A stretch of DNA of 64,000 nucleotides, taken from assembly GCA_051747965.1 (NCBI GenBank), contig JBNJGS010000001.1:40311-104310 (forward strand), in the 5' to 3' direction. Shown here in pieces: positions 1 through 64,000 of this stretch (positions within the stretch are counted from its first letter, which is position 1; each line of letters opens with the position of its first letter). The position numbers and the translations under genes were made by a program. The notes below the pieces were generated by a model, which was not told where the DNA came from, did no database searches, and saw only the letters and a program-made list of their open reading frames with translations. The DNA is from Bacteroidota bacterium. GTDB taxonomy: Bacteria; Bacteroidota; Bacteroidia; Bacteroidales; ML635J-15.

Positions 1-743
1 GAGTTCAATTCCTCAATGCAACGATTAAACTCATCAGCATTGCCCTTAAACAGGTTTTTTATAAACAAGAATCTGTCACCCAGGCCGATGGCCGCCTTGA
101 TATCAGTAACAGGTTTGGATTTTAGCTTAGATGCCAGATCTTTTGGTTGATTGTTACCACGAATACTTTCGTTTACAGCCCTTTTGTTTGCCCCCAGCTT
201 TTCACCAAGTGCCTGGGATTTCTCTCCTCCGGAGGTATTATTCCCGAACAGATCACTCTGTGGATTTGCAGAAGGCTTTGCATCTTTCTGAGTATTCTCC
301 TCCTTATCAAGCTGTGCAGGTTCTGCAGGTTTTTGTTTTTCTTCCTCATGAGCAGGAGATTTTGGTCTTGCACCTGAAAACATATCTGAGCTTATCATTT
401 CAGAGGCCTCATCTTCAGTAGTATTACCGGCTGCCTCCTGATTTTCAGTTTCTGCTTCCGACTCTGCCTGTGGCTTTTCAGCAGGCTGTTCAGGCTCCTC
501 TGCTTTTTTGCTGACGGAATTGGCTTCAGTTGCAGGAGCTGATTTTACAGCCGATGCCGTATCATTTTTCGCATGGGTGCCTTCATCTGCTTTATCTTGC
601 TGAGCATCTGCCACCAACAAATAGATATCCCTGATTTGCTGCAATGCAGTATCCACATCAATTTTATGAGCATTGTGTTTTTCAATACGCTTCAGGGTTT
701 TCCCCAGATTTTCCCAAAGTTTTAATGCTTCTTTCGCTTCCAT
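1..743 (-). CDS. hypothetical protein, 3' end cut by window edge (N-terminal helix, long acidic/Pro-rich low-complexity linker, conserved C-terminal region)
   Basis: My own reverse-strand translation starts at ATG 743-741 and stays open to base 1 (MEAKEALKLWENLGKTLKRIEKHNAHKIDVDTALQQIRDIYLL...EAETENQEAAGN...KAAIGLGDRFLFIKNLFKGNADEFNRCIEELN). It is missing from the ORF track because no stop lies in the window. The + strand ORFs 131..421 and 147..377 are its shadows. Confidence 0.6.
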   Translation of the reverse strand, partial: MEAKEALKLWENLGKTLKRIEKHNAHKIDVDTALQQIRDIYLLVADAQQDKADEGTHAKNDTASAVKSAPATEANSVSKKAEEPEQPAEKPQAESEAETENQEAAGNTTEDEASEMISSDMFSGARPKSPAHEEEKQKPAEPAQLDKEENTQKDAKPSANPQSDLFGNNTSGGEKSQALGEKLGANKRAVNESIRGNNQPKDLASKLKSKPVTDIKAAIGLGDRFLFIKNLFKGNADEFNRCIEELN

Positions 744-818
744 AAGGTGATATTCTCTTTCATAATTTGTAAATTTGTAAAATTAAAACAATTTAACCGG
801 ATTTTATAATTCCCCGGA

Positions 819-1412
819 ATGTTTAATGAAAACATAGAAAAAAGAACTGCCCATGCCGGGTGGATAGAGGTAATTGCCGGGTCAATGTTTTCGGGAAAGA
901 CCGAAGAATTGATTCGCCGATTGCGCAGGGCCCAGTATGCACGGCAAAAAATTGAGATATTCAAGCCCGGTGTGGATGTACGATACTCCCGTGAGGAGGT
1001 TGTTTCTCACAATGACGCAAGTATTCACAGTACCCCGGTAACATCCTCCTCCAACATTCTGCTGCTCTCAGAAGATGTTGATGTGGTTGGAATTGACGAG
1101 GCCCAGTTTTTTGACGACGGACTTCCTGATGTATGTTCCAGGCTTGCTGAAAAAGGGATCAGGGTAATTGTGGCCGGACTTGACATGGATTTCAAAGGCA
1201 GGCCTTTCGGCCCCATGCCTGCTCTGTTTGCCATTGCCGAAGAGGTTACCAAGGTTCATGCCATTTGCCTCAGGTGCGGAGATCTGGCACAATTCTCCTA
1301 CCGCAAAGTGCAGTCGCAGGAAAAAGTTCTTCTGGGTGAAACCGATTCTTATGAGCCTTTGTGCAGAAATTGTTACATTGAGGCCATGAAAAATGACAAA
1401 CAATCAGAATGA
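819..1412 (+). CDS. tdk: thymidine kinase
   Basis: 197 aa. It has the P-loop [15 protein letters not shown], the DEAQFF motif and a C-terminal Zn-ribbon Cys pair (CLRCG...CRNC), all typical of Tdk. There is a 4-nt ATGA overlap with the next gene. Confidence 0.9.
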
Positions 1413-3862
1413 GATACAGCACCAAATCTGTTCAACATATTTGTCAGGCCGAATTGCATGGTCCCGGAGATATCATCTGCGAACACATTCTTACCGACAG
1501 CAGGAGTCTGATTAATCCAGGTACATGCCTGTTTTTTGCCATCCCCGGTCTTCAGTATGACGGTCATGATTTTATTGATGATCTCTATAAGGCTGGGGTC
1601 AGGGCTTTTGTAACAGAAAAGTTGCCCTCACTCCTCCACAAGGATGCAGCTTATCTACACTGCAATGAGGTTGTGGACTGTCTGCAACAGCTGATGGCAC
1701 ATCATCGCTCCAATTTTGTCATACCGGTTGCAGCCATTACCGGAAGCAACGGAAAAACCATTGTTAAAGAGTGGTTCGCACAGATATTATCAAAAGATCG
1801 CAAGGTCTGTCGCAGTCCGAAATCCTATAATTCTCAAATCGGAGTACCTTTATCCCTGGCTTTACTTGATGAGTCTGACCAAACCGCTGTGTTTGAGGCC
1901 GGCATTTCCAGACCTGATGAGATGGAGAAGCTGGAAAAAATCATCCGCCCGGATATAGCTTTGCTTACAAATCTGGGGGAAGCCCACCAGGAAAACTTTG
2001 AGAGCCCTGAAAATAAACTCAGAGAAAAACTTTGCTTATTTAACAATTGCACTACGGCTATTCTGCCCTTTGATGACCCGAAAATTCCTGAAGTCTGGAA
2101 ATCACTTTATCCTGCTTTTCAGGGAAAACTGATAAGCTGGGCTTTTAATAATCCCGAAGCTGAGTTTCAGGTAGCTTGTGATACCGGAAAATCTTCCAGT
2201 AAAATTCACATTGTATCCGAAAAACTGAGTCTGACATTCGACATTCCCTTTATAGACAGGGCTTCCGGAGAAAATGCTGTCAGCACAGCCCTCTTGCTGC
2301 ATGCCTGTGGGCTTGACAAGCAATTCATCGAACAGAACATGCCTGGTTTGCAGCCTGTGGCCATGCGTCTGGAATTAAAACACGGGATTCACGACTGTAC
2401 CATCATAAACGACAGCTACAATGCCGACATCAATGCTTTACGAATCGCCATTGATTTTGCCGAAAGACAAAACAAGCAGGGCATTGTACTCATTCTATCC
2501 GATATTCTGGAATCAGGTATGGATAAGAATACACTGTACAAAGAGATTGCCAGCCTGATCAATGCCAATGAAAGAATAGAGATGTTTGTTGGTGTGGGAC
2601 GTGATCTAACGGACAGTGCTGCATATTTTTCAGATGATGCCAGATTTTTTCCTTCCACACAGGCATTTCTGGATTCAGGCCTTTGGCACTCATTCAGGAA
2701 TCAAAGCATTTTGCTTAAAGGTGCGAGGCCATTTCGGTTTGAAAACATCAGCAGTGTACTGGAGCTCAAAGCTCATCAGACTTTGCTTGAAATCAAACTG
2801 GAGGCTGTAACACATAACCTTCGCTATTTCAGGAGCCGTCTGAATCCGGGTGTAAAAATGATGGTCATGGTTAAAGCGTTTTCTTATGGCAGTGGTTCGG
2901 TAGAGATTGGGCGTCATTTACAGAACCAGGCGGTTGACTATCTGGGCGTAGCCATTGCCGACGAAGGTGTTGAGCTGAGAAAGGCCGGGGTACACATTCC
3001 CATCATTGTCATGAACCCGCAGCCCGGTAGTTTTGATTTACTATATGAATACAAATTGGAACCTGAAGTGTACAGCCTTGCTATGCTGCAGTCCCTGACC
3101 GCTCATATTCACAGGCAGGGAATCCCCTCTCTTGCCATACATCTCAAACTTGATACCGGCATGCACAGGCTGGGTATAGGGGAAGATGAACTATCTGCCT
3201 GCCTGGAACACCTGAAAAACACGGGAAGTCTGCATGTGAAATCCGCATTTTCACATCTTGCCGGCAGTGATGTGCCTTCCCTGGATGATTTTACAGAAAA
3301 GCAGATTGCATGCTTTCACCGCATGTATGCAAAACTGCAGGACAGCCTGGGGACAAGTCCGCTGCGGCATATAGCCAACACCAATGGCATCATACGTTTT
3401 CCGGGGGCACAACTGGATATGGTACGTCTGGGAATCGGCTTGTATGGCATCAGTGCTGAAGAAAATGAACATCTGGAAAAAACAACGGTCTTCAGAACCA
3501 AAATCATCAGCATCAAACATCTGGAAAAAGGTGAAAGCGTTGGCTACAACAGGGCCGGCATTATCAGCAGGGCATCAGACATTGCGCTTATCCCGGTGGG
3601 TTATGCTGATGGACTCAATCGCAAGCTAGGCAATGGAAAGTGGAAAGTGGAAATCAACAACAGGCTCTACCCCACCATTGGAGATGTGTGCATGGATATG
3701 TGCATGCTGGACATAACAGGCTCTGACATACGGGAAGGAGATGATGCTATCATTTTTGGCGGCATGCAACAGGTGGAGGATATGGCTGAGCAATTGGAAA
3801 CCATACCTTATGAAATATTAACTGGCATATCTCAACGCGTAAAACGAGTATATTTATTATAG
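1409..3862 (+). CDS. bifunctional UDP-N-acetylmuramoyl-tripeptide--D-alanyl-D-alanine ligase (MurF) / alanine racemase (Alr)
   Basis: 817 aa. The N-terminal half is Mur ligase-like (ITGSNGKT P-loop, DSYNAD). The C-terminal half is alanine racemase-like (PLP lysine context [26 protein letters not shown]). Confidence 0.88.
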
Positions 3863-3868
3863 AGTACT

Positions 3869-4642
3869 ATGGAAGTCAAACTATCAGTTGTAGTCATAAC
3901 TTATAACGAATCAAAAAACATCGGGCGTTGTCTTGAATCCGTGCGTAATATTGCTGATGAAATGCTTGTGGTGGATTCTTATTCACAGGATGACACAGTG
4001 GCCATTGCCGGATCATACGGTGCAAAAGTTGTTGAGCACACATTTCACGGTCATATCGAACAAAAGAATTTCGCCATTACGCAGGCAAAATATCCGCACA
4101 TTCTTTCCCTGGATGCAGACGAGGCACTGTCAGATGCTTTACAAAAGAAGATTGCAGATATCAAGCAAAACTGGGAGTACGACGGATACAGTTTCAACCG
4201 TCTGACCAACTACTGCGGACGCTGGATCAGACACGGCGGCTGGTATCCGGATATCAAAACCAGACTGGTTGACAGCAGGCTGGGCTCCTGGCAGGGAAAC
4301 AATCCACATGATAAATATGTATTAAAAAAAGGAAGCAGCCTTTATCATGTAGATGAAGACATCCTGCATTACTCATATTATACCGTATCCGAACATCTGA
4401 AGCAAATCGATTATTTTTCAGGCATTAAGGCAGATGTACTGTACAAAAAAGGCATAAAACCCAATAGAATAAAGCTTTATTTTGCTTCCGGATTCAAATT
4501 TTTCTCGGGATATTTTCTGAAAGGCGGCTTTCTTGATGGTTATGAAGGCTATATGATCGCCAGATTAAGTGCGGCTTCCACACTACTTAAGTACTACAAA
4601 CTACGCAAAGCACATTCTGATAATGATATGGAGAAAAATTAG
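3869..4642 (+). CDS. family 2 glycosyltransferase (LPS-core type, KdtX/WaaE-like)
   Basis: 257 aa. The N-terminus LSVVVITYNESKNIGRCLESV...VVDSYSQDDT...LDADE is a GT2 Rossmann signature. Confidence 0.8.
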   Translation: MEVKLSVVVITYNESKNIGRCLESVRNIADEMLVVDSYSQDDTVAIAGSYGAKVVEHTFHGHIEQKNFAITQAKYPHILSLDADEALSDALQKKIADIKQNWEYDGYSFNRLTNYCGRWIRHGGWYPDIKTRLVDSRLGSWQGNNPHDKYVLKKGSSLYHVDEDILHYSYYTVSEHLKQIDYFSGIKADVLYKKGIKPNRIKLYFASGFKFFSGYFLKGGFLDGYEGYMIARLSAASTLLKYYKLRKAHSDNDMEKN

Positions 4643-4732
4643 ACTCATAAATTAAATTTAATTTCGTTTTTCCAAATACAAAGCCTATATTTGTACTTAA
4701 TCAAAATGAATGTTTAATTAAAAATTGATATT

Positions 4733-6679
4733 ATGAAAAAGTTTACATTGATCGCTGCTTTTGTGGTCATGGCATCCTTCACCTTTGCACAGGTAGTTGG
4801 CGTACATGCACCGACAAAAAACAAAGCACAAAAAACAGAACAAATTTCCATCAAAGGTGAGCCCGAGGCAGCCTGGGAAGTTACATTTGAAGAAGATCCT
4901 GTTGTATGGACTATTGCTCACGATGAAGGTGAAGCAGACTGGGCTGTAACAGACTCTATCACCACCGGCGAAATACTTGAAAACGGCCCGGATTTTACTG
5001 ATGAGACTTTACCAGAAGGTGCCCTGGCATCTGCTATGTGGGTTTATTGCGGCCGCCAATCTGTAGGTGACTATTCAGAATCAGGCAACAACTTTGCTTA
5101 CATTGATGGTATTTCCGACCTTCTCTCCGGTACAGAGGAAATCAAAAATGCATGGATTCAGTTTGACAGCATTGACCTTTCAACTGTTGACAATCCCAAA
5201 CTTACTTTTTATCAGAACTATAAAGCTCTGAACTCTGCATTTTCCTACCTGGACATCAGCCTTGACGGTGGTGCAACCTGGACAGAGTCTATCGAACTGA
5301 ATGAGGGTGTAGAAGGAAATACTTTTGGTGATGATTATTACCAGATTATTCTTACTAATTACATCAGCAACGAAGCCAACGTTTCACTGCGTTTCCGCTG
5401 GCAGACAACTGAAGCTGCTATCGGTGGTTATGGTTACGGATGGGAAATTGACGACCTCAAAATCGTTGATAACCCCGATGTTGACATGAAACTTGTTGAT
5501 GCACGTATGAACTTCTTTGAGTATGTAGATTACACAGATCCTGCTAACAGTAGCTATTATCACATCTCATCTCATTATGGTTCAATCCCTGCCGCACAGT
5601 TTGCCAATGATATGGCCGCAATGTTATGGAATGCTGAAGTTGAAAACAATGGTAACCTTGACAATGCACCTGAATTTAATGTACAGGTATTTGATCCCTC
5701 CGGAGCTGAAATCTACAACGAAACAGCAACCGGCAACACTCTTTCTGTTACCCAGAAAGATACAATCGACCTGCTTACACCTGAATTCTCCATGACAGAT
5801 CCTGCTCTTGGTGAATATACAGTGGTATATAATATTGACATTGCAGATGATGCAAATCCTGAGAACAACATTGACACAACTTATTTCAATGTAACCGATA
5901 CCACATTTGCACGTGATCTTGGCAACCCTGTTTCTTCTACAGGCCCAAGCCGCTGGATTGACGGCGGAGTTGATACTGACATGATTGGTACTGATTATCT
6001 GTACCTCCATGAAGCAGAAATCCACTCAATGACAGTGTTTATCGGAGCTGATACTGATCCCGGCACCGGCTTTGTTGCTCACCTGATGGAGTTTGATGAA
6101 GACACAGAAGAATGGGTTGACATTGTAACCAGCCCGCTCGTAACTCTGGAAGAAGGAGATATCGGCGACTGGATGGAATTTGAATTCCCCGTTTCTGTAC
6201 CCATTATCCCAGATCCTGAAACTGGTTATAATGTAAAAGCAGCTCTGGAATTTTACTACAACGATACGGACAACGAACTGACTGTAGGTTATGATCCCTC
6301 TGTGCCCGTAAGTCCATGGGGTACTACATGGTACATGAATGAAGGTTCTAACGCCGGTGAATGGTACACAATCACCAACTGGTCACGTGGTGGACTGGCA
6401 ATACGCCTGAACTATGATCTGGATTCGGACGCTGTCAACGAACTCAACACTGATAATCTCAGTATCTATCCCAACCCGTCCAACGGTATTGTCAGAATTG
6501 ACAATGTTGAAGGTAACGATGTTGAAGTTTTCAACCTGGTAGGTCAGCGTATCTATTCTGTTGAAAATGCAGAGCAAAATGTAAGCCTCAACCTGAGCAA
6601 TCAGCCTGAAGGTACTTACCTTGTTCGCATCAGTGGAACCAACGGTACCAAAACTCAGAAAATCAGCCTGATTAAATAA
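4733..6679 (+). CDS. secreted protein with T9SS type A C-terminal sorting domain
   Basis: 648 aa. It has a signal peptide (MKKFTLIAAFVVMASFTFAQ) and an acidic beta-rich body. The C-terminus LSIYPNPSNGIVRIDNVEG...GTYLVRISGTNGTKTQKISLIK matches the Por secretion tail pattern. Confidence 0.8.
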   Translation: MKKFTLIAAFVVMASFTFAQVVGVHAPTKNKAQKTEQISIKGEPEAAWEVTFEEDPVVWTIAHDEGEADWAVTDSITTGEILENGPDFTDETLPEGALASAMWVYCGRQSVGDYSESGNNFAYIDGISDLLSGTEEIKNAWIQFDSIDLSTVDNPKLTFYQNYKALNSAFSYLDISLDGGATWTESIELNEGVEGNTFGDDYYQIILTNYISNEANVSLRFRWQTTEAAIGGYGYGWEIDDLKIVDNPDVDMKLVDARMNFFEYVDYTDPANSSYYHISSHYGSIPAAQFANDMAAMLWNAEVENNGNLDNAPEFNVQVFDPSGAEIYNETATGNTLSVTQKDTIDLLTPEFSMTDPALGEYTVVYNIDIADDANPENNIDTTYFNVTDTTFARDLGNPVSSTGPSRWIDGGVDTDMIGTDYLYLHEAEIHSMTVFIGADTDPGTGFVAHLMEFDEDTEEWVDIVTSPLVTLEEGDIGDWMEFEFPVSVPIIPDPETGYNVKAALEFYYNDTDNELTVGYDPSVPVSPWGTTWYMNEGSNAGEWYTITNWSRGGLAIRLNYDLDSDAVNELNTDNLSIYPNPSNGIVRIDNVEGNDVEVFNLVGQRIYSVENAEQNVSLNLSNQPEGTYLVRISGTNGTKTQKISLIK

Positions 6680-6700
6680 TCAGCGCTATTTGATAAAATC

Positions 6701-6735
6701 AAAAGGCTGTCCAATTTTGGGCAGCCTTTTTTTTG
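6701..6735 (+). terminator. rho-independent terminator after the T9SS cargo gene
   Basis: The hairpin AAAAGGCTGTCC / GGGCAGCCTTTT has one mismatch and is followed by a T-run. Confidence 0.6.
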
Positions 6736-6803
6736 ATGATACTATTGTATTTCCAGGCAGTTTCTATCAGCAGGCAGGTCACAAAAGACACAGCTTTGCG
6801 CAT

Positions 6804-6832
6804 AAAAAAAGCCCGGCATTTTATTGCCAGGC
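6804..6832 (-). terminator. rho-independent terminator after ugd (read on minus strand)
   Basis: The hairpin GCCCGGCA...TGCCAGGC is imperfect. The plus-strand A-run at 6804-6810 is a T-run on the minus strand. Confidence 0.5.
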
Positions 6833-6857
6833 TATCTTGATTGATATTGTTTGAACT

Positions 6858-8177
6858 TTACTTGCCTGTACGGCGGCCGATACCATAATAATCATAACCA
6901 CGGTCGAGCAATTCCTTTGGGTCGTATATATTACGTCCGTCAAAAATCACTTTACCTTTCATGGCATCCAGGCGTGTATAATCAAGCACACGGAATTCTG
7001 TCCATTCTGTTACCAGCAAAAGCCCATCGGCATCATTTACAGCATCGTAGGCGCGGTCAACATACCCGATTTTATCACCCACACGGCGTTTACACTCATC
7101 CATAGCCACAGGGTCATAGCCAACAATGGTAGCACCGGCTTTTGTAAACATATCAATGAGGGTGAGTGCCGGAGCCTCTCTCATATCATCAGTATTGGGT
7201 TTAAAGGAAAGCCCCCACATGGCAAATTTCTTACCTTTCAGGTCACCATAGTATGCTTTGGCCTTATGGAAAAGGGTTTCTTTTTGTCTGTCATTCACCG
7301 CTTCCACGGATTTCAGAATATCCAGGCTGTAATCATTCTGATCTGCAGTTTTGATCACTGCTTTCACATCTTTGGGAAAACAGGAACCGCCATAACCTGT
7401 TCCGGCATAAATAAAATATTTACCAATCCGGCGGTCTGAACCAATGCCTCTTCGAACAGAATTGATATCGGCGCCAACTTTTTCACAGAAGTTTGCCATA
7501 TCATTCATGAAACTGATTTTTGTTGCCAGCATTGCATTGGCAGCATATTTTGTAAGCTCTGCAGAAGGAATATCCATAAATATTACCGGGTGACCGTTCA
7601 GCACAAAAGGCTTATAAAGGCGGTTCATGGTTTCTTCGGCCCGTTTGGAATCAGTACCCACAACAATTCTGTCGGGATGCATGGCATCATTGATGGCATC
7701 GCCCTCTTTAAGGAATTCAGGGTTGGAGGCCACATCAAAAGGAATATCAGCACCACGTTTGTCAAGCTCTTCTTTTACAGCTTTACGCACCTTTTCGGCC
7801 GTACCAATGGGCACTGTACTTTTTGTGATAATCAGGAGATAATCCTGCATGTTATGACCAGCTTCACGTGCCACATCCAAAACATACTGAAGATCTGCGC
7901 TTCCATCTTCATCAGGCGGTGTGCCCACGGCAATAAACAAAGCCTCTGCATCTTTTATCCCATCTTTCAGACTGGTGGTAAACGTGAGTCTGTTTTTCTC
8001 AACATTGCGTTTTACCATGGTTTCCAGTCCGGGTTCCCAGATCGGAATAATGCCATTGTTTAAATTTTCAATTTTCTCTTTGTTGTTATCCACACAGGCA
8101 ACATTCACTCCGACTTCTGAGAAACATGTTCCTGAAACCAGACCGACATAACCGGTACCTACCATTGTAATTTTCAT
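6858..8177 (-). CDS. ugd: UDP-glucose 6-dehydrogenase
   Basis: 439 aa. It has the NAD fold MKITMVGTGYVGLVSG, the catalytic GGSCFPKD motif and the UDPG/MGDP dehydrogenase C-terminal region. Confidence 0.9.
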   Translation of the reverse strand: MKITMVGTGYVGLVSGTCFSEVGVNVACVDNNKEKIENLNNGIIPIWEPGLETMVKRNVEKNRLTFTTSLKDGIKDAEALFIAVGTPPDEDGSADLQYVLDVAREAGHNMQDYLLIITKSTVPIGTAEKVRKAVKEELDKRGADIPFDVASNPEFLKEGDAINDAMHPDRIVVGTDSKRAEETMNRLYKPFVLNGHPVIFMDIPSAELTKYAANAMLATKISFMNDMANFCEKVGADINSVRRGIGSDRRIGKYFIYAGTGYGGSCFPKDVKAVIKTADQNDYSLDILKSVEAVNDRQKETLFHKAKAYYGDLKGKKFAMWGLSFKPNTDDMREAPALTLIDMFTKAGATIVGYDPVAMDECKRRVGDKIGYVDRAYDAVNDADGLLLVTEWTEFRVLDYTRLDAMKGKVIFDGRNIYDPKELLDRGYDYYGIGRRTGK

Positions 8178-8211
8178 ATGCTTCAGTTTAATCTGTAAAT
8201 AAAATATAAAA

Positions 8212-9117
8212 TTAAAAAATCAGTTCATTTATTGCATGTATATCTCCAGAGATATTTTCATTTATGCTATCGATATTATCAGATGTCCGGATTCTCTTCT
8301 GAAAAGCCAGGGTATAGATTTCTCCATGATTGAGCGTTTTGTCTTCATCCAGAGATAAAAGATACAGATGCGGCCGATTCTCTTCCCGGCTAACCACAGC
8401 CATTGCCCGGCAATTATTTTCCATGACACTTACAGCATAGGTGCCGTCCGGAGGGATGAGTTTCTCTTCTTCCTCCATTTCAACTGCATGAAAACCCTGC
8501 TTTTTTTTCAAGGGACTGATGTCAGCCTTACCTGTTTTACCCATGACAAGATAAAAATGATCCAGATATGCATTGGCCCGTTGTATATGACCCTCTGCCA
8601 GGGCTTTTCGGATACGTGTTGAACTCACAGCTTCATTTTCGATATCCTGCATGGGTATTTCTTCCACCATAAAATTCTTCGTTTTACTCAATTCATGCAA
8701 ATAATCAAAATTCCCTTCGCGATTATGACCAAAGTAATGATTGAACCCAACGATAATAATTTTTGCATTCAGTTTTCCAAGAAGTATATCGTTGACAAAT
8801 TGTTGTGATGTTGTTTGTGAAAAAGACAGGGTAAACGGGATAATAAAGAGATGATCGATTCCTGTGTTTTCCAGGAGATATTTTTTTTCCCGTTGGGTAT
8901 TGATAAGTTTCAGATCAGCCATTTTATCAGGGAAAAGCACTTTACGCGGATGCGGGTGAAATGTAATCAGAACAGATTCGCCTCTGACCTGTCTGGCTAG
9001 TTGATTCAGTCTGTTCAGAATTGTTTTGTGTCCAATATGAACTCCGTCAAAGGTACCGGTGGTAACAACCGGATTTTTTATTGTGCCAATATCTTCAAAA
9101 TCTGTATGTATCTTCAT
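8212..9117 (-). CDS. ribF: RibF-family FAD synthetase; the C-terminal riboflavin-kinase-like module is divergent
   Basis: 301 aa. The N-terminal FMN adenylyltransferase motifs are intact (GTFDGVHIGH, SSTRIR). The C-terminal module aligns to RFK (GTYAV), but GFHAVE replaces the GFPTAN motif. Confidence 0.8.
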   Translation of the reverse strand: MKIHTDFEDIGTIKNPVVTTGTFDGVHIGHKTILNRLNQLARQVRGESVLITFHPHPRKVLFPDKMADLKLINTQREKKYLLENTGIDHLFIIPFTLSFSQTTSQQFVNDILLGKLNAKIIIVGFNHYFGHNREGNFDYLHELSKTKNFMVEEIPMQDIENEAVSSTRIRKALAEGHIQRANAYLDHFYLVMGKTGKADISPLKKKQGFHAVEMEEEEKLIPPDGTYAVSVMENNCRAMAVVSREENRPHLYLLSLDEDKTLNHGEIYTLAFQKRIRTSDNIDSINENISGDIHAINELIF

Positions 9118-9145
9118 AAATCAAAAAATCAGATAATCGGCAAAA

Positions 9146-9766
9146 CTAATCATTGTGATTGACAAAATAAGCAACTTTTTCCATGCTGGTCACCATATCA
9201 TAATCCTCCACATAAATATGGTCGGGGATGCTAAGCGGAACAGATGTAAAATTCAGTATTCCCTTGATATTGTTTACCACGAGCTGATCGGCTACTTCCT
9301 GTGCATGTTCCGGTGACAATGTCATGATGGCAATGGAAATATCAAGTTCTTTGATCTTTTCTCCAAGTTGGTTGATATGATAGCACCGCACATTGGAGAT
9401 TACCCTGTTGATCTTTTGTTCATCCACATCAAAAGCAGCGGCAATATCAAGTTTGGTGCGTTTGCCGTTAAAGTAGCTGGTGATGGCTTTGCCGAGGTTT
9501 CCCATTCCTATGATTGCTGTATTGATCTTTTTGTTGCCGTCAAGGATTTCGCCAATGCGCTGAATCAGGTCTTCAATAACATAACCTTTTCGTTGAGTTC
9601 CTGAATATCCGATAAGCATGATGTCCCGCCTTACCTGTACCGGTGTAAGGTGCAACTGACTGGCAAGTTCATGCGAGTAAATATGTTCCTTGCCCTTGTC
9701 CAGGTTGCTATAGAGAATGCGTCTGTACTGGCTTAGCCTTTCAACGGATTTTGGTGGTAAATTCAT
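9146..9766 (-). CDS. rex: redox-sensing transcriptional repressor Rex
   Basis: 206 aa. It has an N-terminal winged helix (RLSQYRRIL...SHELASQL) followed by the Rossmann motif IIGMGNLGKAI and ILNFT, which is the Rex family layout. Confidence 0.9.
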   Translation of the reverse strand: MNLPPKSVERLSQYRRILYSNLDKGKEHIYSHELASQLHLTPVQVRRDIMLIGYSGTQRKGYVIEDLIQRIGEILDGNKKINTAIIGMGNLGKAITSYFNGKRTKLDIAAAFDVDEQKINRVISNVRCYHINQLGEKIKELDISIAIMTLSPEHAQEVADQLVVNNIKGILNFTSVPLSIPDHIYVEDYDMVTSMEKVAYFVNHND

Positions 9767-9777
9767 GGTTTCTCAAT

Positions 9778-10896
9778 TTATTTTTTAAAAATAATATAAA
9801 AAGTTGAGCCTTCATCCTTTTTACTTTCCAAATGTATGCTGGCTTTATAGTTGTCAATGATTCTTTTTACAATTGAAAGGCCCAGGCCACTGCCGGAAAT
9901 CTTTTTTGTTTCTTCATTCCGGATACGAACAAACTCCCTGAAAAGCCTTGCCTGGTCATCCTCAGAAATGCCAATTCCTGTATCTTTAACAACAATATGA
10001 ATTTCATGTTCGGTCTGGTAAAGAGAAATGTTCACATTTCCTTCTTTTTTGTTGTATTTGATGGCATTGGAAATAAGGTTATTGAGTACGATTTCCATTT
10101 CTTCCCGGTCGGCGTTCATTTCCAGCTTTTCAGGAAGATCTTTTTGAATGCTGATATCTTTTTGGATGGCATATGGCTGCATGGTAGCGATGGCATCCTC
10201 AACCACTTCAGGGAGATTGATTTTCTCAATGCTTCTTTGTTTTTTCCCTGATTCAAGTTTTGTCAGGTCGAGCAGATCCATGATAAGATTTCGCATATTA
10301 TCCATTCTGTCGAGTGATCGGTTGACCATCTGCATATAATCATTGATGTCATTGCCTGCCTCTTTGTTTTTCATCATCTGCAGATATCCTTCCACTGCAT
10401 TGATTGGTGCTTTCAGCTCATGCGACAGAAGCGACAGAAACTGATAGCGGATTTGCTTTCCCTCTTTGTTCATGCGGGCAGTCATTCGTTTGAGAAACAA
10501 TTGCTTGGCCACATTTTCCAGGGAAGCCCTCAGCTCCTGTGGGGTAAATGGTTTTGGGACAAAGTCGCTGGCCCCTTGCCTGGTGGCTTTTACTGCCACT
10601 TCAAGTGAAGCATAAGATGTAATCATCACCACATAGGATTCAATTTGCTGCTTATTGATGTAATTGAGTACATCCAGGCCCTGAATTCCGGGCAACTTAT
10701 TGTCCAGCAGCACAATATCCGGTGTTTCTTTCTTCAGGATTTCCAGGGCTTCCTCCCCGGTAGCCGCTTCATTCACAGTAAATCCAAACACATCATCCAT
10801 GAAAGGATAATCCAGGGTAAATTTTCTGAGAACACGCTTTACTCCAGCGCGAATCCCGGGTTCATCATCCACAACCAATATTGTAAATTTTTCCAT
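9778..10896 (-). CDS. hybrid receiver-histidine kinase (N-terminal REC, then HisKA + HATPase)
   Basis: 372 aa. The REC domain shows ILVVDDEPGIR...IVLLDNKLPG...VPKPF. The H-box is LSLLSHELKAPINAV, and the G-boxes are DTGIGIS and GSGLGLSIV. Confidence 0.85.
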   Translation of the reverse strand: MEKFTILVVDDEPGIRAGVKRVLRKFTLDYPFMDDVFGFTVNEAATGEEALEILKKETPDIVLLDNKLPGIQGLDVLNYINKQQIESYVVMITSYASLEVAVKATRQGASDFVPKPFTPQELRASLENVAKQLFLKRMTARMNKEGKQIRYQFLSLLSHELKAPINAVEGYLQMMKNKEAGNDINDYMQMVNRSLDRMDNMRNLIMDLLDLTKLESGKKQRSIEKINLPEVVEDAIATMQPYAIQKDISIQKDLPEKLEMNADREEMEIVLNNLISNAIKYNKKEGNVNISLYQTEHEIHIVVKDTGIGISEDDQARLFREFVRIRNEETKKISGSGLGLSIVKRIIDNYKASIHLESKKDEGSTFYIIFKK

Positions 10897-10898
10897 AA

Positions 10899-11291
10899 CT
10901 ATGTAAGGAGTTTGTTGATGACTGAATACAATCTTTCTGTTTCTATACCTTTTTCAAGGTAGGCATCTGCCTTTATCCAGGCCTGATCCTGTTGTTCCTG
11001 AAGTCTGAATGAAATGCCTGTTTCTGCCGCCACGTTGGTAGCAATAACAACAGGGACATCGGGATACCTTGATTTACAACGAAAAGCCAGAACAAATCCG
11101 CTGTCATCGTTTTCCATCATAAGGTCAAAAATGGCCAGATCCGGCCTGACCTGCTTCAGGATGTTCTCGGCTTCTTTCTGACTCTCAGCCGTGATAAGCT
11201 CAAATCCGCTTTTTTCAAGTTTGAATGATGTCTGAAACAAATAATCAGTATCATCATCAGCCAGCAGAATTATTTTCTTTGTTTTCTCCAT
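10899..11291 (-). CDS. stand-alone response-regulator receiver protein (no output domain)
   Basis: 130 aa. It has ILLADDDTD and the phospho-acceptor context LAIFDLMM. No DNA-binding or enzymatic domain follows. Confidence 0.85.
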   Translation of the reverse strand: MEKTKKIILLADDDTDYLFQTSFKLEKSGFELITAESQKEAENILKQVRPDLAIFDLMMENDDSGFVLAFRCKSRYPDVPVVIATNVAAETGISFRLQEQQDQAWIKADAYLEKGIETERLYSVINKLLT

Positions 11292-11296
11292 ATTTT

Positions 11297-13294
11297 TTAT
11301 CCCTCAACTTTTGGATGCCTGGGCAAATCAACTGTAAATGTGGTTCCTGTTTCACCATCGGCGGGATTATCATTGCTTACCAGGGTGATTTTGCCCTTGT
11401 GCATCTTAATAATTCCATAAGTGGTAGGCAAACCCAGACCGGTTCCTTTGCCAATGCCTTTGGTGGTGAAAAAGGGGGTGAATATTTTTTCCCTGATTTC
11501 TTCCGGGATGCCACTGCCTTCATCTGTTATTTCAATTCGTATATTTTCTTCATCACCATTGATGTTAATGTGTATATCACCACCCTCCGGCATAGCTTCC
11601 GTTCCGTTTTTAATCAGATTTGTCAGTGCTTGTATCATCTGTTCTTCATCCAGATAAACCTGAGTATTGTTCAGGTGGTTATGAATTTTTATTCTGACCT
11701 TGTCAGGTATGATAAATGACCTGATGCTTTTCTGTATCAGATCGGTAATGCTTACATTGCTTTGCCTGACCTGATTTTTTCTGGCAAAATTCAGCAGATT
11801 GCCAACAATTTTTTTGCAGCGGGAGGCCTGATCTGCGATCATTTTATAATCTTCATACGCCTCGCTGTTTTCATCAACCTCATCCAGCAGCATATTGCTG
11901 TACATAATAACCACACCCAGGGGATTATTGAGCTCATGGGCTATGCCTGCTGACAACTGACCAAGATGGGCAAGTTTTTCCGACTGTTTGAGCGCCTGTT
12001 GAATGGAAGACAATTTTTCATTTTTTTGATGCAACTCATCAATGGACCGATGCATTTTTTCTATGGTGTAGGGCAAACACATGTCAATTTCTGCAAGGCC
12101 GCGCAAGACCGCAACGGCATGTTCCTCGCAACTGTCGTAACCACAAGCCTGACAATTGAGTCTGTCTTCCGGTTCATTCTTGCCCATTGCCGACCACAAT
12201 GCATATATTTCTTCATTATCGGGCATTTTCACCCGCTGATCATCCGGTGTAAACGTTCTGGTTAGGTCCAGATCCTTAAATCTGTGTATGTATTTCTCCC
12301 AGCTTTTTTGGTCAAGATTGTTCATTTTTTCCTTGACATAGCGGGTAATATGTGCCCTGTTTTCATAGCGCTTTCCGTTTCTGGACATTCCGGGTCCCAT
12401 AATGCAGCCTTCACAGCAAAGCAGCTCCAGGTGATGATCGTTAATCAGGCCATAATCAAATTCCTGTATGGCATCCTTAAAATTCACCCTGCCTTCTGCC
12501 ACCACAATATTTCCTTTAAACAGATTTTCGTGGACATTAATGGTTTGGATGATGCCTCTGCTAATGGGAAAAATGGAACCGCGTCCACCAAAAGGCGGGT
12601 CAAATTCGCTGGCTTTGGTATTTTCAGGTTTGATTTCCTGTGCTTCCAGCATTTCCCTGAATTCTGAAAAAGTCAGGACAGCATCCACTTCATCAGACTC
12701 TTCTTTTTTTGCAACACAGGGACCGATAAAAACAAGTTTGTATTTTTCTCCGTACATTTCTTTCAGCGCTCTTGCCAGAGCCATAACAGGAGACACTACA
12801 GGAGCAAGATTTTCTGTCAGATGGGGATGATATTTTTTGATAAAGTTGACAATTGAGGGACAGTCAGAACTGATGAATCGTCTCTCATCATCAGAAGTCA
12901 GCAAATCTTTGTAACGCAAAGCAACCAGATCTGCACCAAATGAAACCTCGGTAACCATGTCAAACCCCAGTTTTCTTGTCATACCGACAAATTTCCGGTA
13001 ATCGTTGATTTCAGGAAAATCGGCAGGAAAACTTGGTGCCACCATAGCAATAACCGGTTCATGTCGTATGAGCAATTTTTCAGCCATGCTTTCAGATTTC
13101 CTGAAATTTTTGGCTTTTCTGGTACACACACGGATGCAGTTTCCGCAGCCAATGCATCTGTCCTGTATCACTTCTGCCTGACCATTGATGATACGTATTG
13201 CTTTGGCAGGACATTCCCTGACACAGGTGTAACACATTTTACATCTGTCTTTGATGGTGTATACCAGGGGCTTATCTGTCAACAATTCACTCAT
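11297..13294 (-). CDS. HydS-type sensory [FeFe]-hydrogenase-like protein fused to a histidine kinase
   Basis: 665 aa. It starts with two [4Fe-4S] motifs ([23 protein letters not shown]). The H-domain has L1 SSDCPS, L2 GPCVAKKEE and L3 [13 protein letters not shown]. Next comes an exact Cx2Cx4Cx16C motif ([26 protein letters not shown]), then a coiled coil, then HisKA ([12 protein letters not shown]) and HATPase (GTGLGLP). Confidence 0.85.
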
Positions 13295-14970
13295 AGTACA
13301 TTAAATTTATGTTTCAGGTCAGGCTTATCATCCCGTTGAATGTAAGCATTGGCAAAAGGATTGGCCTGCGGTGATTTGGCCTGGGTATTGTCGTCTGATT
13401 TGTAAAGGCTTTTGATCAGCATTTTGGTACGGTTTTCCGTTCTCTCAGAAAGGGGTTGTCCGCCCCCGCCCATGCATCCCAGACTGCAGTTTGACAACTC
13501 CAGGATATCGCAATTGGCTCTGCCCCTGAGAACGTCAAGAATATGCTTTTCAATATTGTGTATACCACTGACAACCTTTGTTTTATATGTTTTTGATCCG
13601 ATTTTGAAGCTGGCTGTTTTTTCCTGCTTCATTACCCGAAGGTCCGGGATTTTATGACGTATCGGCTCTTTGCCCGTTTTCAGGAAATGCATATGTCTGA
13701 AAATCGCCTCGCTCAGTCCTCCGGGCACATGATAGAGACTACCTGAAGCACTGGAGACATGGTAAGGCTGATCAAACCGTTCTTCGTCAATATTGTGGAG
13801 ATCAACACCGGACAATTTCAGCAGGCGCAACAACTCCCGTGTTGTCAGCACTGCATCCACATCCGGGATACCCCTTGTCATATTGTCTGTTCTGGTTGCC
13901 TCTGCTTTTCCGGCTGTACAGGGTGTTACTGAAACGGTAAATGTATCTTCCTGTCTCAATTCTTCTTTTTCGGCATAATCTGTTTTGATAAGCTTGCCCA
14001 GAATTTGCTGCGGGGTCTTCACCGGATTGATAAAAGACAAGGCTTCAGGCATAAATTGCTCCAGGTAATTCACAATGGAGGGGCATGAGCTAATGATGAC
14101 CGGAGACTTTCCGGTTTCGCTGATGTGCCGGGCAGTTTCCATAACAAAAACATCACCTGCGAAGGCAGAATCAAAGACAAAATCAAACCCTGCCTGTTTC
14201 AATCCTGAGATCACAAGGGGAGTGATGTCTGTTCCGGGCTTGAATCCGGCAGCTTCTGCAAGAGTATAACCAATGGCCGGTGCAAGCTGAGCATATATTG
14301 TAATGTTCTTATTGTTGATGGCATCCATCACCGGTGTGATAGCAGATTTCTCTGTAAGTGCACCACTGGGGCAAACAAGTATGCATTGTCCACATGAAAT
14401 GCAGGTGGAGTAATTCAATCCTTTTCCCAGGGCAGTATCAATCCTGGTATTGATGCCTCTGCCTGAAAAATCTATGGATGATGCCTGCACACGCTCATCG
14501 CAAACGCGTATACATCTGCCGCAGAGGATACACTTTGCATTGTCCATGACTATGGCCGGACTGGATTTGTCTTTGTATTGTGATTTTTTGGTTCCGAAAA
14601 ATCGTCTGTCCATAATATTGAGCTCCACAGCAAGGTTCTGTAATTCACAATGCTGATTGTTTTCACAATAAAGACAATCGTCGGGATGATTGGCAAGTAA
14701 AAGTTCCACAATGGTTTTGCGCGCATTGATAACCCGCGGGGAATGGGTAAAGACCTCCATACCTTCTTCAACGGGCTGTGAACAGGAGGGCACCAATTCA
14801 TCACGACCGGAAATTTCGACCACACAAAGTCTGCATGAACCTGTGGGTGTAAATTCATTCAGGTGACAGAGGGTTGGCACTCTGATACCATGTCTTTTCA
14901 GAGCGACGAGAATGGTTTCGCCCTTTTTTCCCTCGAGTTGTTTATTATTTACGTTGAAAAGAATGCTCAT
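13291..14970 (-). CDS. hydA: [FeFe]-hydrogenase large subunit, HydA-like (M3 architecture) with a non-canonical H-cluster pocket
   Basis: 559 aa. It carries a [2Fe-2S] set (C35, C46, C49, C63), a His-ligated cluster (HPDDCLYCENNQHC) and two [4Fe-4S] motifs (CILCGRCIRVC, CISCGQCILVCP). The H-domain has L1 IISSCPS, L2 TPCTAGKAE and L3 ELSNCSLGCMGGGGQP. Confidence 0.85.
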   Translation of the reverse strand: MSILFNVNNKQLEGKKGETILVALKRHGIRVPTLCHLNEFTPTGSCRLCVVEISGRDELVPSCSQPVEEGMEVFTHSPRVINARKTIVELLLANHPDDCLYCENNQHCELQNLAVELNIMDRRFFGTKKSQYKDKSSPAIVMDNAKCILCGRCIRVCDERVQASSIDFSGRGINTRIDTALGKGLNYSTCISCGQCILVCPSGALTEKSAITPVMDAINNKNITIYAQLAPAIGYTLAEAAGFKPGTDITPLVISGLKQAGFDFVFDSAFAGDVFVMETARHISETGKSPVIISSCPSIVNYLEQFMPEALSFINPVKTPQQILGKLIKTDYAEKEELRQEDTFTVSVTPCTAGKAEATRTDNMTRGIPDVDAVLTTRELLRLLKLSGVDLHNIDEERFDQPYHVSSASGSLYHVPGGLSEAIFRHMHFLKTGKEPIRHKIPDLRVMKQEKTASFKIGSKTYKTKVVSGIHNIEKHILDVLRGRANCDILELSNCSLGCMGGGGQPLSERTENRTKMLIKSLYKSDDNTQAKSPQANPFANAYIQRDDKPDLKHKFNVL

Positions 14971-14975
14971 GGTAT

Positions 14976-16907
14976 CTAATCTGTCTTGATCGCGTTAAAC
15001 TTACAATTATCATAACACAGTCCGCAGCCTATGCACTTTTCCTTAACAATAAAGTACGGATGTCTGGCCACCCCGATGATAGCATCAGCAGGGCACTTGC
15101 GTGCACAGATGGTGCAACCGGTACATAAATCCACATCTATGGTGTAGGATTTGAGTTCCTTGCATACGCCTGCTTTGCATTTGCGGTCAAAGATATGTTC
15201 CTCATATTCATTTCGAAAATGTTCAACGGTGCTCAAAACCGTATTTGCTGCATTTTGCCCCAGGCCGCAGAGGGAAGTTTCTTTCATAACTTTGGCAAGG
15301 CTTTCAAGCTGCATAACACCTTTGAACCGTTCCAGTGATTTGTGTCCGGTTTCATCATACGGCTTGCGGGTAATCCGGGTCAGGATATCAAGCATACGCT
15401 GGGAGCCTTCTCTGCAGGGAATACATTTTCCACAGGATTCCTGCTGGATAAAACGCATAAAATACCTGGCAAGGCTGATGATACAATTGCTTTCATCAAG
15501 CACAAGAAAACTTCCGCTTCCCATTTTAAGGCCGGCTTTTTCCATGGCAGCAAAATCCATGGGGATATCCAAATTGCTGGTATTTATCACACCACCTGAT
15601 GGTCCGCCAATATGGACAGCTTTTAATTCTTTATCACCGGGAACACCGCCACAGGTTTGGATTATATCACGCACTTTGGTACCCATTTCAACTTCCAGGA
15701 CGCCGGTTTTGGCAATTTTCCCGCTCACGGACAGTAGTTTTGTACCCGGACTGTTTTCTGTACCGGTTTTTTTGAATTTTTCTCCCCCCTGCCTTATAAT
15801 GTATGGCACATTGGCCAGTGTTTCCAGGTTGTTAACTACAGTGGGTTTACCAAACAGCCCTCTTTCCGCCGGATATGGTGGTTTGGGCTGAGGCATTCCC
15901 CTTTTGCCTTCCAGGCTGGCAATCAAAGCTGTTTCTTCACCACACACATGAGCCCCCGGACCTTCTTTAATGTCAATATACAACTCAAAACCACTGTTGA
16001 AAATATTATCTCCAAGCAACTCATACTCATAGGCCTGCTTCAGTGCGGTTTTCAGACGCTGTATGGCAAGTTTATACTGATTCCGGATGTAAATGATTGC
16101 CCGGTTTGCCTGTATGGCATAAGCGGCAATTGCCACACCCTCAATTACCTGGTGTGGATCACCTTCTACCAGGTGTCTGTCCACAAAAGCCCCCGGATCA
16201 CTCTCATCAGCATTACAGATGATATATCTGGAGGCTTCAGATTGTTCAAGTGCTGCCAGCCACTTGTCGCCGGTGAGATAGGCAGATCCGCTGCGCCCTT
16301 TAAGTCCAGCAGACTTAACAATCCTGCATACTTCCTCTGATGTATGGGCTGTAATTGCTTTAGCAAATGCCCGGTATCCTTCAGAAATGATGTATTCATC
16401 AATATTATCAGGAGATATTATTCCCGTTCGCCGGGTGAGATGTTTTTTCTGTGTATTGAAAAAGCTGAGATTGTTCAGGTATGGCACATCATCCCATTCC
16501 GCAAGATTAGCCTGGGGATATTGTCCCAGATTGCCGTAGTCCGGCAGGAAATTGTTTGTTACCGCATCCATCAATTCTGCCACCTTCTCTTCAGTAATTC
16601 TTGCAAAACTGATACGGGTTCTGCCGGGAATCTGCACATCAACAATGGGCTCAGCAGAACACAACCCGATGCAACCTACTTCAATAACTTCTGCATCCAG
16701 ATTTTCTTCCTTAATATGCTCAATTATCTTATTCTTTGTTTTGTCTGCACCCGCGATAACACCACAGCTTCCCATACCAACATAAATCACCGTTTTCCGG
16801 ACAAAATCCCGGCGTATGGTGGCAATGTTTCTATCCAGCACAGCATTGCCTTTCGGGGGATTGGGCCCCATAAGAAGAAGCGGGAGATGTTCTTTAATCA
16901 AATTCAT
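14976..16907 (-). CDS. hydB: NuoF-like flavoprotein subunit of trimeric hydrogenase (HydB-like)
   Basis: 643 aa. An N-terminal thioredoxin-like region has Cys (GMGSCG, VGCIGLCSAEP). The NuoF core shows CNADESDPGAF, GAHVCGEETALIASLEG, KPPYPAERGLFGKPTVVNNLET and ESCGKCIPCREG. The C-terminus has two ferredoxin motifs (CTGCTICARKCP, CIGCGLCYDNC). Confidence 0.85.
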   Translation of the reverse strand: MNLIKEHLPLLLMGPNPPKGNAVLDRNIATIRRDFVRKTVIYVGMGSCGVIAGADKTKNKIIEHIKEENLDAEVIEVGCIGLCSAEPIVDVQIPGRTRISFARITEEKVAELMDAVTNNFLPDYGNLGQYPQANLAEWDDVPYLNNLSFFNTQKKHLTRRTGIISPDNIDEYIISEGYRAFAKAITAHTSEEVCRIVKSAGLKGRSGSAYLTGDKWLAALEQSEASRYIICNADESDPGAFVDRHLVEGDPHQVIEGVAIAAYAIQANRAIIYIRNQYKLAIQRLKTALKQAYEYELLGDNIFNSGFELYIDIKEGPGAHVCGEETALIASLEGKRGMPQPKPPYPAERGLFGKPTVVNNLETLANVPYIIRQGGEKFKKTGTENSPGTKLLSVSGKIAKTGVLEVEMGTKVRDIIQTCGGVPGDKELKAVHIGGPSGGVINTSNLDIPMDFAAMEKAGLKMGSGSFLVLDESNCIISLARYFMRFIQQESCGKCIPCREGSQRMLDILTRITRKPYDETGHKSLERFKGVMQLESLAKVMKETSLCGLGQNAANTVLSTVEHFRNEYEEHIFDRKCKAGVCKELKSYTIDVDLCTGCTICARKCPADAIIGVARHPYFIVKEKCIGCGLCYDNCKFNAIKTD

Positions 16908-16916
16908 AGGCTGTGC

Positions 16917-17375
16917 TTATTTGTTGTTTAATGTCTTGATTATCTGGTCAAGTTTTTGTTTGCTCAGGCGTGTATGGTAAGTATCATTGACCTGAATAAC
17001 AGGCGCCAGCGCACAGGCTCCCAGGCAACTCACCTCTTCAATGCTGATTTTTCCGTTTTTGGATACGCCGTTATCCATGATATTCAATTTGGAAATGAGC
17101 GTATCACGCAGGCTGTCCGCTCCCATCACATGACAGGCTGAACCAGCACACATGCGGATATGAACAGGGGCATTTTCACGAAACCTGAACTGATTATAAA
17201 AAGTAGCAATGCCATATATCCGGCTTCCCGGAATACTGAGAGCCTTTGTTATTTCCCTGATGTGCTCTTCAGTGATGTATCCCTGCTCATTTTGCACCTC
17301 CTGTAATATCGGAATCAGGTCCTTTTGCGCCTTATCGGGATACTTATAAATAATATGTTTTATGCCTGCTGCCAT
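16917..17375 (-). CDS. hydC: NuoE-like [2Fe-2S] subunit of trimeric hydrogenase (HydC-like)
   Basis: NuoE pattern: YPDKAQKDLIPILQEVQNEQGYI, GIATFYNQF, MCAGSACHVMG and VSCLGACALAP. The track ORF begins at TTG 17414. I prefer ATG 17375 (MAAGIKHII...), because the extra 13 codons fall in AT-rich DNA that carries palindromes and a promoter-like box. Confidence 0.8.
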   Translation of the reverse strand: MAAGIKHIIYKYPDKAQKDLIPILQEVQNEQGYITEEHIREITKALSIPGSRIYGIATFYNQFRFRENAPVHIRMCAGSACHVMGADSLRDTLISKLNIMDNGVSKNGKISIEEVSCLGACALAPVIQVNDTYHTRLSKQKLDQIIKTLNNK

Positions 17376-17388
17376 CTTACTTTTTTTA

Positions 17389-17396
17389 CAAATATA
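17389..17396 (-). promoter_or_regulatory. candidate Bacteroidota -7 promoter box (TATATTTG) for the hyd operon
   Basis: The minus strand reads TATATTTG, which matches TAnnTTTG. It lies 13 nt upstream of ATG 17375. Confidence 0.4.
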
Positions 17397-17403
17397 AGAA
17401 ATA

Positions 17404-17415
17404 TTTGTTAACAAA
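17404..17415. promoter_or_regulatory. perfect 12-bp palindrome TTTGTTAACAAA (fused Rex-like half sites)
   Basis: Read directly from the sequence. It consists of overlapping TTGTTAA/TTAACAA half-site sequences with no spacer. Confidence 0.35.
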
Positions 17416-17421
17416 TAAACA

Positions 17422-17439
17422 CTGTTAAGATATTAACAA
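17422..17439. promoter_or_regulatory. candidate Rex operator
   Basis: CTGTTAAGATATTAACAA matches the TTGTTAAnnnnTTAACAA Rex box at 17 of 18 defined-plus-spacer positions, with perfect inverted arms TGTTAA/TTAACA. It lies in the hydC / sigma-factor divergent intergenic region. Confidence 0.55.
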
Positions 17440-17563
17440 GTAAAAATGCAAAAATGTTGTTCCTATACTTTTTCGCTTTTAATTAAAAATATTGCATAAA
17501 ATATTTGGATGTGTGAGAAATTGTTGTAATTTTAGGGGTAAATGAAACCATAATATTAAAAAC

Positions 17564-18061
17564 ATGACAAAACTATCAACACAGATTACAGAACATTCAG
17601 AACATTTAAAGTATTATGCTTTAAGTTTAACCAACGACAGTGAGACGGCCAATGACTTAATGCAGGAAACAATGTTTAAGGCATTGAAAAATGAGGATCG
17701 GTATGTTCACGATAAGAATCTGCGCTCATGGTTGTTCACAATAATGAAAAATACCTTCATCAATCAGTACCGAAGGGAGAAATCCAGGCAAAAAATGGTG
17801 GCAGAAGTAAAGGATGTAAGTTCATATGCTTCAGCGAAAGTAGAAAATGAGACAGGTCTTGATTTGTATGTCATGAGATCTGATATTCACAAAGCATTAT
17901 TGAAGTTGAATTCAAAATACAGAGTACCTTTCATTCTGTTTTACAAGGGTTTTAAATACACAGAAATTGCCAAAAGACTTAATCTGCCACTCGGAACAAT
18001 CAAAAGCCGCATCTATTTTGCCCGCAAAATCCTGATGGAAGAACTCTCAGGACTGATCTAG
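17564..18061 (+). CDS. ECF-type RNA polymerase sigma-70 factor
   Basis: 165 aa. Region 2 is LMQETMFKALKN...SWLFTIMKNTFINQYRR. Region 4 is FKYTEIAKRLNLPLGTIKSRIYFARKIL. No adjacent anti-sigma gene is present. Confidence 0.85.
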   Translation: MTKLSTQITEHSEHLKYYALSLTNDSETANDLMQETMFKALKNEDRYVHDKNLRSWLFTIMKNTFINQYRREKSRQKMVAEVKDVSSYASAKVENETGLDLYVMRSDIHKALLKLNSKYRVPFILFYKGFKYTEIAKRLNLPLGTIKSRIYFARKILMEELSGLI

Positions 18062-18066
18062 CCCAA

Positions 18067-20202
18067 TTATTCCTCATAAATGATATCGGAGTAATCCTCA
18101 AGTTCGCCGATTATTCTGAATTCTGTCCGCCGGTTTTTGGCACGGCCTTCTTCGTTGTCGGTACCATCGGGATTGGTATTGGGTGCTATTGGATCTTTTT
18201 CGCCGTAACCTTTGGCCTCTAGCTGATCCTCCGGGATACCTCTGTCTATCAGGTGCTCCACTACCGATTCTGCCCGTTTTTGTGAGAGTTCCAGATTAAA
18301 CTCATCACTACCGACACTGTCTGTATGAGAGCTTATCTCAACCACGATGCTCGGGTTTTCCTGCAGCAGATCGAAAATGGTATTATCAATGACATTTTTG
18401 GCCTCATCAGTGAGCTTATGGTCATTGTATTCATAATAGACATTTTTCAGTATAAGCGGTTCCGTGGGTATCGTATTTACGATAATGGCATCCATATGCA
18501 GGGTATCATCTTTGGTAATGTCCCGGGTTGTGAGAGCAAATTCTTTTTCATCACGGTTAAAATCCTTGACTTTCAACACATAATCAATACCTTGCTCCAG
18601 ATTGAACCAAAAACGGCCCTGATTTGTGGAATCTGTTTTGATAAAACTTTCCTTTCCGGTATCCGGATCTTTCATGAATAATGACACCGGGTACTTATGC
18701 AGGCGTTCCATGGATGATGTGTCATCCATGTGATCTAAATGATCAATTGTGAGATTTTGCTCATATTCTTCCCGGATACTGTTATAAAAGGACAAATCCG
18801 TGATTCCGTAGATTTGTCCGGTCAGCCAGATACGGATGTAATCACTGTCAATGTATTGATAAATATCATCACAGCAGGTTTCATGCCGCAGGCTTTGGCC
18901 ACCGGCACGGTTGGATACAAAATACCCGTAATACCCTTCCTCTGCTTTAGAGAAATACAGTTCATCCACTTCAGAATTTACCGGTTTCCCGATATTTTCG
19001 GGCTCACTAAACTGCCGTCCGCTGCCCCGGGTTTTAAAGACATCAAGTCCTCCATAATTTGGATAAGCATCAGAACTAAAGTACATCGTCTTGCTGTTTA
19101 CATGGTAGAAAGGTGTCATCTCATCACCAGCCGTATTGATTTTCCGGCCACAATTTCGCGGCGGCATAAAAGCTTCCCGTCTTGGATCCCAGTAGGTGTA
19201 CCAGATATCCATGCCACCTTGTCCGCCTTCGGGTCGGTCAGAAACAAAATACAGCATATCGGTATTACGACGTGACACTCCCACAGCCGGCATACTTGAA
19301 GTATATCCCGGCATGTTGATTTCATTATTGAGCAATTCGGGTTCCTGCCATTCGTTGTTTTTCTTTTCTGTCCTGTATATTTGACAAATCATCTTATTAC
19401 CGATTCCCTGATGTTTTGAGCAACGGGTAAAATAAAAGCGCTTATGATCGGGTGAAAAAGCCCCATTTCCTGTATTTGCCTCCTGTGTATTGATAAGATC
19501 ACCACCAAACTCTTCTCCGGTTTTCCAGGATTTGCCGTCTTTATATGCCATATAGAAACGACGTTTGGGAATGCTGTCGGTTGCAGGATCGAAATATTGC
19601 ATTTCATCCATGGGTAAAGAAGCATAAATCATAAGATCCTCCTCGAGAGGTATGGGATTAAAATCAATGTGTTTATGGTTGATGCCATGCATATTGTTCA
19701 CCACATAATTGGTATGAATACTGTCGGCAAGTGCCAGCTCGCATCCCTCTATCTCTGATTGCAAACGGTTTTTATAATAAACACTTTTTGATTTGCTTAC
19801 ATCTCTGCTGTATCGTCTGAAAATATTGAATTCTTTGAGTGCCTCCTCATATTTTCCCTGCATTTTCAGGCAAACAGCATACTTAAACTGTGCTTCAGGA
19901 AATTTTCTTCTTTTGGCACGGAAGGCCTTGTGATAATACTTTTCGGCAGCAGGATAATTTCTTTCTTTAAAATACAGTTCCGCAAGCGTATAAGACATAT
20001 TTGCATCATCCGGTTCTTCCTCAAGATAAGCAGCCAGATAATCAATGGCTGTAAATATATCACCTGATTTCATGGCCTGCAGGCCGTATCTCATAATCTG
20101 CCGGCTATTCATGTCTTCCATCGCATCCTGCCCGAAAGCCGGAGTGATGACAAATCCAAAAAAGACAAAAGCGGGAATCGTAATCAGTTGAAAATGCTTC
20201 AT
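18067..20202 (-). CDS. OmpA-family outer membrane protein with TPR and TolB-like beta-propeller repeats (PorE-like)
   Basis: 711 aa. It has a signal peptide, N-terminal TPR-like helices and PD40-like repeats (FSPDHKRFYFTR, MLYFVSDRPEGGQGGMDIW, TMYFSSD). The C-terminal OmpA_C region reads ISSHTDSVGSDEFNLELSQKRAESV...NRRTEFRI. Confidence 0.75.
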   Translation of the reverse strand: MKHFQLITIPAFVFFGFVITPAFGQDAMEDMNSRQIMRYGLQAMKSGDIFTAIDYLAAYLEEEPDDANMSYTLAELYFKERNYPAAEKYYHKAFRAKRRKFPEAQFKYAVCLKMQGKYEEALKEFNIFRRYSRDVSKSKSVYYKNRLQSEIEGCELALADSIHTNYVVNNMHGINHKHIDFNPIPLEEDLMIYASLPMDEMQYFDPATDSIPKRRFYMAYKDGKSWKTGEEFGGDLINTQEANTGNGAFSPDHKRFYFTRCSKHQGIGNKMICQIYRTEKKNNEWQEPELLNNEINMPGYTSSMPAVGVSRRNTDMLYFVSDRPEGGQGGMDIWYTYWDPRREAFMPPRNCGRKINTAGDEMTPFYHVNSKTMYFSSDAYPNYGGLDVFKTRGSGRQFSEPENIGKPVNSEVDELYFSKAEEGYYGYFVSNRAGGQSLRHETCCDDIYQYIDSDYIRIWLTGQIYGITDLSFYNSIREEYEQNLTIDHLDHMDDTSSMERLHKYPVSLFMKDPDTGKESFIKTDSTNQGRFWFNLEQGIDYVLKVKDFNRDEKEFALTTRDITKDDTLHMDAIIVNTIPTEPLILKNVYYEYNDHKLTDEAKNVIDNTIFDLLQENPSIVVEISSHTDSVGSDEFNLELSQKRAESVVEHLIDRGIPEDQLEAKGYGEKDPIAPNTNPDGTDNEEGRAKNRRTEFRIIGELEDYSDIIYEE

Positions 20203-20205
20203 AGT

Positions 20206-21225
20206 TTAATATCTGTCACAAGGAATTGCAAAGCGTTCAATATCTTTCACAAAATTGGTATAAACAATGGATAACTCAAAAGCTCCTTTAAAATTACTGG
20301 CTTGTCTCAGCCCGGAAATATTGACATCATAACTGATGCCAACATCAAAACCCATGACACCCACCCCGGCTTTAAATATCAGAGCATCCGTGGAATGGAG
20401 TTGAGTTCTGACACCTCCGCCGGCATATATTTTTTCAAGCAGGTCTTCCAGGGGAAACTCATATCCGGCTACAGCTCCGAAAAGAAAATTGCTTGCTTTG
20501 GTTGTAAAACCGGTGTACAAATCGGGCCGGGCAAACCATTGCTCTGTCAGCTCAATATCTGCATAAGCACTGACTGCATACCGCAGGGGAAGTTTTGCAT
20601 CATCATCCCGCAGGAAGCTTAGCGAAGGATTGTTGATGTGATACAGACTCAGACCGGCAACAGGTGTGATTTTTCCGTAGGTTCCGGACCAGGCCACACC
20701 CAGGTTGATATCGGGATAATTGACATTCTCATCCCATGTATCAAGGTAGGATGGCATTTCCGAATCAAACAATCCGGTATTCGGATTGTATTGTCCGGGA
20801 AAAGTAAGCGGATCATGATCAAAAGTATTGACTACATAGCCTGCCTGCAATCCACCCGAGAGATCATGACCAGCTATTTGGGTATGCCATGACAGGGAAA
20901 GATATACCTTATTGGCTGTCAGTGCCGCAGCACCCGACTGATCGTTTACAAAATAAACACCTGCCCCAAGAGTTCCTGCAACAAAGTTAAATGGCTTGTC
21001 AAATCCGGCAGATATGGTTTTAAACGGAATTCCTACAGAACTCCACTGGTTCCGGTAATTGTTACTGAATCGCCAATTGCCTTCAAACATCCCTGTATAA
21101 GCCGGGTTTACATGCAACGGACTCTTACCAAACTGCGAAAAATGAATATCCTGAGCAGAAAGATCAGACACCTTTAACACAGATAAAAGAACCAGAATGG
21201 TTATGAAAATTTGGTTTTTTTGCAT
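20206..21225 (-). CDS. T9SS membrane protein PorP/SprF family
   Basis: 339 aa. A signal peptide is followed by AQDIHFSQFGKSPLHVNPAYTG...YRNQWSSVG, the characteristic PorP/SprF N-terminal signature. Confidence 0.85.
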   Translation of the reverse strand: MQKNQIFITILVLLSVLKVSDLSAQDIHFSQFGKSPLHVNPAYTGMFEGNWRFSNNYRNQWSSVGIPFKTISAGFDKPFNFVAGTLGAGVYFVNDQSGAAALTANKVYLSLSWHTQIAGHDLSGGLQAGYVVNTFDHDPLTFPGQYNPNTGLFDSEMPSYLDTWDENVNYPDINLGVAWSGTYGKITPVAGLSLYHINNPSLSFLRDDDAKLPLRYAVSAYADIELTEQWFARPDLYTGFTTKASNFLFGAVAGYEFPLEDLLEKIYAGGGVRTQLHSTDALIFKAGVGVMGFDVGISYDVNISGLRQASNFKGAFELSIVYTNFVKDIERFAIPCDRY

Positions 21226-21306
21226 TTTGCTCTTTTATTTATCCCTCAAATATAGTATTTTTGTTAGTGAATCCAACGAAACCAATACAATTTAAGGGAA
21301 AATTTT

Positions 21307-24300
21307 ATGCCATTACTAAAAATTATTTCTGCCATTGTTGCCTTTGCTATCATGTCCTTAAGTATTGCAAACGCACAGCCTGTGGCCGATTTTGAAATCG
21401 GGGAAGGCGAAGAGTCTGTATGTGTCAACGAAAATATTCATTTTACCAATCTCAGCGATACCTCTGCATGTTCCGGTGATGTTTCCTGGGTATGGGATTT
21501 TGGAGACGGAGCCACTTCTACGGTCTACAACCCGGTGAGAAATTATGATGCACCAGGCACTTATGATGTGGTTCTTACCATAACCTGTGATGGGTTTAGT
21601 GATGCAGAGCTCATGAGTATTTCCGTGCTGCCCACACCGGATGCAGGATTTCAGGATGTGAGCTTTACAGGATGCGCACCACATACGGTAAATTTCGTGA
21701 ATACCACAACACAAATAGGCGGTGGAAACATTGACGGATATACCTGGAATTTCGGCGATGGCACAAGCAGTGCAGATGAAAATCCTGAACATACCTATAC
21801 TCAGGCAGGTACTTATACCATTACACTTGAGGCCACCAATGAAAACGGCTGCACATCATTTGCCAGTCAGGAGAATGCCATTACCCTGTCTGCCGTTCCT
21901 GAACTTAGTCTGTCTGCCAACCCCCAGTCACATTGCCAGACTCCTGTGAATATTGATTTTACTTCAAACATCAATGTTACATCAGGGTTGGATTACGACA
22001 TTGACTGGGATTTCGGGGATGGCGGAAATGCCACAATTGAAAATCCAAGCCATGAATATACCAGCAATGGAGATTATGATATCAGCCTGACTGTCACAGA
22101 TGAATATGGTTGCACCAACACCATTGACTCCATTGATTATGTACATGTGCATCCGGTAACACCGGATTACACAATTCTGGATGATGACTCTCAGGAAATA
22201 ACCAACAACATCACCTGCATTAACACAAACACGTATTTTGTATGCAACAATGCAGGCTATGATGTGGAATGGGATTTTGGCGAGGGCAGCACATCGTCAA
22301 ACAGTACGGCAGCCTTTTCTTTTTCTACTTCCGGCTCACATAACATCACCATGACGGTAGACCCCGGAGGTGTCTGTGAAGCCTCAAGCGTGATCAATCT
22401 TACTGTTGAAGATCCAGAGCCCACTTTTATTGTTGATGAGGATTTCAGCTGTACAGCTCCTTTTACAGTCCAGTTTACCAGCGATGCTTCAACAACAATC
22501 GATGAATACGACTGGTTGTTTGGCGATGGCTTTGACGACGCTCAGGAAAATCCATCGCATACTTATAACGAAACAGGAACATTTACCCCGGTACTTGAGG
22601 TTGTTTCCTCCAATGGTTGCGAAGCACAGTATTCAGGCCCGGAAATCAATATCAGCTCTCCTTCCGCTTCATTTTCCGTGGATACGACAGAGGGCTGCCT
22701 TGGCATCATATTCAACACAAGCTACGACAGCATTACCCATCCCGACGAAATCACAGATTTTACATGGGATTTCTACAGCAATATAGAATCACTGTCAGAT
22801 CCGTTTTCCTCCGGCACCGAGGAGTCTCATGCATATACAGATACAGGGGAATATATCATCAGCCTTACTGTAACAGATACTTCCGGATGTATTTCTGATT
22901 TTGAACTTGATGTGCAGGTTGGTGAACATCACATGCCATTATTTGATACCCTGGCATACCCGCACTTGATTTGTCCCCAGGATTCTCTGGACTTCTATAG
23001 TCTCTCCGAAGATCCAGATTATATTGATGACTATGAGTGGCTTATGGGAGACACCAATTCCTGGCAATGGGGTACTTTTGAAGAACAGGACCTGGAGGAT
23101 TTCATGTTTGAAGAAGATACCGGGTATGTGCAGGTAGTCCATGTAGTAAATCATAACGGATGCAGAGATTCACTATACATGCCGGACTTCTTTTATGTGC
23201 GGGGGCCGGTAATTCATAATATTGAGATTACCCATGACTGTGAGCAGGGCACTGAATACCTGTTTACACTTGATGCAGTACTGGCCAGTGAATGGGATTG
23301 GTTTGTATATGATGATGCAGGAAACCAAGAGTCTCAGCATTTATCCACAACCGATACCACGCTTATATGTAATTTTACACAAAACGGCGAATACTGGGTT
23401 CATGCTCTTGCCAGAAACGACACAACAGGTTGCGATTATATTGATTCGGTGAAAGTGAATGTGATACAACCGGTGGCAAATTTCGATCTGTCTCCTGCTA
23501 ACATTTGTGCAGGAGAACCGGGCTATAGTTTTACTGAAAGTGGCAGTGAACATGCCGATAGCATTTACTGGGATTTTGGTGATGGTGAAAATTCCGGTTG
23601 GTTACCCCCCTCAGAAGACACCGGTGAATTTGATGCTGTCACCCATGCATACGATACGGTAGGGGATATTGAAGTATGGCTGCATGTACAGGATGAAAAC
23701 GGCTGCGTGGATTCTGTGATGCGCGTTTTACACCTTATGGGTCCGATGATAACAATAGATTCAGATTATCCACTGGAAGGCTGCACTCCTTTCAATCTTT
23801 TGATCGAAGGCGAGGTTGAGGCAGATGATGCCATCAGCTACATGAGTGTTGAGGTGGCAGGTAATGGCACAGATGAACCGGCGGTAAATGGAACAGGTCT
23901 GCTGCCGTTCTCCTCGGAATTCAACATCAACGAAGCCGGCGTATATGATGTGGAAATCACCGCTGTATCCGGAGGATGCACCAATACCAACACATATCCT
24001 GATTTTCTGACACTCACTTCACTGAATGCTGATTTTACGGCCGCCTCGGTAAATGATAATGATCGTGAATTATGTGCAGGTGATGCTGTTGAATTCACCC
24101 CGGACACATTATATGGTCCGGATTATGATTATGAATGGGATTTTGGTGACGGCTCTCCTGCCAGCAGTGAACTCTCACCGGTTCACACCTATACAAGCCC
24201 CGGAAGTTATGATGTAAGTCTGACTGTTTCAGGGAATGGCTGCACCCGGGATGAAATCAAAACAGCCTATATTGAAGTAGAGGAAGCTGATGCCGGCTTT

Positions 24301-25860
24301 AGTATTGCCACAACAGCAATTTCATGTCCGCCATTTAACATTGAAGCCGGCGATATAACACTGGATGCCCCGGAGTTAGACAATGCTACATACATCTGGG
24401 ATTCCGATTCCGGAAATCCTAATGCTCCTGCCGGTGACGGCTACAATTCTTATGAATTCTCCTACTTTGAAGCTGGTGATTATCAGCTTCATCTGGAAGT
24501 GGTAACGAGTTTTGGCTGTCAGGATGAAAATTCCGTGATGCTAAATATTGACGGCCCTTCAGGCGATCTGTATGTCAATGGTGAGCCTGTGCAGCACAAT
24601 GGCACTGTGAACGCATGCCTTAATGAAACACTGGAATTTTCTTTGGAAAACACTGAAGGACTGGATTCTATAGAATGGACATTTGATGACGGTTACTCAG
24701 ACACGGTTTTATCTACCAGCCATATTTATACCAGTTTGCCCAATGAAGGAAATACCTATGATGTGGATGCAAGCATGCACGGATCAGACTGCAGCTATCC
24801 GTTGACAGTTCATGTGATGATTCACGATGTGATGTCACAGTTTTCACTGATAGATCCCGAATACGGCGTGCCCGCAGATACTGCTCAGTGCAGTCCCTTT
24901 GTGATTGACCTGATAAACAACTCCATTGGTGATGATCTGACATACAACTGGACAGTGGAAGGAATTGGCAACCATACAGATGAAGATTGGACAGGGGTGG
25001 AATTTGTCAACGACAGCCAGCAGGATTTGGTTGTGGATATCAGCCTGAGCGTAACCAATGCTGAGGTTGGCTGCTCAGATACCAGCAGCAGGCAGGTGGT
25101 TGCCGGCTACATTCCTGATCCGCAGATTACGCCGGATACCATCATTTGTGAAGGTGACAGTTTTCATCTTCACGCATCCAATGGTTCTCACTATCTCTGG
25201 TACCCCGGACTTTACCTTAGCGACACAGAGGTGGCTGAACCACAGGCTATGCCGGAAGAAGACATGACCTATTATGTAACAGTTACCGCAGACAACGGTT
25301 GCAAGAACTCCGATTCTGTCCACATATGGCTGCAACATCCGGTCAACAGTTCAATAGGCAGCGAATGGGACAGCATTGTGATCGGTGAAAGCATTTCCAA
25401 CTTTGTCAGCGTGGATCAGGAAAACTCTAGTATTCTCTGGAGTCCCGATGAATCCATTTCCTGTTTAGATTGTGAAAACCCGGTATTCAATCCGCTTGAA
25501 GACCAGGACTACGTTGTTGAAATCTCAGACAGTCTGTCATGTTTTACCAATATTTATGCTTATTCTGTTTTTGTCGATCTAAGTTTCACACTTGATGTAC
25601 CAAAGGCATTTACTCCGGAAGGCAATGAAATCAACCGGCTTGTATTTGTGCGTGGGCATGGCATCAGGGATCTGAAAGAATTTGCCATATACAATCGCTG
25701 GGGTGAGGAGCTTTTCCGCACTGATGATATCAAGCAGGGCTGGGACGGCTATTACAAAGGCAAACTACAACCGGTGGATACTTATGTGTATTATGTGGAA
25801 GCTGAAATGTACAATGGCAAAATCAAAAGCAAAAAAGGCACCATTATGCTGATGCGCTAA
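21307..25860 (+). CDS. PKD-repeat surface protein with T9SS type B (gliding-motility-associated) C-terminal domain
   Basis: 1517 aa. It has many WDFGDG...NPxHxY PKD-type repeats. The C-terminus is VPKAFTPEGNEINRLVFVRGHGI...FAIYNRWGEELFRT...GWDGYYKGKLQPVDTYVYYVEA. Confidence 0.85.
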   Translation: MPLLKIISAIVAFAIMSLSIANAQPVADFEIGEGEESVCVNENIHFTNLSDTSACSGDVSWVWDFGDGATSTVYNPVRNYDAPGTYDVVLTITCDGFSDAELMSISVLPTPDAGFQDVSFTGCAPHTVNFVNTTTQIGGGNIDGYTWNFGDGTSSADENPEHTYTQAGTYTITLEATNENGCTSFASQENAITLSAVPELSLSANPQSHCQTPVNIDFTSNINVTSGLDYDIDWDFGDGGNATIENPSHEYTSNGDYDISLTVTDEYGCTNTIDSIDYVHVHPVTPDYTILDDDSQEITNNITCINTNTYFVCNNAGYDVEWDFGEGSTSSNSTAAFSFSTSGSHNITMTVDPGGVCEASSVINLTVEDPEPTFIVDEDFSCTAPFTVQFTSDASTTIDEYDWLFGDGFDDAQENPSHTYNETGTFTPVLEVVSSNGCEAQYSGPEINISSPSASFSVDTTEGCLGIIFNTSYDSITHPDEITDFTWDFYSNIESLSDPFSSGTEESHAYTDTGEYIISLTVTDTSGCISDFELDVQVGEHHMPLFDTLAYPHLICPQDSLDFYSLSEDPDYIDDYEWLMGDTNSWQWGTFEEQDLEDFMFEEDTGYVQVVHVVNHNGCRDSLYMPDFFYVRGPVIHNIEITHDCEQGTEYLFTLDAVLASEWDWFVYDDAGNQESQHLSTTDTTLICNFTQNGEYWVHALARNDTTGCDYIDSVKVNVIQPVANFDLSPANICAGEPGYSFTESGSEHADSIYWDFGDGENSGWLPPSEDTGEFDAVTHAYDTVGDIEVWLHVQDENGCVDSVMRVLHLMGPMITIDSDYPLEGCTPFNLLIEGEVEADDAISYMSVEVAGNGTDEPAVNGTGLLPFSSEFNINEAGVYDVEITAVSGGCTNTNTYPDFLTLTSLNADFTAASVNDNDRELCAGDAVEFTPDTLYGPDYDYEWDFGDGSPASSELSPVHTYTSPGSYDVSLTVSGNGCTRDEIKTAYIEVEEADAGFSIATTAISCPPFNIEAGDITLDAPELDNATYIWDSDSGNPNAPAGDGYNSYEFSYFEAGDYQLHLEVVTSFGCQDENSVMLNIDGPSGDLYVNGEPVQHNGTVNACLNETLEFSLENTEGLDSIEWTFDDGYSDTVLSTSHIYTSLPNEGNTYDVDASMHGSDCSYPLTVHVMIHDVMSQFSLIDPEYGVPADTAQCSPFVIDLINNSIGDDLTYNWTVEGIGNHTDEDWTGVEFVNDSQQDLVVDISLSVTNAEVGCSDTSSRQVVAGYIPDPQITPDTIICEGDSFHLHASNGSHYLWYPGLYLSDTEVAEPQAMPEEDMTYYVTVTADNGCKNSDSVHIWLQHPVNSSIGSEWDSIVIGESISNFVSVDQENSSILWSPDESISCLDCENPVFNPLEDQDYVVEISDSLSCFTNIYAYSVFVDLSFTLDVPKAFTPEGNEINRLVFVRGHGIRDLKEFAIYNRWGEELFRTDDIKQGWDGYYKGKLQPVDTYVYYVEAEMYNGKIKSKKGTIMLMR

Positions 25861-25944
25861 GATATGTTTTTGGTTTCCATGAAAATGATGCCCCTGAAAT
25901 AAAATCCGCACAGGTATCACGAGATATGATAAAACCGTAATCGC

Positions 25945-26301
25945 TTAATCCATGGTTTTCAGAAGCTCTCTGTCTTTTTTTCGCAGCTTACTGACAACAA
26001 GTTCATAGGAATGATCAATCAGTTCTTTTAAGAAATCATCACTCAGGCTTCCGTCAACGGACACTGTATTCCAGTGCATTTTATTCATATGCCAGCCCGG
26101 TCTGATTGCCGGATATCTTTCTCTGAGCTCAATTGCACGTTCAGGATCGCATTTCAGGGCCAGTGCAAAGTCATTTTCCAAATCAGTCAGAGCAAACATT
26201 TTACCCATAACTTTAAAGACCAGCGTTGTTTCATCAAAGGGAAATTCTTCAGTAACACCGGCCTTAGACAAGCAGTATGTTCTAAAACTTTCAATATGCA
26301 T
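25945..26301 (-). CDS. MmcQ/YjbR family protein
   Basis: 118 aa. Both MHIESFRTYCLSKAGVTEEFPFDETTLVFKVMGKMFAL and the overall size fit the YjbR fold family. Confidence 0.7.
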   Translation of the reverse strand: MHIESFRTYCLSKAGVTEEFPFDETTLVFKVMGKMFALTDLENDFALALKCDPERAIELRERYPAIRPGWHMNKMHWNTVSVDGSLSDDFLKELIDHSYELVVSKLRKKDRELLKTMD

Positions 26302-26312
26302 AATGTATGGTT

Positions 26313-27143
26313 TTACATGTCATGTACCAATCTGATCCCTCGGGCATTGCTGCCATAATCCTTTACCCCTTCTATTCTGTTGGTAAGCCTGCAATCCACC
26401 GGATCATTGAACCATGATCCGCCACGCAAGACCTGATAATTTCCTTCTTCCGGTGCAATCGGGTTGTTTGGTACGGAATATTCATAAAAATCAGGATCGT
26501 ATTTATCCTCACAGGGTTCCCAGACATTCCCGGCCATGTCATATATTCCGAGTTCGTTGGGGACTTTCTGTCCCACGGGTTGGGTTTTTCCACTTGCATT
26601 TTCACCATACCAGGCTACTTCGTCAATATCATTGCTGCCACTGTATCTGAACCCTTTGGATTTCTGGCCTCCACGGGCTGCATATTCCCATTCGGCTTCG
26701 GTAGGAAGACGATAGTTTTTTCCGGTTACATCATTCAGGGCATCAATAAAGATATCCACCCTTGTTTCGATATCCTCTACCGGGCAATTATAGCATCCGG
26801 CATAATAACTGGGGTCATCACCCATCACAGCAAACCACAATTCCTGAGTGACCTCGTACTTTCCAATATAAAAACCATCCAGCCTGACTTTGTGTACCGG
26901 TTGTTCGTCTTCTTTGGCATCCGGCCCGTCGTCACCCATCATAAACTCACCACCTTCCACAGCGATCATATCAAAGCTTACACCCAGGACTTCTTCAGTA
27001 TAATCTTCCCCGCTTACCATACTTTCCGAAGCTCCGATTTTAACGCTGCTTGTTTCAAGGGGTTCCTGAAAATCTTTGTTAGAAGTGCAGGAAACTCCCC
27101 AAAGAACAAAAACTACTATCACAATATGCCGGATTCTCTTCAT
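26313..27143 (-). CDS. formylglycine-generating enzyme (SUMF1/FGE-sulfatase) family lipoprotein
   Basis: 276 aa. It has a lipobox (LWGVSCTSN) and FGE motifs: YRLPTEAEWEYAARGG, NELGIYDMAGNVWEP and LRGGSW. Confidence 0.8.
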   Translation of the reverse strand: MKRIRHIVIVVFVLWGVSCTSNKDFQEPLETSSVKIGASESMVSGEDYTEEVLGVSFDMIAVEGGEFMMGDDGPDAKEDEQPVHKVRLDGFYIGKYEVTQELWFAVMGDDPSYYAGCYNCPVEDIETRVDIFIDALNDVTGKNYRLPTEAEWEYAARGGQKSKGFRYSGSNDIDEVAWYGENASGKTQPVGQKVPNELGIYDMAGNVWEPCEDKYDPDFYEYSVPNNPIAPEEGNYQVLRGGSWFNDPVDCRLTNRIEGVKDYGSNARGIRLVHDM

Positions 27144-27232
27144 TACATCACCCGCTTTAAAGCCGAAAGATACGCATTTTAGTCAAATATAATCAATCTC
27201 AGGAAAATTTGTGTATGAAGTGATTTGCAAGC

Positions 27233-28741
27233 TCAGTCCTCATCGCTTTGATGCCAGTCCCTGCTTCTTTCAACAGCACGTTTCCATCCTGCGTATAAGG
27301 TCTGTCTCTTCCCGGGGTCCATGGCAGGCTGAAAATTTTTGCCGGTCTTCCACATTTGACTCAGTTTCTGCATATTGGCAAAACCCACACCCAGGGCTGC
27401 CAGAAAGGCGGCTCCCAGGGCAGTGGTTTCGGTAATCTCAGGTCTTGAAACTGCCAGGCCGGTGATATCTGCCTGAAACTGCATCAGAAAATTATTGGTA
27501 GTTGCACCACCATCAACACGCAGGCTTTCTGTTTCAAGTTCAGCACTTTCCTGCATAATTTCCAATACATCGCGGGTCTGGTAAGCAAGGGATTCGAGCC
27601 CGGCACGAACAATCTCCGCTTTGCCGGCAGCCTGTGTAATTCCCACAATGGTACCTCGGGCATCCGGATCCCAGTATGGTGTACCCAAACCGGCAAAAGC
27701 AGGGACAAAATAAACACCGGCAGTATTGTCTGTCTGAGCGGCCAGTGTTTCTGATTCTGCTGCCGTATCAATCAATCCCAATTTATCACGCAGCCATTTG
27801 ATGGTAGCTCCGGCAAAAAAAACCGAGCCTTCCAGGGCATAAGTCGGGATGCCATCAATACGCCAGGCTACTGTACGCAACAAACCATCTTCCCGGATCG
27901 CAGGACAAGTATTTCCCACATTCATCAACATAAAACAACCCGTACCATACGTATTTTTTACCATGCCGGGCGTGTGGCATGCCTGGCCGAACAGGGCTGC
28001 CTGCTGATCACCGGCAATGCCTGTTATGGGGATAGATACTCCTGAAAACAGATCGGGATGGGTTTTGGCAAGCATACCGGAAGAATCACTCAGTTCAGGA
28101 AGCATAGCAGCCGGCACGTCAAAATAGTGGAGCAATTCATCATCCCAGTCAAGGGTGAGAATATTGAAAAGCAGCGTACGTGAAGCATTGCTTACATCTG
28201 TGATGTGGTATTCACCTCCACACATTTTCCATATCAGCCAGCTATCAATGGTACCAAACAAATATCTGCCCTGTTTGGCTCCGTCCATGATATCAGGATA
28301 GGAATTCAGCAGCCATTGCAATTTGGTACCTGAAAAATAAGGATCACTGAGCAGGCCGGTTTTGCGACGTATTATCCGCGAAATTTCCTCCTGCCCCATA
28401 CGCTCGCACTTATTGGCTGTACGCTTATCCTGCCAGACAATACAAGGATACACAGGCTTACCGGTTTTCTTATCCCACACCACAAAGCTTTCTCTTTGAT
28501 TGGTGATTCCGATACCGGCAATTTCAGATGGATGAATATTGAGCTTTTGCATCACATCCCGGGCTGTTTTTATCTGGGTTTCATATATGGCAACCGGGTC
28601 CTGTTCAACCCAAGCGTCTTTCGGATATTGCTGCGTGGTTTCTTCCTGACTGAGACCAAGCAATCGAAAGTTCTTATCAAAAACAAGGCTCCGGCAACTG
28701 GTTGTGCCCTGATCAAAAGCAAGAATGTATGATTTTCCCAT
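27233..28741 (-). CDS. glpK: glycerol kinase
   Basis: 502 aa. YILAFDQGTTSCRSLVFD, GITNQRES and GDQQAALFGQ are FGGY kinase / GlpK signatures. Confidence 0.92.
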   Translation of the reverse strand: MGKSYILAFDQGTTSCRSLVFDKNFRLLGLSQEETTQQYPKDAWVEQDPVAIYETQIKTARDVMQKLNIHPSEIAGIGITNQRESFVVWDKKTGKPVYPCIVWQDKRTANKCERMGQEEISRIIRRKTGLLSDPYFSGTKLQWLLNSYPDIMDGAKQGRYLFGTIDSWLIWKMCGGEYHITDVSNASRTLLFNILTLDWDDELLHYFDVPAAMLPELSDSSGMLAKTHPDLFSGVSIPITGIAGDQQAALFGQACHTPGMVKNTYGTGCFMLMNVGNTCPAIREDGLLRTVAWRIDGIPTYALEGSVFFAGATIKWLRDKLGLIDTAAESETLAAQTDNTAGVYFVPAFAGLGTPYWDPDARGTIVGITQAAGKAEIVRAGLESLAYQTRDVLEIMQESAELETESLRVDGGATTNNFLMQFQADITGLAVSRPEITETTALGAAFLAALGVGFANMQKLSQMWKTGKNFQPAMDPGKRQTLYAGWKRAVERSRDWHQSDED

Positions 28742-28863
28742 AGACTTGATTTGTTTTGAGACCTAAAGATAACAAATACTGTTGTATTCACAGCACATCA
28801 TGTCCAACTGATAGCTGAATAAACACAAACCCGGGCAGCATGTCATAGATTCTCAAATCCAAA

Positions 28864-29796
28864 TCACTTTTTCAGTTTTCTGAGGTAGAAATTGTGTTCC
28901 CCAAAATTCAATTTCAGAAGCTTCTTGTCATTGATGAGCTGTTCCACAAGCTGCATATCTGCATTGTTCTTGTTGAGCAATTCCCGGAGTGCATCCTCAC
29001 GCATGGGATGTACCGCGGTAATACTGAGAATATCTGATTCAGCATCTCCGCTGGCGGCAAAAGCATTGCCTTCATACCCAATCAACAACTCAGCGCGTTT
29101 TACTTTTTCAGAAAACAATGCCCAGGCCGTTTGCAGGGCTTTTTCTCCGGCCGGTTTAACATCCGGATCAGCAGGCGGACGTGTGGGAATGGCGATATAT
29201 GCCACATCAGGATTTATTTCACCCAGAAAATCAGCCATCTTACGCAATTCAGCTTCCTTGTCATTGTATCCATCTATCAGCATACTTTCTGTCATAAGAT
29301 AGCCCTCATAGGCAGACGCAAAATCACGCACACCCTGTTTTACGGTTTCGAAATCCAGGTTTTTATGCGGGCGATCCACTTTACGCCACATCTCTTCTGT
29401 TGCAGCATCTACTTTGACTGATACGCGATCAGTTTTGAGCAAAGCCTTCCTCACCTGCTCATCCCACAACAATGATGCGTTGGAAATCACTGCTACGGGC
29501 ACATCCAGCTTTTTCAGGCCGGTAATCAATTCTTCCAGACGGGCATCCAGGGCAGGCTCCCCATCGGGAACGAGGGTAAGATAATCCACTTTATCAGCAG
29601 TATTAAGCCGCTCTTTCACCTGCCGGACAATATCTTCCGGGTCATAAAATGCCTCACGTTCTGTCTGCATGCGAATGGCATTCCCAAGCTGACAATATCT
29701 GCAGGCGTAGGTACATATTTTCGGCGGTATGTGGTTGATTCCAATACTTTGTCCCAGCCGCCTCGATGGAACAGGACCAAATATTATCTGAGCCAT
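28864..29796 (-). CDS. radical SAM protein (unknown substrate)
   Basis: 310 aa. The N-terminus is FGPVPSRRLGQSIGIN followed by the CX3CX2C motif (CTYACRYC). It is the last gene of a tightly packed 5-gene operon. Confidence 0.8.
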   Translation of the reverse strand: MAQIIFGPVPSRRLGQSIGINHIPPKICTYACRYCQLGNAIRMQTEREAFYDPEDIVRQVKERLNTADKVDYLTLVPDGEPALDARLEELITGLKKLDVPVAVISNASLLWDEQVRKALLKTDRVSVKVDAATEEMWRKVDRPHKNLDFETVKQGVRDFASAYEGYLMTESMLIDGYNDKEAELRKMADFLGEINPDVAYIAIPTRPPADPDVKPAGEKALQTAWALFSEKVKRAELLIGYEGNAFAASGDAESDILSITAVHPMREDALRELLNKNNADMQLVEQLINDKKLLKLNFGEHNFYLRKLKK

Positions 29797-29803
29797 AAAA
29801 CCA

Positions 29804-30118
29804 TTATTTTACTTTTTTCAGTGCTTCGCGAATGCTGATTTGTCCGACTTGAGATTTCATCTTCACCCCTGCCTGTTTCAGTACATCTGAAGCTTTGGGG
29901 CCAAAAGGACCACTGGTGACAACCATATCTGCATCTGCCTGAATCACGCTCTGTGCAGCCTGAATGCCAACACCATGTCCGGCATTTTTTTCCGTGTTCT
30001 CAATAAAATGCAGACTGTCATCAGCATCATCGTACACGACAAAACCTGCAGCCCGTCCAAAACGTTCGTCCAAAACAGCATCAAAAGATGCCTTATTTGC
30101 TGGAAATACAATTTTCAT
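29804..30118 (-). CDS. NifB/NifX-family (dinitrogenase FeMo-cofactor-binding-like) small protein
   Basis: 104 aa. ERFGRAAGFVVYD and MVVTSGPFGPKA...LKQAGVK show the typical small NifX-like fold pattern. Confidence 0.75.
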   Translation of the reverse strand: MKIVFPANKASFDAVLDERFGRAAGFVVYDDADDSLHFIENTEKNAGHGVGIQAAQSVIQADADMVVTSGPFGPKASDVLKQAGVKMKSQVGQISIREALKKVK

Positions 30119-30128
30119 AACTTTTTGT

Positions 30129-31004
30129 TTATTTTACTGTGTTTACAATATCCTGCCATATATTTTCAAAAATGGCAGTTAAATCACTGCGTCCGGTTTC
30201 CGGGACAGTCAAGCCTTCACTAACAGCCCTTGAAAATACCGGATCATATGGCAATTCCCGTGTATATCCAAGGTTGTTTTCTTCGGCAAATGCTTTGATT
30301 TTCCTGCGATAATCAGGATTAATATCTGCTTTGTTCAGAACTATCATGGCTGGAATTTCCATTTTCTGCAGCAATTCATTGACTCTTTTCATATCGTGCC
30401 AGCCGGAAGTGGTGGGTTCGGTCACCACCAATGCCATAGAAGCACCGGACATGGCAGCAATTACAGGACATCCAATCCCCGGCGGGCCATCTGTAAGGAT
30501 GATATCCCGGCCTTCCCTTTCAGCAATCACACGACTGCGGTTTTTTACTTCGGTTACCAGTTTTCCGGAATTATCTGCTCCGATGTTTAGTTTTGCGTGT
30601 ACCATAGGACTGCTTTGTCTGGTAAAAGCCTCGAACAGGATACCGGCTGCCTGGGTTTCCAGGTGCAGGGCATTGTGGGGGCAGACATGGGTACACAAAC
30701 CGCAACCTTCACATTCTATGGGATTAATTTTCAGTTCTGCATTCTCAACAGATATGGCATCAAAATGGCAATGATCAATGCAAATGCGGCAACGGATACA
30801 TTTTTCCTGATTGACAACAGCCAATTTCCCACCATAAAAAATTTCTTCTCTGGTATTGTCCGGAGCCATCAGCAAATGCATATCGGCAGCATCCACATCG
30901 GCATCCGCCAGTACAATATCATTGGCAGCAAGCCATGCCAGCCCGGCGGTTATGGATGTCTTTCCACATCCACCTTTTCCGGATATTACAACAACTTCTT
31001 TCAT
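30129..31004 (-). CDS. MinD/ParA-type P-loop ATPase with inserted 2x[4Fe-4S] ferredoxin domain
   Basis: 291 aa. It has a deviant Walker A (SGKGGCGKTS), the inserts CIRCRICIDHC and CEGCGLCTHVCP, and DGPPGIGCP. Confidence 0.85.
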   Translation of the reverse strand: MKEVVVISGKGGCGKTSITAGLAWLAANDIVLADADVDAADMHLLMAPDNTREEIFYGGKLAVVNQEKCIRCRICIDHCHFDAISVENAELKINPIECEGCGLCTHVCPHNALHLETQAAGILFEAFTRQSSPMVHAKLNIGADNSGKLVTEVKNRSRVIAEREGRDIILTDGPPGIGCPVIAAMSGASMALVVTEPTTSGWHDMKRVNELLQKMEIPAMIVLNKADINPDYRRKIKAFAEENNLGYTRELPYDPVFSRAVSEGLTVPETGRSDLTAIFENIWQDIVNTVK

Positions 31005-31891
31005 ACATCCATCCGTTTTTTCAGATTATCCGTCAGTGTATTCCAGGCATCGGCAATCTCTTCATTCAGGTTATATACAAGCTCTCCACGTGAGTAAGCT
31101 TCTGCAATGGCCTGACTCTGAGGTATACGGCCCAGAATTTCCAGACCTTCTTTTTGACAATACTCTTCTATCAACTCATCCCTGCCGCTACCTGCTTTAT
31201 TGATCACAACACCTGTGGGTCTGCCAAGCTTTCGGACAGTTTCTACAGCAAGCCCAAGATCGTGGAGTCCAAAAGGTGTTGGTTCAGTTACCATCAGCAC
31301 ATAATCTGCATCTTTGGTTACCTCCATCATGGGACAAGACGTTCCGGGCGGTGCATCAATAAGAATCAGGCTGTCATCCACTGCAGCTTTTTCCATTTTG
31401 TCCAGTGCTTCGGAAATCAAGGGGACAGCACTGGGCTGGCCAACTTCCAGACGGTTTTCTATCAGACTGAGATTTTCCTGTACCGGTTTGAAATACCGGG
31501 ATTCGCCCATCCTGTGTTTTTTCATTGGCAGGGCATCAGCCGGGCAAAGGGTGGAACAGGCATGACAGGAATGACAAAGGTCCGGAAATATCAAAACCCT
31601 GCTACCTAAAAACGCGATGGCATTGAACTCGCAGACCTGAGAGCATTTGTTGCAGAGCGTACATTTTTGCTCCTCCCAAACAGGTACAAGACGGTGCTCA
31701 TCCTGAACAAGTATTGTTTTTGCATCACTAAAAAACAGGGAGGCATTGGGTTCCTCTACATCCAGATCGCTGAGTAAAACCTGATTCGCAAAAGCAGGCA
31801 AATCTTCAGCCAGCCGGGCAGCAAGGTTTACTGACAAACTGGTTTTACCCGTTCCGCCTTTACCACTGGCAATGGCAATTTTATATCTCAT
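31001..31891 (-). CDS. MinD/ParA-type P-loop ATPase with inserted 2x[4Fe-4S] ferredoxin domain (paralog)
   Basis: 296 aa. It has SGKGGTGKTS, CTLCNKCSQVCE, CHSCHACSTLCP and DAPPGTSCP. There is a 4-nt overlap with the downstream paralog. Confidence 0.85.
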   Translation of the reverse strand: MRYKIAIASGKGGTGKTSLSVNLAARLAEDLPAFANQVLLSDLDVEEPNASLFFSDAKTILVQDEHRLVPVWEEQKCTLCNKCSQVCEFNAIAFLGSRVLIFPDLCHSCHACSTLCPADALPMKKHRMGESRYFKPVQENLSLIENRLEVGQPSAVPLISEALDKMEKAAVDDSLILIDAPPGTSCPMMEVTKDADYVLMVTEPTPFGLHDLGLAVETVRKLGRPTGVVINKAGSGRDELIEEYCQKEGLEILGRIPQSQAIAEAYSRGELVYNLNEEIADAWNTLTDNLKKRMDV

Positions 31892-31897
31892 AATCTT

Positions 31898-32233
31898 TTA
31901 GTGATCACACAGATTCTCATTTGTCACCAGTTTTCCTGCAAGAAAATCTTCTACCAGACGATCAGCAGTTTTGCCGGGGACACCTACATAAACATTTACA
32001 CCGGCCTCCTGAAAAAGGGTAATGGCACGCTGTCCCATACCTCCGGCAAGAATATCTGTAGCGCCTTTATCTGCCAGCCATTTGGGCAGCAAGCCGGGCT
32101 CATGAGGAGGTGCATCCAGCAAAACATGCTTCTTTACTTCATTATTTTCAGTATCATATAAAGCAAAATGATCACAATGACCAAAATGCTGACTCAATAA
32201 TCCGTTGGATACGGGGATGGCAACTTTTTTCAT
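31898..32233 (-). CDS. NifB/NifX-family small protein
   Basis: 111 aa. The motifs are HFGHCDHFALYD and ILAGGMGQRAITLFQEAGVNVY. Confidence 0.75.
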   Translation of the reverse strand: MKKVAIPVSNGLLSQHFGHCDHFALYDTENNEVKKHVLLDAPPHEPGLLPKWLADKGATDILAGGMGQRAITLFQEAGVNVYVGVPGKTADRLVEDFLAGKLVTNENLCDH

Positions 32234-32257
32234 TTTTTATTGTCTTTTGGTTCGGGA

Positions 32258-32265
32258 CAAAGGTA
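32258..32265 (-). promoter_or_regulatory. candidate -7 box (TACCTTTG) for the NifX/MinD-Fer4/radical SAM operon
   Basis: The minus strand reads TACCTTTG, which matches TAnnTTTG. It lies about 25 nt upstream of ATG 32233. Confidence 0.4.
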
Positions 32266-32419
32266 ATTATTTTAAACATATGTTCATTACAAAAATGATT
32301 TGATTTTAATAAAATCCTTAATTACCGAATAGAATGGGTGTATAACAAAATTTGTTGATAAAAGCCTTTCTGTTTTTCAATTTTAGATTTTACCTTTACA
32401 TCGAATTAATCAGAAAGCT

Positions 32420-34255
32420 ATGGAAAACTTTATTGTATCGGCAAGAAAATACCGTCCGGAATCATTTGAATCCGTTGTTGGTCAGGAGAATATCACCCGG
32501 ACACTGAAGAATGCCATCGGTCAGAAGCAGCTTGCCCAGGCGTATTTGTTTTGCGGGCCCCGTGGTGTTGGCAAGACAACCAATGCGAGGATTTTTGCCA
32601 AGACAATCAATTGTGAGAATCTGGATAATGATTTGAATCCATGCAATAAATGTGAAAGCTGCATTGCATTTAACGAGCAACGTTCGATGAACATCCACGA
32701 GTTGGATGCGGCCTCCAACAATTCTGTTGAAGACATCCGAAATCTGATTGATCAGGTCAGGATTCCTCCCCAGATAGGGCATTACAGTGTTTACATCATT
32801 GATGAGGTACATATGCTGAGCAGTTCAGCCTTCAATGCTTTCCTAAAAACGCTGGAGGAACCCCCTTCCCATGCAATTTTTATTTTGGCGACCACTGAAA
32901 AGCACAAGATTCTGCCCACCATCCTTTCGCGCTGTCAGGTATATGACTTCAATCGTATTGGTGTGAGAGAGATTGCCGACCGGTTGAGATTTGTTGCCAT
33001 GGAGGAGCAGATAGAAGCAGAAGTTGAAGCCTTGCAAATCATTGCTCAGAAGGCAGATGGTGCCATGCGTGATGCACTTTCAATATTTGATCAGATTGTT
33101 TCATTTTCCGGCAAAAAAGTAACATATCAGGATGCCATTGATAATCTGAATGTGCTGGATTATGATTATTATTTTCGTCTCACCGATGCTTTTCTTGCTG
33201 CCGATCATCTTGAAAGCCTGTTGATTTTCAACGAGATTCTGGAACACGGCTTTGACGGAAACTATTTCATCACTGGTCTGGCTGCTCATTTCCGCGACAT
33301 TCTGGTAGCAAGAGACACAAAGTCAAGCGAATTGCTGGAGGTTGGAGATAAAATCAAGGAGAGTTATATGACAACGGCAGGCAAATGCAGTGAGGCTTTT
33401 CTGATAAAAGCACTGGAATATGCCACAGAATGTGATTACCGGTACAAGGGCAGTCAGAACAAGCGTTTGCATGTGGAACTTGCTTTGATACGGATCAGCA
33501 ATATAATGCGTAACTCAAAGAAGCCTGTAAGCAGTGGGCAACCATCAGCACAACCCACGACAGAGCCCAAAAGGCCGGCACAGCCAAAGCCAAGCCCTGA
33601 GCGCAATGCAACGGTTTCACATGATCCGACGGGAAAATACGGACAATCTGAGGCTAAAAACGAGATAAAAAAGCCGGTTTCGAACAATCCTCAGCCACAG
33701 GAAAAACCAGACACGGAAAAAACCGGACCAGTGGCAGGCACATCCCATGATCAAAATGGCAAACCAGGTAATCCGCAAGCGAAGCAAGGCAATGGCAGCG
33801 GTATTTCCATTATGGCAGAGCTAAACAAAGCAGAAACAAATACTGAAAAAGCCGAAAAAGACAACAGCAGCCCGGGAGTTTCCGCTGAGGAAAATTTTGA
33901 TCAGGAAGCCTTAACAGGTGCATGGCTTTCTTTTGCTGAAAAGCATAAGAACCAGCCCCGTCTTTATCAGAACCTGAAAAAATACCAGCCGGTACTGAAA
34001 GACGGATTTAAACTTGAGGTAGAGATGCCTTCGGAAAGCATGAAACGGGTTATTTTAAACATCAAACCGGAAATAGTCCGCGATTTGCAGGAGCACTTAA
34101 ACAACGGCAAACTGGACTTGTTTGTCACTGTGCAGGAAATTGAAAACAATGGTTCAAAAACACCATACACAGCGGAAGAAAAATATGAGGCCATGGCACA
34201 AAAAAATCCTGCTATTCAGAAGTTGCGCCACGATTTTGACATGAATGTGCGATAA
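32420..34255 (+). CDS. dnaX: DNA polymerase III subunit gamma/tau
   Basis: 611 aa. It has the AAA+ core (GPRGVGKTT, IIDEVHML), a Zn module (CNKCESC), SRC (LSRCQ), and then a Pro/Gln-rich linker and C-terminal tau-like region. Confidence 0.9.
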   Translation: MENFIVSARKYRPESFESVVGQENITRTLKNAIGQKQLAQAYLFCGPRGVGKTTNARIFAKTINCENLDNDLNPCNKCESCIAFNEQRSMNIHELDAASNNSVEDIRNLIDQVRIPPQIGHYSVYIIDEVHMLSSSAFNAFLKTLEEPPSHAIFILATTEKHKILPTILSRCQVYDFNRIGVREIADRLRFVAMEEQIEAEVEALQIIAQKADGAMRDALSIFDQIVSFSGKKVTYQDAIDNLNVLDYDYYFRLTDAFLAADHLESLLIFNEILEHGFDGNYFITGLAAHFRDILVARDTKSSELLEVGDKIKESYMTTAGKCSEAFLIKALEYATECDYRYKGSQNKRLHVELALIRISNIMRNSKKPVSSGQPSAQPTTEPKRPAQPKPSPERNATVSHDPTGKYGQSEAKNEIKKPVSNNPQPQEKPDTEKTGPVAGTSHDQNGKPGNPQAKQGNGSGISIMAELNKAETNTEKAEKDNSSPGVSAEENFDQEALTGAWLSFAEKHKNQPRLYQNLKKYQPVLKDGFKLEVEMPSESMKRVILNIKPEIVRDLQEHLNNGKLDLFVTVQEIENNGSKTPYTAEEKYEAMAQKNPAIQKLRHDFDMNVR

Positions 34256-34270
34256 ATATCATGGTGGGTA

Positions 34271-35035
34271 TCAGCATTTTTGCCTGAAAACAGCACAAAA
34301 AATACCGGTTGCAACGGAAATATTCAGGGATTCCATATCTTTTCTGTCCTGTGGATAAGGAGGTATAGAAATACGCTGTGTACAGTAAGCTTCAAGTTCA
34401 TCCGATATCCCCTGCCCTTCATTCCCCATCAGCAACAAGCCTGTGGGAGAAATGCCGGCATCGTAAACTGAACGACCGTCCATAAAAGTTCCGTACACCG
34501 GATAATTTATTATTGTTTTCATTTCTTCAATGAAATCCGGAAGGTCCACATAATGCACATTCACACGAAACAAGGCGCCCATACTGGCCTGCACGACTTT
34601 GGGATTGTAGCAGTCCACTGTATCTTTGGAGCAGAATATATCAGAAATTCCAAACCAGTCTGCAATTCTTATTATGGCACCCAGGTTTCCGGGATCCTGT
34701 ATGCAATCCAGTCCGATACTCAGGTTTTGTAAACATTTCTGCCTGTTGATCGTAGGTTTTCTGACAGGCATAACAGCGATGACATCCGGGGCAGTTTTCA
34801 GGCTGCTGATCTGAGACAGTTGCTTATCATCTGCATGTTCAAAAAAAGGCAATTTTTTCCATTCCGGAAAAGATGTTATTATACTGTTGTTTGCAATCAG
34901 ACAATCAGGTTCAAGACCAATACTTAGTGCTTCAGATACGATTTTTCTGCCCTGAATCATAAACTGACCATACATCTCCCGGTATTTTTTTTGTTTCAGC
35001 GCCCGGTATTGCCTGATTTTTGCATTTGTTAACAT
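34271..35035 (-). CDS. TrmH/SpoU-family RNA 2'-O-methyltransferase
   Basis: 254 aa. The SpoU motifs are DPGNLGAIIRIADWFG, LLMGNEGQGIS and IPPYP...ESLNISVATGI. Confidence 0.8.
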   Translation of the reverse strand: MLTNAKIRQYRALKQKKYREMYGQFMIQGRKIVSEALSIGLEPDCLIANNSIITSFPEWKKLPFFEHADDKQLSQISSLKTAPDVIAVMPVRKPTINRQKCLQNLSIGLDCIQDPGNLGAIIRIADWFGISDIFCSKDTVDCYNPKVVQASMGALFRVNVHYVDLPDFIEEMKTIINYPVYGTFMDGRSVYDAGISPTGLLLMGNEGQGISDELEAYCTQRISIPPYPQDRKDMESLNISVATGIFCAVFRQKC

Positions 35036-35099
35036 GTTACAAAGTTAAAATTATCCTGCATTCAAACTTATTCCTTATTTTTGAAGCAAATTAGATAGA

Positions 35100-37460
35100 T
35101 TGAAATACATAAACAAACATAACAGGTTTTGGCTTAACATCGGCATTTTGTTTCTGCTGGTTGTCATGATTTCTTCATGCAAATCAACAAAGCTGGTACC
35201 GGAAGATGAATATTTGTTAAATCGGGTAGAAATAAGCAGTGACAATTCAAAACTTGATGAGGATGAGCTAAAGCCCAGTTTAAAACAACAGCCAAACCAA
35301 AAAACCCTTGGTTTGTTCCGCTTTCATCTGGCTGCCTACAATCTTTTCCATCCCAAAGACAGCAGCAAGGATTTCCCCAAATGGTTTACCAGAATAGGTG
35401 AAGTCATTGGAGAACCCCCAAGCATATACCAGCCATCATTGCATTATAAGAGCAAAAAAAATCTGCAAAACTATCTCGAACAACGGGGATATTATGAAGC
35501 CACGATTGAGGACAGCTTGATTGTCAATGAAAACCATCCTCAAAAAGCCCGGCTTATATTTGACATAAAGACAGGTCCGGCATATCGGATCAACAATTTG
35601 ACATATGATATCAGTGATCCTTTTGTCAAAGATATAATCCTGTCCGACACAAGCAACAGTCTGGTAAAAGAAGGGATGATTTTTGATTCCGAAAAGCTAC
35701 TGAAAGAGCGGGACAGGATTGTTCAGGTGATGAAAAATAAAGGGTATTATTATTTTTCTGATGAGAACATTCATTACTATGCTGACACCACAGAAAACAA
35801 GTATAAGGTAGATATCCGGCTAACGATAAAAAAATCTTTTGATGCGGACCGTTATTTTCTGGAAGAAATATTTACACCCCAGGAAATCAAGAAAGTTTAC
35901 TTCTACATCAATTTTGACAGAGGCGCATATGCTGTTGACAAGAAAAAATACCTGAACAGTCTTGATACCGTACAATACCTGGGCTTCACATTCCTTGTTG
36001 ACGGTGAGATGAAAATCAATAAGGATGTTATCCTGCAGGCCAATTATATCAAGCCAGGTCAAACATACAACCGGGAAAATGTTGTTTCCACGCAAAAGCA
36101 TCTGTCTTCACTGGGTCAGTTCAAGCTCATCAACATACAATTTCAGGAAAATACTGATCAGAGAAAGGATGTCTGGAATGCAGAAAACCCCTATCTGGAT
36201 GCTCACATCTTTCTGAGTCCTTCCTTGCGGCAATCTTATTCAATAACCACAGAAGGGACAAACTCCAGTGGAAATTACGGATTGGCCGGTGTTGTAACCT
36301 ACCAGAACAGAAATCTGCTAGGTGGTGCCGAACAATTCAGCACAAACCTCAGGGGATCTATGCAAACGCTGGTCGGTAGTGAAGGTCAGGACAGGTTTAT
36401 GAATACATTTGAGTTTGGTGCAGATTTCAAGCTGGATGTTCCCAAGCTCATGATTCCCCTTCAGAGTGAGCGCTTTGTCAAGGAGCATGATCCAAGAACA
36501 AATTTTGTTTTGTCATTCAACCACCAGAACCGTCCGGATTACACGCGTACATTGGGAAATGCCAGTTTCGGGTACACCTGGTTCAGCAAAAATGATTTTT
36601 ACCGGCACAGCATCAATCCGATTGAATATTACACAGTAAAGATTTTTGACTTTGATGAAGGATTCAGGCAGCAAATCGACTCCCTATATATCAGATACAG
36701 TTTTCAGGATCAGCTTATCACAGCCTTTAGTTATGACTTATTGTACAACAACCAGAACTATCGAAAAAATACTGACTACTGGTACATCTGGATGAATCTG
36801 GAGACATCGGGGAACTTGTTCCGCAGTTTGGGTCAATCCCTGGAATTACCACAAAACGAAGCCGATGCTTACAGTATTTTCAATCTTGAATTTGCCCAAT
36901 ATGTAAAAGCGGATTTTGATATTCGTTATAATCATATTATAGACAGGTCAAGAAGTCTGGTATCCCGGGTATATCTTGGTGCAGGACTGCCTTATGGCAA
37001 CTCAACCCAGGGATTGCCCTTTGTGAAGAAGTACTATATTGGCGGAGCCAATTCCATACGCGCGTGGCAGGTACGTACACTCGGACCAGGCTCCTACGAC
37101 GAGGGTTCTCTGTATAATCAGATTGCAGACATGAAACTACTTTTCAATCTGGAATACCGCTTTGATATCATTTCTTTCCTTGAAGGAGCCATATTCATGG
37201 ATGCAGGAAATATATGGGCCATAGATCCTTCCGATGACAGGGAGGGTGCATTATTCAAAACCGACAGATTTTACAAAGAAATAGCACTGGGCACAGGCAT
37301 TGGTTTCCGAATGGATTTTTCTTTCTTTATCTTAAGATTTGATTTCGGGATGCCACTTTACGATCCGGGATATCCTGAAGACGACCGCTGGCTTGCTGAA
37401 TTTGATGAGCTTGAGTTCAGCGACTTTACATTGAATTTTGGTATCGGATATCCTTTTTGA
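35100..37460 (+). CDS. BamA/TamA-family (surface antigen D15) outer membrane protein
   Basis: 786 aa with a TTG start. It has a lipoprotein-like signal (LLVVMISSCKS). The C-terminal Omp85 barrel pattern includes YIGGANSIRAW, FMDAGNIW and a terminal aromatic residue (GIGYPF). Confidence 0.7.
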   Translation: MKYINKHNRFWLNIGILFLLVVMISSCKSTKLVPEDEYLLNRVEISSDNSKLDEDELKPSLKQQPNQKTLGLFRFHLAAYNLFHPKDSSKDFPKWFTRIGEVIGEPPSIYQPSLHYKSKKNLQNYLEQRGYYEATIEDSLIVNENHPQKARLIFDIKTGPAYRINNLTYDISDPFVKDIILSDTSNSLVKEGMIFDSEKLLKERDRIVQVMKNKGYYYFSDENIHYYADTTENKYKVDIRLTIKKSFDADRYFLEEIFTPQEIKKVYFYINFDRGAYAVDKKKYLNSLDTVQYLGFTFLVDGEMKINKDVILQANYIKPGQTYNRENVVSTQKHLSSLGQFKLINIQFQENTDQRKDVWNAENPYLDAHIFLSPSLRQSYSITTEGTNSSGNYGLAGVVTYQNRNLLGGAEQFSTNLRGSMQTLVGSEGQDRFMNTFEFGADFKLDVPKLMIPLQSERFVKEHDPRTNFVLSFNHQNRPDYTRTLGNASFGYTWFSKNDFYRHSINPIEYYTVKIFDFDEGFRQQIDSLYIRYSFQDQLITAFSYDLLYNNQNYRKNTDYWYIWMNLETSGNLFRSLGQSLELPQNEADAYSIFNLEFAQYVKADFDIRYNHIIDRSRSLVSRVYLGAGLPYGNSTQGLPFVKKYYIGGANSIRAWQVRTLGPGSYDEGSLYNQIADMKLLFNLEYRFDIISFLEGAIFMDAGNIWAIDPSDDREGALFKTDRFYKEIALGTGIGFRMDFSFFILRFDFGMPLYDPGYPEDDRWLAEFDELEFSDFTLNFGIGYPF

Positions 37461-37594
37461 TTTCTTTGTACCATTCCTTCTCACATCATTCATTCTTTCC
37501 TGTTTGAATCACAATTATTGAGATTTTTAAAACAGTAGACCATCCAAATGCGTATTAGTAAGAAATAATGATAATATAAAACGGAGGAAAAACT

Positions 37595-37990
37595 ATGTAT
37601 GATTTTAAATGTCCACATTGCAATTCATTCTTGAATGTAGATGAGCAACTTATTTTGTCGGCTGAGAAGGCCAAAGGCGATAAAGGACTGGTACTGCTTA
37701 ACACAGAACCGGGGAGTTATGATGCAAAATATCATCCCGATTTCAGTCCGAAAGAAGGTGAGAAATTTTCCTTCAAATGTCCGGTATGTCATGCTGATCT
37801 TACATCAGACAAATCTGAAAATCTGGCAAAAGTTGTCATGGTAGATGAAAAAGGAAAGGAATATGACATTCATTTTTCCAAAATCAAGGGTGAAAAAAGT
37901 ACCTACAAAATTATTGGAGAAACAGTTGAAACCTATGGTACAGACAAGCAAAAGTACATCAACTTCTTCAATTTAAGCCAGTTAACCTGA
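37595..37990 (+). CDS. hypothetical small zinc-ribbon protein
   Basis: 131 aa with two CxxC pairs (CPHC, CPVC). GGAGGA lies 6 nt upstream of the ATG, and a hairpin terminator follows the gene. Confidence 0.55.
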   Translation: MYDFKCPHCNSFLNVDEQLILSAEKAKGDKGLVLLNTEPGSYDAKYHPDFSPKEGEKFSFKCPVCHADLTSDKSENLAKVVMVDEKGKEYDIHFSKIKGEKSTYKIIGETVETYGTDKQKYINFFNLSQLT

Positions 37991-37996
37991 TTTAAG

Positions 37997-38035
37997 ATAC
38001 AGCATCACATATCAAAAAGCATGCTGTACTTTTTT
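37997..38035 (+). terminator. rho-independent terminator
   Basis: The hairpin TACAGCAT...ATGCTGTA is followed by CTTTTTT. Confidence 0.55.
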
Positions 38036-38049
38036 CCGTCCGGTCCGGA

Positions 38050-39609
38050 TCAGGTCTGCTGTCTGCTTACAGCCTCAGCAGCATTGAGTCCATCCACGGC
38101 GGATGAAACAATACCACCGGCATAGCCCGCCCCTTCTCCGGCAGGATATAAGCCTTTACAAGCTGTGTATCCGAAGCTATCTTTGTCTCTGGGAATACGC
38201 ACAGGTGAGGAGGTGCGGCTCTCCATGCCGACAACCACTGCATCATTGGTGAGGAAGCCTTTCAGTGGCCGGTTGATTTTTTTAATACCATCGCGCAGGG
38301 CCTGAGAAAGAAATTCCGGCATCCAGAAATGCACGGGTGAAGAAACCATGCCAGGAGAATAGGATCCTTTGGGCAAATCAGCAGACAAATTTCCTCTGAC
38401 AAAATCGCCGAGCCGCTGAGCCGGAGCGATCAGGCCTTCAGCACCATTAAGATATGCCTGAGCTTCTGTTTCTTTCTGAAACTGCAGCCCTGCCAGTACA
38501 GACTGCTGCCCTGTGGCTTTATAAACATCATCCGGTGTAACTCCGGCCACCAGGCCTGCATTGGCCCATGGCAGATTGCGGCGTGAACCTGACATTCCAT
38601 TGACAACCAGGGCATTTTCTTCCGTGGATGCCGGGACAATGCTGCCTCCCGGGCACATACAAAAGCTAAAAACACCTCTGTCTCTGGTCTGCACAGCCAC
38701 ATTGTATTCGGCTGCAGGCAACTCCGGATGTTTGTATGCTTTACCGTAGCGAATTTTATTGATCAGCTCCTGGGGATGCTCAACACGTACACCCATGGCA
38801 AAAGACTTAGCCTCCAGCGGGAGTTTATTGTTGTCAAACCATTCGTAGATATCATGGGCAGAGTGCCCGGAAGCCAGTATGAGTGATGATGCTTTATACT
38901 GCTGTCCGTCTGCACAATTTGCAGCAGCAAAATTTCCGTTTTTGATTTCAAAGCCGGTAACCTGTGTATTGAAATGTATTTCACCTCCGGCATCCAGTAT
39001 GGCTCGTCTGATGTTTCCGATTATACCGGGAAGCTTGTCGGTACCGATGTGAGGACGGGCATCCACAAGAATATCATCCGGTGCGCCAAACTGATGGAGG
39101 ACATGCATCACATACTCTTTATCTCCCCGTTTTTTGGAGCGGGTGTATAGTTTCCCGTCAGAATAGGTGCCGGCACCTCCTTCTCCAAACGCATAATTCG
39201 AATTTGGATTTACTTTCTGATTGCGGTGAAGCGCAGCAATATCATGCTTTCTTTCTTCCACAGGTTTTCCGCGTTCGAGTATCACCGGTTTAAAGCCTTT
39301 CTCAATCAGTCTCATCGCTGCAAAGATACCTGCCGGCCCCATTCCGACAATCAACACTTCTTTTGACGTTTTAACATTTCGCGGCCTGAAGGATACATCA
39401 TGGGTCGCCGGAATATCCTGATCCAGGCTATAATTCAATTTGATATTATATTTTACCTTGTCCCCTCTTGCATCAAGAGAACGCTTTATCACCCGTACAG
39501 ATGTTATATCTTCAGGTTTTTTGTTTAGCTTTTTAGACAGGATTTTTTTGATTTCATCCGTCTTATTGTGTTGTCCGGGAAAACATGTAATCTGAATTTC
39601 TTTAATCAT
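38050..39609 (-). CDS. NAD(P)/FAD-dependent oxidoreductase (uncharacterized FAD-dependent dehydrogenase family)
   Basis: 519 aa. The dinucleotide fold is VLIVGMGPAGIFAA, followed by GGAGTYSDGKL and a C-terminal GEGAGYAGGI. Confidence 0.8.
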   Translation of the reverse strand: MIKEIQITCFPGQHNKTDEIKKILSKKLNKKPEDITSVRVIKRSLDARGDKVKYNIKLNYSLDQDIPATHDVSFRPRNVKTSKEVLIVGMGPAGIFAAMRLIEKGFKPVILERGKPVEERKHDIAALHRNQKVNPNSNYAFGEGGAGTYSDGKLYTRSKKRGDKEYVMHVLHQFGAPDDILVDARPHIGTDKLPGIIGNIRRAILDAGGEIHFNTQVTGFEIKNGNFAAANCADGQQYKASSLILASGHSAHDIYEWFDNNKLPLEAKSFAMGVRVEHPQELINKIRYGKAYKHPELPAAEYNVAVQTRDRGVFSFCMCPGGSIVPASTEENALVVNGMSGSRRNLPWANAGLVAGVTPDDVYKATGQQSVLAGLQFQKETEAQAYLNGAEGLIAPAQRLGDFVRGNLSADLPKGSYSPGMVSSPVHFWMPEFLSQALRDGIKKINRPLKGFLTNDAVVVGMESRTSSPVRIPRDKDSFGYTACKGLYPAGEGAGYAGGIVSSAVDGLNAAEAVSRQQT

Positions 39610-39691
39610 AAACTGATATTCTTTTTTAGGTAGCCGGGTAATTTGTGGAATAATTATCTGTGCAGGTGATTCTGATCATTGATTGGTGGGC

Positions 39692-40444
39692 TTAATCACT
39701 AAACCAACTGAGTCCATCAATTTTTCCTCCTTCGAAATGAAATGATATAATCAGCATTTTTGAATTCAGGCTCTCAAAATAATTGGTGTATTCTGTATTA
39801 TCGTAATTCACTGCGTTCAATGCACCAAAAGCACCTTTCACCTCGACTGCGAACATAAAATACTCAAGAAAAAAGTCCACACCCAGGCCGATTTCATAAT
39901 ATGCGTCCATTCTTCTTAACCTGATTTTGGGTTTATCAGCGGGATCAATTTTGCGCTGTGCGGCGAGGTCGTATCTCAGGCTGCCACCTCCTATCAGGAA
40001 AGGCCGAAAGTTGTTGTAACGTTCTGCCCGGTATTTCAGCAATACAGGAAAATCCAGGAAAGTTGACTCTAATCGCATGACGTGTTTTTTATACACCCCA
40101 TTCTTTTTGAGTTTGTATTCCAGATCCCTCTGTCCGAAATTCAGTCCGGGATTAAATCGCAAATCCAGGTAATTTGCCAGCCTGAGGTTAGCAATCATAT
40201 TGATATTGAAACCCACATAGGACTTATTCTCAACAGCATAAACAGTATCAAAATTATAAAATTCAGCTGCAGGTTTCAGGGTAAAGTCCATCACATTCAG
40301 CCCCAGGCTATAACCGAAATGTGCTGGTTGCATATCAAGCTTTGGCAGATTCCTTGGCCGTCGTTGCTGAGCCGTTGCAAGGGAAACAAAAAAGAGCAAC
40401 AAGAATGCAGATAAGCCAAGATATGTAAACCATTTTTTCAACAT
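39692..40444 (-). CDS. PorT/SprT-like outer membrane beta-barrel protein (T9SS-associated family)
   Basis: 250 aa. A signal peptide is followed by LPKLDMQPAHFGYSLGLNVMDF, which resembles the PorT family N-terminus. The rest shows an alternating beta-strand pattern. Confidence 0.55.
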   Translation of the reverse strand: MLKKWFTYLGLSAFLLLFFVSLATAQQRRPRNLPKLDMQPAHFGYSLGLNVMDFTLKPAAEFYNFDTVYAVENKSYVGFNINMIANLRLANYLDLRFNPGLNFGQRDLEYKLKKNGVYKKHVMRLESTFLDFPVLLKYRAERYNNFRPFLIGGGSLRYDLAAQRKIDPADKPKIRLRRMDAYYEIGLGVDFFLEYFMFAVEVKGAFGALNAVNYDNTEYTNYFESLNSKMLIISFHFEGGKIDGLSWFSD

Positions 40445-40680
40445 GTGTTCTTATTAACAATCAAAAGCAAATATTAGTATGTACATGCTATATTATTTTG
40501 GGGCAAATATAAAGCTTTCCAAATGATTTTAAGCCATTGAGCAGAAATTATGGATCAAATGATAGTATGGTCATAGCGGATTCCTCACACGGGCTGCAGC
40601 AGCAATGGTTCAGAATATCAATCATCTGTAACACTTTCATGCTTGTCAGCAGTTTTAATTTCCGGCAACAAATAATTACA

Positions 40681-40688
40681 TACTTTTG
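40681..40688 (+). promoter_or_regulatory. candidate -7 box (TACTTTTG) upstream of the TonB-dependent receptor
   Basis: It matches TAnnTTTG and lies 33 nt upstream of ATG 40721. Confidence 0.4.
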
Positions 40689-40720
40689 CCAACGATTAAT
40701 AAAAACAAAATTATCATCCT

Positions 40721-42823
40721 ATGACAGCACAATTTGCAAGAAGAAAAGAGACAATTCACTTCACACAGTGGAGCAGAAAGTCTTATGCTGTCTTTCAATC
40801 TCTGGGAAAGATTGTTCACATCGGAGTTATTCTGGTATCCTACAGTTTGATTGCTCCTGAAGCGAAGGCACAGGAATCAGCTGAGAATACTCATCCCTCC
40901 GAAGAAACGGACACCCTCCCTGAGGTTGAAATCACGACATCAGAACCGGGTGTCATGATGGGGCTCATCGACGTACCCACACTCAGCACGCAGCCTGAGC
41001 AAGCGGGTACAGAAGATGCAAGCGAACTGGCCCTGAAATTACCCGGAACTGATATCAGACAGCGGGGAATTAACGGAGTACAGGGCGACATCAGCATCCG
41101 CGGAAGCTCACCCGAACAAGTACAGGTTTTACTGAACGGAGTTTTGTTAAACGACTCTCAGACCGGGCATCACAATCTCAACCTGCCGGTATCCGCCATC
41201 AGCATCCACAATTTGCAGCGGTATTCACCGGCAACTGGCCAGCAGGCGGGCAGTGATGCTTTCAGCGGAAGCCTGAATTTTATGAATAGTCTGACACAAA
41301 AGGAAGGCATCAGGTTATGGCTCACCGGTGGTCAGCATAAGTATATTGACATCAGTGCTGCCGGAGATTTTCACACGGGCAGGGTCATCCATCATTTGGC
41401 TGTCAGCCACAAATCTTCTGAGGGGCATTCTGACAACACGGATTTCTCACGCCAAAACGTTTATTATCACAGTAGAGCAAGCATTACAAACAAGCTTTCT
41501 GCTGATATACAGGCCGGATACCTCAACAAGTCTTTTGGTGCCGAGGGATTTTACAGTGATGCCTATCCCACACAATTTGAGGCAATCCAAACCAGCCTGA
41601 TAAGCGGTCGGATTCAGAAATCCGGAAAGGTCAGGTTGTCAGCAACAGCCTGGTACAGACAGAATAATGATCGTTTTGAACTTTTCAGGGAGAGTCTGTA
41701 TGCAGAGGACGAGGGGTACTATATCTACGGAGATGATACAGCCAGATATATTCCCGGGGTATATGAAAGCTGGAATTATTACAGCGGGCACAATTATCAC
41801 CGCACACGCCTGGGAGGATATCGCTTTGATGTTTCTGCGAGCACCGGCATCGGTCAGTTCAAAGCCGGCATCAATCACCGTCATGAAGAAATTGTCAGCA
41901 ATGTTTTGGGCAAACCTAATCCTGAGCCCATGCCTGTAACAGGAGAACCAGAAGCCATATATAGCAGGCAGGCTGTCAGGGACCAGATAAATGCAGCACT
42001 TACCTGGCAAAGCCCTGAGCTACTAGGATTCACTGCAAGTCTGAGTGGTCTCATGCACAGTACCGGCACATATGGCACTTATTATTATGGAGGAGCCAGG
42101 CTGCAATACAGACCAACGGCCGGGATAAGTCTGTGGTCAGGCATCAACCAAAGCATGCGTTTGCCCACTTTCACAGACCTCTATTATAATGGTCCGAGCA
42201 ATCAGGGCAATCCGGAATTGTTGCCGGAAGAAGCTGTCAATTATGAACTGGGGATATATGCAAAGTCAGGCGATTGGAATCTCAGGAATCAGCTTTTTCA
42301 TCAGGCAGGCAAAAACATGATAGACTGGGTCAGAAGACCGGAAGAGACACAATACACAACGATGAATTATACGCGGATGAACACAATCGGTAATGAACTG
42401 AGTCTGCAGTGGCGTCCTTCAGCTAATCAGGCAGTATCCAACTGGATTACTTCCTTTGATTTTCACTATACTTTTATGATCAGAGATAAAGAAGAGCAGG
42501 ACAGTCTGATATCGGCTTATGCTTTGGATTACCTCAGACATCAGGCAGGCCTGGGCGCAAATCACAAACTCGGGAAAAGCGACTTTTGCTTTTCCTGGCG
42601 GATAAGATTCAATGACAGACAAGGCAGTTACACGCTTTCCGGTAAAGAGTACAGTTATGATATGTACATCCTGGCTGATGTAAAAATTGCATACCACAAA
42701 AAGTCATGGACAGCATTTATCGCGGCTGACAACATTACTGATGAGCGGATGCGGGATTTTGGCAACATCAGGCTGGCAGGTCGCTGGATAAAGGCGGGCA
42801 TCAGGCTGTTTATTGAAAAATAA
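40721..42823 (+). CDS. TonB-dependent receptor
   Basis: 700 aa. The plug region reads LPGTDIRQRGINGVQGDISIRGSSPEQVQVLLNGVLLND. A long beta-barrel follows, and the C-terminus has a terminal aromatic context. Confidence 0.85.
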   Translation: MTAQFARRKETIHFTQWSRKSYAVFQSLGKIVHIGVILVSYSLIAPEAKAQESAENTHPSEETDTLPEVEITTSEPGVMMGLIDVPTLSTQPEQAGTEDASELALKLPGTDIRQRGINGVQGDISIRGSSPEQVQVLLNGVLLNDSQTGHHNLNLPVSAISIHNLQRYSPATGQQAGSDAFSGSLNFMNSLTQKEGIRLWLTGGQHKYIDISAAGDFHTGRVIHHLAVSHKSSEGHSDNTDFSRQNVYYHSRASITNKLSADIQAGYLNKSFGAEGFYSDAYPTQFEAIQTSLISGRIQKSGKVRLSATAWYRQNNDRFELFRESLYAEDEGYYIYGDDTARYIPGVYESWNYYSGHNYHRTRLGGYRFDVSASTGIGQFKAGINHRHEEIVSNVLGKPNPEPMPVTGEPEAIYSRQAVRDQINAALTWQSPELLGFTASLSGLMHSTGTYGTYYYGGARLQYRPTAGISLWSGINQSMRLPTFTDLYYNGPSNQGNPELLPEEAVNYELGIYAKSGDWNLRNQLFHQAGKNMIDWVRRPEETQYTTMNYTRMNTIGNELSLQWRPSANQAVSNWITSFDFHYTFMIRDKEEQDSLISAYALDYLRHQAGLGANHKLGKSDFCFSWRIRFNDRQGSYTLSGKEYSYDMYILADVKIAYHKKSWTAFIAADNITDERMRDFGNIRLAGRWIKAGIRLFIEK

Positions 42824-42874
42824 AACTTATCAAAAATATTTCAACAAATTTTTTGCCAATTAAAATTCTTTTTA

Positions 42875-42882
42875 TACTTTTG
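42875..42882 (+). promoter_or_regulatory. candidate -7 box (TACTTTTG) with upstream TTTG for rplU-rpmA
   Basis: TACTTTTG is at 42875-42882 and TTTG at 42852-42855, giving 19-nt spacing. This matches the Bacteroides TTTG/TAnnTTTG promoter layout. Confidence 0.5.
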
Positions 42883-42920
42883 CAATCCAATCTGTTGAAG
42901 CACTTTATAAAATAAAAACA

Positions 42921-43232
42921 ATGTACGCAATAGTAGAGATCGCAGGACAACAATTTAAAGTTGAAAACAAAACAAAATTATTTGTACACCGTCTGGAAAC
43001 AGAGGAAGGCAAAGACATTGAATTTGACAAAGTTCTTTTGGTAGCAAACGATGGCAAATATAAAGTTGGCAAACCACACGTTAAGGATGCCCTTGTAAAA
43101 GCAAAAGTTGTATCACACCAGAAAGGTGAGAAAGTTCTTGTTTTCAAGAAGAAAAGAAGAAAAGGATACCAGACATTGAATGGACATCGTCAGCAATTCA
43201 CAGAATTGCAAATTGAAGATATTGTTGCATAA
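42921..43232 (+). CDS. rplU: 50S ribosomal protein L21
   Basis: 103 aa. [15 protein letters not shown]...GHRQQFTEL is a typical bL21 sequence. Confidence 0.95.
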
Positions 43233-43249
43233 AGTAAAAATATTGTCAT

Positions 43250-43519
43250 ATGGCACATAAAAAAGGAGTTGGTAGTTCAAGAAACGGTCGTGAATCGGAA
43301 AGCAAACGATTGGGTGTAAAACTGTTTGGTGGTGAAATGGCCATTGCAGGAAACATTATCGTTCGTCAAAGAGGCACAAAGCACTACCCTGGCAAAAATG
43401 TCAAAAAAGGAAAAGATGATACATTGTATGCTATCAGTGATGGCATTGTAACATTTAACAAAAAGCGCAATAATCGTTCTTACGTTTCTATCGAACCAGT
43501 TGCGGGAGAAGAAAAATAA
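43250..43519 (+). CDS. rpmA: 50S ribosomal protein L27
   Basis: 89 aa. [24 protein letters not shown]...IIVRQRGTK is a typical bL27 sequence. Confidence 0.95.
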
Positions 43520-43541
43520 GCATTAAAGCAAATAAACGATT

Positions 43542-43593
43542 AAAAATCTCCTGTTTTTTCTAATTTCGCGGAAAGAACAGGAGATTTTTATTT
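43542..43593 (+). terminator. rho-independent terminator after rpmA
   Basis: A 14-bp perfect stem (AAAAATCTCCTGTT / AACAGGAGATTTTT) is followed by a T-run. Confidence 0.75.
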
Positions 43594-43606
43594 AACAGAC
43601 AAAGGT

Positions 43607-44884
43607 ATGTTAAACATAAAGACCATCAGAGACAATAAATCTCTGCTTATTGAGCGATTAAAAATCAAGAATTTTGATGCTGCGGAAATCATTGAAGATC
43701 TTTTACAGACAGATGAAGAACGCAAGAAGCTGCAGTCAGAAAATGACAAACTTCTGGCAGAGCAAAAGCAGATATCAAAATCTATTGGTCAGTTATTTAA
43801 GGAAGGCAAAGCTGAAGAGGCCAACGCAGCCAGGCAAAAGACCGGTGAATTGAAGGGTAAAATCCAGGACAACACCCAAAAACTCAAGGAGCTGGAAGAA
43901 AAGCAAAGCAAATTGCTTTCAGATATACCAAACATTCCTCATGAAACGGTCAGGGCCGGAAAATCTGACGAAGACAATGAAGAGGTTTCAAGGCATGGTA
44001 AAATCAGCGAACCGGAAATCAAGAAGCCACACTGGGAAACCATCAGTGAATATGACATCATTGATTTTGACATGGGAAACAAAATCACAGGTGCCGGTTT
44101 TCCTGTTTACAAGGGTAAAGGAGCAAAATTGCAGCGTTCTTTGATAAGCTTCTTTCTGGATGAAGGGGAAAAAGCCGGCTATGAAGAAGTTTTGCCCCCT
44201 CTGCTTGTAAATGAAGCCAGTGGCTTTGGCACAGGCCAGCTACCCGATAAGGACGGACAGATGTACGAGGTAAAAGAGGACAAGTATTATCTTATTCCCA
44301 CTGCCGAAGTACCTGTTACCAATATTTACCGTGATGAGATTCTGGCTGCAGATGACTTGCCATCAAAACGCATGGCCTATTCTGCCTGTTTCAGGCGTGA
44401 AGCCGGCAGCTGGGGTTCACATGTACGCGGTCTCAACCGTCTGCATCAGTTTGATAAAGTAGAAATAGTCCGTGTGGAGGCGCCGGAAAAATCCTATGCA
44501 GCCCTGGAAGACATGAAAAAGCATGTTGCGGGCTTACTAGAAAAACTTGAGCTTCCCTACCGCATTCTCAGGCTTTGTGGCGGAGACCTCAGTTTTACAT
44601 CCGCGCTCACTTTTGATTTTGAAGTGTATTCTGCCGGGCAGGATCGATGGCTTGAAGTCAGCTCAGTTTCCAATTTTGAGGATTATCAGGCCAACAGGCT
44701 TAAGCTCAGATACCGGGATCCGGACACAAAGAAACCCAGAATTGCCCACACCCTCAACGGAAGTGCACTTGCTCTTCCCAGAATTATGGCAGCCATTATT
44801 GAAAACAATTTAACGGCAAAGGGCATCGTTATACCTGAAGTCTTACGTCAGTACACCAATTTTGACATCATTGAAAGAAAATAG
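43607..44884 (+). CDS. serS: serine--tRNA ligase
   Basis: 425 aa. It has an N-terminal coiled-coil arm and class II motifs (FRREAGS, GSALALPR). Confidence 0.93.
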   Translation: MLNIKTIRDNKSLLIERLKIKNFDAAEIIEDLLQTDEERKKLQSENDKLLAEQKQISKSIGQLFKEGKAEEANAARQKTGELKGKIQDNTQKLKELEEKQSKLLSDIPNIPHETVRAGKSDEDNEEVSRHGKISEPEIKKPHWETISEYDIIDFDMGNKITGAGFPVYKGKGAKLQRSLISFFLDEGEKAGYEEVLPPLLVNEASGFGTGQLPDKDGQMYEVKEDKYYLIPTAEVPVTNIYRDEILAADDLPSKRMAYSACFRREAGSWGSHVRGLNRLHQFDKVEIVRVEAPEKSYAALEDMKKHVAGLLEKLELPYRILRLCGGDLSFTSALTFDFEVYSAGQDRWLEVSSVSNFEDYQANRLKLRYRDPDTKKPRIAHTLNGSALALPRIMAAIIENNLTAKGIVIPEVLRQYTNFDIIERK

Positions 44885-44888
44885 CATT

Positions 44889-45455
44889 ATGAAAACAAAG
44901 GTATTTATTCTTATTGTTACGTTTACACTGGCGCTGTTTGCCTGTAAATCTGAAAAGGAGAAAGAAGCACTGAACACGCTTGGTAATTTAATTGAGCAAA
45001 ACAAGTCAACTGAAGATATGCTCAACGGTGAAATTCTGGACTCCGTACTGGCATATCAGGATTCACTGGACCAGCTTCATGATGATATCACAGGAAGAAA
45101 AATTGACAAGCTTCCTGAGAATCAAAACCTGGTAACGGCTTATCATGCCACAAGCAATGCAGAAAAAATACTGGGACATTACACAAACAGATACCTGGAT
45201 AAGTTCAATGAAAAAATTGAAGCTTCGAACGCCCAGCTTGAGGACCTTCGTCATGATATTGACAAGGGCTTACTGGAAGACAGTCTGATAAATGAATACA
45301 TCAGCAAAGAAGATTCTGTTGTCCAGATGCTTCATCGCGGCGCCAAATCCCAGATCAGTTTTGCACGTCAGCAGTTTACGGCATACGAAAACAACAAAGA
45401 AAAGGTAAAAGAATTCATTAAGAGTCTGGAAGCAGAGAACAATTTGGATGAATAA
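44889..45455 (+). CDS. hypothetical lipoprotein
   Basis: ATG 44889 gives MKTKVFILIVTFTLALFACKSE, a lipobox. The track start at 44862 would overlap the serS stop. The body is helical. Confidence 0.55.
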   Translation: MKTKVFILIVTFTLALFACKSEKEKEALNTLGNLIEQNKSTEDMLNGEILDSVLAYQDSLDQLHDDITGRKIDKLPENQNLVTAYHATSNAEKILGHYTNRYLDKFNEKIEASNAQLEDLRHDIDKGLLEDSLINEYISKEDSVVQMLHRGAKSQISFARQQFTAYENNKEKVKEFIKSLEAENNLDE

Positions 45456-47316
45456 AAAAACCCGGAACATACTGTCTGGATTATTTACCTGTCTTTTTCT
45501 TTTGACAGGAGAATTTGTCAGTGCTCAAAGCAAGAATCAACTGGCTTTTGAGTATTATCGCAACAATGAATTTGATAAGGCGGCCACACTGTTTTTGGAG
45601 TTGTACGAGAACAGAAACAACCAGCATTACAGAAATTATTATATCCAGAGTCTTGTCAAGGATGGTGATCTGGAAAGTGCAGAGAAGTTTATTAAGGAGG
45701 AATTGAGACGATACAAAAACGATCTTGGACTTCAGATTGAACAGGCATATATCTGGGAAGAGCAAGGCAAAACAGAAAAGGCAAATAAAGCCTATCAGGA
45801 GATCATCGAAAATGAAACTCTCAGCAAGCAGGCGGTAACAAGTCTGGCAAACAATTTCATGCAAAAGCGCAAATTTGATTTGGCTGAGCAGACTTATCTT
45901 TCCGGCCAGGAAAACATCAGCAATGAAAATTTTTATTATCAGCTGGCCAATCTGTATGCCATACAACGGAAACACAAAGAAATGACAGAGGCCTATATGG
46001 ATTTGCTTGCAGACAATCCGTCATACCTGACCAATGTTCAGACCAGGTTACAGCGCCTTGCAGCCCGTGATATTGACGAAAGTCTAAATCCGATTCTTGA
46101 GCAGGCCCTGATCAGGCGCATACAGAACAATCCCGACAAAACTGTTTTTTCAGAAATGCTTATTTGGCAGTACGTGCAGACGGGTCAGTATGATGCGGCC
46201 AAAAATCAGGCCATTGCACTTGACAGGCGCCGTGACGAACAAGGCAAACGCCTGTACGAGCTTGGCAAAATGGCCAGCAAGAATGACAAAAAAGAAGTTG
46301 CCGCCGACTGTTTTGAGTATGTTTACCAATTTGGCAGGACATCCCCATATTATTTTGCTTCAAAGCTGATAGAATTGTCGGACACTTACACCGCATTACG
46401 TCAGGAAAATCATGTTGACAATCAGCTGGCTGCTGATCTTGCCGAAGACATAAAAAAAGTCCGTGCTGAAGCTCCCCGCAAGCTTCATTATCAGCTCACT
46501 GTCTTACTGGTTAGAATTCAGGCCTTTTATCTTGACAAGGGAGATCATGCCCTGCTGGAGATTGATTCCATTCTTAATACCGGCCGTCTGGATAAGTCGG
46601 AGCGAAGTGAGATAGAGTTGTTGCGTGGAGACATCAATCTCATCAATGATAATCCCTGGGAAGCCAGCCTGATATATGCAAAAATTGAACAGGACAACAA
46701 GGACAATCCGCTTGGTTCAGAGGCCAAATTCAGAAAAGCAAAAATGGCTTATTACACAGGCCAGTTTGAATGGGCCAAAGCACAATTGGATGTTTTAAAA
46801 GCCAGCACCAGCAAGTTAATTGCCAATGATGCTTTTGAGCTGAGTTTGTTTATTAAGCAAAATGTCATGGAGGACAGTCTCGAAAGTGCCATGAAGTTGT
46901 TTTCCCGTGCTGACCTGCATGAGTTCAAGCACAATTTTGACAGTGCCCTGATGGTACTGGATACAATTCTGGAGAAATTTCCTGCTGATGAATTAACAGA
47001 TGATGTTCTGTTTCGGAAGGGTCGCATCAAGGCCACTCTGGGAGAATATGAAAGTGCTGTTGACCTGTATAATCAGGTTGTAAGTGATCACAGCTGGGGC
47101 ATGCTTGCTGACAATGCTTTGATTGCTATGGGCAAATTACAGGAGGAAAAACTAAACAAACCGGAAGCAGCCATGGAAAGCTTTAAACAAATTTTACTAC
47201 ATCATCCCGGCAGCATATTTGTTACTGAAGCCAGGGAATCTGTCCGAAGGCTCCGGGGTGACAAAGCAGGCTCAGGCGGAGAAATAAACATCCCAGAACC
47301 CGGCAGGGATGAGTAA
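45448..47316 (+). CDS. tetratricopeptide-repeat protein, secreted
   Basis: 622 aa. It has a signal peptide and repeated TPR-like helices (AFEYYRNNEFDKAATLF, AEQTYLSG... and others). Confidence 0.7.
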   Translation: MNKKTRNILSGLFTCLFLLTGEFVSAQSKNQLAFEYYRNNEFDKAATLFLELYENRNNQHYRNYYIQSLVKDGDLESAEKFIKEELRRYKNDLGLQIEQAYIWEEQGKTEKANKAYQEIIENETLSKQAVTSLANNFMQKRKFDLAEQTYLSGQENISNENFYYQLANLYAIQRKHKEMTEAYMDLLADNPSYLTNVQTRLQRLAARDIDESLNPILEQALIRRIQNNPDKTVFSEMLIWQYVQTGQYDAAKNQAIALDRRRDEQGKRLYELGKMASKNDKKEVAADCFEYVYQFGRTSPYYFASKLIELSDTYTALRQENHVDNQLAADLAEDIKKVRAEAPRKLHYQLTVLLVRIQAFYLDKGDHALLEIDSILNTGRLDKSERSEIELLRGDINLINDNPWEASLIYAKIEQDNKDNPLGSEAKFRKAKMAYYTGQFEWAKAQLDVLKASTSKLIANDAFELSLFIKQNVMEDSLESAMKLFSRADLHEFKHNFDSALMVLDTILEKFPADELTDDVLFRKGRIKATLGEYESAVDLYNQVVSDHSWGMLADNALIAMGKLQEEKLNKPEAAMESFKQILLHHPGSIFVTEARESVRRLRGDKAGSGGEINIPEPGRDE

Positions 47317-48196
47317 TCAGGGCAAGGCCATATTGTTTGCCCTATTATCCGTTTTATGCTGGTCAACTGTAGCACCGGCATTCAAACTTGCCCTCAATGA
47401 GATTTCTGTTTTGCAGGTACTCACCATTTCTTCCGGTGTAGCAGCTTTGACTTTACTCATCTTACTGAGTTTTCGCGGTCAGTTAAAAGAGCTTAAAACC
47501 CTTCGTATGGCTGACTTTTGGTGGTCATTATTGTTTGCCGGCATCAATCCCGTTGTATATTATCTGGTCTTGTTCACCGCTTATGACAGATTGCCTGCAC
47601 AAATTGCCCAGCCTTTGAATTACACCTGGCCTGTGATGCTCAGCCTGCTTGCCATTCCCTTTTTGAAGCAAAAATTACCATGGAAGGCTTTGCTGGCCCT
47701 GCTGATAAGTTTTGCCGGAGTCATTGTTATTTCCTTACAGAATGAATCCAACACCGGGCTTGAGACAGACGGTCTGGGTATTTTTCTTGCTCTGGCCAGT
47801 TCTGTGGCCTGGGCTTCATACTGGCTACTGCAATTCAGAAGCCGGCTGGACAAATCATTACAATTATTTTTAAATTTTTCCATCAGTTTTATTTTGCTGA
47901 TTCTCTTATCTGTGGCGACAGGGCAAAGCTTTCCTGAAGGAAAAGAAGCCTGGCTGCCATCCATATGGATAGGCGTATTTGAAATGGGCATAACCTTCTT
48001 TTTATGGATGAGTGCTTTGCAATATGCAGAAAAGACACATATTGTCAGCAACCTGGCATTTTTATCCCCATTTGTTTCACTCTTTTTCATTAACTTAGTG
48101 CTCAAAGAGCCCATTACTGTTTATACAGTTACAGGTTTAAGTTTGATTATCACAGGCATATTGTTACAGAAATATTTAAGCAGGAAACCAGCATGA
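47309..48196 (+). CDS. DMT-superfamily (EamA-like) transporter
   Basis: 295 aa with about 10 hydrophobic segments and a duplicated EamA-type pattern. Confidence 0.8.
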   Translation: MSNQGKAILFALLSVLCWSTVAPAFKLALNEISVLQVLTISSGVAALTLLILLSFRGQLKELKTLRMADFWWSLLFAGINPVVYYLVLFTAYDRLPAQIAQPLNYTWPVMLSLLAIPFLKQKLPWKALLALLISFAGVIVISLQNESNTGLETDGLGIFLALASSVAWASYWLLQFRSRLDKSLQLFLNFSISFILLILLSVATGQSFPEGKEAWLPSIWIGVFEMGITFFLWMSALQYAEKTHIVSNLAFLSPFVSLFFINLVLKEPITVYTVTGLSLIITGILLQKYLSRKPA

Positions 48197-48759
48197 GTAC
48201 AGGCAGAAAAGAAAACATCATAATGGGCATTGACCCCGGGACGAGCATCATGGGCTATGCTGTAATTGCCTGTTCAGGAAAAAAGGTAAAGATGTTGAGT
48301 CTGGGGATTATTGATTTAACCGGATATTCAGACCATTACCTGAAAATCAAGCATATTTTTGAACGCACACAAAGCCTGATAGACCAGTATCATCCTGATG
48401 AGCTGGCCATTGAAGCTCCGTTTTATGGCAAGAATGTACAATCCATGTTAAAGCTTGGCCGGGCACAGGGGGCTGCCATTTCTGCGGCTTTGTCCCGATC
48501 CATGCCTATATTTGAATATGCTCCGAAAAAGATCAAGATGTCGATTACCGGCAATGGCAATGCCCAAAAAGAGCAGGTAGCAAATATGCTTCAGCGTATG
48601 CTTGGATATGAGAATCCACCCAGGCATCTGGATGCCACGGATGCGCTTGGTGCCGCCATGTGTCATCACTATCAAAAGCAGACGCCTATGCAAGGTAACG
48701 GCAGCAAAAGCTGGAAAGCATTTATCCGCAATAATCCAGGGAAAATAAAGGGGATGTGA
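48193..48759 (+). CDS. ruvC: crossover junction endodeoxyribonuclease RuvC
   Basis: 188 aa. The motifs are IMGIDPGTSIMGYAVI, ELAIEAPFYGKNVQSMLKLGRAQG and DATDALGAAMCH. Confidence 0.9.
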   Translation: MSTGRKENIIMGIDPGTSIMGYAVIACSGKKVKMLSLGIIDLTGYSDHYLKIKHIFERTQSLIDQYHPDELAIEAPFYGKNVQSMLKLGRAQGAAISAALSRSMPIFEYAPKKIKMSITGNGNAQKEQVANMLQRMLGYENPPRHLDATDALGAAMCHHYQKQTPMQGNGSKSWKAFIRNNPGKIKGM

Positions 48760-48763
48760 TCAG

Positions 48764-48794
48764 AATTCCGGGATAAGTTTCATTCCGGAATTTT
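48764..48794 (+). terminator. rho-independent terminator after ruvC
   Basis: The hairpin AATTCCGG...CCGGAATT is followed by TTTT. Confidence 0.55.
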
Positions 48795-49046
48795 GGTGGG
48801 ATAACAATTATTCTGGTAAGCATTTTTCATACAGGTTCCGGAAAATAAGTTTAAGAAATCATTAAGAAATTTGCCGGGTTTGGTATTTTACAGGCATTTT
48901 TTTAGATGATTTTATACATGTTTTACAAAACATTTTGTTCACCATCACATGCTAAGTTGCCAGACAGGCTGTCATCAGAGGGTTTACACGTTCCATTCCC
49001 TGAAAAAAAAATTAAAAAAAACTGCATGCTATTGTTTGAAACTCCT

Positions 49047-49054
49047 TAATTTTG
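49047..49054 (+). promoter_or_regulatory. candidate -7 box (TAATTTTG) upstream of korAB
   Basis: It matches TAnnTTTG and lies 40 nt upstream of ATG 49094. Confidence 0.4.
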
Positions 49055-49093
49055 CTGTATAAAATTGTATTTTAACAAACACGTTATACTGTC

Positions 49094-50947
49094 ATGAGTA
49101 AAAACGGAAAAGTAATTGAACGCGAAGAAGTAGTTGTAAAGTTTGCCGGTGACTCCGGTGACGGAATGCAGCTAACGGGCACCCAGTTTTCTGATGCCTC
49201 AGCTTCTTTGGGTAATGATCTTTCAACCTTTCCTGATTTCCCGTCAGAAATCAGGGCGCCACAAGGTACCCTGGCCGGTGTATCCGGATTTCAGGTACGA
49301 ATCGGCACAAAGGACATTGAAACGCCGGGCGATCTGGCTGATGTTTTGGTTGCGATGAATCCCGCAGCCTTAAAGTCTAACCTAAAATGGGTCAAACCAG
49401 GTGCAACCATTATTATCGACATTGATAATTTTGACAATAAGCACTATAAAAAAGCCGGATTTGTTGAAGATCCGCTTGGTGATGGTTCAGTTGAAGGCTA
49501 CAACATTATCAAAGCTCCAATAACTCAGCTCACGCGGGCAACCATTCGTGAGCTTAACATTGGCCTTGATAACAAAACAGCAGACAAGGCCAAGAATCAG
49601 TTTGTCATGGGCATACTGTTTTGGTTATTCAACCGGAATCTTGAAAACGGCAAAGAATTTATCCGGCAAAAATTTGCCAAAAAGCCTAAGCTTGTTGAAG
49701 CAAACATAGCTGTTCTCAATGGTGGCTACCATTATGCCGAGACAATTGAGGCCTTATCTACAACATTTCAGATAAAGCCGTCAGATGAGCGAAAGGGTAC
49801 ATTTCGTCAGATCACTGGTAATGTTGCCACCAGCTGGGGTCTTATTGCCGGCGCAGAAAAAGCAGGAAAGCCATTATTTCTGGGTTCCTATCCCATTACT
49901 CCGGCATCGGAGATATTGCAGGAGTTATCCAACCGCAAGGACATGGGAGTTAAGACATTCCAGGCGGAAGATGAAATTGCCGGTGTAATTACCGCCATTG
50001 GTGCAAGTTTCACAGGCAATCTGGGAGCTACGAGCACATCAGGACCGGGTCTTGCATTAAAAGCTGAGGCACTGGGTCTGGCTGTTATGACTGAATTACC
50101 TCTGGTAGTGGTTAATGTACAGCGCGGAGGCCCTTCAACAGGTCTCCCCACCAAGCCGGAACAATCAGATCTGCTTCAGGCACTGTACGGCAGAAACGGT
50201 GAAAGTCCGATACCGGTTATTGCAGCCACCTCCCCTGGCAATTGTTTTCATTATGCCTTTGAGGCCAGTCGTATCGCCATTGAGCATATGACACCTGTAA
50301 TTTTGCTGACTGACGGATACCTTGCCAATGGCACAGAGCTCTGGAAAATCCCTGATATGGATGACATTCCTGCCATCAATGCCCCTGATGTTGAAGACAA
50401 GGACCCGAATTATGAACCCTACCGCAGGGATCCTGAAAAGCTGAACCGTGACTGGGCAGTTCCCGGTCAAAAAGGTCTCAGACACCGAGTAGGCGGACTT
50501 GAGAAAGCCGATGTTACAGGAGAAGTTTCACATGATCCCTATAACCATCAGCGAATGACAGAGTTGCGCCAGCAGAAAGTTGAACGCATTGCCAAATATA
50601 TTCCTGAGCAGGAGATATATGGCAGTGAAGAAGGTGGTGATCTTCTTGTTGTCGGATGGGGAGGCACATACGGTGCCTTACATACAGCGGTAAAAGAATT
50701 GCGTGATCAGGGCAAAGACATCAGTCTGGCTCAGTTCAACTATATTTATCCGCTGCCGGAAAATACAGAAGAAGTATTCAGTAAGTTTAAGAAGATACTG
50801 GTATGCGAGATTAATATGGGACAATTTGCTCATTATCTGAGATCCCACCTCCCACAATTCACATATTTACAACACAACAAAGTTCAGGGACTGCCATTCT
50901 ACATCTCTGAACTGAAAGAAAAATTCACTGAAATTCTGGAGGGCTAA
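49094..50947 (+). CDS. korA: 2-oxoacid (2-oxoglutarate):ferredoxin oxidoreductase subunit alpha
   Basis: 617 aa. FAGDSGDGMQLTG and the fused gamma/alpha domain pattern are present, and it pairs with a TPP-binding beta subunit. Confidence 0.88.
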   Translation: MSKNGKVIEREEVVVKFAGDSGDGMQLTGTQFSDASASLGNDLSTFPDFPSEIRAPQGTLAGVSGFQVRIGTKDIETPGDLADVLVAMNPAALKSNLKWVKPGATIIIDIDNFDNKHYKKAGFVEDPLGDGSVEGYNIIKAPITQLTRATIRELNIGLDNKTADKAKNQFVMGILFWLFNRNLENGKEFIRQKFAKKPKLVEANIAVLNGGYHYAETIEALSTTFQIKPSDERKGTFRQITGNVATSWGLIAGAEKAGKPLFLGSYPITPASEILQELSNRKDMGVKTFQAEDEIAGVITAIGASFTGNLGATSTSGPGLALKAEALGLAVMTELPLVVVNVQRGGPSTGLPTKPEQSDLLQALYGRNGESPIPVIAATSPGNCFHYAFEASRIAIEHMTPVILLTDGYLANGTELWKIPDMDDIPAINAPDVEDKDPNYEPYRRDPEKLNRDWAVPGQKGLRHRVGGLEKADVTGEVSHDPYNHQRMTELRQQKVERIAKYIPEQEIYGSEEGGDLLVVGWGGTYGALHTAVKELRDQGKDISLAQFNYIYPLPENTEEVFSKFKKILVCEINMGQFAHYLRSHLPQFTYLQHNKVQGLPFYISELKEKFTEILEG

Positions 50948-50952
50948 TTATT

Positions 50953-51972
50953 ATGGAAGACAAACAAAAACTCACAAAAAAAGATTTCGTTGTTGACGGG
51001 CCCGTAAAATGGTGTGCCGGCTGCGGCGCTTTCAGCATATTATCATCCATACAAAATGCATTGCCGGAGATGGGGAAAGATATTGAAGACTTTGTCTTTG
51101 TATCCGGAATCGGCTGTTCATCACGTTTCCCCTATTATATGGAAACATATGGATTTCATGGGCTGCACGGAAGAGCATCAGCCCTTGCGTCGGGGATGAA
51201 AACTGCCAATCCCAAATTGTCAATTTGGCAAATTACCGGTGATGGGGATGCTATGGCTATCGGTGGCAACCACTTTATCCACATGATACGGCGTAATATT
51301 GATATCAATGTGCTTTTGTTCAACAACAAAATCTACGGACTCACCAAGGGACAGTATTCTCCAACCACGCCAAAAGGTTCAATAACCAAAACATCTCCTC
51401 ACGGGACCATTGAAAATCCGTTTAATCCGGGAGAGTTAACCATGGGAGCGCAGGGTACGTTCTTTGCCAGATTGCTGGATAAAGAGCCCAAAATGATGAA
51501 AAACGTATTTATCGAGGCGGAGAAACACAAAGGAACATCCATTATGGAAATCCTTCAGAATTGTGTAATCTTCAACAATGCTGTCCATGAAAGTATTGCA
51601 GGCAAAGACGTGCGTGGTGACCGTACCATTTACCTTGAGCATGGTAAACCAATGCTTTTTGGTAAGGAAAAAGAAAAAGGCCTTGTGATAAAAGAAGGCA
51701 AACTTGCAGTAGTTAAACTGGGCGAAAACGGAATCAGTACAGATGATATTCTGATACATGATGCCCATAATCCCGATCCCAATGTTCACTATATGCTTAG
51801 CCGGATGACCTATCCGGAATTCCCGGTTGCCCTCGGCATTATCCGTTCGGTAAATGATGGTGACACTTACGACCAGTTGCTTGAGCAGCAGGTAGATTAT
51901 GAGAAAAAAGAAAGTAAATTCAACAATATGAATGACTTGCTTAACTCAGGCAAAGTATTTAAGCTTGAATAA
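50953..51972 (+). CDS. korB: 2-oxoacid:ferredoxin oxidoreductase subunit beta
   Basis: 339 aa. It has WCAGCGAFSIL and the TPP motif GDGDAMAIGGNH...NNKIYGLTKGQ. Confidence 0.88.
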   Translation: MEDKQKLTKKDFVVDGPVKWCAGCGAFSILSSIQNALPEMGKDIEDFVFVSGIGCSSRFPYYMETYGFHGLHGRASALASGMKTANPKLSIWQITGDGDAMAIGGNHFIHMIRRNIDINVLLFNNKIYGLTKGQYSPTTPKGSITKTSPHGTIENPFNPGELTMGAQGTFFARLLDKEPKMMKNVFIEAEKHKGTSIMEILQNCVIFNNAVHESIAGKDVRGDRTIYLEHGKPMLFGKEKEKGLVIKEGKLAVVKLGENGISTDDILIHDAHNPDPNVHYMLSRMTYPEFPVALGIIRSVNDGDTYDQLLEQQVDYEKKESKFNNMNDLLNSGKVFKLE

Positions 51973-52003
51973 GGAAAAAATAACCAGCAGAAAACATAGA
52001 TTA

Positions 52004-52034
52004 AGAGGTTGTCGTTCATGGCAACCTCTTTTTG
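52004..52034 (+). terminator. rho-independent terminator after korB
   Basis: The hairpin AGAGGTTG...CAACCTCT is followed by TTTTT. Confidence 0.65.
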
Positions 52035-52083
52035 CATATAATATGCAGCATAATCTTAAATGCTTTTCTTATATTCGTTGATT

Positions 52084-52476
52084 ATGATAAAGAAAATCAG
52101 CATACCTGTTTGCATGCTGGCAGCACTGCTCTTATTTTCTGCCTGTGACACACCATACAGCGATGCAAAAAAAATGCACAGGAGACAGAAAGTATTGCTT
52201 GCGTATCAGCAAAAGGCTGTCAGGGATTCTGTGTTGACCGATGAGGAAATCAACAGGATGCTGGAAGCATACAAAGAAAATCTGGGTTTTAACAGAAATA
52301 TATCCATGAAATACAAAACAGATACTACAGGCATGGCTTCCTATATGGAGCATTTGAATGCAATGAATCAGAACCTGGATGAGCACTATACTACAGTCAA
52401 TAAAAAACTGAAAGCAAGTGAAGGATATGATGAGTTCAGAAAAAAACTGCTTGAATTATATTTTGGAAAACAATAA
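52084..52476 (+). CDS. hypothetical lipoprotein
   Basis: The internal ATG at 52084 gives MIKKISIPVCMLAALLLFSACD, a lipobox. The body is helical and there is no recognisable domain. Confidence 0.5.
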   Translation: MIKKISIPVCMLAALLLFSACDTPYSDAKKMHRRQKVLLAYQQKAVRDSVLTDEEINRMLEAYKENLGFNRNISMKYKTDTTGMASYMEHLNAMNQNLDEHYTTVNKKLKASEGYDEFRKKLLELYFGKQ

Positions 52477-52485
52477 GCTGAGAAC

Positions 52486-53244
52486 ATGAAACAAAGTACA
52501 GGCATCATATTACTATTCATCACGATTCTGGCAGCCCTGATTTTTCAGGCTTGCAATGATCCCAAACAAGCAGGGGAGGAAATTCTAACTTCAAGCAATT
52601 CACTGCTTGAAGCTCAGAATGCAGCCATGGCTGATAGTGTGCTGACAGAAGATGAGATAACTGATCTCATTGAACAAAGGACAGATCTCCGGACATTGCT
52701 AAAATCCACTCTGGATGATACGAACGAGAAAGAAAGGGTTCAACTTTGCAAATATCTGTCTTCCCACATGTATGAGACTGAAAGGGCATGGAAACAATCC
52801 AACCGCCACCTGTTTTATCCCGAGGGTACCAGTAAGTATATTCTGCGGTGTCAGAAATTCAAGCCATTATATCAGGATTGCAAAAGTTGGAGGAAACTGG
52901 CCTCACGCATTTTTTTCAGATCCATACGCGGTACAGCACAAGGAGCTATGGCAGTACAGTACGATTTGGCCAGGAAGCAGGTCAGGGCTGCACAAGACGG
53001 TGAAATAACAGATGAAGAAATTGACAGCATTATTTATGCATTTAAGCGCAGCATGAGCACCTATCAGAATATATATAACAACATCAGTGAAAATGACAAG
53101 CTGGTGAATGAATTTGAAAAGGAGCTGGCTGATATTGAGCAGCGTTTTGCAGAAATGAATAAAGCTGACAGAGCCATGCTGGTGGAAAGTAAAAACTACG
53201 ACAGGCTCAAAGATGCCATGGAAAAAGCCATGTATGATGAATAG
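52486..53244 (+). CDS. hypothetical lipoprotein (helical; shares the SVLTxxEI motif with the preceding gene)
   Basis: 252 aa with signal and lipobox (ALIFQACND). Its DSVLTEDEITDLIE resembles DSVLTDEEINRMLE in the upstream ORF, which suggests the two are distant paralogs. Confidence 0.5.
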   Translation: MKQSTGIILLFITILAALIFQACNDPKQAGEEILTSSNSLLEAQNAAMADSVLTEDEITDLIEQRTDLRTLLKSTLDDTNEKERVQLCKYLSSHMYETERAWKQSNRHLFYPEGTSKYILRCQKFKPLYQDCKSWRKLASRIFFRSIRGTAQGAMAVQYDLARKQVRAAQDGEITDEEIDSIIYAFKRSMSTYQNIYNNISENDKLVNEFEKELADIEQRFAEMNKADRAMLVESKNYDRLKDAMEKAMYDE

Positions 53245-53380
53245 ATCCTTCGGGCAGTCTGGTAAAATTTCTGTTTAACAAAGCGGTCTCTAAGTTTTGG
53301 CAGGGCTGCATGATTTTGGAAAAACTATTTACTACCGGATATTTCTTTTTTCACCCCTCACCTGAAATCAAACACAAGCA

Positions 53381-53566
53381 TCCCTGCAGCCCGACGGAGA
53401 CGGATACCCTGCTGCACTGCAGGGAAGGATTTTGCGCTGTGACAGGAGTGGACGACAGAAACTCCCTGTCACAGCAATGCAAAACCTGCCGTGCAGTGCA
53501 GGAGGTAGCAGGCGGAGGCGGAGAACAAGCCACCGGATAGCCTGAATGCACTTCTGCTGCCCTCCT
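53381..53566. other. GC-rich multi-hairpin intergenic element (candidate structured RNA or palindromic element; strand and identity unknown)
   Basis: There are three strong inverted repeats. The first pairs TCCCTGCAG 53381-53389 with CTGCAGGGA 53417-53425. The second pairs CTGTGACAGGAG 53437-53448 with CTCCCTGTCACAG 53462-53474. The third pairs AGGAGGTAGCAG 53500-53511 with CTGCTGCCCTCCT 53554-53566. By eye the GC content is clearly higher than in the flanks. Confidence 0.3.
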
Positions 53567-53656
53567 ATAAGTCACACTTGTCAAGCTCAGAGCCGGTTTA
53601 AACATTTTTCGGGTACATGTGTTATATTGGTACATTAATTAGAAACATTCTAAATT

Positions 53657-54445
53657 ATGGCTATGAAACACATGAAATTATTACTACTACCCATTTTGCT
53701 GGTGGGAATTATTTCCTGCGAATCAGGAGATAAAACCGAGAAGGAAAAAACATCACATTCAGAGAAAGAAACATCTTCCATCAGTGTAAAAGCTGATGAT
53801 GTGCCGGACTCCCCTTATGCCTTTGGTGATTTGCCTTATTCTGCAGATGCTTTGGAACCCCATATTGATGCAGAAATCATGAGATTGCATTATGGCAAGC
53901 ATCACAAAGGATATTACAAGAAATTTTTGAATGCCATAGAAGGCAGCTCAATTGAAGGAGAGGAATTGTCGGTAATTTTTTCGAAGATAGACAATCACGA
54001 TGCTTCGGTGCGCAACAATGCAGGAGGTTATTACAATCACTGGGTATTTTGGCACAACATGTCACCTGAAGGAGGTGGTGAGCCCGGATCCGCATTAAAA
54101 GCAGCCATTAGCGATGCTTTTGGCAGTATGGACAATTTTTTCTCTGAGTTCAACACCGCAGCAAAGAGTCAGTTTGGCAGTGGCTGGGCCTGGTTGATAA
54201 TGGATGAAAACGGTGAGTTAATGATTACCAACACGCCAAATCAGGACAATCCCCTCATGAACACAAGTGATTATCAGGGATATCCTTTGTTGGCCATTGA
54301 TGTCTGGGAACACGCATATTATCTTCAGTATAAGAATGAGCGTGGCAGTTATATTGAAGCTTTTCGTCATGTAATTGACTGGGAAGAAGTAAGCAGACGT
54401 TATCAGATGGCACTGGAAGGCAAGCATTACATACCACACAAATAA
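53657..54445 (+). CDS. Fe/Mn-family superoxide dismutase with lipoprotein signal and linker (exported)
   Basis: 262 aa. The signal and lipobox read [17 protein letters not shown], followed by a Ser/Glu/Lys linker. The SOD core shows [28 protein letters not shown] and DVWEHAYY. Confidence 0.85.
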
Positions 54446-54480
54446 AATATTGTTACATTTTAAAAAATACAGGAGAAATT

Positions 54481-55110
54481 ATGTTACACGATAAGATTAA
54501 AGAAGTAGAGTTTCCCGAACTGGGATATGATTACAATGCACTGGAGCCCAATATAGATGCACAGACAATGGAGTTGCATTACACCAAGCATCACAAAGGC
54601 TACTACACCAAATTGCAGAATGCAGTAGAGAACACGGATACCGCAGATAAAAGCCTTGCCGTGGTATTTAAAAACATCAGTAATTATCCGGCAGGTGTGA
54701 GAAACAATGGTGGCGGACATTACAACCACAGTTTATTCTGGAGTGTAATGAGTCCAGATGGTGGTGGTAAACCTTCAGGCAAGCTAATGGATGCCATTGA
54801 GTCGGCTTTTGGTTCTTTTGACAGTTTCAAAGAGAAGTTTGAAACCGCAGCCAAGGGACGATTTGGTTCCGGCTGGGCCTGGCTGGTGGTAAAAGACAAC
54901 AAGCAACTGGCAGTTACTGACACGCCAAACCAGGACAACCCGCTAATGGACACAGTTGATACAAAAGGGATGCCTGTATTAGCACTTGATGTCTGGGAGC
55001 ATGCCTATTACTTAAAATACCAGAATCGTCGTCCGGATTACATTTCAGCTTTCTGGAATGTAGTTGACTGGGATGCAGTATCAAAGCGATATGAAAAAGC
55101 CATATCATGA
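54481..55110 (+). CDS. Fe/Mn-family superoxide dismutase (cytoplasmic)
   Basis: 209 aa. The core shows [28 protein letters not shown] and DVWEHAYY. There is no signal peptide. Confidence 0.9.
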
Positions 55111-55126
55111 TAACAAAACAATGATT

Positions 55127-55167
55127 AAAAAAACCTGCATAAACCAAAGATTATGCAGGTTTTTTTG
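55127..55167. terminator. bidirectional rho-independent terminator between convergent sod and adhesin genes
   Basis: A 16-bp stem (AAAAAAACCTGCATAA / TTATGCAGGTTTTTTT) has an A-run on one side and a T-run on the other. Confidence 0.75.
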
Positions 55168-55176
55168 TCTGATTTT

Positions 55177-58100
55177 TTAATAAACCACCGTTACAATGCC
55201 TGTGTACGGCTCGCTACCGTTGTTCAGGTTGATGAGGTACATATAGCTTCCTGCAGGAACATATTTGCCATTTTTGTTTCTGCCATCCCAGGGCTCTTCG
55301 CCGGGATGTGCTTCGTACAGTTTTTGTCCCCAGCGGTTAAAGACTTTTATCATGTATTTATCGAACATTTCAATGTTTTCAATAATCCAGGTATCGTTGT
55401 TATCATCGGCATTTGGAGTAAACGCGTTGGGAATACGCAGGCAATCAACCGGGTTATCCATCAGGGTAATTGAATTCAATTTGTATTCACAGTCATTGGC
55501 ATCCAGTACACGGATATTATAACTTCCCTGCTCAAGGTTTTCAATGTATGGCAGCGGATAGGGAATATCTTCAACAAAATATCTGTAAGGCTGTGTTCCT
55601 CCCTCCACTTCCAGTACGATATATCCATCACTGCTTCCAATGCAGGACGGGTCGTCATATGTAAAATCCACAGATAATGGCTGAGGCTGATTGATGCTGG
55701 CGATTGTATCCATGGCACAACCCTGTGCATCTGTAACAGTCAGTTCATACACACCTTCTCCCAGGCCATCAGCAACAGAATCAGTTGCCACCTGATTTCC
55801 ATGAGCAGACCATGCAAAATAATATGGTTTTGTCCCCCCGTGAGGCCTTGCAGTGAGCACTCCATCCGAAGCTTCGTAGCATGACACATTTTGAACATGA
55901 ATATCCATATACAAGGAGGAAACCGGTTCATATACAAAAACACTATCACGGGCCTGGCATCCCTCATCATCAGTCAAGGTAAAACTGTACCAGCCGCCGT
56001 TCAAATCTGCGATAGAAGGTCCGTTATGCCCGTTAGACCACAAGCATACAACAGGCTGTGCCCCACCGGATATATTGAGGGAGACGGCACCATCTTCGCT
56101 ACCGTGGCATGTGACACTATCAATGTTAGCATCATAATCTATGGGTTCCGGGTCTGTCAGAAGGTAGCTGTTTGTTCCGGTACATCCACGGTCATCTGTT
56201 ACAGTAACCTGATAATTACCTGCAGATAAGCTACTGATTGGATTGTTTGTCAGATTTCCGGGATTCCACAAATAAGTTTGTGGTTCCACACCCTCTCCAC
56301 TGGCTGACAGAATTCCGTCGGAATCACCATGGCATGATACAGGCTCGACAAGGTCAATGCTTACATCAACATTTCCGCTGGTTTCCACTGTCATGGTACT
56401 GGTATTGCTACAGCCATTGGAATCTTCAACAGTAATGCTGTAAGTACCGGCTGACACCTCAGTTAAGACAGGAGCATTGACAGGGGAGTTATCCCATTGA
56501 TAAGTATATGAACCACTGCCTCCGGATACAGATACACCGCATGAACCCGGGGCATTTGTCTGGCACTGCACATCGCTGACACTTTCTGTCAGAACAATTT
56601 CATCAGGCTGGGTAATATTTTCACTGGCAATCGTCTCGCAGCCATTATCATCTGTAACAGTAATGGTATAAGTACCTTCTGACAATCCTGAAATTGAAGG
56701 GACATCATCACCTGTATTCCAGCTCCAGACATAATCCCCCCCTGTCGTACCGCCGGCAGCGCTTGCTGTAAGGCTTCCGTCATCAGTACCATAACAGGTA
56801 AGATGCTGTATATCTTCAAATGAGACGATGAGTTCCGGAGGTTCGATTAGCGTGATATCAGTGGAATTTTCACAGGCATATGCATCCTGCACGCTTACAA
56901 CATAGGTTCCGGCACTCAGATTTGAATATGTATTTCCGTTGCTCATATCCGGCCAGGTAAAAACCGGTGAATCAGCAGAGCTACTGACCTGTATATTCCC
57001 ATCGGAATCACCAAAGCACAGAGGATCATTTGCGCTTACTATGCTGATATCCGGTTCCGGATGTACTTCAACATCCGTCTGATCGGTGGCTGTACATGTT
57101 CCTGTACTGTTTTGATAAGTAATGGTATGTGTACCCTCACCAGCCAGGCCGGGATCAAATTCTCCGCTTGAAGTATCAGCGATTCCGTTTCCAGACCATG
57201 TTCCTCCTGCAGAGGCTGCGGTAAGAAAAACAGTGGGATCGTTGATACAATAATCGCTTGCAGATGTAATGGTGGGATCCGGGGCATTTTCCACTGTGAT
57301 GCTTTCAGAGTCGATATCTGAACATTCACCGTTGATAATTTCGTATGTAATGAGGTAGTTTCCGGCACTTACTGCACCCGGATCAAACGCACCAGTAGCA
57401 GGGTCGGTTATTCCTGAACCGGACCAGGTTCCCCCAGCGCTTGCAGCCGTTAGTGTTACCGGACTGTCGGATGTACAAAACGGGCCTGCGGGGTCGATGG
57501 TGGCATCAACTGCAGCATACACATGGAATGTTTCTGCATCACTGTCAATGCAAGCACCCGAACCAATTACATAAGAAATTGTAATTTCTCCGGACCCGGC
57601 GGCAGCGGGATCAAATTCTCCGGTTGAAGCATCTGCAATACCGGGGCCCGACCAGGTACCTCCGGCATCAGCAGCAGACATAAAGACAATTCCGTCTGAA
57701 GCACACATATCTGCCTGTGGGCTGATGGTAGCATCCAGGGCATCATCCACGTGGATGGTTTCCGTGTCGCTGTCAGCGCAGGGGCCGGGTAAAGTATAGC
57801 TTATCACATGATCTCCGGTGCCGGCAAGAGCGGGGTCAAATTCGCCTGTGGTTGCATCGGCAATACCGGTACCTGACCAGGTTCCACCTGCATCAGCAGC
57901 GCTAAGGTTCACTGAGGAACCAGTAGAACAGAACGGACCTGCAGATGAAATGCTTGGATCTCCTCCAGCGTCAGTTACTACTGAGACAGAAGCACAGGAT
58001 GTTGTATTGCAATCGCCTTCATAGCGAATGTAGTATGTTGTATTTCCTGAGGGAGTTACACTCAGGTTGTTCCCGCTGCCAACTGCAGTACCACCACAGG

Positions 58101-61044
58101 AAGATTCGTACCATTGGGCAGTAGCACCTGTGCCGGCAGTTCCACCCGCAAAGCTAAGCACAACGGGATCACCGAGGCAGACCGTATCAGGTGAAGCGGA
58201 TGCAGATGAAGGCGCTGTGGAGTTTGATTTTACTGTTACGGTAACAGATGCGCAAGCGGTTGTATTACAACTACCTTCTGCCCGCACATAATAAGTTGTT
58301 GTGCTTGTTGGGGAAACAGATATACTTGTACCCGAACCCAGGGATGTTCCTCCGCAGGATTCGGTATACCATTCCCAGGAAGCTCCGGGTTCCAGACTGC
58401 CGCCAATCACAGAAATCGTTGAAGAAGAGCCCGAACAAATGGCTGCGGGTGTTGCGTCAGCGTCTGTTGGGGCAACAGAGCCCGGATCAACGGTAAGTGT
58501 GACACTTTCACATACAGATGTAATACATGCATTATTGTAGTTCACATAGTATGTCTCTGATGATGTCAAAGTCTGTGACACTGTTAAGGGGTTTCCTGTG
58601 CCAAGAAGTGTTCCCCCGCAACTACCGGTATACCAATAAACATCACTGCTTGCCGGGGAGCCTCCATAGGCTGTCAGTGTAATATCTGTTGGTGTTCCCG
58701 AGCAGACTTCAGTTGGACTGACTGCTGCAGAATCCGGTCCTTCAGCGTTCAGGTAATGATGAAAAACAGCAGCTCCTGTACAGGATCCACCATCAACATA
58801 CTGATATCCGCCGCCGGCATTTGACAAGCCATTGAATTTTCCGGCCAGATACAGGTATACGCTATCGTTTGTTGGCTCTCCAATGTCAAAGCCACTGTAT
58901 CCTGAATATCCTCCGGAAAAGCCGTAATAACTTAACCAGGCCAAATAATCGTTATCCATAAGCTGTGCAAGCAGAATGTTGGAAGAAGTGCCTGCCATGG
59001 TCTGGTTATAATAATCAGCATGAGTGATTGTTGATAGCCCTACAGGATTCTGCTGCCCGCATATCCACAAATTGTTATGAGAATCTTTTTTTAATTTTTT
59101 CATGCTTGTGTAATCCGGGCCTCCGAAAAAGGTTGCATAAACAACCGTTCCCGCGGTATTCACTTTAAAGAGGTAGCCATCCTGCGTACCAGCCTCATTG
59201 GCAGTAATGTTTGTTCCATCATTGATTGTTCCGTCGTAATAAGTACATGCATCGCCCGGATCAACGACAGGAAAATCAGCGCTGTAGGTATGGCCTGTCA
59301 TATACATATTGCCGTCTGCATCAAGTTCAGTATCGCCATTTGCAGCACCTATATTGATTTTATCAAATCCGGCACCACCAATGTAGCCACCCCATGCAGG
59401 AACAGGTTGATTGGAGGCATCAAATTTCATATAGAACAAATCATTGGCTCCCTGATTGGTATATCCATCTGTAATCAATTCAGATACAAAGGGGGTTGAG
59501 GAGCTCCACATTTCATCACCTGCAATATAGAATTCGCCGGTATTTTGATCAATCGCGATATCACAAGCTCTACCTGTGTACGTATCTGCTGCGACTCCTG
59601 GCAGCCAAGTTGCCCAGGTCAATGCTCCGGCAGCAGAAAATTCCATAATAAAGCTGGTGGATGTAGAAGTTCCGCTTAAACTTCCCTGATATCCGGATCC
59701 AGAGGGGATACCACTGGAATATGTGGGATAACCTCCTGATTTACCCACCATCACAATATTTTTGCTGGCATCGAAATCAATATCAAAAACTTCGAGTTTA
59801 GCACCAATATCGAGATATGTAGCCCATTGTCTTGTATTATCCGGAAGAAATTTCAGCAGGTAGCCACGTGTACCAGAGCTCTGGGAATCGTCCCATCCCT
59901 GATAGAAGGCTCCTGTCCAGTTTTGCAAAGGGAAATCGCCGGAAGCCATGCTAAATTCTTTTTGACTTGTTCCTGCAATGAACAAATTATCATCCTGGTC
60001 AATACCAACAGCACCGTTCACATCATCGTCTCCTGAACCACCGTACAAACATGTCCACAAGAGTGCTCCGTTGGGTCCGAACTTAGAGATAACGATATCA
60101 TTATTTCCTGTCACTGTACCATAGGTTATTGTTGTTCCGGCGCTATTGAGATAATCAGCTACATCCTGAGCATCGGGGCTCCATTCCCAATCAACCACAT
60201 AGTATTCTCCTGATGAATTGGAAACCATTTCTCCCCAGGTTCCGTAACCATTGTATTCCAGAGAACTTGCCCAGAACAAACCCGGATCAATAATCAGTTT
60301 TTGTTGCTCATTATATTCAGCCACATCAAATTTCACACTGCTTTCTTCAAGAACATAACTTGTTTCAATATCACGTTCTCCAGAAAAAGATACAGGGGCT
60401 TTGTCCTTGAAAACAAAATTACCTGAGGTAAATTCCACTTGATTATCTTTATTTACATGTATGTCTTCAACACCCTGCCAGTTCAAATTTATTACAGATG
60501 GGTCACCACCCGGCTGAACAATAAATTCATATTTTAGTACAGAGTCATCCTGATAAAAGACCATATCAATATCCGGATAAATATTTTTGTACTTTACCTG
60601 ATTAAAAGATTTAACTTCCAGTAAGCCATCCGGACAATGGGGTAAATAAAAATCATGTTTAATTTTTGTATCTGTTTCACCCCGGATGTCAATGTTTGTA
60701 TCTGCATTTTCAAAATACAAATCAAAACGATGCTGGCTTGTGACCGCTGCAAGTTTTTTTGCCAGATTATCATCCCCCCGTTCTTTTGCTTCCAGGGATT
60801 TCTCATTTTCTTCGTAATCAATTTCACGTGTAACAAAGACAACTCTGTCCTGCAGGAAATATGCATACACATTGTTATGATTATAGTAATACTTCACGCC
60901 GTCAAATCCCTTAATCTGGCCTTCATTTTTGATAAATGTTTGTGTTTGGGATTTCTGTTCTTGTCCTGTTGCGATATTTGTCAGATAAGACAAAGTGGTA
61001 AAAACGCAAAACACGAGGAATACACGGGTATAACTTTTTTTCAT
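55177..61044 (-). CDS. giant surface protein: N-terminal beta-propeller-like region, Ig-like/HYR-like repeats, SprB repeats, T9SS type B C-terminal domain
   Basis: 1955 aa with a signal peptide. The middle contains about 70-80 aa repeats (GGTWSGxGIxDxxTGEFDP and WYxxSCGGTxxGxG...TTYYVR types). SprB-type repeats are present (CxGxxDGxxxxxxxGGxxPYxYxW). The CTD reads CLRIPNAFTPNADDNNDTWIIENIEMF...VFNRWGQKLYEA...GIVTVVY. Confidence 0.85.
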   Translation of the reverse strand: MKKSYTRVFLVFCVFTTLSYLTNIATGQEQKSQTQTFIKNEGQIKGFDGVKYYYNHNNVYAYFLQDRVVFVTREIDYEENEKSLEAKERGDDNLAKKLAAVTSQHRFDLYFENADTNIDIRGETDTKIKHDFYLPHCPDGLLEVKSFNQVKYKNIYPDIDMVFYQDDSVLKYEFIVQPGGDPSVINLNWQGVEDIHVNKDNQVEFTSGNFVFKDKAPVSFSGERDIETSYVLEESSVKFDVAEYNEQQKLIIDPGLFWASSLEYNGYGTWGEMVSNSSGEYYVVDWEWSPDAQDVADYLNSAGTTITYGTVTGNNDIVISKFGPNGALLWTCLYGGSGDDDVNGAVGIDQDDNLFIAGTSQKEFSMASGDFPLQNWTGAFYQGWDDSQSSGTRGYLLKFLPDNTRQWATYLDIGAKLEVFDIDFDASKNIVMVGKSGGYPTYSSGIPSGSGYQGSLSGTSTSTSFIMEFSAAGALTWATWLPGVAADTYTGRACDIAIDQNTGEFYIAGDEMWSSSTPFVSELITDGYTNQGANDLFYMKFDASNQPVPAWGGYIGGAGFDKINIGAANGDTELDADGNMYMTGHTYSADFPVVDPGDACTYYDGTINDGTNITANEAGTQDGYLFKVNTAGTVVYATFFGGPDYTSMKKLKKDSHNNLWICGQQNPVGLSTITHADYYNQTMAGTSSNILLAQLMDNDYLAWLSYYGFSGGYSGYSGFDIGEPTNDSVYLYLAGKFNGLSNAGGGYQYVDGGSCTGAAVFHHYLNAEGPDSAAVSPTEVCSGTPTDITLTAYGGSPASSDVYWYTGSCGGTLLGTGNPLTVSQTLTSSETYYVNYNNACITSVCESVTLTVDPGSVAPTDADATPAAICSGSSSTISVIGGSLEPGASWEWYTESCGGTSLGSGTSISVSPTSTTTYYVRAEGSCNTTACASVTVTVKSNSTAPSSASASPDTVCLGDPVVLSFAGGTAGTGATAQWYESSCGGTAVGSGNNLSVTPSGNTTYYIRYEGDCNTTSCASVSVVTDAGGDPSISSAGPFCSTGSSVNLSAADAGGTWSGTGIADATTGEFDPALAGTGDHVISYTLPGPCADSDTETIHVDDALDATISPQADMCASDGIVFMSAADAGGTWSGPGIADASTGEFDPAAAGSGEITISYVIGSGACIDSDAETFHVYAAVDATIDPAGPFCTSDSPVTLTAASAGGTWSGSGITDPATGAFDPGAVSAGNYLITYEIINGECSDIDSESITVENAPDPTITSASDYCINDPTVFLTAASAGGTWSGNGIADTSSGEFDPGLAGEGTHTITYQNSTGTCTATDQTDVEVHPEPDISIVSANDPLCFGDSDGNIQVSSSADSPVFTWPDMSNGNTYSNLSAGTYVVSVQDAYACENSTDITLIEPPELIVSFEDIQHLTCYGTDDGSLTASAAGGTTGGDYVWSWNTGDDVPSISGLSEGTYTITVTDDNGCETIASENITQPDEIVLTESVSDVQCQTNAPGSCGVSVSGGSGSYTYQWDNSPVNAPVLTEVSAGTYSITVEDSNGCSNTSTMTVETSGNVDVSIDLVEPVSCHGDSDGILSASGEGVEPQTYLWNPGNLTNNPISSLSAGNYQVTVTDDRGCTGTNSYLLTDPEPIDYDANIDSVTCHGSEDGAVSLNISGGAQPVVCLWSNGHNGPSIADLNGGWYSFTLTDDEGCQARDSVFVYEPVSSLYMDIHVQNVSCYEASDGVLTARPHGGTKPYYFAWSAHGNQVATDSVADGLGEGVYELTVTDAQGCAMDTIASINQPQPLSVDFTYDDPSCIGSSDGYIVLEVEGGTQPYRYFVEDIPYPLPYIENLEQGSYNIRVLDANDCEYKLNSITLMDNPVDCLRIPNAFTPNADDNNDTWIIENIEMFDKYMIKVFNRWGQKLYEAHPGEEPWDGRNKNGKYVPAGSYMYLINLNNGSEPYTGIVTVVY

Positions 61045-61205
61045 AACACGGCTTTAGTATTAGACATCAATCACAGTCTGAGACAAACAAAAAATGTTTG
61101 TAATCATACTATCTGAAAACTCTCTCCTCTTCAAATTTAACACAAAAAGGGACATCATCAAATGTCGAAAGACAAATAAATACCAGACATGCAAAATGAA
61201 ATAGT

Positions 61206-61234
61206 AAAAAGGGGCTTACCATACGGCAAACCCC
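61206..61234 (-). terminator. rho-independent terminator after the upstream adhesin gene (read on minus strand)
   Basis: The hairpin GGGGCTTACC...GGCAAACCCC is imperfect. The plus-strand A-run at 61206-61210 is a T-run on the minus strand. Confidence 0.45.
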
Positions 61235-61259
61235 TCAATACATATAGATGATAATCACT

Positions 61260-64000
61260 CTAATAAACAACAGTTACAACACCTGATTTTGGTTTGCTTC
61301 CATTGTTCAGGTTAATAATGTAAATATAGCTTCCCGTTGGTACTTTTTTCCCATCTGTGGTTGTACCATCCCATGGTTCCTCACCGGGCTGAGCTTCATA
61401 AAGCACCTGGCCCCAGCGGTTAAATACCTGCACATGATAATTCCTGAAGAGATGGAGGTTTTCAATTATCCAGGTATCATTGTTATCATCACCGTTGGGA
61501 GTAAAAGCATCAGGGATTCTCAGGCATTCTTCGGGGACATCCATCAGTGCTATGGTTTCCAGGTCATACTCACAGCCATGGGCATCCGTCACAAGAATAT
61601 CATAATTGCCTTCATACAAATCATCGAAATACGGTAAGCTTGCGGTGGCATTTTCCCAGAAATATGTATATGGTTCTGTTCCACCATTAACTTCCAGTTC
61701 GATATAGCCATCATTGTTACCAATACAAGAGGGATTATTGGAAAAATAATCAACTTCTATTGGTGCTGGTTGGGTTATCATCAGGCTGGTATCGATACGA
61801 CAGGCATTTTCATCATGGACGGTGAGCTGATAGAATCCTTCCGGCAAATCATTTATGGAATTATCATCAGAAGTAGCTCCATCCGCATTCCATTCATAAT
61901 GATAGGGAGCCGTTCCTCCTTCTACACCGGCTGCCAGTCTGCCATCTCTGTATCCATAACAAGTGATATCTTGTTTTTCAACATCAAGCTTCAGGGGGCT
62001 GTCAGGTTGACCGATATATACACTGTCAATAACTTCACAACCATGTAAATCAGAAACATCAACATAGTACCATCCGGCACTCAGATTTTCCTGAGATTCA
62101 CCGTTACCCAAATCTTCCCAAATAAAAGAATACGGCTCAGTTCCACCCTGAGCAGTAAGCTCAACAGCTCCGTCAGAGCCATTGTAGCAATTAACAGGAT
62201 CGACAGAGAAGTTTGTAATTATGGGCGCAGGTTCCACCACAACATGAGATCTGACACCTGAACAACCCAAAGCATCGTTTACTTCAACCGTATAACTGCC
62301 TGCCCCAAGGTTATCAATCTGTGAACCTGAGCTGTTTGTTGTTGGCCAGTAATACTCTACATCACCCATAGCATCTGAACAATGGGCATTCAGAATCGCA
62401 TTTTCTTCACCGTAACAGGTAATGGGATTCATCTCGGAAATACTTATTGACAGACTACCCTGCGTACCAACAAACAAGGATGTTTGTGCTGAACATCCTT
62501 CAGCATCTTCAACCACTACAGTATAAACGCCCTGTCCAAGTCCACTCTGATGATCGCCTGTTGCTGTCAGGTCATGACTCCATGAGTATGAATAACCCCC
62601 ATTTCCTCCGGAAACACTGACTCCACAGGCACCGGGATTGATACCACAGAGCACCGGTGTAACCGATTCTTCCAGTTCCAGTGGATCCGGCTCGGTGATT
62701 ATGACCTGCTCTGTGTATTCACATCCATTGGCATCGGTGATATCTACTGTATAGGTACCAGCCGTGGCATTGTCCAGCATCGGCAAATTACCCATGCCAC
62801 CTGACCAGGAAAAATCATATCCGGGCGTACCACCGGAGGGCGTAATGCTTGCTGATCCATCTGCACCATTGTGACAGGTCACATTCGACTGGCTTGTGAT
62901 GCTTCCGCCCAACTCCGAAGGCTCTGAAATATCCACAGTGGCAATGGCCGTGCATCCCTGACCGTCACTTACAATCACTTCATAGCTGCCGGCACACAAA
63001 TTATCCGCAGTGGATGTAGACTGACCTGCTGCATCGTTCCAACTGTAACTGTAGCTACTGTCTCCGCCTCCGGCAATTACCGTGGCAGATCCGTTACATT
63101 CTCCGTAACAAAGTACATCACTGCTCGCACTGATGGATGCCGTTACTACCGGGTTTTCTTCTATGGTAACCGTAGCTGTCTCTGTGCAACCATTGCCATC
63201 GCTTACCTCCACAGTGTATGTGCCGGCACTCAGGTTCGTCGCTGCAGCGGTGGTCTGGCCTGAAGAATCATCCCACAAATAGCTGTACGTACCGCTACCG
63301 GTACCGCCTCCGGCAACAACTGTGGCCTCGCCATCAGATCCGCCGTTACAGGTGACATCTGTGCTTGTGCTTATGCTCGCTGTCACGGCTGGATTTTCAT
63401 CGATGGTGACTGTGGCTGTCTCTGTGCAACCATTGCCATCGCTTACTTCTACAGTGTAGGTATCGGCACTCAGATTCGTCGCTGTTGACGTGGTCTGACC
63501 TGAAGAATCGTCCCACAGGTAAGTGTATGATCCGGTTCCTCCACCGGCTGTTACGGTAGCCTCGCCATCAGATCCGCCGTTACAGGTAACATCCGTGCTT
63601 GAGGTAATGCTTGCTGTTACAGCCGGATTCTCACTGATGGTTACCGTGGCCGTTTCGGCGCAGCCGTTACCATCTGTTACTTCAACTGTGTAGGTATTCG
63701 CTGGCAGGCCGCTTGCGGTTGCAGTGGTTTGTCCTGAGGGATCATCCCACAGGTAAGTATATGAACCTGTTCCACCACCGGCTGTGACGGTAGCTTCTCC
63801 GTCTGAACCACCATTACAGCTTACATCTGTGCTTGAGCTTATTGCTGCTGTGACAGCCGGGTTTTCATCAATGGTTATGCTTGCTGTTTCACTGCAGCCG
63901 TTACCATCGCTCACTTCTACAGTGTAGGTATCGGCACTCAGATTAGACGCTGTGGATGTAGTCTGGCCTGAAGAATCGTCCCACAGGTAGGTGTATGAAC
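61260..64000 (-). CDS. giant SprB-repeat surface protein with T9SS type B C-terminal domain, 5' end outside window
   Basis: The track ORF starts at an internal GTG (63914). My translation of 63915-64000 continues in frame with another repeat copy (SYTYLWDDSSGQTTSTASNLSADTYTVEV), so the gene runs off the window. The CTD reads CLRIPDAFTPNGDDNNDTWIIENLHLF...VFNRWGQVLYEA...GVVTVVY. Confidence 0.85.
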   Translation of the reverse strand, partial: SYTYLWDDSSGQTTSTASNLSADTYTVEVSDGNGCSETASITIDENPAVTAAISSSTDVSCNGGSDGEATVTAGGGTGSYTYLWDDPSGQTTATASGLPANTYTVEVTDGNGCAETATVTISENPAVTASITSSTDVTCNGGSDGEATVTAGGGTGSYTYLWDDSSGQTTSTATNLSADTYTVEVSDGNGCTETATVTIDENPAVTASISTSTDVTCNGGSDGEATVVAGGGTGSGTYSYLWDDSSGQTTAAATNLSAGTYTVEVSDGNGCTETATVTIEENPVVTASISASSDVLCYGECNGSATVIAGGGDSSYSYSWNDAAGQSTSTADNLCAGSYEVIVSDGQGCTAIATVDISEPSELGGSITSQSNVTCHNGADGSASITPSGGTPGYDFSWSGGMGNLPMLDNATAGTYTVDITDANGCEYTEQVIITEPDPLELEESVTPVLCGINPGACGVSVSGGNGGYSYSWSHDLTATGDHQSGLGQGVYTVVVEDAEGCSAQTSLFVGTQGSLSISISEMNPITCYGEENAILNAHCSDAMGDVEYYWPTTNSSGSQIDNLGAGSYTVEVNDALGCSGVRSHVVVEPAPIITNFSVDPVNCYNGSDGAVELTAQGGTEPYSFIWEDLGNGESQENLSAGWYYVDVSDLHGCEVIDSVYIGQPDSPLKLDVEKQDITCYGYRDGRLAAGVEGGTAPYHYEWNADGATSDDNSINDLPEGFYQLTVHDENACRIDTSLMITQPAPIEVDYFSNNPSCIGNNDGYIELEVNGGTEPYTYFWENATASLPYFDDLYEGNYDILVTDAHGCEYDLETIALMDVPEECLRIPDAFTPNGDDNNDTWIIENLHLFRNYHVQVFNRWGQVLYEAQPGEEPWDGTTTDGKKVPTGSYIYIINLNNGSKPKSGVVTVVY
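63150..64000. repeat. in-frame tandem DNA repeats of about 237-240 bp (79-80 aa SprB-type units), at least 3.5 copies, continuing past the window edge
   Basis: Unit starts recur at about 63181, 63421, 63658 and 63892 (for example CTGTGCAACCATTGCCATCGCTTAC at both 63181 and 63421). By eye the copies are roughly 80-90 percent identical. Confidence 0.8.

Follow-up and report, generated by a model that had tools for sequence, protein, structure and literature searches.

Judging from the encoded proteins, the first four of five tightly packed genes (g1-g5) on the minus strand of the 64-kb window, that is, the whole stretch of DNA analysed, are the Bacteroidota version of the Desulfovibrio orp operon, which encodes the orange protein (ORP) complex. 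The fifth gene encodes a radical SAM enzyme whose family recurs beside orp genes in both Bacteria and Archaea. We consider it rather probable that g1-g4 form an orp-type, ATP-driven complex for the handling of metal-sulfur clusters and that g5 is an accessory partner of this complex.

According to the ORF list, g1-g5 encode, in this order, a NifX-fold protein, two ATPases, a second NifX-fold protein and the radical SAM enzyme. The intergenic gaps derived from the ORF coordinates are 6, -4, 10 and 7 nt, the negative value being an ATGA overlap in which the start of g3 overlaps the stop of g2 by 4 nt. The gene coordinates and spacings in the initial annotation match the ORF list exactly, and its description of two NifX-fold proteins, two Fe-S P-loop ATPases and a radical SAM protein agrees with Pfam and with the motifs in the translations. 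The same module of five genes, with differing flanks, is present in Bacteroidota relatives whose radical SAM proteins are 65-95% identical to g5. The retention of this module amid varying flanks, together with the 7-nt gap, points to co-transcription of g5 with g1-g4. Upstream of g1, a weak candidate for a Bacteroidetes-type -7 promoter element, TAccTTTG, can be read on the minus strand (32258-32265), about 24 nt from the ATG and within the 186-nt interval that separates g1 from the divergent dnaX; TAnnTTTG is the known consensus of Bacteroides promoters. No sigma-54 -24/-12 motif was seen in this 186-nt region, and a sigma-70 scan of the region upstream of g1 returned sites no more numerous than in shuffled sequence.

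The two NifX-fold proteins both match Pfam Nitro_FeMo-Co (PF02579). In particular, g1 (31898-32233, minus strand; 111 aa; E 4.6e-19) is of the Cys/His-rich, Orp5-like Di-Nase type, and its motifs HFGHC, PPHEPG, AGGMG and C-terminal CDH are invariant across 19 aligned full-length sequences. HFGHC, PPHxPG and CDH are the motifs of the [3Fe-4S]-binding Di-Nase domain (IPR003731) of MrpORP (PMC6345978), and g1 aligns with positions 265-365 of the NCBIfam MrpORP model (118 bits). In this respect g1 looks like the C-terminal domain of MrpORP as a protein of its own, 111 aa long and lacking the Mrp/NBP35 P-loop domain that MrpORP carries. Its top match at the orp locus of Desulfovibrio sp. X2 is a stand-alone 126-aa NifX-like protein of the orp operon (37.6% identity), itself probably Orp5-like. 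The second protein, g4 (29804-30118, minus strand; 104 aa; E 1.3e-16), contains no cysteine and is the orthologue of the orange protein (ORP/Orp8). It aligns over nearly its full length with D. gigas ORP (PDB 2wfb; phmmer E 1.6e-15; BLASTP 37% identity, E 3e-21) and is 38.8% identical to the ORP of Desulfovibrio sp. X2, while the TIGR nifX model gives just 17 bits against a cut-off of 112. Another non-Nif member of IPR003731 from an anaerobe, as g1 and g4 are, is IssA, the thioferrate storage protein of Pyrococcus furiosus, which binds an inorganic Fe-S species of anionic nature (PMC5524996). However, g1 and g4 have no counterpart of its C-terminal tail, and g4 is much nearer to ORP (60 bits) than to MTH1175 (32 bits), an IssA homologue given in the same paper.

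The paralogous proteins g2 (31001-31891, minus strand; 296 aa) and g3 (30129-31004, minus strand; 291 aa) are MinD-type P-loop ATPases with an inserted 2x[4Fe-4S] ferredoxin domain. In Pfam, each combines a CbiA/ParA P-loop with two Fer4 motifs, and each contains a deviant Walker A (SGKGGTGKTS in g2, SGKGGCGKTS in g3), two CX2CX2CX3C motifs and a switch-II motif (PPGTSCP and PPGIGCP, respectively). An alignment of 28 sequences shows no variation, in either paralogue group, at the Walker A, at any of the eight ferredoxin cysteines or at the switch-II cysteine, which is C179 in g3. The two proteins share 25% identity and have different counterparts in Desulfovibrio sp. X2: g2 is closest to ATPase-302 (39% identity, 213 bits, versus 112 bits for the other paralogue) and g3 to ATPase-315 (42.6%, 228 bits, versus 125 bits). 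Natural fused ATPases of 605-615 aa also occur, in which a g2-like part makes up the N-terminal half and a g3-like part the C-terminal half. We assign g2 and g3 as an Orp3/Orp4-type pair, two MinD-type ATPases that each bear a ferredoxin domain. Their deviant Walker A, GKGGxGK[ST], also occurs in MinD, Mrp/NBP35, CooC and NifH, SIMIBI-class P-loop ATPases whose known members work as dimers, their function depending on dimerisation. The pair differs from all of these in the ferredoxin domain inserted after switch I, and in the single invariant switch-II cysteine that stands against the CXXC of Mrp, the CXC of CooC and the two cysteines of NifH. In a structure search, the nearest solved relatives were archaeal MinD proteins (1g3q, 1hyq, 1ion), and the architecture as a whole had no counterpart among solved structures.

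The kinship with the Desulfovibrio system extends to the whole set. The X2 locus (L166) encodes ORP, ATPase, ATPase and NifX beside two sigma-54 PAS activators, and in a one-directional comparison each of g1-g4 was clearly best against one L166 protein, with g2 and g3 preferring different ATPase paralogues. The four core proteins of the Desulfovibrio ORP complex are the same as here: a cysteine-free NifX-fold protein of the ORP type, a Cys/His-rich Di-Nase protein and two paralogous ATPases of the MinD type, each with two ferredoxin motifs. The order NifX-ATPase-ATPase-NifX is shared with the X2 operon, and identities range from 37 to 43%. In contrast, the two NifX-fold genes have swapped positions, and the locus lacks MrpORP (an Mrp/NBP35-Di-Nase fusion), the sigma-54 activator OrpR and the sigma-54 promoter of the Desulfovibrio system. 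Moreover, the Desulfovibrio host is a sulfate reducer whereas the present one is a Bacteroidota bacterium, and the apparently co-transcribed radical SAM gene has no equivalent within 10 kb on either side of the X2 orp locus. The Desulfovibrio ORP complex has been pulled down and is regulated by sigma-54 and OrpR, and a role in cell division has been proposed for it. In that system, MrpORP loads Fe-S clusters onto Orp3, Orp4 and Orp8, and the ligands are S2MoS2CuS2MoS2 for ORP and a [3Fe-4S] cluster for the Di-Nase domain (PMC6345978). The general idea of the initial annotation, an ATP-driven system that carries or handles clusters on NifX-fold proteins, agrees with this published orthologous complex (PMC6345978); its statement that such NifX-like and MinD-Fer4 genes have no assigned function overlooked the ORP literature and is out of date.

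The radical SAM enzyme g5 (28864-29796, minus strand; 310 aa; Pfam Radical_SAM PF04055, E 1.3e-17) belongs, by sequence, to a large uncharacterised family of anaerobes. It contains the motifs FGPVPSRRLG and CTYACRYC. Its layout comprises an N-terminal GPVPSRRLGxSxG motif, one CX3CX2C cluster site and, at the C-terminus, a winged-helix-like domain built as helix-helix-helix-hairpin. Only C28, C32 and C35 are invariant cysteines in the family, which argues for an enzyme without an auxiliary cluster. No NCBIfam model reached its cut-off (best 42 bits), no PDB sequence matched and a fold search with the AlphaFold model (pLDDT 74.8) returned generic radical SAM cores only. Many homologues are labelled 'wyosine synthetase' (COG0731) by JGI, and TYW1/Taw1 of that group share with g5 the radical SAM core, a similar size and a common occurrence in archaea. 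However, the second-cluster cysteines of TYW1/Taw1 are absent from g5, P. horikoshii TYW1 ranks 37th in the fold search (TM 0.41) and the g5 family, unlike TYW1/Taw1, is widespread in bacteria. With 28.7 bits against a cut-off of 318 for TIGR03972, TYW1 is ruled out as the identity of g5. NifB is ruled out as well, as the auxiliary-cluster ligands are absent and no nifB model matches.

The g5 family is no chance neighbour of orp genes. Among 80 radical-SAM-centred genome loci, 20 have Orp-type ATPase genes in their flanks (16 with two separate genes, two with a fused gene and two with a single ATPase ORF), in the same-strand arrangement in 17 of the 20; when at least 5 kb is available on both sides, 12 of 33 loci are linked. 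Conversely, a radical SAM gene of the g5 superfamily is present in 9 of 28 metagenome loci that were centred on the ATPase and were 12 kb or longer, and the linked genes on this side fall into two diverged subfamilies. Whichever gene the search starts from, about 35% of the well-flanked loci are linked, and the linkage extends over some 10 bacterial and archaeal phyla, the hosts being Bacteroidales, Bipolaricaulota, Chloroflexota, Aminicenantes, Thermotogae, Thermococci, Thermoplasmatota, Hadesarchaea, Bathyarchaeia and Methanotrichaceae. In one locus (L135), the two ATPase genes are separated by the radical SAM gene together with two methyltransferase genes, with a gene for an IscU-Mrp fusion alongside. 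In addition, fusions of a NifX domain with a radical SAM domain form six protein clusters from independent assemblies; they all fall within the sister subfamily (B), where they come from one narrow lineage, and no ATPases are encoded at their loci. The linkage is recurrent but facultative, not obligatory: orp genes are missing from the surrounding 8 kb at about 65% of the well-flanked radical SAM loci, and the upstream orp genes are absent even from a close Bacteroidota relative (L002) whose radical SAM protein is 81% identical. Across 160 related loci, no hydrogenase, HydEFG or oxoacid oxidoreductase family recurred as a neighbour. The recurrent neighbours are instead IscU-like, Mrp, radical SAM, methyltransferase, MBL-fold and FeoB genes; NifU_N/IscU-like proteins are encoded in 18 of the 80 ATPase-centred loci, where Mrp and FeoB also recur, and this Fe-S theme fits the orp reading. 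Of the 80 radical-SAM-centred loci, 17 have a class I methyltransferase gene, often immediately upstream, and 6 of the 80 ATPase-centred ones have TrmO-like genes. These neighbours and the winged-helix-like C-terminus of g5 would be compatible with a nucleic acid or a small molecule as the substrate, too.

The orp core may be as described while g5 is an independent passenger acting on RNA or a small molecule, co-located through a shared gene set of strict anaerobes. The JGI label, the methyltransferase and TrmO-like neighbours, the C-terminal domain and the unlinked loci, including L002 and that of Desulfovibrio sp. X2, are in its favour. We nevertheless regard it as unlikely, given the low TYW1 score, the 7-nt gap and the five-gene module conserved amid varying flanks, the insertion of the radical SAM gene between ATPase genes in L135, the NifX-radical SAM fusions and a linkage seen in Bacteria and Archaea alike and in two radical SAM subfamilies. 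Indeed, with a genome size of about 3 Mb, we estimate that chance alone would place the two within 8 kb of each other in roughly 0.5% of cases, against about 35% observed in both directions.

The reading of g1-g5 as an orp-type complex with an accessory enzyme draws on the gene anatomy, the orthology of the ORP components, the recurrent linkage and the fusion proteins described here; complex formation and cluster binding would be as in the orthologues studied in the literature. In the proposed model, g2 and g3 would form a heterodimeric MinD-type ATPase, as suggested by the natural fusions of g2-like and g3-like halves and by the invariance of the Walker A and of the ferredoxin and switch-II cysteines. 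Each subunit would hold two [4Fe-4S] clusters in its inserted ferredoxin domain, with the invariant switch-II cysteine probably near the dimer interface. [quoted passage not shown] Through ATP binding and hydrolysis, g2 and g3 would control whether inorganic metal-sulfur species dock, which redox state they adopt or when they are handed over; this role of ATP, the direction of cluster flow and the substrate of the radical SAM enzyme are what we infer beyond the orthologues. Finally, g5 would work with the NifX-fold carriers and modify the cargo, a ligand or a client, its electrons probably coming from the low-potential Fe-S domains of the complex.

Alternatively, the g2/g3 dimer could be an ATP-coupled low-potential electron pump, similar to NifH, BchL or CfbC, that reduces g5 or the g1 cluster and has no part in trafficking. 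NifH belongs to the same SIMIBI-class group with a deviant Walker A, the heterodimer would have four [4Fe-4S] sites, and the invariant switch-II cysteine lies near what we take to be the position of the NifH cluster ligand. In Desulfovibrio, the Di-Nase cluster has an Em of -445 mV and orp is expressed only at very low redox potential (PMC6345978, PMC8359166). However, one cysteine per subunit is unable to ligate a bridging [4Fe-4S] cluster of the NifH type, the radical SAM gene is absent from most orp clusters and no precedent is known for a radical SAM enzyme served by its own ATP-driven reductase of this kind, so that such a pump appears improbable. Equally improbable is a locus that serves mainly as a MinD-like positioning or cell-division system, in which the Fe-S and NifX-fold parts would be redox sensors tuning division under anoxia. 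The archaeal MinD structures closest to g2/g3 and the division role proposed for the Desulfovibrio complex, whose published phenotype is an altered cell morphology rather than a metal-cofactor defect (PMC6345978), are in line with it. Nonetheless, MinD NCBIfam models reach only 34-57 bits where more than 200 are required, the ORFs of the window include no minC/minE or fts genes near the operon, the recurrent neighbours are not division genes and the NifX-radical SAM fusions would be left unexplained.

The initial annotation had also raised carbide-type chemistry, with the [FeFe] hydrogenase or KorAB as clients, and a HydABC-type hydrogenase (13291-17414) and a KorAB-type oxidoreductase (49094-51972) are indeed encoded in the window. 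NifB, NifX and NafY combine the NifX fold with a radical SAM enzyme, as here, but in nitrogenase cofactor assembly, whereas the context of g1-g5 is non-nitrogenase. Indeed, as the annotation had noted, no nitrogenase genes were found among the window ORFs of at least 250 aa outside the operon, almost all Pfam-scanned or recognised from translation (glpK, dnaX, a BamA-like protein and a PKD-repeat T9SS protein), with those at 52060-55110 partly scanned and one of these, ORF 52486-53244, giving no Pfam match. A split NifB-like machine, in which g5 builds a carbide- or ligand-containing metallocluster on the NifX-fold proteins, would explain the adjoining genes that mirror the domain content of NifB, the fusions of both domains and the NifB structures among the top fold matches of g5, but it is the most doubtful reading, as the three invariant cysteines leave no ligands for K1/K2-type auxiliary clusters, no nifB model matches, the NifB fold match is no better than viperin or PFL-AE (TM 0.46-0.50), the domain order of the fusions is the reverse of that of NifB and neither client family is a recurrent neighbour in the 160 loci.

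Collectively, these data favour an orp-type complex with g5 as its accessory partner. In the part of the published ORP work that was covered, no mention of a radical SAM gene beside orp was found, and the recurrence of the g5 family next to ORP genes represents a new, testable lead on the role of the ORP complex.

The five genes under study lie in close succession on the minus strand. They encode a 111-aa NifX-fold protein with a Nitro_FeMo-Co domain (g1, 31898-32233; Pfam PF02579), two P-loop ATPases of the CbiA/ParA type with two Fer4 motifs each (g2, 31001-31891, 296 aa; g3, 30129-31004, 291 aa; Pfam), a second Nitro_FeMo-Co protein of 104 aa (g4, 29804-30118; Pfam PF02579) and a 310-aa Radical_SAM protein (g5, 28864-29796; Pfam), separated by gaps of 6, -4, 10 and 7 nt. 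The operon is flanked by the divergent dnaX (32420-34255, plus strand) and, at the other side, by glpK (27233-28741, minus strand). The ORF positions agree exactly with the coordinates of the initial annotation, every motif that it quoted is readable in the translations and no nitrogenase genes were found in the window, of which almost all ORFs of 250 aa or more were covered, in line with its statement that none are nearby. Upstream of g1, inspection of the sequence revealed at about 24 nt a candidate TAnnTTTG element, which we take to be the Bacteroidetes-type promoter consensus. Scans for sigma-70 promoters and terminators returned sites no more numerous than in shuffled sequence, an Rfam scan of 28600-32500 gave no riboswitch (the sole match being a chance algC, E 0.44), no sigma-54 motif of the GG-N10-GC type was seen when the 186-nt region upstream of g1 was read by eye, and a Bacteroidetes iron-stimulon study provided nothing informative.

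The host is an anaerobic Bacteroidota bacterium, and the window also encodes T9SS cargo proteins, PorP/SprF (20206-21225), HydABC, a sensory hydrogenase, Rex and KorAB. The minus-strand region 9146-17414 looks like an H2/redox-sensing regulatory module: the genes for the HydABC-type [FeFe] hydrogenase (13291-17414) precede one for a 665-aa fusion of an [FeFe]-hydrogenase-like domain, an FeS domain and HisKA/HATPase (11297-13294), and the series continues with a receiver protein that stands alone, a hybrid of receiver and histidine kinase, and Rex. The window further holds three very large T9SS-sorted surface proteins (21307-25860, plus; 55177-61044, minus; 61260-63914, minus), which contain PKD, SprB and Ig-like repeats together with CHU_C or Por_Secre_tail domains. 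On the plus strand, an 817-aa fusion of a MurF-like Mur ligase and alanine racemase is found at 1409-3862, and an Fe/Mn superoxide dismutase, whose N-terminus is extended by about 50 residues, at 53657-54445, in a gene set that is otherwise strictly anaerobic.

Knowledge of the orange protein goes back more than two decades; the ORP complex was reportedly described in 2011 as 'anaerobe-specific'. Cell division, Fe-S handling and Mo/Cu-S handling have so far been proposed as its role. The first lead towards this system was a 118-bit match of g1 to the C-terminal domain of the NCBIfam MrpORP model. In D. vulgaris, the complex consists of Orp3, Orp4, Orp5, Orp8 (the orange protein, ORP) and Orp9/MrpORP, where Orp3 and Orp4 are paralogues with two [4Fe-4S] ferredoxin motifs each and Orp8 holds S2MoS2CuS2MoS2 non-covalently; the orp genes are dependent on sigma-54/OrpR, and the complex has been tentatively linked with cell division (PMC6345978). 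The physical five-protein complex and the binding of Mo-Cu-S or Fe-S clusters are known from biochemistry on the Desulfovibrio proteins (PMC6345978), and complex formation, cluster binding and Fe-S transfer from MrpORP are taken here from the literature on orthologues.

Indeed, g4 matches D. gigas ORP (PDB 2wfb) over residues 3-102 (E 1.6e-15) and is 37% identical to it, and its translation contains no cysteine. From the D. gigas ORP sequence, a homologue (P0194) was reached in Desulfovibrio sp. X2 and then its orp locus (L166); the X2 proteins served as a stand-in for the D. vulgaris (DvH) sequences in the orthology test. This locus encodes two sigma-54 PAS activators, two small Gly/Arg-rich proteins, ORP, two ATPases of 302 and 315 residues and a 126-aa NifX-like protein. 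BLASTP of g1-g4 against these proteins yields a clean one-to-one pairing: g2 scores 213 bits with ATPase-302 and 112 bits with the other paralogue, g3 scores 228 bits with ATPase-315 and 125 bits with the other, g4 is 38.8% identical to X2 ORP, and g1 is 37.6% identical to the 126-aa protein. In g1 and 17 full-length relatives, HFGHC, PPH(E/Q)PG, AGGMG and a C-terminal CDH are invariant; HFGHC/PPHxPG/CDH-type motifs have been proposed to ligate the [3Fe-4S] cluster (Em -445 mV) of the NifX-type Di-Nase domain (PMC6345978). Given the ORP match, the one-to-one pairing and the Di-Nase motifs of g1, we are highly confident that g1-g4 constitute an orp core. As for the Gly/Arg-rich proteins, the two of X2 (168 and 112 aa; L166 9059-9900) precede ORP, and DUF5320-type proteins of this kind recur near orp genes in 21 of 80 radical-SAM-centred loci, with no counterpart in the window.

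The operon differs from Desulfovibrio orp in having no MrpORP within the window and no sigma-54/OrpR control at the locus. A phmmer search found no further P-loop or NifX-like ORF in the 64 kb that could represent the Mrp/NBP35-Di-Nase fusion MrpORP, which may be elsewhere in the genome. No gene for an OrpR-like activator adjoins g1-g5, whose neighbours are dnaX and glpK, whereas such an activator is present in the X2 locus and in 7 of 80 ATPase-centred metagenome loci. IssA was also considered for g1 and g4; in IssA, an IPR003731 domain is followed at the C-terminus by a tail, rich in glycine within the IssA clade (PMC5524996; PMC6345978), which binds thioferrate (PMC6345978), and both g1 and g4 end with the globular domain and have no such tail.

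As a radical SAM protein, g5 is a member of a large, highly conserved family of strictly anaerobic Bacteria and Archaea that comprises at least 7997 clusters at 90% identity with E <= 1e-5 (the top 120 being at least 51% identical) and 734 representatives of 50%-identity clusters with E <= 1e-30. Its invariant features are an N-terminal GPxPSRRxGxSxG and the blocks RPH, PxRPPA, GYEG and SITxVHPMR. The initial annotation had allowed for g5 falling in a known unrelated family, for example of tRNA modification; no NCBIfam model reaches its cut-off for g5 or for its relatives of the sister type (subfamily B), the TYW1/Taw1 model TIGR03972 gives g5 28.7 bits against a cut-off of 317.95, and the name 'wyosine synthetase' that JGI attaches to g5 homologues is only a COG0731 label. 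MoaA and tungsten-maturase identities were ruled out by NCBIfam score. A PDB sequence search with g5 returned no relative, no papers were found on the PSRRLG motif, and literature searches under COG1149, COG1433 and COG0731 found nothing relevant. In the AlphaFold model of g5 (pLDDT 74.8), a partial barrel leads into a C-terminal domain of helix-helix-helix-hairpin form, and in Foldseek the model matches only generic radical SAM cores of the PDB (viperin, PFL-AE, NifB, DesII, LipA; TM 0.46-0.50), a result that is uninformative on substrate.

Orp-type ATPase genes occur in the flanks of 20 of 80 radical-SAM-centred genome loci. In 16 of these loci the two ATPases have a gene each, in 2 they are encoded by a fused gene, and 2 loci have a single ATPase ORF; in 17 of the 20 the ATPase genes are on the strand of the radical SAM gene. 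Among loci whose flanks reach 5 kb or more, linkage is seen in 12 of 33 when both sides are required and in 19 of 55 when the upstream side alone is. Among Bacteria, the linked loci are from Bacteroidales, Bipolaricaulota, Dehalococcoidales, Anaerolineae, Aminicenantes and Thermotogae, and among Archaea from Thermococci, Thermoplasmatota, Hadesarchaea, Bathyarchaeia and Methanotrichaceae. Linked radical SAM genes are of two types, the g5 type (subfamily A) and subfamily B, the latter marked by VDLVP, SGEPTL and RRPC motifs and by an evident winged helix, and both types adjoin ATPases. In Bacteroidota relatives with radical SAM proteins that are 95, 81, 68 and 65% identical, the five-gene module is found unchanged amid different flanking genes. 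Conversely, a gene of the g5 superfamily (called at 150 bits or more) is present in 11 of 80 ATPase-centred metagenome loci, including 9 of the 28 of at least 12 kb. By clustering instead, the number is 14, which makes the radical SAM protein the fourth commonest accessory family in these 80 loci, after a zinc-ribbon protein (19), IscU-like NifU_N (18) and an MBL-fold protein (17), and ahead of DUF134 (13), a class I methyltransferase (12), DUF89 (9) and the OrpR-like activator (7). Set against the roughly 0.5% that we estimate for chance adjacency within 8 kb in a 3-Mb genome, these rates indicate that the linkage is real. It is also facultative: one Bacteroidota relative (L002; radical SAM gene 8001-8933, 81% identical) has no orp genes within 8 kb upstream, so linkage was lost in one close relative, and none of the genes within 10 kb of the X2 orp locus is a radical SAM gene. 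The gene linkage in related genomes, on which the initial annotation had made its reading conditional, holds across phyla and both domains of life, and not as a constant feature. The radical SAM gene goes unmentioned in the ORP papers PMC6345978 and PMC8359166. Part of the orp-radical SAM synteny may already be noted in the 2011 ORP paper.

In L135, the radical SAM gene lies inside the pair of Orp-type ATPase genes, with a methyltransferase gene on each side of it, and the second ATPase gene is followed by a NifU_N-Mrp (IscU-Mrp) fusion. The genes of this locus are co-directional over 2159-14340, with ferritin, peroxiredoxin, a NifX-like protein and an ABC-2 exporter pair in the upstream part, and TauE and a Cys/Met PLP enzyme at the downstream end after the fusion. 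A class I SAM methyltransferase (Methyltransf_11) lies near the radical SAM gene in 17 of the 80 radical-SAM-centred loci, in six of them (L010, L054, L063, L066, L075 and L079) directly upstream and often overlapping its start; the window's operon has none. The recurrent methyltransferase and MBL-fold neighbours have only generic sub-threshold NCBIfam matches, the best being to a DVU_1556-family methyltransferase (68 bits against 155). In L002, the ORFs upstream of the radical SAM gene encode 338, 663 and 141 aa.

These observations bear on whether g5 is part of the system at all. A passenger enzyme with RNA or a small molecule as its substrate would sit easily with the unlinked loci of L002 and X2, less so with the recurrence in distant phyla, and we consider it unlikely; functional coupling of g5 to the orp core is in our judgement probable.

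The two ATPases are 25% identical to each other. Across 28 aligned sequences, both paralogue groups keep without exception the Walker A GKGGxGK, the Asp and Gly of Walker B/switch II, the PGxxC cysteine and all eight cysteines of the ferredoxin motifs. No solved structure with this architecture was found, the nearest ATPase domains being those of archaeal MinD proteins, and the deviant Walker A is common to MinD and g2/g3. A MinD-like role in division or positioning, which would also accord with the division link drawn for ORP, nevertheless appears improbable: g2 and g3 score 57.5 and 52 bits with the NCBIfam minD_arch model (cut-off 201.75) and 34 and 49 bits with minD_bact (cut-off 212.9), and no min genes, minC and minE included, are in the window. 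An Mrp/NBP35/ApbC carrier was likewise rejected, as the conserved CXXC is lacking, the sole invariant cysteine outside the ferredoxin insert is that of PGxxC, and g2 and g3 reach 47.5 and 35.9 bits with the NCBIfam MrpORP model (cut-off 450). Three loci encode single-chain ATPases of 605-615 aa with a g2-like N-terminal and a g3-like C-terminal half, each half retaining Walker A, both ferredoxin motifs and PGxxC: two in Thermoplasmatales genomes (L066, 2010-3836; L079, 1420-3237, minus strand) and one on a metagenome contig (L142, 9056-10903). These Rosetta-stone fusions argue for g2 and g3 forming an obligate heterodimer, as judged from sequence, which agrees with the reported co-purification of Orp3 with Orp4 and Orp8 (PMC6345978). 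We infer that the lone invariant switch-II cysteine of each subunit cannot by itself suffice for a NifH-type cluster, and that where the subunits meet, the two cysteines could transiently make up a site for a metal or a cluster. That g2/g3 is an ATP-coupled reductase serving the radical SAM enzyme has, too, little probability in our view.

NifX-radical SAM fusions also exist: six protein clusters (P0388, P0391-P0395; 425-458 aa) from independent JGI, ENA and Logan assemblies join a cysteine-free NifX-like N-terminus to a radical SAM domain of subfamily B, with a winged helix at the C-terminus, and their genes (L167, 2209-3549; L168, 1609-2949; L169, 4131-5474) have an MBL-fold gene directly upstream and no ATPase genes nearby. 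The domain order, NifX then radical SAM, is reversed with respect to NifB, and true fusions are limited to subfamily B; in the window, g4 and g5 are adjacent separate genes 7 nt apart. The initial annotation had proposed that the radical SAM enzyme supplies a ligand or carbide-type chemistry, with hydrogenase or Kor as speculative clients; to such a NifB-like machine the NifX-radical SAM pairing lends some colour, and we nonetheless rate it lowest, since in 20 homologues only C28, C32 and C35 of the CX3CX2C site are invariant, so that the family has no auxiliary cluster (no K1/K2 ligands), no nifB model is among the NCBIfam matches at E <= 0.01, and hydrogenase or oxidoreductase genes are not among the recurrent neighbours in the surveyed loci, for which reason the idea of such clients was rejected.

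We therefore lean, with modest confidence, towards an orp core that handles clusters under the control of ATP together with an accessory radical SAM enzyme. Building on the anatomy, orthology, linkage and fusions observed here, we infer in which direction clusters flow, what ATP does and what the radical SAM enzyme acts on as follows. The Fe-S ATPase heterodimer g2/g3 would use ATP to control how inorganic metal-sulfur species are loaded or handed over, or their redox state; g1 would carry an Fe-S cluster held by ligands and g4 an anionic cluster bound non-covalently, and g5 would be an accessory enzyme working with these NifX-fold carriers. A broader and rather doubtful extension is that GPVPSRRLG-type radical SAM enzymes and NifX-fold carriers, in many genomes with a class I methyltransferase, might form a widespread machine of strict anaerobes, independent of nitrogenase, for modifying inorganic metal-sulfur or thiometallate clusters or their ligands, with Orp3/Orp4 as ATP-driven loader or insertase, the ORP complex then serving cofactor maturation and not cell division.

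Collectively, the core belongs to a known and named system, which differs here in the predicted co-transcribed radical SAM gene, the lack of MrpORP and OrpR and the Bacteroidota host; the same core operon thus exists in Bacteroidota without sigma-54/OrpR or, within the window, MrpORP. One uncharacterised radical SAM superfamily is a recurrent orp accessory across many bacterial and archaeal phyla, and its recurrence, its occasional insertion in the ATPase pair and its occasional fusion to NifX shift the weight towards a chemical, cofactor-related role. The operon offers concrete partners for testing ORP, namely g5 with g1 and g4, and for the first time places in a functional setting a large family of radical SAM enzymes that is now mislabelled as wyosine synthetase or left generic.
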